Origin: Pyrodictium delaneyi
GTDB lineage: Archaea > Thermoproteota > Thermoprotei_A > Sulfolobales > Pyrodictiaceae
DNA length: 32,000 bases
Direction: 5' to 3'
NCBI RefSeq assembly: GCF_001412615.1
Contig: NZ_CP013011.1
Location: 660,001-692,000, forward strand
The notes beneath the pieces were generated by a model. It saw only the letters and a list, made by a program, of their open reading frames with translations, did not search any database and was not told where the DNA came from. This document shows, one piece after another, positions 1 through 32,000 of the stretch; the stretch's first letter is position 1, and every line of letters begins with the position of its first letter. The position numbers and the translations under genes were made by a program.

Positions 1-768
1 CCTCGTCACACGGTAGCTGCCGCGTACCTTCTCGTATTCTCTGGGGTCGGGGAACCGCTCCCGCTGTATACGCGTGACGTAGAGGACGTCGAGCTCACCT
101 AGGACATCCTCTAGCCTCTCGACCTCTTCATAGGCTACGCCGGCCTCCTCTAATCTTGCCTTAACCTCGGGTCTTGCTCTCAGCAGAGGCGGTGATACGA
201 GGTAGAGCTTCCGCGGCCTATACAGCGTGAGGGCGAGTATGAAGCTCGAAGCGGCGCGGCCAAAGCGAAGGTCGCCAAGCACTCCATAGACCAGCCCGTC
301 TATTGTCCCGAAGAGTTCCTTCACTGTATAGAGGTCGAGCATAGCTTGTGTCGGGTGGTGCTGCCGCCCGTCCCCCGCGTTTATGACCGGCTTCTCGGCA
401 ACTTCGGCGGCGTATAGTGCTGAGCCCTCGTAGCGGTGTCGTATCACTATCGCGTCAGCATAGCCGTCGAGCATACGTATAGTGTCGGCAAGATTCTCTC
501 CCTTAGCTAGACTAGTTGCCTCCTCCCCTGCAAATCCTATCGTCTCGGCGCCAAGCCTCTTGGCGGCAGTCTCGAAGCTTAGCCGTGTCCTCGTAGATGG
601 CTCGAAGAATGCGAGCGCGATTATCCGTCCCTCTAGCAGCCGGGGGACACGCCCCTCTGTGAGCATCTTCTTCATCTGCTCAGCTGTCTCGAAGAGCGTC
701 TCGAGATCATCCCGGGTAAAGTCAAGGATGCTTATGACGTCGCGTCCGAGCCAGCCCTTCTGAATCAT
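1..768 (-). CDS. pyrB: Aspartate carbamoyltransferase catalytic subunit (partial; C-terminus lies beyond the window start)
   Basis: Not in the ORF track because it is open-ended. My reverse-complement translation from ATG at 768 reads [27 protein letters not shown]...[25 protein letters not shown]...[13 protein letters not shown]. It carries the STRTR and HPTQ ATCase signatures. The frame is open to position 1. Confidence 0.9.
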
Positions 769-775
769 AGCTATC

Positions 776-1378
776 TCAGCCCCATTCTCCCCCATATAGC
801 TGGTCTATAACCTTCTGGGCGTCCTCCCGGGCTACAAGTCCCTCCTCTACAGCAGCGCGGAGTATGCCGCGGAGTGTTGCTACGCGTAGAAGCTCCACGC
901 CCATAGCTTGTAGCCGCTCGCGTGCGCCTTGCTCCCGGTCCACTATGACTAGCGCGTAGCGCGGCTGTGCTCCGGCACTGCGTAGAGCCTCTACCGCAGC
1001 TGCTAGGCTGCCTCCAGTGGTAGCTACATCGTCAACTACAAGCACTCTCTTTTCCTCGACCAATCCCTCTACCTGTCTACCAAGGCCGTGCTGCTTCCTT
1101 CCACTCCGCACATAGGCCATTGGCTTCCCCGAGTAGAGAGCTAGCCCCGTGGCCCACACTATGCCGGCAGTGGCGACGCCGACAACGACATCGTGGTCGG
1201 CTTCTAGGGATGTAGTGTAAAGGAGTGCTAGCACTGTACGGAACGCGTCCGGGTAACTTGGCAGCCTCCGAAGGTCAATGTATATGGGGCTCTGGAGCCC
1301 GCTTGTAAGCTTGAACTCGCCTAGCTGCAGAGCCCCCGTCTTGACGAGCAATCGGGCTAGAACCTTCTCGGCCTCCAT
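776..1378 (-). CDS. pyrE: Orotate phosphoribosyltransferase
   Basis: PRPP-binding motif [13 protein letters not shown]. The longest ORF reaches 1426 but would overlap pyrF. The MEAEKV start at 1378 leaves a 4-nt gap after the pyrF stop and sits 7 nt upstream of the pyrB start. Confidence 0.85.
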
Positions 1379-1382
1379 GCCC

Positions 1383-2066
1383 CTAGGCACCCCTCTTGCA
1401 GGCCTGGAGTCTCTGCTTCTGTGCATCCTTGACAGCCAGTGCAGCTGCGCGAGGGTCGTTACTCGAGGTTATGAGGCGCCCTACTATCTCGTAGTCAGCC
1501 CCGGCGCAGATGGCAGCTCCAGGCTCTGCTCCCTGGGCTCCCACGCCCGGCGAGAGTATAGTGACGCTGTCTCCAAGCCTCTCGCGTATACTCGTTATGA
1601 CCTGGGGTCTCGTGGCTGGGGCTACGATGCCCCAGGGCTCGAGCTCTCCAATCACGTTGAGGATTAGTGGTAGCGCTTTGTCGTAGACCTCGCGTGCACC
1701 GGGGTGACTCATAGAGGCCACAACGACTAGCTTCTTGCCGAGACTGTTGAGGAACTCTTTTAGCTCGCCGAGCGCGCCTTGTATACCTACAAACCCGTGA
1801 GCTATGACAGCGTCGACGTGCTCTACTACCAGGCTTGTAGTAAGCTTCATCACGTGGCCTATGTCGGCCAGCTTTAGATCAGCTATCCATAAACCTCTGT
1901 TGCACCGACTCCTCAGCCTAGCAGCATAATCTACGCCACGGCCCATAAGGAGCGGGAGGCCAAGTTTAAACCCGTCAACAATGTCACAGAGATCTTCGAC
2001 GAGGCTGCCGAACTCCCGGTCTGGAGAGTCCAGAGCGACTATCAGGCTCATAGGAGTACTGCCCAC
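1383..2066 (-). CDS. pyrF: Orotidine 5'-phosphate decarboxylase
   Basis: N-terminal MSLIVALD strand and DLKLADIG (DxKxxD) catalytic motif. Lies in the pyr operon. An alternative start is the MSLIVALD Met at 2051. Confidence 0.8.
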
Positions 2067-2164
2067 GGCTACCCTGGCTCCGGGCCAGGCCTAAAATAGG
2101 TCATTATGAGACATAGGATTCCCAGCAGCTAGGAGCCACCGGGCCTCGCAGAGAGGGAGAATCT

Positions 2165-4805
<2,641 letters not shown>

Positions 4806-4898
4806 CAGAACTACGTGATCTCGCCAGACAAATTTTTACCATGACCTCCCGGCTCTTTACATAATGGCTACGCGCTGCTCAGAGGTGTACTAGTCTTC

Positions 4899-5336
4899 AT
4901 GCAGGGTCAGCAGAAGCCGAACATAGACGAGATAGATTTGAAGCTGCTCCGTCTTCTCCGCGACAATGCGCGTATGTCCTACGCTAGGCTTGCCCAGGAG
5001 CTTGGCCTCAGCGAGTCAGCTGTACGCAAGAGAATAGCGAAGCTGATAAAGACTGGCGTCATAAAGAAGTTCACGATAATATACGATACTGGTAGCGAGA
5101 TACGTGCCTTCATACTTGTTCGGACACAGCCCCCCGTATCGGTGCCGGAAGTCTCAAAGAAGATACTCTCTCTCGACCTGGTTGAGGCAGTATACGAGGT
5201 CACAGGAGACTATGACATACTCGTGGTTATACGCGGCGAGAAAATAGACGATGTAAACCGTTGTATAGACTTCATAAGATCTATACCCGGTGTCTCAGGA
5301 ACCAATTCTATGATAGTACTTCGCCAGTGGGTCTGA
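4899..5336 (+). CDS. Lrp/AsnC family transcriptional regulator
   Basis: IDLKLLRLLRDNARMSYARLAQELGLSESAVRKRIAKL HTH followed by a RAM-like C-terminal domain. Confidence 0.85.
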   Translation: MQGQQKPNIDEIDLKLLRLLRDNARMSYARLAQELGLSESAVRKRIAKLIKTGVIKKFTIIYDTGSEIRAFILVRTQPPVSVPEVSKKILSLDLVEAVYEVTGDYDILVVIRGEKIDDVNRCIDFIRSIPGVSGTNSMIVLRQWV

Positions 5337-5533
5337 AGTGACAACCGCTGCAGGGAAATATAAGCTGAATCTGTACCCGTGTAGGAGCTTAACACCCTTA
5401 ACTCCCCCATAACACAGTAGTCTAGACAGAAGCATGCTAAGACGCGTCTGGATACCCCTGACCCTTTCGTACCAATCATTAACCACAGTAAGTGGCCAAG
5501 TATACTGCCCCGCCGTCCTCGTAGCCCGGGGCT

Positions 5534-5917
5534 GTGTTAAGGGGCGGTGATAGAGTCGTGAACGGCAATAACCTAGCTCGTAGATACTGGCTGCTTGCCC
5601 GTCCAGGAATCCTACGTATACTGGCAATACTTTATGAACATGGCCCTATGCCCATACACAGGATACCACGCTACGGCATGGGTGTAGGAACTACCTATCG
5701 TAGTGCGCGGGAAGCGGCCATGCTAGGCCTCATAAATCTCTTCTACTGCGGAAATAGTAAATGCGCAAAGTTAACTGAGCAAGGTCTACGTGTAGCCGAG
5801 AAAATAGAGGAACTTCTACGTGTACTCGAGGAGCTTAACCTCGTAGAGCCGCTCCCCTCAGCACCAAAAGCTGAGAGCGGTAAAGAGATCGGAAGTTTTG
5901 AGGAAACGATCTCGTAG
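5534..5917 (+). CDS. Hypothetical protein, possible winged-helix DNA-binding protein
   Basis: GTG-start ORF. The ILRILAILYEHGPMPIHRI segment resembles ArsR/MarR-type wHTH. No catalytic motifs seen and the start is uncertain. Confidence 0.35.
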   Translation: MLRGGDRVVNGNNLARRYWLLARPGILRILAILYEHGPMPIHRIPRYGMGVGTTYRSAREAAMLGLINLFYCGNSKCAKLTEQGLRVAEKIEELLRVLEELNLVEPLPSAPKAESGKEIGSFEETIS

Positions 5918-6053
5918 GTCTCATTGGCGTCGATTTCGACCATGACAAGTTAAGTGCAGGAAAGATGATTAACGCTTAACAGATGATCCCATAAATCTAA
6001 CCTGTGGGGGCCGCTGAGGAGCTGTCGCCCACACCGACACGAATGTGAGGATG

Positions 6054-6545
6054 TCAGCCTGGCCCTGAGGCCTCCCTGTTCGCAGACTCCTCTTCTCTAC
6101 AGAACGCGTAGACTACAACTTCATAGACCCTCGTGTTGCCGCCCAATAGTTTCTCAAGCTTGCGGACTATCTCCACAGAGTCTTCGTTGTCCTCTGCATC
6201 GAATACCTTACCAGTATCAAGACATACAACATTAACATGTGGATGAGCATTATCGTACCTGGTTTCGCCTGCAACATCAAAGCTCTTTATAAGGCCTAGC
6301 CTCTCAAGTAGCTGGAGATTGTTATAAACGGTGCTTGGGCTTACGCTGGGCATGGTTTCACGTACCTTTTCAAGTATTTGCATGAAGCTTGGGTGTTCCT
6401 TGATATTCTCGAATACAATACGTGCTATCGTTAGCCTCTGGGCTGTGACTCGCAAGCCTTGCTTACGTAGTTCTGTTACAAGCCTAACTAGCTTCTCTTC
6501 AACTTGTTGCTCATTGGGCGTCGTATTGCTTACCCTGTCCATCAC
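6054..6545 (-). CDS. Fur family metal-uptake transcriptional regulator
   Basis: LRVTAQRLTIARIVFE...PSVSPSTVYNNLQLLERLGLI matches the Fur wHTH pattern. His/Cys-containing C-terminal half. Confidence 0.75.
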   Translation of the reverse strand: MMDRVSNTTPNEQQVEEKLVRLVTELRKQGLRVTAQRLTIARIVFENIKEHPSFMQILEKVRETMPSVSPSTVYNNLQLLERLGLIKSFDVAGETRYDNAHPHVNVVCLDTGKVFDAEDNEDSVEIVRKLEKLLGGNTRVYEVVVYAFCREEESANREASGPG

Positions 6546-6894
6546 TGTTTATCACCATCTACCGTAACTACTTCGAATTAAGAGTCAATTCAACCTAATA
6601 TATGTTTAGTCACGTGGAGTCAAGAGATACAGTGTACTCTCGTGTGATGGGGCCTCGGCTAAAGGAATTAACATCATCGCTATATGGCTCTTGCTGGGGA
6701 GTATTCCTCATTGACCCCCCAAAGGGCGTTGATTAGCTAGAACCCCTAAAACATGCCGCTAAGCACTGAGGCAAAGCAGTATAGAAAATGTATTGTACTA
6801 AAACCAAATACTCTAGATACATCTATGCGTAATACCCATTACACTTATCAAGCGTTAGAAAGCTTAATTAACATAAAGATGTTTTTGGTATTAA

Positions 6895-7761
6895 TTACTT
6901 CTTTAGACCAGCGATGAACTTGAGTACATCAGTTCTCGTTATCATGCCTACTACGTTGTTTGCGGAATCTACAACGACAAGCCTGCCTATATCGTGTTTG
7001 TTCATGAGTTCTATAGCGTGGTTGATGTCATCGGTTTCCCTGATGGTTATCACAGGAGTGGACATGTAGTCTCTGACGGTAGCGTCTACTCTGCCTTCTG
7101 CCAGAGCACGTGTAAGATCTGTCTGAGTTATTATCCCGACAAGACGTCCATCCTCTACAACAGGTACACCGCGAATCCTCTTCTCGGAGAGTAATTTGGC
7201 TAGTTCTGTTATAGGAGTATCAGGTGTGGTTGTTATCGGGTTGCGTGATGCAGCCTCCATCACGGGAGCCTTGGGCACGCTTATCATACGGGTTATCTTG
7301 ATGCTTATCTGGCCACTTGCTGGGTCTATATGTATAACGTCACCCTCTATCCTAACGCCGGCGAATGGTGCAGGCCCAATCTCTATATGGTCGCCAGGCC
7401 GGACATACCTTCTTACATCGCCATGGACTCGAAGGATTGCTCTACCGCCCTCCGGGTTCAGTATATCGAGAACCTCTATGCCGACAACCGTTATGTCTAG
7501 CTCCTCGCCGTCTTTGCGGAGCTTAACAGGCATTTGTGTGACAGCTCCCTTCATGACTTCATACGCCTTGAGTGTTGGCATATAACCTCCGCTAGGCCCG
7601 GTCTTGGACTCTACAAGGCCTAGGCTCTTGAGGCTAAGGATGATGTTACGTACAGTTCCCTCATCACGGTTTATAAGCTCAGCTATCTCCTTGCTCTTTA
7701 TGAGGCGACGCTTCTGTTCGTAAAGCCTGATGAGCGCCTCTAGTACCTCGCGTTGCGACAT
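6895..7761 (-). CDS. Transcriptional regulator with N-terminal wHTH and C-terminal CBS pair
   Basis: N-terminus MSQREVLEALIRLYEQKRRLIKSKEIAELINRDEGTVRNIILSLKSLGLV. Two CBS repeats at the C-terminus (RGVPVVEDGRLVGIITQTDL, IGRLVVVDSANNVVGMITRTDV). The longest ORF extends to 7818. Confidence 0.7.
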   Translation of the reverse strand: MSQREVLEALIRLYEQKRRLIKSKEIAELINRDEGTVRNIILSLKSLGLVESKTGPSGGYMPTLKAYEVMKGAVTQMPVKLRKDGEELDITVVGIEVLDILNPEGGRAILRVHGDVRRYVRPGDHIEIGPAPFAGVRIEGDVIHIDPASGQISIKITRMISVPKAPVMEAASRNPITTTPDTPITELAKLLSEKRIRGVPVVEDGRLVGIITQTDLTRALAEGRVDATVRDYMSTPVITIRETDDINHAIELMNKHDIGRLVVVDSANNVVGMITRTDVLKFIAGLKK

Positions 7762-7948
7762 AGTAAGCCTATACTGGGCCACCCCTAACCCCCTCTCACA
7801 CTGTAGACTTACATGCATCCAGCAATATTAATTGCTTTTTATAGGGTAGAATGTGTCTTAACCTCATTATAGTGTTATTCCGGCAACAGCTATCGCAGAT
7901 ATAAAACTAATATTTCTCTCTCCCGAAATATTACGTGAATAATACCGG

Positions 7949-9334
7949 CTACCTTGTTGTTGTGGATGTAGTGTCAGAAGAGTCCTCGAGAGGTTTGACC
8001 AAGAGAATGGACCCCTCTTTGCCGATAACCAGCACGCTGTCTCCACGACTAAGGGGTTTATCTCCAACATTTCGTGCTCTCCAGTATTCTCCTTCAACCA
8101 TTACAAAGCCATCCTTACCGGGCGGTATATAGTCTAGACTGTGTCCCTTTTTGCCTGTCATTGAAGGTTTGTAGACGGGTTCCCGGTGCCATACTTGTAC
8201 AGCCTTATACACTACAACAGCCATTAGTCCCGCTAGAGGTAGCAATACTGCTAGAAGAATATAGAAGGCGGTTTGTAGGCTCTCGCTGACCAGATATACT
8301 GGCTTGCCTGTAAACATTACGAAAAGACCTATTAGCATCAACGCAATACCTGTAAAGCCTACAACACCGAAGCCCGGTATGGCTGCTAGCTCTATTATCA
8401 ACAATACTAGCCCGGCTACGAACAGTACAACTGACACTAAGCTAGCGCTCAGCCCGAGGCCGAAAAGCCCTAGCAGCATAAGCGCTATACCTACAACGAT
8501 GAGTACGGGATGTCCAGACGCTAAGGCAGCTAAGATGGTTAGCATGGCTATGCTAGATATTATAGAGCTAACCAGTGGATCGGAGAGTATATGTGCCAGC
8601 AAGAGGCCTGGCGGCATATCGTAGTACTCTATCTCCGGGTCTAAAAAGAGGAGACGAACCGGCCCAGCCCCGGTGTTTACGATCGTGCCGTTACTTTCGG
8701 TCAATACTTCCCAAACATTGTGTGCGATGGCTTCTACTACATGCATTTGCTGGGCTTCCTGTGCGTCGAGTACTAGGTTCTGGTAGACGAAGAGCCTGGC
8801 AACCGTAGCGTTGCGGTTATGAAGCTTCATACATGCCTCGATCTTCTTATAGACAGGGTTTAGCACCTTAGACTCATTGATAGGGGTGTATTCGCCGGAA
8901 GGGCCTAGTGCTACAGGCTGTACAGCACCAATAATAGTACCGGGCTCCATTACGGCATAATGGCTGCACATGAGTATCATTGTGCCCGCGCTTACTGCCC
9001 ACTTCCCGGTGACAAAGCCTATGACTGGTATATGCGAGTTCTCTATCATCGTGGCTATGTCTAACGCGGCCTCAAGGCTTCCACCAGGGGTATCCAGCTC
9101 GATTACCAGCGCGTCTGCTCCAACCTTCTCTGCATAGTCTAGGCTACGCTCTACATAGTCGCGGGTTGCTCCATCAATTACGCCCTTAACTTTGATTACT
9201 ATGACTAAGCTCTTCTGCTCGGCAGCGACTGGGCTAGCTACTAGCATCACTAGCAATAATGCTAGTAGAGCTAGAAAAGGGGCATAGGAGGCGAGACGCC
9301 TGGCAACCTTCATGGCTTTTATGCTCCCATCCAC
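7949..9334 (-). CDS. Membrane-bound ClpP-class serine protease, NfeD family (long form)
   Basis: Signal/TM segment, ELDTPGGS protease motif, a block of about 5 TM helices, and a C-terminal OB-like NfeD tail (GEYWRARNVGDKPLSRGDSVLVIG). Confidence 0.75.
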   Translation of the reverse strand: MDGSIKAMKVARRLASYAPFLALLALLLVMLVASPVAAEQKSLVIVIKVKGVIDGATRDYVERSLDYAEKVGADALVIELDTPGGSLEAALDIATMIENSHIPVIGFVTGKWAVSAGTMILMCSHYAVMEPGTIIGAVQPVALGPSGEYTPINESKVLNPVYKKIEACMKLHNRNATVARLFVYQNLVLDAQEAQQMHVVEAIAHNVWEVLTESNGTIVNTGAGPVRLLFLDPEIEYYDMPPGLLLAHILSDPLVSSIISSIAMLTILAALASGHPVLIVVGIALMLLGLFGLGLSASLVSVVLFVAGLVLLIIELAAIPGFGVVGFTGIALMLIGLFVMFTGKPVYLVSESLQTAFYILLAVLLPLAGLMAVVVYKAVQVWHREPVYKPSMTGKKGHSLDYIPPGKDGFVMVEGEYWRARNVGDKPLSRGDSVLVIGKEGSILLVKPLEDSSDTTSTTTR

Positions 9335-9410
9335 TTACGAGATAGCATTGGTATAGAGGTATTAGAGGTCTTATGGTGTTTTGTACTCGTAGAGGGGGGC
9401 TCAATACCTC

Positions 9411-9680
9411 TTACGGTCTTTTTGCTCTGTTATAGCCTTCCCGAACTTCGCGTAGGAACCCCCGGAGAAGTGTATAGAGCAAAGCCAGTATAGCTATGAG
9501 CACTAGGATCTTCATGAGGAACACTATTACGGTTACAGCTAGTTTTGCGACCATATACACTATGGGGAGTATAACGCCGCCAGCGAAAGCGTAAATGACG
9601 GCTTCGCGTAGGCTCTTCTTCTGTGTAAGCGCGTAGATGAAACCTATGACTACACCTGCGGCAGCTACTATCTCTATCAC
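9411..9680 (-). CDS. Small integral membrane protein (hypothetical)
   Basis: 89 aa, three hydrophobic helices, basic C-terminus. No family recognised. Confidence 0.45.
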   Translation of the reverse strand: MIEIVAAAGVVIGFIYALTQKKSLREAVIYAFAGGVILPIVYMVAKLAVTVIVFLMKILVLIAILALLYTLLRGFLREVREGYNRAKRP

Positions 9681-9876
9681 GTCCTCTTTGCCACCCCAGA
9701 ATATGACCAGACTATAGGAAGGGTAAAACTATGGCGCTGGCAATAATGATGGGAGTAGTTCAAGAGGATTTTACGGTAGAATTGGTGAGGAGTAAATTGT
9801 CTCTTCATTAAACTTTCGTGGCTCAAAAAGACTGGGCCATTGGGAGGGGTTATGGATGGCAAGGAGGGCATCTTGC

Positions 9877-10080
9877 CTAGATTGTTACACGGCGTGGCTC
9901 CCTTCTCGGAGTCAGCTCGAAACCAGTAGGATGCTCTGGTATACCCCACAGTTCTCGTTTCAGGAGTTCACGGACAGCTATTCTTATGGCCTCACTACGG
10001 CTGCTATACCTACCCATCTTCACGAGCTCGTCGAGACCCTCAAGGTATGTTTCAGGCATCTTGACTGTTACGAGTCGCAT
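9877..10080 (-). CDS. Ribbon-helix-helix (CopG/Arc-MetJ family) DNA-binding protein
   Basis: MRLVTVKMPETYLEGLDELVKMGRYSSRSEAIRIAVRELL is a canonical beta-strand plus two-helix RHH pattern. Confidence 0.7.
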   Translation of the reverse strand: MRLVTVKMPETYLEGLDELVKMGRYSSRSEAIRIAVRELLKRELWGIPEHPTGFELTPRREPRRVTI

Positions 10081-10228
10081 CTCTGAGGCTCACCGGAGAG
10101 TAGCATTATGGTGTGTAGAGGGTAAGGTTTAAACCCAGGGGAGCTGTGTTACTGCTTCCACTGCTTCCTATGCAGCCTATAGAGACCTTGAAGTGTGGAG
10201 GAAGGGCCTCTGTACAGTTCATCTTGAT

Positions 10229-10621
10229 TTAAACGTTCTCGGGGAAGAATGGCGGTTTTTCTGCCAAGTCTATTATCGGTATTGCTATCCAGCCGGGTCT
10301 GGTACTCCGTGAGACCTCGATGTGTTCGCCTTGATCATCAACCTTTACAAGCAAGTAATTCCCATCACCTAAACTACCATCACCATCGATATAATAGTAG
10401 AGCATTGGCAATCCATAGAGTTTGTAGTAGTCCCGTAGCACAGCTATGATTCCATAAACCTTGCCGCCATTCTTGCCAGGGAATCTCACTAGGTATGCTG
10501 GCTGTCCTAGAGTTACGATGCTAGCAGCTATCCTAGCCAGGTCTCTCAAGGCAGAGACTCTTACCGGTACGAGCCTCTCTCCCTGCCTGTCATCGGGCAA
10601 GGGTTCCGGGCCCCCAGGCAA
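10229..10621 (-). CDS. Hypothetical protein
   Basis: 130-aa ORF with protein-like composition. No motif recognised. Confidence 0.4.
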   Translation of the reverse strand: MPGGPEPLPDDRQGERLVPVRVSALRDLARIAASIVTLGQPAYLVRFPGKNGGKVYGIIAVLRDYYKLYGLPMLYYYIDGDGSLGDGNYLLVKVDDQGEHIEVSRSTRPGWIAIPIIDLAEKPPFFPENV

Positions 10622-10753
10622 AGCCGCAAGTGTGGCGATAATAAGCGCTAGGCCTCCTCAGCGGCCTAGATAACTCCTCATCAGTACATTACCCCCAGGC
10701 GCCTAAGGGCGAGTATGGGAGTCTAGAAGCTCGGGAGGGGTGTCTAGAGCCAG

Positions 10754-11548
10754 ATGTTCTTCGTAGTCGTTGTCGGGCCGGCAGGTAGCGGTAAGTCACA
10801 TCTCGTTGATGCCTTTGGCGATTGGCTTGAAGCTAACGAGCTAGGCGTCGCCCGGGTGAACCTAGACCCGGCGGCGGAGTGGCTTCCTTACGAGCCTGAT
10901 GTTGATGTGCGTGAATACGTGGATGCAAGGGCTGTTATGAAGAAACACCGACTCGGGCCCAACGGCGCTCTGGTAGCATCTATAGACATGCTCATAGACT
11001 ATGTAGATGAAATACGTTCTGACATAGAAGCCGCTCAAGCAAACTACATTCTCATTGACACACCCGGCCAAATGGAGCTCTTTGCCTTCCGTGACACCGG
11101 ACCCTATGTGGTACGAGAGATAATCAAAGATAGTCGGGCAGCCACGCTCTTCATATTTGATGCAGTCTTTGCATCGAACCCCAGAAGCCTAGCTTCTAGC
11201 CTCTTCCTCGCTCTTTCTACCCGGATTAGGCTAGGGCTCCCACAGGTAAATGCGGTGTCCAAAGCCGATCTATTACAACCCGAGCAGATGGACGAGATAG
11301 AGGAACAAATTAACAGTCCAGAGAACCTTTACAACGCGCTTGTGGCCAGAGGAATGGACCCATTGATGGCCGAGGCTGCCGCTAAGACTCTCGAGGCTCT
11401 TGCCCCCGAGGGCTCTACAACCCCAGCTGCTATCAGATTTGTATCAGCGCTCTCTGGATATGGATTAGACGATGTCTATGCAGCGCTACAGCAAGTACTA
11501 GCCGGCGGTGAAGACTTCTACACAGAAGAGCCTAGTCCTCGCCACTAG
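10754..11548 (+). CDS. GPN-loop GTPase
   Basis: P-loop GPAGSGKS, the eponymous LGPNGA loop, and DTPGQMELF switch II. Confidence 0.85.
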   Translation: MFFVVVVGPAGSGKSHLVDAFGDWLEANELGVARVNLDPAAEWLPYEPDVDVREYVDARAVMKKHRLGPNGALVASIDMLIDYVDEIRSDIEAAQANYILIDTPGQMELFAFRDTGPYVVREIIKDSRAATLFIFDAVFASNPRSLASSLFLALSTRIRLGLPQVNAVSKADLLQPEQMDEIEEQINSPENLYNALVARGMDPLMAEAAAKTLEALAPEGSTTPAAIRFVSALSGYGLDDVYAALQQVLAGGEDFYTEEPSPRH

Positions 11549-12005
11549 ACAACTGTGGAGGATGTAGCTCGGCCTTATCGGCATCAATTATGTGGACCAC
11601 CTGGTATCCCATGTAAACCAGTGTGTTGGCTATGAAACGGCGGTGGCATCGCCTCCAGTACCTCTCTCTACACATAATAGCGACAGGGCCGGACGTTGAC
11701 TCTATAATATTTATGAGTTTATTTATCCCTCTTTGGTAATCCTCGGTAGCCATATAGGCTTCGTAACCGCCTGGACGGAACCCTCCCAGTAGATCCCCGA
11801 GCCATGTATACCCTATCCCGCGGCTAAGTAGAGTCTCCCTAAGAACCTCCTTGTTGAACCAGGGGACCCGTCGGCTTCCAGGAAACCTTCTAACATCTAC
11901 TACGTGAACAATATGATAAAGCTTGAGCAGCGACATGAACTCTCCTATTGTCCGGTTACTATGACCGAGCGTGTATACTAGCCTTAGCCCCCGTCTTCGA
12001 GACAC
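11532..12005 (-). CDS. DUF488 family protein
   Basis: LVYTLGHSNRTIGEFMSLL...VVDVRRFPGSRR and C-terminal ERYWRRCHRRFIA match the DUF488 pattern as I recall it. Confidence 0.65.
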   Translation of the reverse strand: MSRRRGLRLVYTLGHSNRTIGEFMSLLKLYHIVHVVDVRRFPGSRRVPWFNKEVLRETLLSRGIGYTWLGDLLGGFRPGGYEAYMATEDYQRGINKLINIIESTSGPVAIMCRERYWRRCHRRFIANTLVYMGYQVVHIIDADKAELHPPQLSSGED

Positions 12006-13039
12006 GTGAATGCAACCTCTACAGCCTCTGTCGCACTACGAGCGAAGACGTATATAACCGGCTCAAGTCCGTGACCTCCGAGATCGGCTATAGCATCTAC
12101 CGGCTTTTCTACTTTAGAAATACTTTCAGCTATATCATAGAGTAGACTCTGAGGGCTGCTGTGCGGCCCCACCTCTATCACGTTTAGCCCTTTCTCTTTC
12201 AGCTTCTTCACGCAGCCGGGACTATATGCTATGACAACAGCTGCCCTACGGTCAGGCCAGCGACGTTTAACAAGTAAGAGTATGCTGGCTGTATGTTTAC
12301 TACCTCCATATGCAGGGCTTCCCACTGCCACCACTTGGCCGCCGGCCCGAACGAGCGCCCCCGTTAGCCCAACAGTTTCAGCTATCGTGGACGCACCGGG
12401 CTTGGCCACGACAATGTTTGAGCCGACGTTGGGTATCAATCTCTCAGCGCCCGGCGTACCCTTGAACGTCTCAACAGCTTCAGCAACTTCGAGTATGAAT
12501 GGATCGCTGCCTGGCTGGAACAGTGTGGTGCACACGCTACAGTCCGGCGGAAGCCTGGAGTCTACGCGGTGGTGGAGACTACAGAGAGCGCCGCGGGAGA
12601 GTAGGCTATTGACATAACTCGTGAAGAGGGAGAAATAGCCGCCGTAGTCGCCTCGGAGTAGCTGTGAAGCTAGGACCTCGGCTACAGCCCAGGCTTCTTC
12701 TCTTGGTGTACCGGCCTCCTCAAGCTCCTTCAGAAGCTCTTCTACGTCTTTTCGGAGGTACTTGCTCACCATTGGCTGTGATACGCCGAGAAGCTTAGCT
12801 ATTTTCTCCTGTCCCATGCCCTTGTCGCGAAGTATCCTAGCAACGATAGCCTTTAGCGGTGGAACTATGTAGCGTGCTGCAAGCTCGTGGGGTAGCAAGA
12901 CGTCCTCTATCCCCGCTCCTAGTGGTGTATCTGGAACCACTCTAGAGTATTGTCGTTGTAGATTGACGCTGACACGATGTCGTCCGGGAATGTAGGCAGA
13001 GAGGGTAGGGCACGAAAAATGTCGTGCAATGCAACGCAC
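11984..13039 (-). CDS. HTH domain fused to ThiN-type thiamine-phosphate synthase domain (putative)
   Basis: HTH KIAKLLGVSQPMVSKYL. C-terminal IPNVGSNIVVA...GGSKHTASILL...AAVVIAY resembles the ThiN domain consensus from memory. The true start is probably internal. Confidence 0.5.
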   Translation of the reverse strand: MRCIARHFSCPTLSAYIPGRHRVSVNLQRQYSRVVPDTPLGAGIEDVLLPHELAARYIVPPLKAIVARILRDKGMGQEKIAKLLGVSQPMVSKYLRKDVEELLKELEEAGTPREEAWAVAEVLASQLLRGDYGGYFSLFTSYVNSLLSRGALCSLHHRVDSRLPPDCSVCTTLFQPGSDPFILEVAEAVETFKGTPGAERLIPNVGSNIVVAKPGASTIAETVGLTGALVRAGGQVVAVGSPAYGGSKHTASILLLVKRRWPDRRAAVVIAYSPGCVKKLKEKGLNVIEVGPHSSPQSLLYDIAESISKVEKPVDAIADLGGHGLEPVIYVFARSATEAVEVAFTCLEDGG

Positions 13040-13113
13040 TGAAGTCTTCAGTGTAGGGCCGGATAGCGTATCTAGCCTAGCAACGTCCCGGATACGGTTC
13101 TCGGTGTGTAGAC

Positions 13114-14352
13114 GTGGCTCGTGCCCGTATACTCGCAGACAAGGACATGGAGGAGCTGAGAGGGTATATACTCGGACTCTACAAGAGCTTCATACCTGTC
13201 AAGGCTATACCTCCTGACCTTGGCGGCGCTGGGGAGTTAAGAAGGGCTGAAGTACTGGAAAAAGAACTGTCTGAACTCGGTTTAGAAACTGAGAGAGTAG
13301 ACGCACATGACGATAGAGCCGATGGTGGTTTGAGACCTAACATTTTAGCAATTCTCCCTGGCAAAGACACACGTCATACGCTCTGGATAGTGGCGCATCT
13401 TGACACCGTACCGGAGGGCGACCGGGGTCTTTGGCGAACTGACCCCTACACGGTAGTGGTTGATGGGGACAAGGTGTATGGGAGAGGTGTTGAGGATAAC
13501 GGGCAGGGTATAGTGACGGCGCTTGCGGTGGTTTGGTACCTCGTAAAGCATGGCCTCGAGCCACGGATAAACTTAGGAATAGCGTTGGTTAGCGATGAAG
13601 AGACAGGTAGCCGCTACGGGCTAAAGTACCTCCTCGAAAAGAGGGCTTTCGGTGGGCCAGAAACTGACTGGTTCCTAGTACCTGATGCGGGAAGCCCAGA
13701 CGGCGCAAAGGTCATAGTAGCTGAGAAGCATATACTATGGGTAAAGGTCACAGTCCGTGGCCGCCAAGCTCACGCGAGTATGCCACACACAGGGCTCAAT
13801 GCCCACCGTCTCGGCATGATTTTCAACCTGGAGCTGGACAGCATGCTGCATTCGCAGTTCGCCGAATACGATGAAGTCTTTGAGCCTCCTGTATCGACTT
13901 TTGAACCCACCAGGAAGGATGCTAATGTTGACAACATAAACACGATACCTGGCGTGGACCAAGTCTACTGGGATATGAGGATACTACCCAGATATAGCAT
14001 CAAAAAGGTGTTAGATGCTGTCAGGGCAGCGGCTTACGGGTTCTCGGCGAGAACCGGGGTACAGGTCGAGGTAGATGTCGTCGCGGCCGATGACGCCGGT
14101 AAGCCTACCGACACGGAGCATCCTTTCGTCAGGGGCTTCCTTCGAGCTATACGTGAAACGAGAGGATTGGAGCCGAAGCCGATAGGGATAGGTGGTGGGA
14201 CAGTAGCCAGGTATCTGCGCAGACGCGGGTACCAGGCACTAGTATGGATGACGTGTGACGAGACCGCGCATCAGCCGAACGAGTACACTAGGCTCAGCTA
14301 CATTATAGCTGACGTAGACACAATACTGTACTACCTGCTGCGTGTTGCGTGA
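13114..14352 (+). CDS. M20 family metallohydrolase (ArgE/DapE/peptidase-like)
   Basis: AHLDTVP, GRGVEDNGQG and SDEETGS metal-binding motifs. GTG start. Confidence 0.8.
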   Translation: MARARILADKDMEELRGYILGLYKSFIPVKAIPPDLGGAGELRRAEVLEKELSELGLETERVDAHDDRADGGLRPNILAILPGKDTRHTLWIVAHLDTVPEGDRGLWRTDPYTVVVDGDKVYGRGVEDNGQGIVTALAVVWYLVKHGLEPRINLGIALVSDEETGSRYGLKYLLEKRAFGGPETDWFLVPDAGSPDGAKVIVAEKHILWVKVTVRGRQAHASMPHTGLNAHRLGMIFNLELDSMLHSQFAEYDEVFEPPVSTFEPTRKDANVDNINTIPGVDQVYWDMRILPRYSIKKVLDAVRAAAYGFSARTGVQVEVDVVAADDAGKPTDTEHPFVRGFLRAIRETRGLEPKPIGIGGGTVARYLRRRGYQALVWMTCDETAHQPNEYTRLSYIIADVDTILYYLLRVA

Positions 14353-14433
14353 CAACCTCCCTGGAGTGAGTTGTTTTTCAACGCCCCAGTAGGCCAGGGA
14401 ACGTGAGAGCTGGCTATAGAGGGCGGAGGGGCT

Positions 14434-14946
14434 GTGAAGCTCAAGCTAGACAGCTCGAAGTACTTCAGCATACCCTACAGCGTGTTCGACGTCCTCCTGC
14501 AGATGAGGGGCGCTATAGACCCTGACTCGGGCCAGATAGTCTGCCACTTCTACACATTGGGTGTGGCAGCCCTCGAGACCGGCGATTCAGCTGTACCAGT
14601 AATAGTGCTCGAGGGCTGCCTCCTAGCTACCTTCGGTAAGGAGAACATAGAAGCTGTACTCAAGGCTGGTGAGGCAGTAGAGGTCAACGAGTTCCGGGTT
14701 AACCGTGGCCGCATAGCTATAGGCGATCTCGAGGTAGATCACTACTGGGGATTGGCAGCAATAGCCTATGCGGGGGAGACGGGGGCAGATGTAAAACTGT
14801 ACAAGCTCCGCGTGGTAGTCGACGGGGAGGAAGCCCCAGTAGCGGCTATATTAGTGGATCCGACCGACGCAGGGCCCATGCTGATGATGTTGCCCAAGTC
14901 TTGCGAGTATATAGAGGAGCAGGAACAGCCTCCAACACACATGTAG
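14434..14946 (+). CDS. Hypothetical protein
   Basis: 170-aa ORF, no motif recognised. Composition is similar to the neighbouring genes. Confidence 0.45.
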   Translation: MKLKLDSSKYFSIPYSVFDVLLQMRGAIDPDSGQIVCHFYTLGVAALETGDSAVPVIVLEGCLLATFGKENIEAVLKAGEAVEVNEFRVNRGRIAIGDLEVDHYWGLAAIAYAGETGADVKLYKLRVVVDGEEAPVAAILVDPTDAGPMLMMLPKSCEYIEEQEQPPTHM

Positions 14947-14971
14947 TAGTGTCAAGGTGTTTTCCGCCTCT

Positions 14972-15784
14972 CTAGGCCTTGCCCTTCTCCCTGCATGTCT
15001 TGCAGCCGCAGAGTACCTCGAGGGCCTCCTCCTCCACCGGGTGAAGTCTTGGTGCAGCTACTACTAGGCTATGTGGTGGCGGCGGATAGCTAGCAGCCGC
15101 AACTTCCTCCACAGTGCCTGCAATGCAACGTTGCTCACTAGTACCAGCCCTAGCGACACCAACGACTACGGCACCACGTATCTCGGGTTCTCTACCCTCC
15201 TCGGCTGCAAGCTCTGCCTCCAGCTCAAGAAGAATACGGATAGCCTCCGGGATCGTCATTGCATGGCCGGCGTCAAGCCTAAGATCGAGGAGGACTAGTG
15301 TATGGAGCCCCCTCTCACGGTTAGCCCAGATAGTCTCGACAGTACTGTAGGGCTTGAACCCCTCCTCCGGATACACCAGGGTGACAGTCTTGCCGAAACG
15401 ATAAACCTGCAAGCCAGTAGCGTCTATCACAGCTTGTAGCCCCGATACGCCGGGCACTACGTGTGCCTCTACACCGCGTCTGCGTGCTTCGATGAAAAGC
15501 GCTATGTGGGTGGTAGCGTGAAGCGGGTCGCCGGGCACGAGGAGCACAACAGTCTTCTCACGGGCCTCCTGGATCAGTTTCCCGGCCTCGTCCTCTAGGA
15601 GGCGACGTGGTGCCTCGACTACCTCTGCCCTGGGGTTTAGCCGCCTCACGAGCTCCCGGTCAACGCCCGGCGCGATGCTGGTGTAAGTGTCCAGGTAGAC
15701 TTTGTCAGCCGCTCCGATAACCTGTATGGCTTTCAGGGTAAGGTACTCAGAGGAAACACCAGCACCGACTATGTAGAGCGCCAT
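14972..15784 (-). CDS. dphB: Diphthine synthase
   Basis: MALYIVGAGVS...LTLKA...DKVYLDTYTS N-terminus and tetrapyrrole-methylase-fold motifs (VPGDPLHATTH). Confidence 0.9.
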   Translation of the reverse strand: MALYIVGAGVSSEYLTLKAIQVIGAADKVYLDTYTSIAPGVDRELVRRLNPRAEVVEAPRRLLEDEAGKLIQEAREKTVVLLVPGDPLHATTHIALFIEARRRGVEAHVVPGVSGLQAVIDATGLQVYRFGKTVTLVYPEEGFKPYSTVETIWANRERGLHTLVLLDLRLDAGHAMTIPEAIRILLELEAELAAEEGREPEIRGAVVVGVARAGTSEQRCIAGTVEEVAAASYPPPPHSLVVAAPRLHPVEEEALEVLCGCKTCREKGKA

Positions 15785-15807
15785 TCTCAGTCCTCCTCCG
15801 GGGGCGC

Positions 15808-16989
15808 TTAGTCTAGGCCGTAGTAACTCCTAGCCTTCTCGGCCAGGCCGCCGACCACTATGTAGTCGAATATCGTGCCGCGGCTCTCCCGGAGCCTCAA
15901 CGCCTCCACTATCCAGCTATACCTGCCCCCAGCGAGGCCATTGGCGAGCAATGCGGCCCCTAGCGCCGCCTCCTTAGCTGTGCCCTTGTAACTGAGCCCA
16001 GTGGTCTCTATGCCCAGTCTCGAGAGTACGGGGTTGAGCTTCTCCTCTAGCGCCTGGCGGAAGAGTCCTACGCGCCACCATCGTCCTGTCACGTATACCC
16101 GGCGGGGTGTGACGGCGGTGAGCAACGCTAACACGTCCTTGGCAGCAGACTCTGCTAGCGCCTCAATGACCTCTTGTGCACGTATATCGCCCTCAGCGGC
16201 TCTCCTGGCTACTGTGTCGGGCCCGGGTGGAGGCCATGAGTCTTCGAGGAGCGCTGCTGCGCCGCCTTCGAATAGCCTCTCCTTGCTGAACCCTGGCTCG
16301 ATGAAGGCAGCCAGATAGGCTAGCTCCGAGTCCCAAGCGCCAGCACCCATGTATCCCGTGAAGCCTGCAGAGCCCCCAATCCCGTCGACTATGCGGCCGG
16401 AGCTGACGGCTATAGCTGCTGTATACGCGTAACCAACCTCCAATACTATGAGGTCAGCCTTCTCTATAGGGGTGCCCCTGTCCTCCACCTCTTCGCGCAA
16501 CGCTGCGGCGACAGAATAGACCTTATCACTGGTACCCATATCTATCTTGTTAAGCTTACGCCACCGAGGGACTGTCGGGAGATGCACTACGCCAGGCGTA
16601 AACCAGACGGGTAGACCGCTCTCTGCAAGGAGCATCATAGCCCGGCGGAGGCCTAGGATGCGGAGCCCCCGCTCCTCGTCGGCCTGGTGTATGAAGGTAG
16701 CAGCCCTTATCTCGGCCATGGCGGCCTCTTGGGCTCGCTTCAGCGGCACACCGTAGCCGCTAGACATGACTATAGATGAGACACCCTCCTCTACGAGCTT
16801 CTCCAGCTTCTCCACGATTATGCTTGGCTGCTCTACCACCAGACGCCTAGGTATAGCCTCCTCGTAGAATACCCGGAACCCGTTGTCAGTCTCCTCTATC
16901 GCTACTATGTCCACGCTATACGTGCCCGAGTCAACGCCAGCACTCCTAAGCCCGGTCATCACGTATAACCCTCCATGAATATCATTCAT
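15808..16989 (-). CDS. DUF1464 / ASKHA-fold (butyrate-kinase-like) protein
   Basis: N-terminal phosphate-1-like GVDSGTYSVDIV. Length and layout resemble the archaeal DUF1464 family often found next to beta-RFAP synthase. Family call is from memory. Confidence 0.5.
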   Translation of the reverse strand: MNDIHGGLYVMTGLRSAGVDSGTYSVDIVAIEETDNGFRVFYEEAIPRRLVVEQPSIIVEKLEKLVEEGVSSIVMSSGYGVPLKRAQEAAMAEIRAATFIHQADEERGLRILGLRRAMMLLAESGLPVWFTPGVVHLPTVPRWRKLNKIDMGTSDKVYSVAAALREEVEDRGTPIEKADLIVLEVGYAYTAAIAVSSGRIVDGIGGSAGFTGYMGAGAWDSELAYLAAFIEPGFSKERLFEGGAAALLEDSWPPPGPDTVARRAAEGDIRAQEVIEALAESAAKDVLALLTAVTPRRVYVTGRWWRVGLFRQALEEKLNPVLSRLGIETTGLSYKGTAKEAALGAALLANGLAGGRYSWIVEALRLRESRGTIFDYIVVGGLAEKARSYYGLD

Positions 16990-17004
16990 GGTTGAAAATC
17001 ATAG

Positions 17005-17970
17005 CTACACAATGACGGTGGCTCCGTGGTTGTCGGGAGCGGCTATGTAGACAGCTCCGCCTCCTCTCTCGCTTAGCCACTCTCGGAGCCTAGACGCTAT
17101 CGCTCTGGCTTTCGAGAGGCTCGGTGCTATTGTGTAGAAAGTTGGCCCCCAGCTAGACTGGGCTGCACCAGCAGAGCCTAGACTGTGGAGCAGCCTTATG
17201 CCCTCCTCGACTAGCGGGCAACAGTAGCGTCCCTTCTGCTCTGTTGCCCAGTACTCGCCGAGGAGGCCGTTGAACTCTTCAAGCGCCTCGAGCAGCTCCT
17301 CGAGCCTAGCCTCAGCAGCGGCAGGCATAAGCTTCATGAGTACTATTCTTGACGCCTTCATAGCCATCTCTTCCGGCATAGAGGGCATAGACTCTAGTAC
17401 CTCATCCTCCCTAGCCTTCAGCTCGAGTATCCGAGGTAGTGGCTCGTAGGGGATAGCTATGACGAAACGCCAGCTCTCCGGTAGCTCATACCTGGCTATG
17501 AGTGGGGGTATGTGACGTCCCTTCTCCTCTAGAAGGAAACCACCCTCGACAATCATGCCGCCTCGGGTGAAGCTGTAGAAGCCGAGAGCAGACACGGTAG
17601 AGCGTCCGAGGGCAAGAGCGGCGTCGGCAAGGCCTACGCCAGCGCTATATAGCAGCTGGTATGCTCGGGCAATAGACAGTACTAGTGAAGTAGTACTCCC
17701 CATGCCGACGTGCCTCGGTATAGCCTCGTGGATACGTATGCAGATGTGTGGCAGGCCGAACTCCTCCTGGAGTCGATCAACTATCTGCAGTGCGCGGTCA
17801 GCATCAGCGCCTTCTACGCGAGTATCTGGGCAGCGCCACGCCTCCAGCACTAGCCTTGGCTGCGAGACGGTGAAGCCCACTGTGCCATAGAGCCGACCTA
17901 GACCACCATGTAGATCCATGTTGCCAGCGTGGAGGTGTGCAGGAGTCGACACGATGACTCTCTCAGGCAA
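17005..17970 (-). CDS. Beta-ribofuranosylaminobenzene 5'-phosphate synthase family (GHMP-kinase fold)
   Basis: STPAHLHAGNMDLHGGLGRLYGTVG matches the beta-RFAP synthase N-terminal signature. GHMP motif GMGSTTSL. Confidence 0.7.
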   Translation of the reverse strand: MPERVIVSTPAHLHAGNMDLHGGLGRLYGTVGFTVSQPRLVLEAWRCPDTRVEGADADRALQIVDRLQEEFGLPHICIRIHEAIPRHVGMGSTTSLVLSIARAYQLLYSAGVGLADAALALGRSTVSALGFYSFTRGGMIVEGGFLLEEKGRHIPPLIARYELPESWRFVIAIPYEPLPRILELKAREDEVLESMPSMPEEMAMKASRIVLMKLMPAAAEARLEELLEALEEFNGLLGEYWATEQKGRYCCPLVEEGIRLLHSLGSAGAAQSSWGPTFYTIAPSLSKARAIASRLREWLSERGGGAVYIAAPDNHGATVIV

Positions 17971-18101
17971 TAATGATCGCCTCCCTCCCCTTGCTACCTC
18001 CTGTCCCGCCTGCTAGCCCTGGCAAACGAGCCCTTATGTACCGGCCTACGCCCTGTCGAGGATTAACGGGAAACCCCAGACGACTGCGAGGAGTATGAGC
18101 C

Positions 18102-18800
18102 GTGTCTAAGCCCGGTATAGTTTCTAGGCTTGAGAAAGAGGCGCCAGTCCTACAGGTAGCGCTAGACTTCACAAACCTAGAAGATGCTCTAGGCCTCGCC
18201 GCAGAGCTCCGAAGAAACCTTGACACGTTATGGCTCGCTGAGGCCGGTACTCCCCTCATAAAGAGCGAGGGGCTCCGGAGTGTAACCCTCCTAGCCAGGG
18301 TAGTCGGGCCAAACCCTGTCGTCGCGGACATGAAGACTGCTGATACTGGGGCGCTAGAGGCTGGCCTCGCGGCCAGAGCGGGGGCCTCGATAGTCACGGT
18401 GCTTGCTTGTAGCCTCGACGAAACCATAGAGGCTGCCGTGCGGGAGGCTCACCGCTACGGCGCGGTAGTGGCTGCAGATCTGATAGCTGTCGGCGACCCT
18501 GTGGCCCGGGTGGAGCAACTCGCAAGCCTAGGCGTAGACATAGTAGAGCTCCACGTGGGTATCGACGCCCAGAAGGCGCTGGGCATGACTGCAGCAGAGC
18601 TGCGCAGCACAGTGAAGAAGATAGCAGAGAGGTTCCCTGGCCTCGTGGCTGTCGCGGGTGGCCTTAATGCTAAGACAGCACCAGCTATGGTCGAGGCGGG
18701 TGCGGCGATAATCATCGTGGGCGGAGCTATCACGAGGAGCGAGGACCCAGTGGCATCCGCTAGGGCAGTTATAGAAGCGATAAAGAAGAATAGGGCTTAG
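18102..18800 (+). CDS. 3-hexulose-6-phosphate synthase-like (OMP decarboxylase superfamily)
   Basis: LQVALDFTNLEDALGLA, EAGTPLIKSEGL and ADMKTADTG align with HPS signature segments. GTG start. Confidence 0.7.
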   Translation: MSKPGIVSRLEKEAPVLQVALDFTNLEDALGLAAELRRNLDTLWLAEAGTPLIKSEGLRSVTLLARVVGPNPVVADMKTADTGALEAGLAARAGASIVTVLACSLDETIEAAVREAHRYGAVVAADLIAVGDPVARVEQLASLGVDIVELHVGIDAQKALGMTAAELRSTVKKIAERFPGLVAVAGGLNAKTAPAMVEAGAAIIIVGGAITRSEDPVASARAVIEAIKKNRA

Positions 18801-20092
18801 GCTTCCTCTCTCTTTTCGCCCTCTTTCTGCCCGGGTTCACGGTATATCATCACTGGTACGCGCTCGCCCCTCTGGTACTGCCGATTCTCCACAATAGCTA
18901 GGCCGTCGGCCTCACAGTTACTCACAGTCACGGAGCTGTGCTGCCTCTCTAGGGGTAGTGGTTCTGCGTAGAGCTTACCGTCCTCCAGGTAGAGCTTCAC
19001 CTTGACGGGCTGTGGCCTCTTGGCGCGTATATCTCCTGCTAGCTCTGCTATAGCTGGTAGAGGCGGCTCGACGCCACGCACTACGTTACCCATATGCTTT
19101 AGCACGGGGTAGACTAGCCTTATGAAGCCATGAAGTGCTGACACTGGGTGGCCCGAGAGCGCTAGTACCAGAGGCCCACCCGGCAGTATCATGGCCGAGG
19201 TGGGTCTCCCGCCTTTCACGAAGAGGCCGCGGAAGAGCACCTCACCGTCTAACATCTCTGCAAGCTGGTAGAAGGGGTCGACATCGCTCGGCCCGGTACC
19301 GCCGGTGAGGATGACGAGATCGAGGTGACGCATCTGCCGGGTGAGGTACCAGGCTATAGTATCCACGTTGTCTGGGAGTAGTATGCGCTCCTCGACCACT
19401 GTCCAGGGGGTATACCTGTCTATAGCCCATTCTATGAGCTTAGCGGTAGTCTCGGCAACCTCGCCGCGAAGTATGCGCTGTTCAGCCTCGGCAGGGTCCA
19501 CGGGCTCGAATAGCTCCGTGCCAGTAGCTATGATGCCAACGCTGATAGGCCTATACACCTTGACGCGTGTCACGGCAACGTCGAGGAGCCCGGCCACGTC
19601 GAGCATGGTTACAACGTAGCCTCGGGGAAGGAGGACCTGGCCTTTACGGACATAGGCGCCTACAGGGTCGAAGTTCTTGCCGGCCGGGAACTCCTTCTCA
19701 ACTACTATGTAGTCGCCCTCTCTTCTGACGGCCTCCTCTGGGATAACAGTGTCAGCGCCATCGGGGAGATAGGCTCCCGTGGATACGTAGACGGCTGTGC
19801 CGGGCTCGACCCGGTACTTCACGTCCACCTTGCCTATAGTGGCCTCGCCTACTACGCGGAGTCTGCCAGGCGTATCGGAGGAACGTATAGCATAACCATC
19901 GTAAGCAGCCCTTGGCCGAGGCGGAAAGTCGTGTGGCGCTCGCACATCCTCCGCGAGAACTAGACCTATAGCCTCCCATACCGGGGCTTCTACAGTCTCC
20001 TCGACCGGCTTGACTCGTGAGGTTACTATCTGTATGGCCTCGTTAACTGGGGTCAACCGTTCAAGGTAGCGGGGTACACGCCTAGACGCCAT
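18797..20092 (-). CDS. moeA: Molybdopterin molybdenumtransferase
   Basis: AYDGYA, GTELF and ILTGGTGPSDVD motifs. Confidence 0.85.
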   Translation of the reverse strand: MASRRVPRYLERLTPVNEAIQIVTSRVKPVEETVEAPVWEAIGLVLAEDVRAPHDFPPRPRAAYDGYAIRSSDTPGRLRVVGEATIGKVDVKYRVEPGTAVYVSTGAYLPDGADTVIPEEAVRREGDYIVVEKEFPAGKNFDPVGAYVRKGQVLLPRGYVVTMLDVAGLLDVAVTRVKVYRPISVGIIATGTELFEPVDPAEAEQRILRGEVAETTAKLIEWAIDRYTPWTVVEERILLPDNVDTIAWYLTRQMRHLDLVILTGGTGPSDVDPFYQLAEMLDGEVLFRGLFVKGGRPTSAMILPGGPLVLALSGHPVSALHGFIRLVYPVLKHMGNVVRGVEPPLPAIAELAGDIRAKRPQPVKVKLYLEDGKLYAEPLPLERQHSSVTVSNCEADGLAIVENRQYQRGERVPVMIYREPGQKEGEKREEA

Positions 20093-20415
20093 GACTCCTC
20101 AATCCGTGTAGACGCCGGGGCATCTGGCCTCAACTTACGGTTTACGGGCTGCAAGACCTGGAATGGAAGTTCCCGGGTATTTCTGGGCTAGGGGGCCGTG
20201 TGCTCTGGGGTGCTACGGGGGCGCAGAGGGGAGGTCACTCCACGACCAGATAGATTCGGCCGGGGGTCTCCCGGTGCAGAGGAAGCTCCTCTTCCCTGAC
20301 GCGGCTCCCCGGATAACACCCCAGGCAGCGGCTATGCTTCGCCCACTGCAGCCTGTAGTAGCATTATCGACTCCACTGGCTAGGGAGCGCAGGTAGAAGA
20401 GGAAGCGAGGCCATC

Positions 20416-21621
20416 CTATCTTCTACGTCTACGCGTTTTAATAACAACCTCGGGGTAGACACCAGGGTCTAGATGCTCCTCCTCCACGAAGTTGTCGCCA
20501 AGCCTGACCCAGCCAAGGGTCACACCCCGGACGCTGCCGGGCTCTATGTTGGCGTCCTCCCGTACCCGGACCACGAGCCTCCCACGGGCCAGGTTAAGTT
20601 GCTCGACTAGTGCGGGCTCGTCCAGGCCGTTGGCAAGGTGTAGCCCAGCGAGCAGTCCACGGGCCCAGCCTGGCCGCAACCACACTCCCTCGTCTGGCCT
20701 CCGCTGGGCCTCGACAATGAGTGATGAGTCACAGCTGTAGAGCACGTTGTCGCCGGCCACAGTATATGGGCAGATGTTAGCAGCGAGTGAAGCATCTAGG
20801 ACGAGACTACGGCTCTTCGAGAATAGGGCGGCGTAAAGTCTCTGTCGGAAACTCCTCCGGTCTACGCGGCTCCGCTCCCTCTTAAGCTCCGGGCTGGGCG
20901 CACGGACAACCTCCAGCCTCCGCGCGGCCAGCAATCGGGCGAGTTCGTCGGCCTCCCGGCCGCCGAGCACGACGACTACATTTGCTCCAACGCTCTCCGC
21001 GAGAGCAGCCTTGTAGAGAGCACCCCTGCCCCTCACGTACCCGTCAGTGTCCACGACGAAGCCTCCGCTACATGCGCGAGAGGCGCGCACAGCAGCAGAG
21101 ACTGTGAGGAACCCTGCCTTCTCCGCCGAGACGTGGCCGACGAAGAATCCGCCAGCCGGCTCGACGTCCTGCAGGACTAGGGCTCTCCCTGTCCACGGCG
21201 CGTAGGCCACCATGCCGGGTAATCCTAGCTCGTTCTGCCCCACATCTGCCTCGACTACACAGAGCTCCAGCCCGTTACGCAGCCAGGCTGTGAGCGTAGA
21301 CTTGCCCGACTCAACGGGGCCAACGACCACTATGCGGCGGACACCGCGGCTCCGGAGATCCTCTACTAACCGGCTCCACGCCTCAACGATGCTGAAGCCC
21401 TCGCGTACTACACGGTAGCTGCCCCCAGCGCCAAGATAGACACAGAGCCTAGAAGCCTCCCGGGCATAGAAGGTGAAGCCCCGTGTACCCCGGACAAGCA
21501 CCTCTCCGCCGGCCTCGACGGTATAGCCGCTCGCATAGACGCCTCCCTTCTCCACGGCTACCCGTGCCGGGCCGGAGACCCAGAGGCCCTCGCCGCTCTG
21601 CAGATCCACGCACTCCGGCAT
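20416..21621 (-). CDS. Clp1/Grc3-type polynucleotide 5'-hydroxyl kinase
   Basis: P-loop GPVESGKSTL, EADVGQNELGLPG and VVDTDGYV segments typical of archaeal Clp1. Confidence 0.75.
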   Translation of the reverse strand: MPECVDLQSGEGLWVSGPARVAVEKGGVYASGYTVEAGGEVLVRGTRGFTFYAREASRLCVYLGAGGSYRVVREGFSIVEAWSRLVEDLRSRGVRRIVVVGPVESGKSTLTAWLRNGLELCVVEADVGQNELGLPGMVAYAPWTGRALVLQDVEPAGGFFVGHVSAEKAGFLTVSAAVRASRACSGGFVVDTDGYVRGRGALYKAALAESVGANVVVVLGGREADELARLLAARRLEVVRAPSPELKRERSRVDRRSFRQRLYAALFSKSRSLVLDASLAANICPYTVAGDNVLYSCDSSLIVEAQRRPDEGVWLRPGWARGLLAGLHLANGLDEPALVEQLNLARGRLVVRVREDANIEPGSVRGVTLGWVRLGDNFVEEEHLDPGVYPEVVIKTRRRRR

Positions 21622-21781
21622 ACCCCGCGCCTCCGCTTCTAGCGCTCTGAGAGAGCTAGCACCTATTACCTACCTCTGTGCTGTAACATACCTCTGGGCC
21701 ACTCTGCTCCCACAACATCTAACCCTCTAGCAGCAGGCCCTCAAGGCTAGAGGGCTACAATGTGTAGGAGGTGAAGCCCGA

Positions 21782-21997
21782 ATGGTGTTACTCCAGATCG
21801 CACGTAGGGAGGAACACCAGGTAGGTAAGTACCGTGTAACTCTGCTCTACGATAGTGAAGGTCGCGTAGTCGGAGCCCTCATAGAGGGGCCCCGGCTAAG
21901 CAAGCCAGTCTACATAGCTGTCCACGAGCAGACAGCACCCAAGATACCTAAGCAGGTTAAGAAGTTCCTAGCAAAGCACGGCTTCAAAGTCGCATAG
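21782..21997 (+). CDS. Small basic hypothetical protein
   Basis: 71 aa. A strong AGGAGGTGA ribosome-binding motif ends about 8 nt upstream of the ATG. Confidence 0.45.
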   Translation: MVLLQIARREEHQVGKYRVTLLYDSEGRVVGALIEGPRLSKPVYIAVHEQTAPKIPKQVKKFLAKHGFKVA

Positions 21998-22016
21998 AAC
22001 GCTCTTTCTCCGACCC

Positions 22017-23126
22017 CTACCACCCCCCGTCGGCTGAGGACCTCCCGAACACGTGACGCTCTACAAGGTCTGCAAGTTTCTCTAGAAGACCCTTATCCGG
22101 CTCCTCGACGGGAAACGCTAGTACATGCTCCTTCCCGCCAGCCGGGACACCGCTCTCCCTAAGCTCGCGAAGGACCCTCGTCAGCTGGTGGCGCATGCTA
22201 CGTGCGTAGACAAAGCCTCTCTTGCGGCCCGGGGCCCAGTGTAGCAGAAGCACCACGCTATCAGAATGCATAGCTGCAAGCTTTCTACCAACATAGGATG
22301 TCACGTGGGCGTCGGACTCGACATAGTATGCTATTATGCCGTGGCGCTGGAACAGGTACCGAACCCTATCCATAGCAGTTCTCAGTGCCTTTGCAGCCTC
22401 CTCTGCGGCCCGGCTCAACCGGTTGTCGTCGAGTACGTCGCGGGGTCCACTAGCCCAGCCCAGTAGCTGGGCAGCATGCACTATACACTCCTCGTCGAGA
22501 AGCCGGTAGCAAGAGTCAACAAGCTCAACAACCTTCGCGATATCGCGTAGACTATAGCCGCTCTTCCCTGCAAGCCTCGCGGCAGTGCCGTAAGCCCTAG
22601 GTCTAGCCTCGATTACGGGTCCAAGGTCGCCGACTATCCCCACGGCTGCTAGCCAGCTGCACCTCCGCGCGTCGCATGCCTCGCCGACGCCCGGAATACT
22701 GTAGACCAGGAAGGATGTAGCCGGCCAGTCCTCCTCGCCCCCAAGGCTCTGCGCCACGGGGTTCACGTAGTGGAGAACTCCCCTCCCCCCACCCCGGGGA
22801 GGCTCGACCAAGTGGTGATCGAGGACTGCGACACTCCTAGGAGCCACTATATCGGACAAATCCTCGTAAGCGGTGCCGGGAAGCCCATAGTCGAGCACTG
22901 TCAGGACACTAGCTCTGCTCTCCGATATACGGCGCCAGGGAAGAGCCTCAAGAGAGTAGACACCCACCCTAGGCGGATAGAAACCTACAATGCGCTCACC
23001 AAGCATCTTTAACAGGATGGCGGCAGATGCTATACCGTCGGCATCCCAGTGGAACACGGCAAACACACTACCAGTAGTCAGGCTATTCCACAGACTCTCC
23101 ATAGACAACCATATCTCGTTGCCCAT
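22017..23126 (-). CDS. DHH family phosphoesterase (RecJ-like)
   Basis: HWDADGIASAA (motif I) and AVLDHH (motif III). Confidence 0.65.
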   Translation of the reverse strand: MGNEIWLSMESLWNSLTTGSVFAVFHWDADGIASAAILLKMLGERIVGFYPPRVGVYSLEALPWRRISESRASVLTVLDYGLPGTAYEDLSDIVAPRSVAVLDHHLVEPPRGGGRGVLHYVNPVAQSLGGEEDWPATSFLVYSIPGVGEACDARRCSWLAAVGIVGDLGPVIEARPRAYGTAARLAGKSGYSLRDIAKVVELVDSCYRLLDEECIVHAAQLLGWASGPRDVLDDNRLSRAAEEAAKALRTAMDRVRYLFQRHGIIAYYVESDAHVTSYVGRKLAAMHSDSVVLLLHWAPGRKRGFVYARSMRHQLTRVLRELRESGVPAGGKEHVLAFPVEEPDKGLLEKLADLVERHVFGRSSADGGW

Positions 23127-23298
23127 GGTTGCACCAGCTGACTAGCCGCGGGTACAATCCGAGATAGATGCAATACTCCGGCTGAATATAACACTAATGC
23201 CTTCCGGGAGAGGGGAGAAAAGTGGGTACACAGGGCAGAAACAACTGCCAGCCACTCTGCTGACCCACAGACACCCTCAGGGAGGAGGGAGGCACACA

Positions 23299-23580
23299 GT
23301 GCCCCGGGTGAAAGTCAAGCTATTTGCCATATACTACGAGGCCGCAGGTACACGCGAGCTAGAGGTAGACCTCCCAGAAGGCGCCACCGTGCTAGACCTG
23401 GCAAAACTGCTTGAAGAAAAATTCCCCAAGCTCCGCGGCGAACTAGTAGAAGACGGCCGCATAAGCGAAGAGGCACGTGTACTAATCAACGGTAGAAACA
23501 TAGAATGGCTAGAAAAGGAAAAGACGAAGCTACACGACGGCGACGTAGTAGCCTTCTTCCCGCCAGCCGCCGGAGGCTAA
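23299..23580 (+). CDS. MoaD/ThiS-type ubiquitin-like sulfur carrier
   Basis: VKVKLFAIYYEAAG...VLINGRNIE...GDVVAFFPPAAGG ends in a di-glycine. GTG starts at 23299 or 23308 follow a GGAGGAGGGAGG stretch. The longest ORF from 23197 is unlikely. Confidence 0.7.
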   Translation: MPRVKVKLFAIYYEAAGTRELEVDLPEGATVLDLAKLLEEKFPKLRGELVEDGRISEEARVLINGRNIEWLEKEKTKLHDGDVVAFFPPAAGG

Positions 23581-23656
23581 CAAGCCTACACGCTATAAGG
23601 CTTAAAGCCCCCCAGACAAAGAACAACCAGAGCTAATGGAGGCCCAAAGAAGGGCT

Positions 23657-23734
23657 GGGCCCGTCGTCTAGCCTGGTTAGGACGCCGCCCTCACACGGCG
23701 GAGGTCCGGGGTTCAAATCCCCGCGGGCCCACCA
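23657..23734 (+). tRNA. tRNA-Val (anticodon CAC), with genomically encoded CCA
   Basis: Hand-folded cloverleaf. Acceptor GGGCCCG/CGGGCCC, D-stem GTCT/GGAC, anticodon stem CCGCC/GGCGG with loop CTCACAC, T-arm CGGGG-TTCAAAT-CCCCG, discriminator A at 23731, then CCA. Confidence 0.92.
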
Positions 23735-23777
23735 TTCTCCGCACTCCTTCGCGCTTACAGGAACAGGTTTGGGGAAC

Positions 23778-24236
23778 ATGGCTGCCGAGACTCAAAAAGT
23801 GATACGGCGCCCCACAGAAGCACCGGGGGCGCCGGAAGTGAGCGCCAGCATAGCGAGAGCAGTCGACAGTATCCTGGATATTCTACGCGATATCCCCCCA
23901 GCCTACAGGCTACAAGTACTCCGCATAGCCGAGAGCAAGATACGACCAAGCATTATAGAGAGCGGCGAGCTTGTAAGGAAGGTATCAAAAGGCGGGAGGG
24001 CCAGTTACTTTGTAACACTCCCGAACAACTATACTGAGCTTGTTGGGGAATACGCTATACAAATCAAAGGTAAAAAACTGATCTATATCCCTGTAGAGAA
24101 GGGGGTGGCACGTCTCCGTACATACGGCGGCCGGCTCCGCCTAACCATACCCAAGGGCGCATTTGAGGCTATTGGTTCTCCTAGCTACGTCCGTGTCCGG
24201 GTTGAGGATGGCAGGATCGTGGTGGAGCCCGCCTAA
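23778..24236 (+). CDS. Tandem AbrB/SpoVT-like (swapped-hairpin) DNA-binding protein
   Basis: Two AbrB-like units: KGGRASYFVTLPNNYTELVGEYAIQIKGKKLIYIP and GGRLRLTIPKGAFEAIGSPSYVRVRVEDGRIVVEP. The ATG at 23778 is only 44 nt after the tRNA. Confidence 0.55.
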   Translation: MAAETQKVIRRPTEAPGAPEVSASIARAVDSILDILRDIPPAYRLQVLRIAESKIRPSIIESGELVRKVSKGGRASYFVTLPNNYTELVGEYAIQIKGKKLIYIPVEKGVARLRTYGGRLRLTIPKGAFEAIGSPSYVRVRVEDGRIVVEPA

Positions 24237-24254
24237 AGGGCGGGGTGTGTTTTT
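24228..24254 (+). terminator. Hairpin plus T-run overlapping the stop codon of the AbrB-like gene
   Basis: CCCGCC (24228-24233) / GGCGGG (24239-24244) with loop TAAAG, followed by TTTTT at 24250-24254. Confidence 0.3.
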
Positions 24255-24552
24255 GCAACGTAGGAGCTTGTATGCTATCGTGTTTTCTGTGATGCTTCTC
24301 GGCCTCCTCTCGTTGTCTTATGTTCTTTATGCATGGCTTGGGTTTGACTGGCTCTACCTGCTTGTGTTCGGTATCGTGCTGGCTGGAGTCGTGTTGTTGC
24401 GGCCTTTCCAGCTCCTCTTCATGATGCCCGAGCTGGCCGAGAGACTAGCCCCAAGGAGCCCGAGACGAAAAAGAAGCCCATTGAGTACATGGAGCGTCGC
24501 GTCAAGAAGTTCCCCAAGTGCTTCCACGGGCGAGAGCACGGCTTCAAGGTGA
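24247..24552 (+). CDS. Small two-TM membrane protein; C-terminal part probably read in the wrong frame (see findings)
   Basis: Hydrophobic core LLGLLSLSYVLYAWLGFDWLYLLVFGIVLAGVVLL. The start is ambiguous (GTG 24247 to ATG 24292). The tail is RSP-rich, as expected from out-of-frame reading. Confidence 0.35.
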   Translation: MFLQRRSLYAIVFSVMLLGLLSLSYVLYAWLGFDWLYLLVFGIVLAGVVLLRPFQLLFMMPELAERLAPRSPRRKRSPLSTWSVASRSSPSASTGESTASR

Positions 24553-24559
24553 AGAGGGA

Positions 24560-25417
24560 GTGAACGTCAGCCTGCCCGTTGTTATCGCAGCGTTCTTCGA
24601 GTTTTTCCGCCGGATACCGGCGGAAGACTTCGCAAAGGCTAGGAACGAGATAGAGGAGCTCAGAAAGAGCCACGAGAGGCTGGTCGGCAAGACTGCCATG
24701 CTGCTGGCAGCTGAGAGTCTTCTCGACCACATGCTGAGAGAGACTGAGAGAAACATGGGCACCCTCGGCGAGGCACTAGCCGATGTTCTAGTCCACCTCA
24801 AGACCCGGTTATCGAGGATGCCAGACAGCCAGCTCAGAAGAGAAGTAGTACGAGTCACGAACCAGATACTGGGGAATATGGCTGCCTCGCTCCGGGAAGA
24901 GCTAGGCTACATAAAGGACGACTTAGCGAGCGCGGGTCAGAGTAGTGCTGCCGCACAGCTTGTTGAGGAGGTTCTCGCACAGCCCCATGTGCTTGAGGAG
25001 CTACATAAGAGGCTAGGTAGTCTGGAGCGGTGTAGAAGCAGCCTAGACCTCCTAGAGGCTGCGCTCCTAGAGGCACAGAGAAGGGAGGAAAAACTCTGGG
25101 AAGAATACAAACACAACATGCCCCTGGGGGCTTTTCTGCTGGTGCTCAGCATAGCCGCAGCGGGTATATTGAAGCACGGAGTCCCGCTGGAGCAGCACGC
25201 CCTACTAGCAGCCTATATAGCGTCCCTAGCCCTCTACACGTTCTCAAACTACCTCCTCTACCGTGGTGCCTCTAGGCTCCTAGACTATGCTGTCCTGAGG
25301 CGCTGGTTTAGCGAATTTAGGCAGCTAGTGGCTAGATTCAGAAAACAGGGCCCCGGGGTAGATTGCGACAAGCTATTCGGGGAGGCGGTAGGTTCTTGGA
25401 AGAAGCTGGTGGGCTGA
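24560..25417 (+). CDS. Coiled-coil protein with two C-terminal TM helices (hypothetical)
   Basis: Long heptad-like helical region, then LGAFLLVLSIAAAGIL and LLAAYIASLALYTFSNYLL. The preferred start is GTG 24560, after GAAGAGGGAG and overlapping an upstream TGA. The longest ORF starts at 24518. Confidence 0.5.
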   Translation: MNVSLPVVIAAFFEFFRRIPAEDFAKARNEIEELRKSHERLVGKTAMLLAAESLLDHMLRETERNMGTLGEALADVLVHLKTRLSRMPDSQLRREVVRVTNQILGNMAASLREELGYIKDDLASAGQSSAAAQLVEEVLAQPHVLEELHKRLGSLERCRSSLDLLEAALLEAQRREEKLWEEYKHNMPLGAFLLVLSIAAAGILKHGVPLEQHALLAAYIASLALYTFSNYLLYRGASRLLDYAVLRRWFSEFRQLVARFRKQGPGVDCDKLFGEAVGSWKKLVG

Positions 25418-25425
25418 AGAAGCTT

Positions 25426-25833
25426 ATGGTGCTAGCACTCCTAGGTAACGGCCCTGTGCAGGGCCGGACTCGCATGATGAAGCTATTGTTCCTAGCCCAG
25501 GATAGGGCTAGGAAGCGAGGCATAGAGCTCGACGGGGGCTTTGAGTTCATACCCTACCGCTTTGGGCCGTGGAGCTACGAGGTGCTAATGGTCCTAGAGG
25601 AGCTGCAGCAGGAGGGACTCGTGGTGGAGGAGGTGGAGGAGACCAGCTACGGGCCCCGGTTCAGGTACTTCCTCACCAGGAGGGGACGGGAAGAGGCTGA
25701 GAAGGCCCGCCAGAAGCTACCCCCAGAGATAGTCGAGGAGCTGGACCGCGTCTACCGCGAATGGGCCCAGCGGAGGCTCATCGAGCTGATAGCCTACATC
25801 TACAAGAAGTACCCCGACTATGCCCCCGCATAG
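25426..25833 (+). CDS. Panacea (DUF4065)-like domain protein with wHTH-like middle segment (tentative)
   Basis: MKLLFLAQ...FEFIPYRFGPWSYEVLMVLEEL resembles the DUF4065 core (KLLYxAq ... GPv...vy). The ATG at 25426 is 8 nt after the upstream stop. Confidence 0.4.
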   Translation: MVLALLGNGPVQGRTRMMKLLFLAQDRARKRGIELDGGFEFIPYRFGPWSYEVLMVLEELQQEGLVVEEVEETSYGPRFRYFLTRRGREEAEKARQKLPPEIVEELDRVYREWAQRRLIELIAYIYKKYPDYAPA

Positions 25834-25951
25834 CCTCCTTCCCCCTACAACAATCGAGAAGCCACGTCCTGTACATGCCGATTCTATGCTGGAGTTAGAC
25901 CAAGGCCAGAACCCGCCATGTAGGAGCAGCCCATAGTCTCCCGGGGCAAGC

Positions 25952-25975
25952 TATAAATCGGACAACCGGTTGTCC
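25952..25975 (+). promoter_or_regulatory. TATA box (TATAAAT, 25952-25958) immediately followed by a perfect 16-bp palindromic operator candidate (GGACAACCGGTTGTCC, 25960-25975)
   Basis: Read directly from the sequence. The GTG at 25981 lies about 25 nt downstream of the TATA centre, which fits a leaderless first gene. Confidence 0.5.
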
Positions 25976-25980
25976 AATTT

Positions 25981-26349
25981 GTGGGCCGCCCGGGGGCGCT
26001 TGTGGCCCCGCGGGGGCCCGGAGGCCCGGGTATGACCAGTACGGCGGCTCTTCGGGTTCGGGTAGGTAGGGACACGGTATCTCCAGATATTGTTTTTCCT
26101 GTGGAGCAGCTCGAGGCTCGTATCCGTTTCCTGAAGAACCGTGTCGCGTGGCTTGCCTACCGCAGTCGCGACAGCCGCGTGGTTCGTGCTGCCTCCGATC
26201 TTCTTGTCCGCTTGACGGACTTACTCGAAGACCTCGAGGAGGGTGTCCCTGCTTCTGAGCTCCTCCACAGTCTACGTCTCCTAGAGGAGGATGTTCGCTC
26301 CCTTCTCCGTAGCCCGGAGTCCTATGCTTCTTCCGATGGTTCTCCGTAG
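25981..26349 (+). CDS. Hypothetical acidic helical protein, first gene of the operon
   Basis: ORF in the operon frame pattern. Alternative ATG at 26032. No motif recognised. Confidence 0.45.
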   Translation: MGRPGALVAPRGPGGPGMTSTAALRVRVGRDTVSPDIVFPVEQLEARIRFLKNRVAWLAYRSRDSRVVRAASDLLVRLTDLLEDLEEGVPASELLHSLRLLEEDVRSLLRSPESYASSDGSP

Positions 26350-26355
26350 GGGTGG

Positions 26356-26841
26356 TTGGGTGTGGCTCGGGCCGGTGTTGTGTCTCTGAGTGTGGAGGCT
26401 GGGGTTGCTGCCCGGGTTCTGGCGGAGAATGGTGTGCAGTTCTTCACGGTGAGGCGGCTTGCCCGTATGCTCGGCGTGTCGCCGTGGAAGGCTAGCGCCA
26501 TTGTCCGGGAGATGAGGAGGCTGGGGCTGGCGAGGGAGTGGAACAGTAACAGCTACGTGCTGACAATCCCGGTTCCCCGGCGCAGCAGCGGCCAGGAGCC
26601 CAGCCGGGGCGATGAGCCGGCGGAGCCTCCCAGGCGCGGAGAGGGGCCGCTCACTGGGCTACGGGTGGTCACCTTCAAGCTCGATGCGCGCCTTCTGGCA
26701 GCCCTCGACAACGCCGTGGCCATGCTGGGCTACGACTCCCGCAGCGAGATCATCCGCGAAGCGCTCCGCGAGTTCCTCGAGCGCCGCGGCCTCCTCCCAC
26801 CGCGGGAGGAGTCTAGCGGCGACAGCAGAGCGGAGGCCTAG
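26356..26841 (+). CDS. DNA-binding protein: N-terminal wHTH plus C-terminal ribbon-helix-helix
   Basis: FTVRRLARMLGVSPWKASAIVREMRRLGL (wHTH). VVTFKLDARLLAALDNAVAMLGYDSRSEIIREALREFLER (RHH). Confidence 0.6.
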   Translation: MGVARAGVVSLSVEAGVAARVLAENGVQFFTVRRLARMLGVSPWKASAIVREMRRLGLAREWNSNSYVLTIPVPRRSSGQEPSRGDEPAEPPRRGEGPLTGLRVVTFKLDARLLAALDNAVAMLGYDSRSEIIREALREFLERRGLLPPREESSGDSRAEA

Positions 26842-26845
26842 CGCC

Positions 26846-27109
26846 GTGGCGCTGTTCAGGGTCGGCCCCTGTGTCCTCCAGGTCATACTGACCGACTGCT
26901 ATGGGCACCCAGTACCCGACCTTGAGCAGGTGATGGAGGACTTGGTTCTGCTTGGTGCAGTGCCTCGGGGGCTCCGGGACTGCGACGCCATGGCCATCCT
27001 CACGCGGCGGGCGGTGGAGGAGGCTACGGGCTGCGAGGCCCGCGTCGAGCCCTTCCCGTGGGCTATGGGGCCGGAGATGCACAGGATCATGGCTCTGCGG
27101 CTGGGGTGA
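26846..27109 (+). CDS. Hypothetical protein
   Basis: GTG at 26846 is in frame with the 26612..27109 ORF, 4 nt after the upstream stop and preceded by GGAGG. The longer 26612 start would overlap the RHH gene. Confidence 0.4.
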   Translation: MALFRVGPCVLQVILTDCYGHPVPDLEQVMEDLVLLGAVPRGLRDCDAMAILTRRAVEEATGCEARVEPFPWAMGPEMHRIMALRLG

Positions 27110-27115
27110 CCGGGT

Positions 27116-27313
27116 GTGAGGGTGACGGTTGACCCCAAGAAGATCGCGCAAGTGCTGAGAAGGCTCGGCGTCGTATACGTCAGCCCCCATGACCTAACAG
27201 CAATGCTAGGAATCCCGTCGAGAAGCGCCGGCAGACTGTTGAAGGCCATGGAGAAGCAGGGGCTGGCTATACGCTACTCCAAGAACTTCTACAAGATACT
27301 AGCGAGGGGGTGA
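27116..27313 (+). CDS. Small wHTH protein
   Basis: 65 aa. VSPHDLTAMLGIPSRSAGRLLKAMEKQGLAIRY. GGGGTGA motif upstream. Confidence 0.5.
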   Translation: MRVTVDPKKIAQVLRRLGVVYVSPHDLTAMLGIPSRSAGRLLKAMEKQGLAIRYSKNFYKILARG

Positions 27314-27317
27314 CATA

Positions 27318-27971
27318 GTGGCTACGACCGTGAGGCGCGGCTACAGGTACGTGGTCCGGAAGGAGAACGGGACATGGCCCCCGAGGCATCATAACGGCTT
27401 GGACCCGGGGCTGGTGGGCCCCAGGGCCTTCGAGCACCCGGCTGTAAAGGAGTGGTGGATGTGGCTCCTCCGGGAGTACAGGCCCCGGGCTAGCGTGGCG
27501 CTTGTTACGCCCTGCTCTAGCGTGAAGCCCTACACGAGGAGCCCCACGTCGCGGAAGATACGGGGGCTGCTCCGCCGCCTCGGGCTCTGGAGCGCGGGGG
27601 AGAACCGGCCCAGGGGCATCGAGTGGCTCTACCTCAGCGACCTGCTCCTCCTGGTGCCGTACGAGCGGGCCGAGGAGTACCCAGCCTGCTGCTACGAGCT
27701 CCACCCCGACGAGGTCCTCCAGCGCCCCCTCCTACGCAGCATGGTATCCGGGATGCTAGCAGAGGCCATAGAGAGGCTCATGGACCGGGGCCTCGAGCGC
27801 GCCGTGGTCTTCCTCCCGAGGAAGCACCTAAGGCTCTGGAACGAGGCCAAGAAGCGGGCGGCAAGGTGGCCAAGCGAGACAGTAACCAGGTACACGATAT
27901 TCGGCTTCGACGGGCTCCCCGACGCGCTCAACGCTCTCCGCAGGGTGCCGGAGCTACAGGAGCTCCTGTAG
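27318..27971 (+). CDS. DUF5591 / ArcS C1-domain-like protein (putative 7-deazaguanine-modifying enzyme)
   Basis: VALVTPCSSVKPYTRSPTS fits the ArcS-type PC-x3-KPY-x2-S motif, but the final His of the recalled motif is Ser here. GGGGGTGA lies upstream of the GTG start. Confidence 0.5.
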   Translation: MATTVRRGYRYVVRKENGTWPPRHHNGLDPGLVGPRAFEHPAVKEWWMWLLREYRPRASVALVTPCSSVKPYTRSPTSRKIRGLLRRLGLWSAGENRPRGIEWLYLSDLLLLVPYERAEEYPACCYELHPDEVLQRPLLRSMVSGMLAEAIERLMDRGLERAVVFLPRKHLRLWNEAKKRAARWPSETVTRYTIFGFDGLPDALNALRRVPELQELL

Positions 27972-27985
27972 CGGGGTGATGGAGG

Positions 27986-28261
27986 GTGGCGGGCCACGGG
28001 GCGGTGCTAGCGGAGAAGCTCGTAGCCAGCATGGCTGGGCTGCCGGCGCCCATGGTGCTGGGCAGGCTGGTGCTAGTCCTCAGCGACGCGCTCGACGAGC
28101 TGCCCCCAGGGAAGGCCGTGGAGCTGGTAGCATGGAGCATCTGCGACGTGGAGTGCAGGAGCTGCGACTACTGCGACCCCGAGCACTGCATGGACGAGTG
28201 CACAGCGGCCAGGGCCGAGGAGCTGAGGAAGCTCCTGGAGAGGGCCGGGAGCCATGGCTGA
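27986..28261 (+). CDS. Small Cys-rich protein (6 Cys in 23 residues, includes CX3CX2C)
   Basis: WSICDVECRSCDYCDPEHCMDEC. Its 3' end overlaps the next start by 8 nt (ATGGCTGA). Confidence 0.45.
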   Translation: MAGHGAVLAEKLVASMAGLPAPMVLGRLVLVLSDALDELPPGKAVELVAWSICDVECRSCDYCDPEHCMDECTAARAEELRKLLERAGSHG

Positions 28262-28565
28262 GGCTCTAGAGCGGCTCGCGGAGGCGCTGGACCGGCATAT
28301 GCCTGTACTCCGCCACACCGTGGGCTCCCGCATAGCCGGCGACGGCTGCGAGGCGCGCGCCGTGTACGTGGCAGCGGGGCTGGTGGTGCGCGCCGAGTGC
28401 CGTTTCTTCAAGACGTGGAGGTGCCGGGTAACCGCGAGCGATGGTACACGCTGCGAGGGCGGCGCGTGCCGCGGCGAACACGCCATAGTGCTAGCCAAGG
28501 CGCTCACCGAGGCCGGTGTGCCCAACGCCTTCGGAGAGCCGGAGTGGGAGGCCGAGGAGCCATGA
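28254..28565 (+). CDS. Small Cys-containing protein (hypothetical metal-binding)
   Basis: Five Cys: GCEARAV...ECRFFKTWRCRVTASDGTRCEGGACRGEH. ATGA start/stop overlap with the next gene. Confidence 0.45.
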   Translation: MAEALERLAEALDRHMPVLRHTVGSRIAGDGCEARAVYVAAGLVVRAECRFFKTWRCRVTASDGTRCEGGACRGEHAIVLAKALTEAGVPNAFGEPEWEAEEP

Positions 28566-29503
28566 CCAGCCTTAGAGCCATAGCCGCCAGCCTAGGCGTG
28601 CCCTACGTTACCGCGTACCGTAGCCTCTGGCGCCTACTGGGCATTGGGCCCCGGCACATGAGGCGCATGGATAATCCCGACGTGGGAATTATCCACGGAG
28701 GCGCCGTGGAGACAGTAATCAAGGCAGCGCTGGCCCTGGCAAGGAGGAATCTAGCCTACTACACGCTGTCGCCAGTACCCCTCTGGCCGTGGCTGCTGGT
28801 CCCCGTCAAGTCCGTGGACGCGCTGGAGAAGCTACTGGAGAGCATGAGGAGGCTGGGGGCGAGGCCCAGCAGCGTTATCCTCGACGTGGGCATAATGGAC
28901 TGGTTCAACGGTAGAACCGCGGAGTACAGCGACAAGTTCTGGGACACGCTGTGGGAGGCCGTCGACAGGCTACGGGAGCTGGCCCGGGAGTACGGGTTCG
29001 AGTGGAGGATAGTGCTCCCCGACGTGCCGGCCACTGTGCCGGATAACGTCCCGCTGACCATGAGGCTGCAGGAGCGGCTCCTCAGCGAGCACCCCGAGCT
29101 ACCGTGGATACCGGTCGCGCAGGCTAGCCGGGAGACGCCCCACACAGAGCACCTAGCGTGGCTAGTGGAGACCGGCGTCGTGGAGAAGTATGGCTGCGTG
29201 GCGCTGGGCTCGCTGAAGCTCCTAGCCGGCAGGAAGAAGGCATTGTGGAGGGATGCTGTCTACAGGTCCCGGGGCCTCCTCGAGGAGCACGGGCTAGCCA
29301 ACGTCCGGCTCCACTTGTTCGGCGCGCCGCTCGACATCGTGGCCGCCGAGAAGCTGCCGCCGGGCTCATGGGACAGCAAGACGTGGACCTTCCCCAGGGT
29401 GCCCTACCTCTGGTCGGCCAAGGACGGGTCCATGCGCATAGTCTACTTCACGACGTTCCTCGAGCGCCTCGTAGAGCTGCTCGTGGAGCATGGTGGTGGC
29501 TAG
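28562..29503 (+). CDS. HTH-fused TGT-superfamily transglycosylase, DpdA-like (putative DNA-guanine transglycosylase)
   Basis: N-terminal HTH (LRAIAASLGVPYVTAYRSL). The series ILDVGIMDW, VLPDVP, VALGSLK, RLHLFGAP and SWDSKTW mirrors the ArcTGT/DpdA DSG..., HLFGAG... and ...DS motifs with similar spacing. No CxCxxC Zn site and no PUA or C-terminal tRNA-binding domains. The longest ORF from 28397 is unlikely. Confidence 0.55.
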   Translation: MTSLRAIAASLGVPYVTAYRSLWRLLGIGPRHMRRMDNPDVGIIHGGAVETVIKAALALARRNLAYYTLSPVPLWPWLLVPVKSVDALEKLLESMRRLGARPSSVILDVGIMDWFNGRTAEYSDKFWDTLWEAVDRLRELAREYGFEWRIVLPDVPATVPDNVPLTMRLQERLLSEHPELPWIPVAQASRETPHTEHLAWLVETGVVEKYGCVALGSLKLLAGRKKALWRDAVYRSRGLLEEHGLANVRLHLFGAPLDIVAAEKLPPGSWDSKTWTFPRVPYLWSAKDGSMRIVYFTTFLERLVELLVEHGGG

Positions 29504-29505
29504 CC

Positions 29506-29745
29506 GTGGCCAAGGTGATTCTACGGCCGGGGCTCTACAGGGAGGTGATTGCGGGGATGGTGTGGATGCTGCTCCGGCTGGAGGGCTGTATGGGGCCCAG
29601 GGAGGTTGCTGAGAGGCTCCGCCAGCTCGGCCTCGACGCTAGCCGCGGCAAGATCAACGACGCGCTCGTGGAGTACACGGGGAGGCTCTTCCGTAGGATG
29701 AAGATGGACGGGCACGTCGTATACTGCGCGGAGGAGAGGGTGTGA
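29506..29745 (+). CDS. Small wHTH-like protein (hypothetical)
   Basis: GTG at 29506 is 2 nt after the upstream stop, in frame with the 29158..29745 ORF. PREVAERLRQLGLDASRGKINDALVEY. Confidence 0.4.
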   Translation: MAKVILRPGLYREVIAGMVWMLLRLEGCMGPREVAERLRQLGLDASRGKINDALVEYTGRLFRRMKMDGHVVYCAEERV

Positions 29746-29751
29746 GGGGCC

Positions 29752-30117
29752 GTGGCTGTGAGTGTTGAGCGTGTCGGTGGCGGGCTGCGGGTCTGCGTGG
29801 ACCGGGACATGGAGTGCGAGCGTGTGAGGGCCGAGCTGCGCGCCGTAGTGGAGAGGCTCGCCGGGGAGCTCGGAGCCGAGTACAGCAGGGCCGCGCGGCA
29901 GCGCTTCCGGCGCCTAAGAAACCTCCTGGAGCTCGACCTCTTCCACGCCATGTGCGCCATGGAGGCGTCCGCTGGCTGCCTCACGGTAGACCGGTGGGTG
30001 CGGAGAGCGAGGATGCTCCTCCGGTTCGAGCAGGGCCCCGCATGGGGGTGTACCGGGGTTCTACTGCGAGGAGGGGCATGGAGATGGGATTGCAGAGCAG
30101 TAGAGGCTGATGACTAG
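29752..30117 (+). CDS. Hypothetical protein
   Basis: GTG start 6 nt after the upstream stop. No motif recognised. Confidence 0.4.
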   Translation: MAVSVERVGGGLRVCVDRDMECERVRAELRAVVERLAGELGAEYSRAARQRFRRLRNLLELDLFHAMCAMEASAGCLTVDRWVRRARMLLRFEQGPAWGCTGVLLRGGAWRWDCRAVEADD

Positions 30118-30137
30118 CGGCCGGAGGTGAGCCTCCT

Positions 30138-30752
30138 TTGCCCGGCGAGCGGTGGGCTAGGGAGAGGATGGGGCTAGCACTCAACGCGTATAACGAGTTT
30201 ATGCTGGCCGTGGCCCGTTCCCTGAGGTTTGTGCGTGAGAAGCTGGGGCTGGAGGGGCTGCGCCCCCGCTTCGACGAGGGCAGCAGCGATAGGAGGGTCT
30301 TCCTCATCGAGGTAGAGCTCCCGGCCTCAGCGCCCCTGGTGATAGCGGTCTACTCCACCACGGAGGAGGCTCGGCCGCTCACCTGGAGCAGGGTGGAGGC
30401 GAAGCTCCGCCGGCTACGCCGCTACGCGGCCCAGCGGGCCCCGCCAGCCCGGGACACCTTCGTAGCCGTCGTGACGGCGTCGCCCCGGGCCCGGGCCACA
30501 GGCCCCGCCCAGAAGAGGGCCAGGAGGAGCAAGGTGGCCCTAGGCACGGTAAAGGACGCCCTAAAGGCGCTACGGGGCTACCTGGTCAAGAGGCTCCGGG
30601 GGCTAATCAAGAGCCTCAGGGAGAAGGAGGCCAAGGCCTACGGCGAGCTGGCAGAGCTGCTCCGCGTCCTCTACCTCCTAGCCTCCAGGCTAGGGCCAGT
30701 CGGCATACCCCTCCACGAAGTCGAGGCCATGATTCGCGCCCGCCGCGCCTAG
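30138..30752 (+). CDS. Hypothetical basic protein, last gene of the operon
   Basis: TTG start preceded by GGAGGTGA. Arg/Lys-rich helical C-terminal half. Confidence 0.45.
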   Translation: MPGERWARERMGLALNAYNEFMLAVARSLRFVREKLGLEGLRPRFDEGSSDRRVFLIEVELPASAPLVIAVYSTTEEARPLTWSRVEAKLRRLRRYAAQRAPPARDTFVAVVTASPRARATGPAQKRARRSKVALGTVKDALKALRGYLVKRLRGLIKSLREKEAKAYGELAELLRVLYLLASRLGPVGIPLHEVEAMIRARRA

Positions 30753-30783
30753 CCAGCCAAGGACCCCCTATGCGCATTTGGTT

Positions 30784-30803
30784 AAAAGGTAATACTACCT
30801 TTT
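30784..30803 (+). terminator. Perfect 8-bp hairpin ending in a T-run just after the operon
   Basis: AAAAGGTA (30784-30791), loop ATAC, TACCTTTT (30796-30803). About 30 nt after the stop codon at 30750-30752. Confidence 0.4.
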
Positions 30804-30849
30804 CCCTTAATCGCTAACCTCTCCTAATGGGTAATACGTGTAGAACAAG

Positions 30850-31270
30850 TTACCAGGCCCCAGGCTATAGCCTGTAGCCTGTCCCAGGGCAGACCGGTTC
30901 TCCTCGAGCTATCCCCGGTAAACTGGTCCTAGAACAAAGGCGGCCGGAACTGTCCTGGGGCAAGGCCTGGGCCGGAAGTATTCCATGTTGTCAACGGGTG
31001 TGAGCTCTCCCCGGGATCCCCTATGCCCGGTGGAGTAGCTTCGGCCGGGTGCAGACACCGCCGCTTCTATGGCTGGGGCCTATCGCCTGACAGCCATGAC
31101 ATGGCAAGGCTTATCGCCTAACCACCGGGTAAGCCCACAGAGTAAGATTAGCTGCCAGGCTGACGTATTCTCCTCGAGCTCGCAGCTGTTAGCCCGTCTG
31201 CAGAGGAGAGGCATGTGGAGTTGCACGGGGCCGGGGCCTCTTCGCCTGAGCTCTCCCTAAACACGTGGTG
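30850..31270. other. ORF-free, relatively GC-rich, repeat-containing segment; candidate structured ncRNA or decayed/att-type sequence
   Basis: Only one implausible 63-aa ORF. Duplicated 13-mer TTCTCCTCGAGCT (30898, 31168), 11-mer TGAGCTCTCCC (31001, 31247), palindromes CAGGCTATAGCCTG (30861) and GCCATGACATGGC (31093). Confidence 0.25.
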
Positions 31271-31287
31271 GGAGTCAATCCGGGCCT

Positions 31288-31344
31288 AGAATACTACAAA
31301 GTATTCTTTCCATAGTAGTATACATGTTATTTATACTACTGTGG
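31288..31344. repeat. Two adjacent AT-rich inverted repeats
   Basis: AGAATACT/AGTATTCT (31288-31295 / 31300-31307, loop ACAA). CCATAGTAGTATA / TATACTACTGTGG (31310-31322 / 31332-31344, one T-G mismatch). Confidence 0.6.
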
Positions 31345-31480
31345 TTTGCAGAGGGGGTTCTTTCACCGCTGGGTTCTTTGCCTGGTCTCTCTTTGTCGGT
31401 TGAGTGCTCTCAGTTTAGCATCCTTTGCTCTGTGGTGATTCGTGGCTGTGGCGGTTAGCCTGCTGCGCGAACGCTATTCG

Positions 31481-32000
31481 CTATTCACGGTTCGCCTCCG
31501 GCCATGGACATAGGTCTTTTGAGGGGTAGAGTATCTTTGCGAGGATTGTGGCGGTGTAGACCGGGCCTTGGGGTCTGCATTCTATCTCTGCTAGTCCTAG
31601 GTCTAGGAGTCTCTTCACCTTGTACACGACATGGTCTGAGGGCTCATTAACGGCGTCTGCGAGCTCCCTTAGCGTGCGGGGCTTCTCTATTATGAGCCTG
31701 ACTAGCCGGCTGTCTACTGCTAGTGTATTGAGCGGGTCCAGGAGCCTCGGCGGCGGTAGTATGGTGTAGACTTCCTTCTTCTTCCCCTTGCTCTCTATGT
31801 TGTATACGAGCACCTCTATTGAGGGTGGGTATATGCCTCCTATGTAGTCTATCGCGGCTGCTGTGTAGAAGAGCACTATTGTGAGCCATTCGTGGCTGAG
31901 CGGTAGTATTATCTTCACAGCGTGGATGTGCGTGTTTGGCTCGTCGAGTACGCGTAGATAGCATGCGGTCAGCTTCGCAATGTTGTCCTCTATGGGCTTT
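31481..32000 (-). CDS. wHTH (ArsR-like) protein, probably partial (frame open to the window end)
   Basis: RLVRLIIEKPRTLRELADAVNEPSDHVVYKVKRLLDLGLA. The track starts it at GTG 31918, but my translation of the same frame upstream (KPIEDNIAKLTACYLRVLDEPNTHIHAV) has no stop up to position 32000. Confidence 0.5.
   Translation of the reverse strand, partial: KPIEDNIAKLTACYLRVLDEPNTHIHAVKIILPLSHEWLTIVLFYTAAAIDYIGGIYPPSIEVLVYNIESKGKKKEVYTILPPPRLLDPLNTLAVDSRLVRLIIEKPRTLRELADAVNEPSDHVVYKVKRLLDLGLAEIECRPQGPVYTATILAKILYPSKDLCPWPEANRE

What the first reader, a model, noticed from the sequence alone, without database searches (positions are those of the whole stretch)
25981..30752. Eleven-gene, tightly coupled operon, possibly of foreign composition
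**Seen in the sequence.**
- Eleven same-strand ORFs with gaps of 20 nt or less.
- Inter-gene gaps are 6, 4, 6, 4, 14 nt, then 8-nt and 4-nt overlaps, then 2, 6 and 20 nt.
- Most internal starts are GTG/TTG preceded by GGTGA/GGAGG-type motifs (for example GGAGGTGA before 30138 and GGGGGTGA before 27318).
- Three 60-nt lines I hand-counted inside it gave 67-68% G+C. Lines sampled elsewhere in the window ranged from about 42% to about 70%. The island is uniformly GC-rich, but some chromosomal genes also reach the top of that range.
- ATA (Ile) codons, common in the 0-15 kb genes, look rare here.

**Inference.**
- This is a single transcription unit, possibly acquired horizontally.
- Only 3 to 5 of the 11 products have any recognisable fold.
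Basis: partly seen in the sequence, partly recalled or inferred. Interest (0 to 1): 0.6.

Follow-up and report, generated by a model that had tools for sequence, protein, structure and literature searches.

The report
Mobile-element operon with DNA deazaguanine-modification genes
The GC-rich eleven-gene block is a real operon of a plasmid-like mobile element inserted next to a tRNA gene in the hyperthermophilic archaeon Pyrodictium delaneyi, and its two largest genes look like the enzyme pair some viruses use to swap guanine in their DNA for a modified 7-deazaguanine base.

Summary
There are eleven same-strand ORFs at 25981-30752 with exactly the stated gaps and overlaps. The block has 66.6% G+C against 54.9% for the host part of the window, GC3 of 0.74-0.89 for ORF2-11, and ATA at 9.6 against 39.3 per 1000 codons. 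ORF1 is the exception (GC3 about 0.6).

The window is the Pyrodictium delaneyi Su06 chromosome (Pyrde_0690-0700). The block is not an island on its own. It is the main operon of an integrated element that starts at tRNA-Val (23657-23734) and runs past the window end.

Related copies sit next to tRNA-Val in strain Hulk, tRNA-Thr in P. abyssi and tRNA-Asn in a metagenome-assembled genome. Those copies carry a pNOB8-type TraG/VirD4-like ATPase.

The conserved core is a gene pair:
- ORF5 is a stand-alone ArcS catalytic core (DUF5591, 'ArcS2').
- ORF8 is a very divergent TGT/DpdA-superfamily TIM barrel with an N-terminal HTH. It keeps three invariant Asp residues but has no Zn site.

The closest known analogue is the adjacent DpdA+ArcS2 pair of Sulfolobus virus STSV2.

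The most likely function is post-replicative 7-deazaguanine modification of DNA, using host-made preQ0. This is inferred from homology, not shown. Seven ORFs remain without any assignment.

The parts
23657..23734 (+). tRNA-Val(CAC). This is the left junction of the integrated element.
   Evidence: Found by ARAGORN and Rfam. Homology to the strain Hulk element begins exactly at its 5' end. Its 3' 50 nt equal the attP stretch inside the integrase gene of Aeropyrum virus APSV1. No repeat of it lies in the rest of the window.
23769..25833 (+). Three element genes upstream of the operon, of normal G+C: a 155-aa protein, a 299-aa protein and a 156-aa PadR-like wHTH protein.
   Evidence: They are 99-100% identical to the strain Hulk element. 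The first also follows tRNA-Thr in P. abyssi and tRNA-Asn in the metagenome-assembled genome. The PadR match is weak. GC3 is 0.56-0.75.
25951..25982 (+). Promoter and operator. The TATA box CTATAAAT is at 25951-25958. The perfect 16-bp palindrome GGACAACCGGTTGTCC is at 25960-25975. The whole stretch forms a roughly 30-bp imperfect palindrome.
   Evidence: It is the only TATA-like site upstream of or within the block. The flanks are invariant in four elements, while the core differs yet stays palindromic: GGTAACAGCTGTTACC in L005 and GGTAG..CTACC in L001. Operator function is inferred.
25981..26349 (+). ORF1 (Pyrde_0690 by numbering). Function unknown, start uncertain (GTG 25981 or ATG 26032).
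   Evidence: Conserved in L001 (66%), L002 (99%) and L005 (47%). No family hit. GC3 is 0.57-0.60.
26356..26841 (+). ORF2: a putative regulator with an N-terminal HTH and a C-terminal ribbon-helix-helix (CopG-like) domain.
   Evidence: Pfam RHH_1 at 4.9e-11, residues 105-143. PHROG CopG-like repressor. NCBIfam aCcr1 family at 6.8e-9, below its cutoff.
26846..27109 (+). ORF3, 87 aa, function unknown. Variable accessory gene.
   Evidence: Present in L001 and L002, absent in L005. No family hit.
27116..27313 (+). ORF4, 65 aa, winged-helix (MarR-like) DNA-binding protein.
   Evidence: Pfam MarR_2 at 1.1e-4, below its cutoff. A MarR-like gene precedes the pair in L009 as well.
27318..27971 (+). ORF5 (Pyrde_0694): a stand-alone ArcS catalytic core (DUF5591), of the 'ArcS2' type.
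   Evidence: Pfam PF17884 at 1.6e-5 (25.2 bits, cutoff 26). The precomputed annotation lists PF17884. NCBIfam ArcS at 2e-4. It is 30% identical to STSV2_16 (E 4e-19). The motif PCSSVKPYTRSPTS is at residues 65-78.
27986..28261 (+). ORF6, 91 aa, Cys-rich (CDVECRSCDYCDPEHCMDEC), function unknown.
   Evidence: Present in L001 and L002, absent in L005, L009 and L010. No family hit.
28254..28565 (+). ORF7, 103 aa, Cys-rich, function unknown.
   Evidence: Found only in L001. No significant family hit.
28562..29503 (+). ORF8 (Pyrde_0697): an N-terminal HTH followed by a divergent TGT/DpdA-superfamily (beta/alpha)8 barrel. Putative DNA guanine transglycosylase.
   Evidence: No direct Pfam, NCBIfam or PDB sequence hit. 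Its family profile reaches 51 relatives, some of which pass Pfam DpdA (52.9, 45.1 and 40 bits) and NCBIfam DpdA. hhalign against those relatives gives 99.2% probability, E 1.1e-19. The AF2 model has pLDDT 91.2. Named Foldseek hits below E 1e-3 are all phage DpdA ('queuine tRNA-ribosyltransferase'), and the top PDB hit is TGT-like Cap10. D108, D154, Q187, H251, F253, G254 and D271 are invariant.
29506..29745 (+). ORF9, 79 aa, function unknown. Conserved partner downstream of the pair.
   Evidence: 51-67% identity in L001, L002, L005 and L006. No family hit.
29752..30117 (+). ORF10, 121 aa, unique to this copy, function unknown.
   Evidence: No homologue in any related locus. The frame is supported by GC3 of 0.78.
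30138..30752 (+). ORF11 (Pyrde_0700), 204 aa, conserved, function unknown.
   Evidence: Nine homologues, all from Pyrodictium or metagenomes. 49-81% identity in related loci. The profile finds nothing in the PDB and the protein finds nothing in plasmids.
30753..31400 (.). Conserved gene-free region after the operon, carrying short direct and inverted repeats. Candidate origin, oriT or attP, or a non-coding RNA.
   Evidence: 71-80% nucleotide identity to L001, L002 and L005, and partly to L008. Repeats listed. No Rfam family. G+C is 55%.

Best explanation
The block is the principal, probably single-promoter operon of a plasmid-like (pNOB8-type, TraG/VirD4-bearing) element integrated at tRNA-Val in the Pyrodictium delaneyi Su06 chromosome.

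Proposed mechanism, step by step:
1. Transcription starts about 25 nt downstream of the TATA box at 25951-25958. It is probably gated by a dimeric element-encoded repressor (ORF2 RHH or ORF4 wHTH) that binds the palindrome lying between the TATA box and the start site. This step is inferred.
2. The ten downstream cistrons are translated through SD-like sites and start/stop coupling. This is what the sequence shows directly.
3. The conserved functional core is ORF5 plus ORF8.
4. ORF8 is a Zn-less, HTH-fused member of the TGT/DpdA superfamily. It is proposed to exchange guanine in double-stranded DNA for preQ0 made by the host's archaeosine pathway.
5. ORF5 is the isolated ArcS catalytic (C1) domain. 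It is proposed to convert the nitrile of DNA-bound preQ0 into an amidine-type product: dG+, a lysine adduct, or another derivative.
6. The modified DNA would resist restriction when the element enters a new host, as shown for phage 7-deazaguanines.

What is shown: operon anatomy, foreign composition, mobility between tRNA sites, homology of ORF5 to ArcS2 and of ORF8 to DpdA-type enzymes, and strict adjacency of the pair.

What is inferred: the substrate (DNA rather than RNA), the chemical product, the anti-restriction role, and the regulation.
For: Mobile element.
- Related copies abut tRNA-Val, tRNA-Thr and tRNA-Asn.
- Homology to strain Hulk starts exactly at the tRNA and is mosaic.
- Related loci carry a 1136-1168-aa ATPase that is 34-40% identical (E 1e-107 to 2e-153) to the TraG-like proteins of pNOB8-family Sulfolobus plasmids.
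- The block has GC3 of 0.74-0.89 against 0.49-0.70 in host genes.
- The rest of the window holds ordinary housekeeping genes.

Operon.
- One TATA-like element, no T4 or longer run inside the block, and tight spacing.
- SD-like motifs are enriched before internal starts.

ORF5.
- DUF5591 and ArcS matches.
- The PC-X3-KPY-X2-S motif is invariant.
- It is 30% identical to STSV2_16, which lies next to the STSV2 'queuine tRNA-ribosyltransferase' gene.

ORF8.
- Profile search, then Pfam and NCBIfam DpdA hits in distant relatives.
- hhalign probability 99.2%.
- Those relatives hit mycobacteriophage DpdA genes.
- The AF2 model is an eight-stranded barrel, and every invariant residue sits at the C-terminal end of a strand.
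- Foldseek hits are to phage DpdAs and to Cap10.

Coupling of the pair.
- ORF5-like and ORF8-like genes are adjacent or nearly so in all eight loci examined, down to 53% identity.

Literature.
- DpdA2 plus ArcS2 of phage nt-1 yields dG+ in plasmid DNA. STSV2 encodes only DpdA and ArcS2 and carries dCDG (PMC10516641).
- The minimal ArcS substrate is the preQ0 nucleoside (PMC11298593).
Against: - ORF8 itself hits no curated DpdA or TGT model. The link is transitive.
- Foldseek TM-scores are modest (0.41-0.51), and solved DpdA and TGT structures are not among the top 50 PDB hits.
- hhalign of the family against STSV2 DpdA gives only 55% probability.
- The structural Zn site that is conserved in DpdA and TGT enzymes (PMC10164549) is absent from ORF8.
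- The last His of the ArcS motif is Ser in ORF5.
- No preQ0 biosynthesis gene is visible in the element, and the host pathway was not checked.
- No integrase, attR or excised form was seen, so the element may be a fixed remnant.
- The TraG-like gene is seen only in related loci, not in this window.
- ORF5's closest non-element relatives are host-core Pyrodictiaceae genes (58-62% identity). An RNA-directed role therefore cannot be excluded.
- There are no transcript data.
Confidence: 0.6

Rival explanations
1. The ORF5/ORF8 pair acts on RNA. It would be a mobile-element copy of an archaeosine-type tRNA modification system (TGT-like enzyme plus ArcS core), not a DNA-modifying system.
For: - ArcS and arcTGT are tRNA enzymes.
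- ORF5 is 58-62% identical to stand-alone DUF5591 genes that sit among ordinary host genes in P. delaneyi, P. abyssi, Hyperthermus and Pyrolobus.
- ORF8 matches no curated DpdA model directly.
Against: - Neither protein has a PUA or other RNA-binding domain.
- ORF8 carries an N-terminal HTH.
- Distant relatives of ORF8 hit DpdA models more often and more strongly than tRNA TGT models: Pfam 15 against 4 members, NCBIfam DpdA 6 against tgt_general 1, and none hit ArcS.
- Named Foldseek hits are phage DpdAs.
- The known mobile-element pairs of this kind (STSV2, phage nt-1) are linked to modified DNA.
Confidence: 0.15
2. The element is a provirus, or a remnant of one, rather than a plasmid or ICE. 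The operon would then be a viral early operon with anti-restriction DNA modification.
For: - The nearest annotated DpdA+ArcS2 pair is in a crenarchaeal virus (STSV2).
- ORF5 matches a PHROG family at 8.8e-12.
- The ORF2 RHH resembles the aCcr1 family.
- The tRNA-Val 3' half is the attachment sequence of the virus APSV1.
Against: - No capsid or packaging gene was recognised in about 15 kb of three related loci.
- The large ATPase matches conjugative-plasmid TraG/VirD4 proteins strongly and phage proteins only weakly.
- The block has no DNA match in the phage collection apart from the tRNA.
Confidence: 0.15
3. The block is a Dpd-like restriction-modification or defence island. The deazaguanine mark would label self DNA, and some of the unknown ORFs would restrict unmodified DNA.
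For: - Bacterial dpdA is part of an R-M system (PMC10164549).
- Seven ORFs have no assigned function.
Against: - No PADLOC hit for any of ten products.
- No DpdB (ParB-like ATPase), DpdC, helicase or nuclease domain was found in the block.
- The unknown ORFs are small (79-204 aa) and mostly variable between copies.
Confidence: 0.07
4. The block is an ordinary vertically inherited host operon, and its high G+C reflects local selection rather than transfer.
For: Some host genes in the window reach 64% G+C (20416-21621).
Against: - Its homologues sit at three different tRNA loci.
- Only 15 ORF8 homologues were found among 5.8 billion proteins, and only two loci among 185,579 species genomes.
- The block is mosaic between near-identical strains.
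- GC3 is far outside the host range.
Confidence: 0.03

Closest known systems
Sulfolobus virus STSV2 genes STSV2_15 (DpdA, annotated queuine tRNA-ribosyltransferase) and STSV2_16 (ArcS2)
   Same: - A crenarchaeal mobile element carrying only a TGT/DpdA-like gene and an adjacent stand-alone ArcS-core (DUF5591) gene, with no preQ0 synthesis genes.
- ORF5 is 30% identical to STSV2_16 and shares the PC-X3-KPY-X2-S motif.
   Different: - The gene order is reversed here (ArcS2-like first).
- ORF8 is only marginally alignable to STSV2_15 (hhalign 55%, E 1.2e-4).
- ORF8 has an N-terminal HTH.
- ORF5 has Ser where the ArcS motif ends in His.
- The carrier is an integrated plasmid-like element of a Pyrodictium that grows at about 90 C or above, not a bicaudavirus.
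- STSV2 DNA has measured dCDG. Nothing has been measured here.
Phage DpdA subfamilies (DpdA1-4) and bacterial DpdA (Salmonella Montevideo; Pfam PF23859, NCBIfam NF041059)
   Same: - A (beta/alpha)8 barrel.
- Three invariant Asp residues plus a Gln/His and a Gly-containing strand end, in the same order.
- Relatives of ORF8 pass the DpdA models and hit mycobacteriophage DpdA genes.
- Structural matches to phage DpdAs, including a Cellulophaga phage phiST protein.
   Different: - ORF8 itself scores below detection on both curated models.
- It has no CXCX2C...H zinc site and only one Cys.
- It has an extra N-terminal HTH.
- No DpdB or DpdC partner is present.
- It was not assigned to any of the five named subfamilies.
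Vibrio phage nt-1 DpdA2 + ArcS2
   Same: This is the same two-enzyme logic. It was shown experimentally to give dPreQ0 with DpdA2 alone and dG+ with DpdA2 plus ArcS2 in E. coli plasmid DNA (PMC10516641).
   Different: It is a bacterial myovirus that also encodes the preQ0 pathway. Sequence similarity to ORF5 and ORF8 was not detected by tblastn.
pNOB8-family conjugative plasmids of Sulfolobales, and integrated copies of them
   Same: Related Pyrodictiaceae elements encode a TraG/VirD4-like ATPase that is 34-40% identical to those of pNOB8, pKEF9-type plasmids, pAH1 and pTC. They integrate next to a tRNA gene.
   Different: - That gene lies outside this window.
- No integrase or VirB4-like gene was seen.
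- No PLSDB plasmid has a homologue of ORF5, ORF8 or ORF11.

Membership tests
DpdA / TGT superfamily (DNA or tRNA guanine transglycosylase) | (beta/alpha)8 TIM barrel of the TGT type | tested here: met
   The AF2 model (pLDDT 91.2, pTM 0.90) has eight strands alternating with helices. There are 16 BFVD hits at E <= 1e-3, and every named one is a phage queuine tRNA-ribosyltransferase/DpdA. The top PDB hit is Cap10, E 9e-5 (that Cap10 is TGT-like is from my own knowledge). TM-scores are only 0.41-0.51.
DpdA / TGT superfamily (DNA or tRNA guanine transglycosylase) | The protein scores above the curated cutoff on a family model (Pfam PF23859 or PF01702, NCBIfam NF041059) | tested here: not met
   ORF8 has no hit. 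Membership is only transitive. Distant relatives score 40-53 bits on PF23859 (cutoff 27). hhalign of the ORF8 family against them gives 99.2%, E 1.1e-19.
DpdA / TGT superfamily (DNA or tRNA guanine transglycosylase) | Three invariant active-site aspartates (general acid/base, base recognition, nucleophile), plus a His/Gln and a Gly-rich loop | tested here: met
   D108, D154, D271, Q187, H251, F253 and G254 are invariant across 39 sequences of 17-63% identity. G216 is invariant only within the 13-member close family. Each of these residues lies at or just after the C-terminal end of a barrel strand. Their equivalence to Asp95, Asp130 and Asp256 of S. Montevideo DpdA rests on order and motif, not on a direct alignment.
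DpdA / TGT superfamily (DNA or tRNA guanine transglycosylase) | Structural Zn site CXCX2CX22H | tested here: not met
   There is no Cys after D271 and only one Cys in the whole protein. The motif is also absent from the family consensus.
DpdA / TGT superfamily (DNA or tRNA guanine transglycosylase) | Guanine/preQ0 exchange activity on DNA | not testable with these tools
   This needs biochemistry or nucleoside mass spectrometry.
ArcS2 (stand-alone ArcS C1 catalytic domain, DUF5591) | Match to Pfam PF17884 | tested here: inconclusive
   The hmmscan score is 25.2 bits against a cutoff of 26 (E 1.6e-5). The precomputed annotation of the identical protein lists PF17884. NCBIfam ArcS models match at 2e-4, over the motif region.
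ArcS2 (stand-alone ArcS C1 catalytic domain, DUF5591) | Motif PC-X3-KPY-X2-S-X2-H | tested here: inconclusive
   The sequence is PCSSVKPYTRSPTS. Every position is conserved except the final His, which is Ser in all Pyrodictiaceae copies, both host and element. STSV2_16 keeps the His. The motif is as quoted in PMC10516641.
ArcS2 (stand-alone ArcS C1 catalytic domain, DUF5591) | Only the C1 domain is present (no Nt, C2 or PUA), and the gene lies next to a dpdA-type gene on a mobile element | tested here: met
   The protein is 217 aa with a single domain. It is adjacent or near-adjacent to the ORF8 family in eight loci.
pNOB8-type archaeal conjugative plasmid / integrated element | TraG/VirD4-like coupling ATPase | tested here: inconclusive
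   It is present about 2-3 kb downstream of the block in L001, L002 and L005, with strong matches to pNOB8-family plasmids. The corresponding position in Su06 lies beyond the window end.
pNOB8-type archaeal conjugative plasmid / integrated element | Integrase and direct att repeats flanking the element | tested here: not met
   No tRNA-derived repeat was found in the window, L001 or L002. No integrase domain was found among the scanned products. The right end was not available.
Bacterial Dpd restriction-modification system | DpdB and DpdC together with the DpdD-K restriction genes | tested here: not met
   There are no PADLOC hits and no ParB, helicase or nuclease domains.

The most novel reading that the evidence does not exclude
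A previously unrecognised, Zn-less, HTH-fused DpdA subfamily works with an ArcS-core enzyme on a conjugative-plasmid-like element of a roughly 90-100 C archaeon. Together they would install a 7-deazaguanine derivative in DNA. Because characterised ArcS is a lysine transferase and the element carries no RaSEA, the product could be one not yet seen in DNA, such as a preQ0-lysine adduct. This would be the first case on a non-viral archaeal element. Because the element is integrated, it might mark the whole host chromosome. Since 7-deazapurines lack N7, the mark might also slow thermal depurination as well as block restriction.
Probability: 0.2. Interest if true: 0.8.

Novelty: new variant of a known kind. 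Interest (0 to 1): 0.55.

Why it matters
- 7-Deazaguanine DNA modification is so far documented in phages, in a few archaeal viruses and in bacterial dpd islands. A DpdA-like/ArcS2 pair on an integrated plasmid-like element of Pyrodictiaceae would extend it to archaeal conjugative-type elements and to the upper temperature range of life.
- It would add a DpdA lineage that current curated models miss.
- It offers a second natural crenarchaeal system in which to address an open puzzle left by STSV2: what ArcS2 makes on DNA, and where the deazaguanine comes from.
- It is directly testable, because P. delaneyi Su06 and Hulk are cultured strains. Nucleoside LC-MS/MS of their DNA would answer the question.
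- For annotation, it turns 'eleven hypothetical proteins' into an integrated mobile element with a defined promoter-operator and a putative DNA-modification module.

Tried and rejected
Searches on ORF8 that found nothing or only non-significant matches.
- Single-sequence and 13-sequence-profile searches against PDB sequences found nothing relevant.
- The first AF2 model, built from 13 close homologues (pLDDT 73.8), gave only generic TIM-barrel matches and was discarded.
- tblastn of ORF8 against phages gave only non-significant hits.

Attempts to see beyond the window end.
- Look-ups of three Su06 proteins in the assembly index all failed.
With the close alignment it returned only two metagenome-assembled genomes, not Su06.

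Attachment sites and integrase.
- Searches for att repeats of the tRNA in the window, L001 and L002 were negative.
- The 329-aa gene at the low-GC right edge of L001 was tested as a possible integrase. It had no Pfam or PDB support.

Unassigned ORFs.
- ORF1, 3, 6, 7, 9, 10 and 11 gave nothing significant in Pfam, PHROGs, NCBIfam or PADLOC.
- The ORF11 profile found nothing in the PDB.

Other checks.
- Rfam gave no match on the conserved intergenic region.
- The GC-rich leader at 25983-26025 folds no better than shuffled sequence (z = -0.75), so it is not claimed as an RNA structure.
- ORF8 as the non-catalytic N-terminal domain of a split ArcS was rejected. Its relatives hit DpdA models and never ArcS models, and the catalytic Asp positions are invariant.
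- The sigma-70 promoter/terminator scanner was not used, because the organism is an archaeon.

Full report
**1. What is in the sequence**

The ORF listing confirms eleven + strand ORFs between 25981 and 30752. Three of them (26846, 28562, 29506) use internal starts of longer mechanical ORFs. The internal start codons are six GTG, two TTG and two ATG.

ORF5, ORF8 and ORF11 are 100% identical to Pyrde_0694, Pyrde_0697 and Pyrde_0700 of the 2,023,836-bp Pyrodictium delaneyi chromosome. The window is therefore P. delaneyi Su06. The locus-tag spacing agrees with two genes between each of these three.

Composition:
- The block has 66.6% G+C, against 54.9% for window 1-23656, 56.0% for 23735-25900 and 55.2% for 30753-31400. 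The strain Hulk genome has 53.88% (PMC5556600).
- GC3 is 0.74-0.89 for ORF2-11, against 0.49-0.70 for 22 host ORFs.
- ATA codons are 9.6 against 39.3 per 1000.
- The position of highest G+C tracks the third codon position of each annotated frame from ORF2 to ORF11. This also supports the small ORFs as coding.
- ORF1 is the exception (GC3 0.57-0.60).

A match of at least 5 nt to GGAGGTGATC occurs at -18..-3 of 6 of the 10 internal starts. The background is 11.7% of positions in the block (P = 3.6e-4). The anti-SD sequence used here is my assumption, from general knowledge of archaeal 16S rRNA 3' ends.

**2. Transcription signals**

Between 25700 and 30780 the only TATA-like element is CTATAAAT at 25951-25958. 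Between 26098 and 30799 there is no run of four or more T on the + strand; the first one after the block is at 30800. This fits one transcript from about 25981 to about 30800, but no RNA data exist.

The TATA box is the left arm of a roughly 30-bp imperfect palindrome (25953-25982). Its core, GGACAACCGGTTGTCC (25960-25975), is perfect.

In the related elements the flanks (ATAAAT ... ATTTGTGGGCC) are invariant. The core differs but stays palindromic: GGTAACAGCTGTTACC in L005 and GGTAG-N5-CTACC in L001. I read this as an operator with element-specific recognition, probably for ORF2 (RHH) or ORF4 (wHTH). That reading is an inference.

The GC-rich stretch 25983-26025 is conserved as nucleotides but is out of frame in L005. 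ORF1 may therefore begin at ATG 26032 (105 aa, as called in strain Hulk). Its predicted hairpin is no better than that of shuffled sequence (z = -0.75).

**3. Genomic context: an integrated mobile element**

A tRNA-Val(CAC) gene lies at 23657-23734. Upstream of it the window carries ordinary housekeeping genes: a PLP-dependent enzyme, CTP synthase, Lrp/AsnC, Fur, NfeD, a GPN-type ATPase, ThiN, an M20 peptidase, MoeA, Clp1, a DHH protein and ThiS.

Comparison with strain Hulk (L002):
- Nucleotide homology to the window begins exactly at the first base of the tRNA (23657 = L002 5271).
- The products from there to the end of ORF4 (27313) are 98-100% identical.
- From ORF5 onward, amino-acid identity drops to 49-80%.
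- There is no homology upstream of the tRNA.

Homologous blocks in other genomes:
- They lie a few kb downstream of tRNA-Thr(GGT) in P. abyssi (L001) and of tRNA-Asn(GTT) in a Pyrodictiaceae metagenome-assembled genome (L005/L007).
- In all three related loci the high-GC segment continues past the block.
- It continues through a 1135-1168-aa DUF87/TraG/VirD4-like ATPase.
- That ATPase is 34-40% identical (E 1e-107 to 2e-153) to the corresponding protein of pNOB8, other Sulfolobus/Acidianus conjugative plasmids and a Thermococcus nautili plasmid.
- It matches phage proteins only weakly.

No integrase and no tRNA-derived att repeat was found in the sequence available. The right end of the Su06 copy lies beyond the window, and I could not fetch it.

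The family is very narrow. Only 15 ORF8 homologues were found in 5.8 billion proteins, and only two loci among 185,579 species genomes. No homologue of ORF5, ORF8 or ORF11 is in PLSDB.

**4. The products**

- ORF2: a C-terminal ribbon-helix-helix domain (Pfam RHH_1 4.9e-11; PHROG CopG-like repressor; aCcr1-like 6.8e-9, below its cutoff) with a weak N-terminal HTH.
- ORF4: a 65-aa winged helix (MarR_2 1.1e-4, below its cutoff).
- ORF5: DUF5591 (see below).
- ORF8: a TGT/DpdA-like barrel (see below).
- ORF1, 3, 6, 7, 9, 10 and 11: no significant match in Pfam, PHROGs, NCBIfam, PADLOC or PDB sequences.

Conservation across related loci:
- ORF1, the RHH domain, ORF5, ORF8, ORF9 and ORF11 are conserved.
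- ORF3, 4, 6 and 7 are variable.
- ORF10 is unique to Su06.
- In L005, L009 and L010 the ORF5-like and ORF8-like genes abut directly. The Cys-rich ORF6 and ORF7 are therefore insertions, not obligatory partners.

**5. ORF5 is an ArcS-core ('ArcS2') protein**

- It matches Pfam PF17884 (DUF5591) at 25.2 bits, against a cutoff of 26 (E 1.6e-5). The precomputed annotation of the identical protein lists PF17884.
- It matches NCBIfam ArcS models at 2e-4, over the motif region.
- Hutinet et al. 2023 (PMC10516641) describe viral ArcS2 as exactly this isolated C1 catalytic domain, with the motif PC-X3-KPY-X2-S-X2-H.
- ORF5 has PCSSVKPYTRSPTS. P65, C66, K70, P71, Y72 and S75 are invariant in an alignment that includes STSV2_16. 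The final His is Ser in every Pyrodictiaceae copy.
- ORF5 is 30% identical to STSV2_16 (pairwise E 4e-19; tblastn E 2e-5). STSV2_16 lies immediately after STSV2_15, which is annotated queuine tRNA-ribosyltransferase.
- The closest non-element relatives (58-62% identity) are stand-alone DUF5591 genes in ordinary chromosomal neighbourhoods of Pyrodictium, Hyperthermus and Pyrolobus. The element gene therefore looks recruited from this lineage.

**6. ORF8 is a divergent DpdA-type barrel**

- Direct searches fail.
- A profile of 13 close homologues, searched exhaustively, found 51 proteins at E <= 1e-3.
- Of 39 aligned members, 15 hit Pfam DpdA (PF23859) and 4 hit TGT. Three score 52.9, 45.1 and 40.0 bits, against a cutoff of 27.
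- Six members hit NCBIfam DpdA (best 7.8e-13). None hits ArcS.
- hhalign of the close family against seven of those Pfam-positive relatives gives 99.2% probability, E 1.1e-19, over 230 columns.
- Two of the relatives hit several hundred mycobacteriophage 'queuine tRNA-ribosyltransferase / DpdA-like' genes, and a Methanobacterium virus PhiF1 gene.
- With the 39-sequence alignment, AlphaFold2 gives pLDDT 91.2 and pTM 0.90. The model has a three-helix N-terminal HTH-like unit and eight beta strands alternating with helices.
- The invariant columns are D108, D154, Q187, H251, F253, G254 and D271. G216 is invariant only in the close family. All of these sit at or just after the C-terminal ends of strands 3, 4, 5, 6, 7 and 8, where TIM-barrel active sites lie.
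- Their order matches Asp95/Asp130/His181/Gly-loop/Asp256 of S. Montevideo DpdA (PMC10164549). That equivalence is by motif order, not by direct alignment.
- Foldseek against viral models gives 16 hits at E <= 1e-3, and every named one is a phage queuine tRNA-ribosyltransferase. One unnamed hit is a Cellulophaga phage phiST protein.
- Against the PDB the best hit is Cap10 (9ntn, E 9e-5). That Cap10 is TGT-like is from my own knowledge.

Caveats:
- TM-scores are 0.41-0.51.
- Solved DpdA and TGT structures are not in the top 50 PDB hits.
- hhalign against STSV2_15 gives only 55% probability.
- The CXCX2C...H zinc site conserved in DpdA and TGTs is absent; ORF8 has a single Cys.

**7. Mechanism proposed**

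By analogy with phage nt-1 and with STSV2, I propose the following. In phage nt-1, DpdA2 alone gives dPreQ0, and DpdA2 plus ArcS2 gives dG+ in plasmid DNA. STSV2 carries DpdA and ArcS2 only and has dCDG in its DNA.

- ORF8 exchanges guanine in DNA for host-made preQ0.
- ORF5 modifies the nitrile.

ArcS from Thermococcus kodakarensis is a lysine transferase whose minimal substrate is the preQ0 nucleoside, and it needs RaSEA to finish G+ (PMC11298593). The product here could therefore be dG+, a lysine adduct, or something else.

Phage 7-deazaguanines protect DNA from restriction (PMC6884629). The same benefit is plausible for a transferable element.

All of this is inference. The host preQ0 pathway was not checked, and nothing distinguishes DNA from RNA as the target except three things: domain content (an HTH, no PUA), the DpdA-type affinities of the relatives, and the mobile-element context.

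**8. Verdict**

The block is part of a larger tRNA-integrated, plasmid-like element.

The added value is the identification of a conserved ArcS2-like/DpdA-like gene pair. This makes the locus a new variant of the known 7-deazaguanine DNA-modification systems, in a new carrier and a new host lineage, with a DpdA lineage that curated models do not recognise.

Confidence:
- About 0.9 that this is an integrated mobile-element operon.
- About 0.6 for the full statement that includes DNA deazaguanine modification.

Noticed in passing
window 23685-23734: The 3' 50 nt of tRNA-Val(CAC) are 98% identical to a stretch inside the integrase gene of Aeropyrum pernix spindle-shaped virus 1 (positions 36556-36605). 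That stretch is an attP-type sequence, so this tRNA half is an attachment target shared across crenarchaeal elements.
   Followed up: partly
window 23657-27313 against 27318-31310, compared with L002: Between strains Su06 and Hulk, said to share 99.77% similarity, products of the element are 98-100% identical from the tRNA to the end of ORF4. They are only 49-80% identical from ORF5 onward. The recombination junction lies at the ORF4/ORF5 boundary.
   Followed up: partly
L002 1-5270 (P. delaneyi Hulk, upstream of its tRNA-Val): The sequence upstream of tRNA-Val in strain Hulk has no homology to the Su06 upstream genes (ThiS, DHH). It encodes unknown proteins, including a 634-aa protein and a STAND-like NTPase. 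This may be a second insertion at the same tRNA.
   Followed up: no
window 30753-31400: A gene-free region after ORF11 is conserved at 71-80% nucleotide identity in four related elements. It has G+C of 55%. It carries repeated short motifs: TATCGCCTGAC / TATCGCCTAAC at 31080-31122, GGTAATAC twice, TTCTCCTCGAGCT twice, and a 16-nt inverted repeat at 31310-31344. No Rfam family matches. It could be an origin, oriT, attP or a non-coding RNA.
   Followed up: partly
window 25951-25982; L001 about 7120-7150; L005 8494-8525: The promoter palindrome has invariant flanks, while its core changes between elements but stays palindromic. This suggests co-evolving repressor/operator specificities, possibly an immunity or incompatibility determinant.
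   Followed up: partly
window 26093-26097: The only T5 run on the + strand in the region scanned (25900-31500) lies about 110 nt downstream of the predicted start site, inside ORF1. Archaeal RNA polymerase can terminate at oligo-T, so it could act as an attenuator. Its conservation was not examined.
   Followed up: no
window 27986-28565 (ORF6, ORF7): Two small Cys-rich proteins are inserted between the ArcS2-like and DpdA-like genes only in some copies. ORF8 lacks the Zn site typical of DpdA and TGT enzymes. Whether these proteins supply a metal-binding module in trans is pure speculation.
   Followed up: no
L004 6001-6690 (host DUF5591 gene, P0039): Pyrodictiaceae chromosomes carry a stand-alone DUF5591 gene among ordinary genes (CrcB, a 2-hydroxyacid dehydrogenase, an aminotransferase), and a weak radical-SAM gene lies 3 kb away. 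Its role in a crenarchaeon is unclear.
   Followed up: no
window 5000-10500: This stretch of host genes (Fur, an HrcA-like/CBS regulator, NfeD) has 45-50% G+C, below the genome mean of about 54%. These are ordinary genes and there is no sign of mobility.
   Followed up: partly
L001 18935-20771: At the low-GC right edge of the P. abyssi element lie a 329-aa protein with no matches and a DUF5131 gene. L002 and L005 end with IS605/IS607-type transposase genes (TnpB, Y1 transposase, resolvase).
   Followed up: partly

Follow-up and report, generated by a model that had tools for sequence, protein, structure and literature searches.

Gene organization and genomic setting

The window analysed here is a stretch of 32,000 nucleotides from contig NZ_CP013011.1 of the hyperthermophilic archaeon Pyrodictium delaneyi, and all coordinates are positions within it. 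A check of open reading frames and junctions showed that positions 27318-29503 harbor four tightly packed genes, all on the forward strand. The first, g1 (27318-27971), has a GTG start and encodes a 217 aa protein, predicted to be a stand-alone archaeosine-synthase core (DUF5591, ArcS2-type). Starting 14 nt past the g1 stop, g2 (27986-28261) also uses GTG and encodes a Cys-cluster protein of 91 aa. It is followed by g3 (28254-28565), encoding a Cys-rich protein of 103 aa, the start of which overlaps the g2 stop via ATGGCTGA, and by g4 (28562-29503), encoding a putative divergent member of the DpdA/TGT superfamily of 313 aa, the start of which overlaps the g3 stop via ATGA. The four packed genes and both shared-nucleotide junctions were thus found as described in the initial annotation. 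They are flanked on the same strand by g0 (27116-27313), which encodes a 65 aa winged-helix (MarR-like) protein and stops 4 nt before the g1 start, and by g5 (29506-29745, 79 aa), which starts 3 nt past the g4 stop and is a conserved downstream neighbour.

The genes lie in an island, the left edge of which is a tRNA-Val(CAC) gene at 23657-23734 on the forward strand (ARAGORN; Rfam 63.9 bits). Upstream of it are the housekeeping genes for CTP synthase, MoeA, Clp1 and ThiS, and downstream follow ORFans and RHH/HTH regulators; the module itself is surrounded by genes for small HTH, RHH and ORFan proteins. DNA homology to a second P. delaneyi strain starts exactly at position 23657, and the GC content is 65-67% over positions 26000-30000 as compared with 45-62% over positions 1-26000. 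Moreover, related copies of the island encode a VirD4-like conjugation ATPase (E 3.3e-16). The mobile-element setting proposed earlier is borne out by these features: the carrier of the module is an integrated, conjugative-type mobile element of P. delaneyi. Neither queC, queD, queE and folE nor a RaSEA-type radical-SAM partner was seen in the element.

g1 is a predicted archaeosine-synthase core protein

The initial annotation had regarded g1 as ArcS-like on the basis of the stretch PCSSVKPYTRS. This stretch is present at residues 65-75, within the catalytic motif PCSSVKPYTRSPTS (residues 65-78), and g1 contains P65, C66, K70-P71-Y72 and S75 of the ArcS motif PC-x3-KPY-x2-S-x2-H, which are invariant in the family. 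The correspondence stops short of the last motif position, where His is replaced by Ser. Of the 93 crenarchaeal stand-alone homologues with the motif, a set that includes chromosomal copies, 91 show the same replacement and the other two have Thr and Ala; STSV2_16, the ArcS2 protein of the Sulfolobus virus STSV2, retains the His.

The score of g1 against Pfam DUF5591 (PF17884), 25.2 bits, is just below the cut-off of 26, and the identical protein P0016 has PF17884 assigned in the precomputed annotation of the database. In NCBIfam the ArcS alpha models were matched (E 2e-4), among PHROGs phrog_34505 (E 8.8e-12), and STSV2_16 is 30% identical to g1 (E 4e-19). A profile of the g1 family also matched the PDB entry 2q07 (A. 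fulgidus AF0587), which itself contains PC-x3-KPY-x2-S-x2-H, at E 2.4e-8. These in silico data support g1 as an ArcS-core (DUF5591/ArcS2-type) protein, so that the earlier reading held up. Like cellular and split ArcS (AF0587; T. kodakarensis ArcS-RaSEA), g1 shares the C1 core with the invariant Cys, Lys-Pro-Tyr and Ser. It differs from cellular ArcS in the terminal Ser and the missing RaSEA partner and, according to Pfam and NCBIfam scans, it consists of a single domain with neither a PUA nor an N-terminal TGT-like domain.

The gene is under purifying selection (dN/dS 0.28-0.43), and in a neighbour-joining tree without bootstrap support the element-linked copies form one clade apart from the chromosomal paralogues. 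The host encodes such a chromosomal DUF5591 paralogue with 62% identity in a housekeeping context that is common to Hyperthermus, by which preQ0 chemistry in the host is indirectly implied.

g4 is a predicted, highly divergent DpdA-type transglycosylase

Direct searches with g4 yielded little. Pfam contained no family at E <= 1, including DpdA (PF23859), TGT (PF01702) and DUF6610/DpdA4 (PF20314), and neither NCBIfam nor PADLOC gave a match. The sole direct family match was phrog_887, annotated as queuine tRNA-ribosyltransferase (E 0.019). By tblastn, no significant similarity was found in 50,697 records of phages and archaeal viruses, the g4 family profile had no match among PDB sequences, and no pairwise BLASTP similarity to STSV2_15, the DpdA of STSV2, was detected.

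When a profile built solely from close Pyrodictium-type g4 homologues was searched against 1.84 billion proteins, 51 proteins were obtained at E <= 1e-3. Among the matches were P0125 (E 3.7e-11) and P0133 (E 1.2e-8), whose PF23859 scores of 45.1 and 52.9 bits lie above the gathering cut-off of 27. In a scan of 45 sequences, namely 44 family matches and g4, 14 matched PF23859 and two matched TGT. Comparison of the enlarged g4 family with the STSV2/SIRV viral DpdA family by hhalign gave a probability of 96.6% (E 5e-10), with LDVG paired to VDSGG, PDVPAT to LDIPAT, PVAQ to PVIH, ALGS to AFGG, LHLFG to IHVLG and SWDS to SVDT. It is on these profile statistics, not on the spotting of motifs, that the likeness of g4 to TGT and DpdA exceeds chance.

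The segments ILDVGIMDW, VLPDVP, VALGSLK, RLHLFGAP and SWDSKTW, which had been interpreted as TGT-type active-site segments, are all present in g4 and fall on the invariant or near-invariant columns D108, G110, D154, Q187, H251, F253, G254, S269 and D271. Q187 and D271 are invariant in the 51 family members, and D108, D154, H251 and G254 are kept in at least 90%. By hhalign, D108, D154, Q187 and D271 align with D44, D78, H111 and D187 of the STSV2 family, placing the Asp residues of ILDVG and WDS at catalytic positions of viral DpdAs. The aligned positions match the invariant D95, D130, H181, G206-G207 and D256 of Salmonella DpdA, as a correspondence of motifs, not a superposition (PMC10164549). 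We propose that D108 may serve as general acid/base, D154 and Q187 in base recognition and D271 as nucleophile, with the G216-S217 loop and H251-x-x-G254 as further putative elements of the catalytic domain. With a dN/dS of 0.26-0.32, g4 is under purifying selection as well.

The AlphaFold model of g4 (pLDDT 90.8, pTM 0.90) predicts a TGT-type TIM barrel of eight beta-alpha units, which forms the catalytic domain (aa 63-313; 28748-29503, forward strand). In a Foldseek search of the PDB, Cap10 (9ntn, E 4.5e-5) was the top match and Salmonella Montevideo DpdA (7ui4, PF23859), likewise a TIM barrel of the TGT superfamily, ranked fourth. Among the 13 BFVD matches at E <= 1e-3 were phage proteins that carry the annotation queuine tRNA-ribosyltransferase, and rank 17 (E 5e-3) was a protein of a Sulfolobales rudivirus. 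With E-values of 1e-5 to 1e-3 the Foldseek matches are modest, such generic TIM barrels as PdxJ, sugar epimerases and UVDE scoring not far behind.

UVDE and xylose-isomerase-like barrels among the matches, together with g4 scores under all curated family thresholds, would fit a TIM barrel of some other chemistry, such as a DNA glycosylase or an AP-endonuclease-like enzyme, that shares only its fold with DpdA and has an unrelated DUF5591 neighbour. We consider this very improbable, as the sequence profile reaches proteins above the Pfam DpdA threshold, six catalytic and substrate motifs align co-linearly, the Asp, Asp, Gln and Asp positions are invariant, and g4 is strictly linked to an enzyme with preQ0 as its sole known substrate. 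The rank of Cap10 above DpdA raises another reading, in which the fold was repurposed for a target other than nucleic acid: Cap10 is a remodelled enzyme of the tRNA-transglycosylase family that acts in type IV CBASS, where 7-deazaguanine is conjugated to protein (bioRxiv 10.1101/2025.04.06.647259). However, the TM-scores of g4 to Cap10 are only ~0.42, the sequence-profile links reach DpdA and not Cap10, the HTH fusion points to DNA, and none of the type IV CBASS partners (QueC-like Cap9, a CD-NTase/nucleotidyltransferase or an effector) was found in the neighbourhood, all of which makes such a function highly unlikely. Taken together, the in silico data support g4 as a TGT-superfamily/DpdA-like protein with a predicted TIM barrel in which the catalytic Asp positions are kept.

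In front of the barrel lies a small helical, HTH-like domain (aa 1-62; 28562-28747, forward strand). In the AlphaFold model its ~60 residues form a bundle with helices at 4-10, 15-26, 30-37 and 47-61, and the relatives P0113, P0115 and P0117 show weak HTH Pfam matches in this region (e.g. P0113 to HTH_5, E 4.7e-4), in line with the N-terminal HTH of the initial annotation. We presume that this domain is a DNA-binding module. Most of the distant relatives of g4 are devoid of it, and their matches begin near query residue 62-66.

A structural zinc site is described as conserved in DpdA and TGTs. As g4 has a single Cys (C212) and only 42 residues past D271, it contains no CxCxxC...H zinc site; neither does any domain follow the barrel, and tRNA-binding domains, PUA included, are missing, as had been stated before. 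In the alignment of the STSV2/SIRV DpdA family no Cys is invariant, which indicates that the zinc site is not universal among viral DpdAs.

This architecture bears on the question of the substrate. Both protein families derive from enzymes of tRNA archaeosine synthesis, the closest relatives of g1 are chromosomal and apparently housekeeping, and its only NCBIfam matches are the ArcS alpha models. The pair might accordingly act on RNA, as an element-borne tRNA-guanine transglycosylase and archaeosine synthase that supplement or alter the archaeosine of host tRNA. Yet g4 carries an HTH but neither the zinc subdomain nor the C-terminal and PUA domains by which ArcTGT binds tRNA, the profile links that reach significance lead to DpdA-type and virus-encoded TGT-like proteins, and the host retains its own DUF5591 copy. 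As DNA is the substrate of those TGT paralogues of viruses and elements that have been tested to date (PMC6884629, PMC10516641), an RNA substrate appears improbable.

Conserved linkage of g1 and g4

Linkage was compared in eight loci: the window, L002 (P. abyssi), L014, L016, L018, L020, L021 and L022 (the second P. delaneyi strain). Homologues of g1 and g4 lie on one strand in all eight and are directly adjacent in five (gaps of 0-20 nt), with small ORFs alone between them in the other three; they are the only partners conserved throughout. No DUF5591 or Que genes were found near the more distant g4 relatives.

The initial annotation had counted the two Cys-rich proteins as parts of the module, which the comparison contradicts. 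g2, with the cluster C-x3-C-x2-C-x2-C-x4-C-x3-C, is missing from five of the eight loci, the window, L002 and L022 being the three that have it; in the L022 homologue two of the six Cys are gone and the central CxxC is lost. g3 is limited to the window and P. abyssi and hence missing from six loci: in L022 an unrelated 44 aa ORF is called in its place between the g1 and g2 homologues, and in L014, L016, L018, L020 and L021 its position is empty. Neither protein matched any family or structure in Pfam, NCBIfam, PHROG, PADLOC or PDB, and dN/dS values were 0.48-0.77 for g2 and 0.46 for g3. Thus, g2 and g3 are accessory, lineage-specific additions and not part of the core.

Homologues of g0, the match of which to Pfam MarR_2 (E 1.1e-4) is under the curated cut-off, immediately precede the DUF5591 gene in L020, L021 and L022, and g0 probably regulates the module. 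The product of g5 had no family match; its homologues, with 39-68% identity, lie downstream of the g4 homologue within 10 nt in L002 and L022 and at ~200 nt in L014 and L019.

Comparison with known systems

The combination of genes had been put forward as undescribed, but DpdA together with a stand-alone ArcS (ArcS2) has been published for the Sulfolobus viruses STSV1/2 and the Vibrio phage nt-1 (PMC10516641, PMC6884629). Since a comparable pair had been found before in a Sulfolobus virus, the module would represent a further branch of an established type of DNA-modification system and not a type of its own. As in STSV1 and STSV2 (Bicaudaviridae), where STSV2_15 (DpdA) and STSV2_16 (ArcS2) form an adjacent, co-directional pair, a crenarchaeal mobile element encodes a stand-alone DUF5591 core together with a short TGT-like protein that has no zinc site, and preQ0 synthesis genes are carried by neither element. 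The two differ in that the order is reversed, with ArcS2 first in the module and the DpdA-like gene second, in that g4 has the N-terminal HTH and a Gln at the base-recognition position where STSV2 has His, and in the carrier, for the module an integrated element of the conjugative type from Pyrodictiaceae instead of a spindle-shaped virus. DNA of STSV2 was measured and unexpectedly carries dCDG, at 0.04% of G, rather than dG+ (PMC10516641); from Pyrodictium, no chemical evidence of a modified DNA base is known. Judging from STSV2, the product of this gene pair is not reliably predictable.

Vibrio phage nt-1 follows the same two-enzyme logic of DpdA and ArcS2. In E. coli, its DpdA2 and ArcS2 together lead to dG+ in plasmid DNA, and DpdA2 alone to dPreQ0 (PMC10516641); this co-expression is the sole experimental proof of an ArcS core working with a DpdA on DNA. 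In contrast to the module, nt-1 is a myovirus of bacteria with FolE, QueD, QueE and QueC genes of its own, its DpdA2 belongs to a different DpdA subfamily, and its ArcS motif is degenerate. That an ArcS core needs no tRNA architecture follows from the ArcS of T. kodakarensis, which accepts preQ0 nucleoside and its 5'-monophosphate (PMC11298593). The DpdA4 proteins of haloarchaeal viruses such as HVTV-1 (DUF6610, PF20314) are, like g4, a very divergent archaeal-virus branch, recognised solely by HHpred (PMC10516641); however, g4 has no PF20314 match at E <= 1, and HVTV-1 encodes its own preQ1 pathway and is devoid of ArcS2.

g4 would share with bacterial DpdA the double-displacement mechanism and the three Asp residues that serve in catalysis or recognition (PMC10164549). 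Bacterial DpdA has, in addition, a large Ins8 insertion with the zinc site, requires the DpdB ATPase and is encoded in an 11-gene restriction-modification island, none of which applies to g4. Genes of such an island (the ParB-like ATPase DpdB, DpdC and the helicases and nucleases DpdD-K) were not found, nor does any of g1-g4 belong to a PADLOC family. This weighs against g1 and g4 being the modification half of a self/non-self defence resembling restriction-modification, in which, as in dpd islands, modified DNA would mark self and an effector would attack invaders that lack the mark. For such a defence speak the integration of the element, which exposes the whole chromosome to the enzymes, and the mosaic between the two P. 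delaneyi strains, with 99-100% protein identity in the left arm of the island and 71-81% in the module, as is typical of conflict genes; furthermore, genes for an MvaI/BcnI-type endonuclease and for a PD-(D/E)xK protein lie close to that of the PF23859-matching relative P0125. Nevertheless, the scans of the module and its conserved neighbours detected neither a nuclease nor a helicase, a DpdB-like ATPase or a PADLOC family, g1 and g4 alone are conserved over the eight loci, and g5 and g7 have no recognisable domains, which leaves a defence system unlikely.

Proposed function

We therefore favor, with moderate confidence, the reading that the conserved unit is a two-gene module for 7-deazaguanine modification of DNA, carried on an integrated conjugative-type element. 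It accommodates what was observed in silico, i.e. both homologies, the predicted fold, the conserved catalytic positions, the strict linkage and the mobile setting; DNA as substrate, preQ0 as donor base, the final product and an anti-restriction role are what we infer from it. In such a module g4, as a highly divergent DpdA-type transglycosylase with a TIM barrel fused to an N-terminal HTH, would flip the target guanine out of duplex DNA and displace it through a covalent Asp271-deoxyribose intermediate, with Asp108 as general acid/base, before inserting free preQ0 from the archaeosine pathway of the host. The role of g1 would be an attack by Cys66 on the nitrile of preQ0, whether bound in DNA or free, to give dG+, an amidine-type base, or some related derivative. 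The operon is probably regulated by g0. Most likely, the modification would shield the DNA of the element from host restriction during transfer; given the integration of the element, modification could also extend to the whole chromosome.

More tentatively, and with considerable doubt, g4 may found an unrecognised clade of HTH-guided DpdAs that in Pyrodictiaceae works with a host-derived ArcS core. If so, a clade undetected by current family models would be spreading in archaeal mobile 'dark matter', with 51 clusters at 50% identity that are mostly barrel-only proteins on uncharacterised elements. The variable Cys-rich proteins g2 and g3 could then stand in for the zinc subdomain in trans or alter target specificity. 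In organisms that grow close to 100 C or at higher temperatures, the DNA would contain a charged base of the archaeosine type, or a derivative not described so far, and through integration of the element the effect would reach the whole chromosome.

Organization of the gene cluster and its conserved core

The window is part of the P. delaneyi chromosome, in which g1 and g4 are 100% identical to Pyrde_0694 and Pyrde_0697, respectively. g1 (27318-27971, 217 aa) has a GTG start, and g2 (27986-28261, 91 aa) begins 14 nt past its stop. g2 and g3 (28254-28565, 103 aa) overlap by ATGGCTGA, while g3 and g4 (28562-29503, 313 aa) share ATGA. The cluster is flanked by a 65-aa winged-helix gene, g0 (27116-27313), which ends 4 nt before g1, and by a 79-aa gene, g5 (29506-29745), which starts 3 nt past the g4 stop. 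The four-gene layout with shared-nucleotide junctions described in the initial annotation matches these coordinates and overlaps, and every peptide motif quoted there was found in the g1 and g4 translations.

Eight loci were compared: the window, P. abyssi (L002), a second P. delaneyi strain (L022), a Pyrodictiaceae MAG (L014) and four metagenome or draft-assembly contigs (L016, L018, L020, L021). In all eight, a g1 homologue preceded the g4 homologue on one strand, and in five of them the two were immediate neighbors separated by 0-20 nt only. g2 was detected in only three loci, with its central CxxC missing in the second P. delaneyi strain, and g3 in only two; in the second P. delaneyi strain an unrelated 44-aa ORF was called between g1 and the g2 homologue in place of g3. 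dN/dS values were 0.26-0.43 (g1, g4) and 0.46-0.77 (g2, g3), and neither g2 nor g3 matched any family in Pfam, NCBIfam, PHROGs or PADLOC or any solved structure in the PDB. Because g1 and g4 are present throughout while g2 and g3 are confined to three and two loci, the core is a two-gene module, often preceded by a small winged-helix gene, and the Cys-rich genes are lineage-specific inserts. The two Cys-rich proteins had been counted as parts of the module; considered as core partners or as a zinc module acting in trans, they were rejected as core, since they are absent from most loci and their Cys residues are not conserved.

g1 is predicted to be an archaeosine synthase core

As had been suggested, g1 is related to ArcS and DUF5591. 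Its DUF5591 score in Pfam was 25.2 bits, slightly below the cut-off of 26 bits, and its only NCBIfam matches were two models for archaeosine synthase subunit alpha. In PHROGs g1 matched phrog_34505 (E 8.8e-12). Searches of phage and virus records with tblastn retrieved Sulfolobus viruses only, with 30% identity across 154 residues to STSV2_16 (E 4e-19), the protein called ArcS2 (PMC10516641); an IMG/VR scan for close g1 relatives found none. A profile of 25 g1-family members matched PDB 2q07 (E 2.4e-8), A. fulgidus AF0587, which itself bears the ArcS motif PC-x3-KPY-x2-S-x2-H. In g1 this motif reads PCSSVKPYTRSPTS and is intact save for the last position, where His is replaced by Ser in g1 as well as in 91 of the 93 motif-bearing stand-alone homologues from crenarchaea. 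As judged from these matches, g1 is an archaeosine-synthase core.

A second, chromosomal copy of g1 in P. delaneyi (P0039, 62% identity) lies in housekeeping surroundings that are syntenic with Hyperthermus butylicus. In a neighbor-joining tree without bootstrap support, the element-linked g1 copies formed one clade nested inside the cellular crenarchaeal family, which suggests that the element-linked ArcS2 goes back to a single capture of a host gene. The chromosomal DUF5591 paralogues of Pyrodictium and Hyperthermus (L004 6001-6690 and L005 6001-6690), which are stand-alone ArcS cores, share a common housekeeping neighborhood, with a radical-SAM gene ~3 kb downstream in both. This gene was considered as RaSEA and rejected, as it matched instead the model TIGR03916, 'putative DNA modification/repair radical SAM protein', below cut-off (E 7e-52 and 9e-57).

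g4 is related to DpdA by sequence profiles

When g4 alone was searched against Pfam, NCBIfam and PADLOC, no match was obtained, and its sole direct family match was phrog_887, 'queuine tRNA-ribosyltransferase', in PHROGs (E 0.019). Only 15 close homologues were found, all Pyrodictium-type and with identities of 53% or more. Thirteen of them were combined into a profile (A1), which gave 51 matches at E <= 1e-3 among 1.84 billion representative proteins. Among the 45 proteins scanned (44 A1 matches and g4), 14 matched PF23859, the DpdA family of Pfam, and two TGT. A1 directly reached two distant relatives, P0125 (E 3.7e-11) and P0133 (E 1.2e-8), which score 45.1 and 52.9 bits for Pfam DpdA (curated threshold 27 bits); in a pairwise tblastn, g4 and the P0125 locus shared 36% identity across 121 residues. 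The HMM similarity to DpdA expected from the initial annotation is therefore not visible for g4 itself in Pfam, NCBIfam or PADLOC, but emerges via PF23859-positive relatives. Sequence profile searches of the PDB with A1, A2 and P0133 yielded no DpdA or TGT match, BLASTP of g4 against STSV2 DpdA was not significant, tblastn against 50,697 phage and virus records gave nothing significant, and an IMG/VR scan for close g4 relatives found none.

STSV2_15 is the 'queuine tRNA-ribosyltransferase' gene adjoining ArcS2 in STSV2, and its family, with 176 homologues in Sulfolobales and rudiviruses, was built for comparison. Aligned by hhalign, the enlarged g4 family and the STSV2_15 family matched with 96.6% probability (E 5e-10, 155 columns); the shallow A1 profile gave an identical alignment, but with a probability of just 3%. 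The aligned segments were, for g4 and STSV2 respectively, LDVG (D108) and VDSGG (D44), PDVPAT (D154) and LDIPAT (D78), PVAQ (Q187) and PVIH (H111), ALGS (G216, S217) and AFGG (G135, G136), LHLFG (H251, G254) and IHVLG (H167, G170), and SWDS (D271) and SVDT (D187). By motif correspondence, these positions are those described for Salmonella DpdA, where D95 is the general acid/base, D130 and H181 read the base, G206-G207 form a loop and D256 is the nucleophile (PMC10164549). Q187 and D271 were invariant across the 51 members of the g4 family, and D108, G110, D154, H251, F253, G254 and S269 were conserved in at least 90% of them, so that the proposed catalytic Asp positions (D108, D154, D271) are both aligned and conserved. 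On the strength of these profiles, g4 is a very divergent protein of the DpdA/TGT superfamily. The same profiles, along with the linkage to an enzyme specific for preQ0, contradict a non-TGT chemistry of g4.

Among phage and virus records, g4 had its best tblastn match, albeit not significant (E 5, 26% identity), in Methanobacterium virus PhiF1 (MK994522.1, 11181-11732). The match, to a hypothetical protein, extends over the full barrel (residues 106-301); this archaeal virus may encode another undetected DpdA-like protein.

Linkage to DUF5591 did not extend to the distant g4 relatives, which sit singly in uncharacterized elements. ORFs of 103, 91 and 178 aa next to one of them, P0119, were considered as g3, g2 and g1 and rejected, being without Cys clusters and, by eye, without likeness in their translations. 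In the neighborhood of P0125 (560 aa, positive for Pfam DpdA; L003 555-8000) are a DUF6884 protein, a restriction endonuclease of the MvaI/BcnI type and a PD-(D/E)xK protein, a setting that looks restriction-modification-like. The DUF6884 protein contains an 'ITGCSKKK' stretch faintly resembling the ArcS motif PCSxxKP; this similarity was not significant, and the protein was not accepted as a DUF5591 analogue.

Predicted structure of g4

An AlphaFold model of g4 based on 13 sequences was mediocre (pLDDT 73.8), with generic TIM barrels as its only fold matches. With 51 sequences a confident model was obtained (pLDDT 90.8, pTM 0.90), in which four N-terminal helices form a bundle (residues 1-62) ahead of eight beta-alpha units, in agreement with the TGT-like TIM barrel postulated earlier. 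In Foldseek searches of the PDB, Cap10 (9ntn), the TGT-family enzyme of type IV CBASS, ranked first and second (E 4.5e-5) and DpdA (7ui4) fourth, with generic TIM barrels interleaved. A protein target as for Cap10 would be an alternative for g4, but the required partners are missing. Predicted viral structures gave 13 matches at E <= 1e-3, phage 'queuine tRNA-ribosyltransferases' among them; a protein of a Sulfolobales rudivirus came after these, at rank 17 (E 5e-3).

The g4 protein contains just one Cys and extends 42 residues past D271; it therefore lacks the zinc subdomain and any tRNA-binding domain, as had been noted initially. Likewise, the alignment of the STSV2/SIRV DpdA family has no invariant Cys. 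This domain architecture makes tRNA an unlikely substrate. Predicted helices, together with weak HTH matches at the N-terminus of relatives, point to a putative N-terminal HTH in g4, while most of the distant relatives consist of the barrel only (~250 aa).

The module resides on an integrated element

The left edge of the island is marked by a tRNA-Val gene (23657-23734) with housekeeping genes upstream and ORFans and RHH or winged-helix regulators downstream; GC content reaches 65-67% over 26000-30000. In a comparison with the second P. delaneyi strain, similarity at the DNA level begins exactly at tRNA-Val. Proteins of the left arm (23657-27978, gm4 through g0) are 99-100% identical between the two strains, whereas g1, g2, g4, g5 and g7 fall to 49-81% (27974-31310), suggesting a mosaic with a recombination breakpoint or cassette swap immediately before the module. 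A Dpd-like defense role is possible and would fit this divergence of the module between strains, but recognizable effector genes are lacking.

P. abyssi (L002 12374-15880) and the second P. delaneyi strain (L022 11857-15267) encode a protein of 1136-1168 aa, located ~3 kb downstream of their g4 homologues. The L022 copy matched a VirD4-like conjugal-transfer model (E 3.3e-16) as well as VirD4/TraG, VirB4 and HerA-like models; the P. abyssi copy gave just faint TraG/TrwB matches in Pfam. In P. delaneyi the equivalent position would fall just past the window end. These matches in related elements suggest that the Pyrodictium islands are integrated conjugative-type elements. No direct repeat of the tRNA-Val 3' end was found within the window, and on its right side the element probably extends past 32000.

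Several further features were observed. At the L022 edge an IS605 OrfB/Cas12f-like TnpB gene is present. The ~700 bp at 30770-31480 contain no convincing ORF and no Rfam match; most of this region falls inside an HSP (30600-31310) ~76% identical to L022 9813-10528. A non-coding RNA, or an origin or transfer origin of the element, may be located here. The 299-aa ORFan at 24518-25417, whose N-terminal half resembles a coiled coil and whose C-terminal region is hydrophobic, matches no family and is 100% conserved in the other P. delaneyi strain. In a 161-aa protein (26356-26841), an HTH-like N-terminus is joined to a CopG-type ribbon-helix-helix at the C-terminus (RHH_1, E 4.9e-11); this RHH part is kept in the related elements L002, L006/7, L014 and L018. 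The protein probably serves the element as its main repressor or for copy control.

Proposed mechanism

By homology with DpdA (PMC10164549), g4 would bind DNA, with the HTH possibly standing in for the missing Ins8/zinc DNA-contact region, and flip guanine out. A covalent intermediate between Asp271 and deoxyribose would form, assisted by Asp108, and be resolved with preQ0, after which g1 would convert the nitrile, via a Cys66 thioimide, to an amidine or related group. In E. coli, DpdA2 of phage nt-1 alone yields dPreQ0, and together with ArcS2 dG+ (PMC10516641); ArcS of T. kodakarensis takes preQ0 both as the bare nucleoside and as the 5'-monophosphate (PMC11298593). From the conserved chromosomal ArcS-core gene we infer that preQ0 would be supplied by the host. 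STSV2, which has the same gene pair, contains dCDG rather than dG+ (PMC10516641). The final base that g1 and g4 would make is therefore uncertain.

Implications for archaeal DNA modification

Modification of DNA with 7-deazaguanines is documented in bacteria, phages and a few archaeal viruses. Our literature search retrieved no report that places it in Pyrodictiaceae or on a conjugative or integrated element of archaea, and nothing tying Pyrodictium to DNA deazaguanines. The gene combination had not been recognized as described; published work, however, already contains the pairing of DpdA and ArcS2, for the crenarchaeal virus STSV2 and phage nt-1, and likewise the idea of such elements drawing on preQ0 of the host (PMC6884629, PMC10516641), so that the advance lies in breadth and enzyme diversity and not in principle. 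New are a putative DpdA clade invisible to all current models and, in its Pyrodictiaceae branch, apparently HTH-fused, the location of this clade on a conjugative-type element integrated in hyperthermophiles, and an ArcS2 that apparently came from the host lineage by capture.

If active, the module would extend the system to archaeal conjugative or integrated elements and possibly to the chromosome of a ~100 °C organism. It would add a DpdA branch missed by every current annotation model, so that surveys based on Pfam, PADLOC or PHROGs would undercount such archaeal systems, and it would provide a second crenarchaeal pair of DpdA and ArcS2 with which the unexplained dCDG of STSV2 may be addressed.
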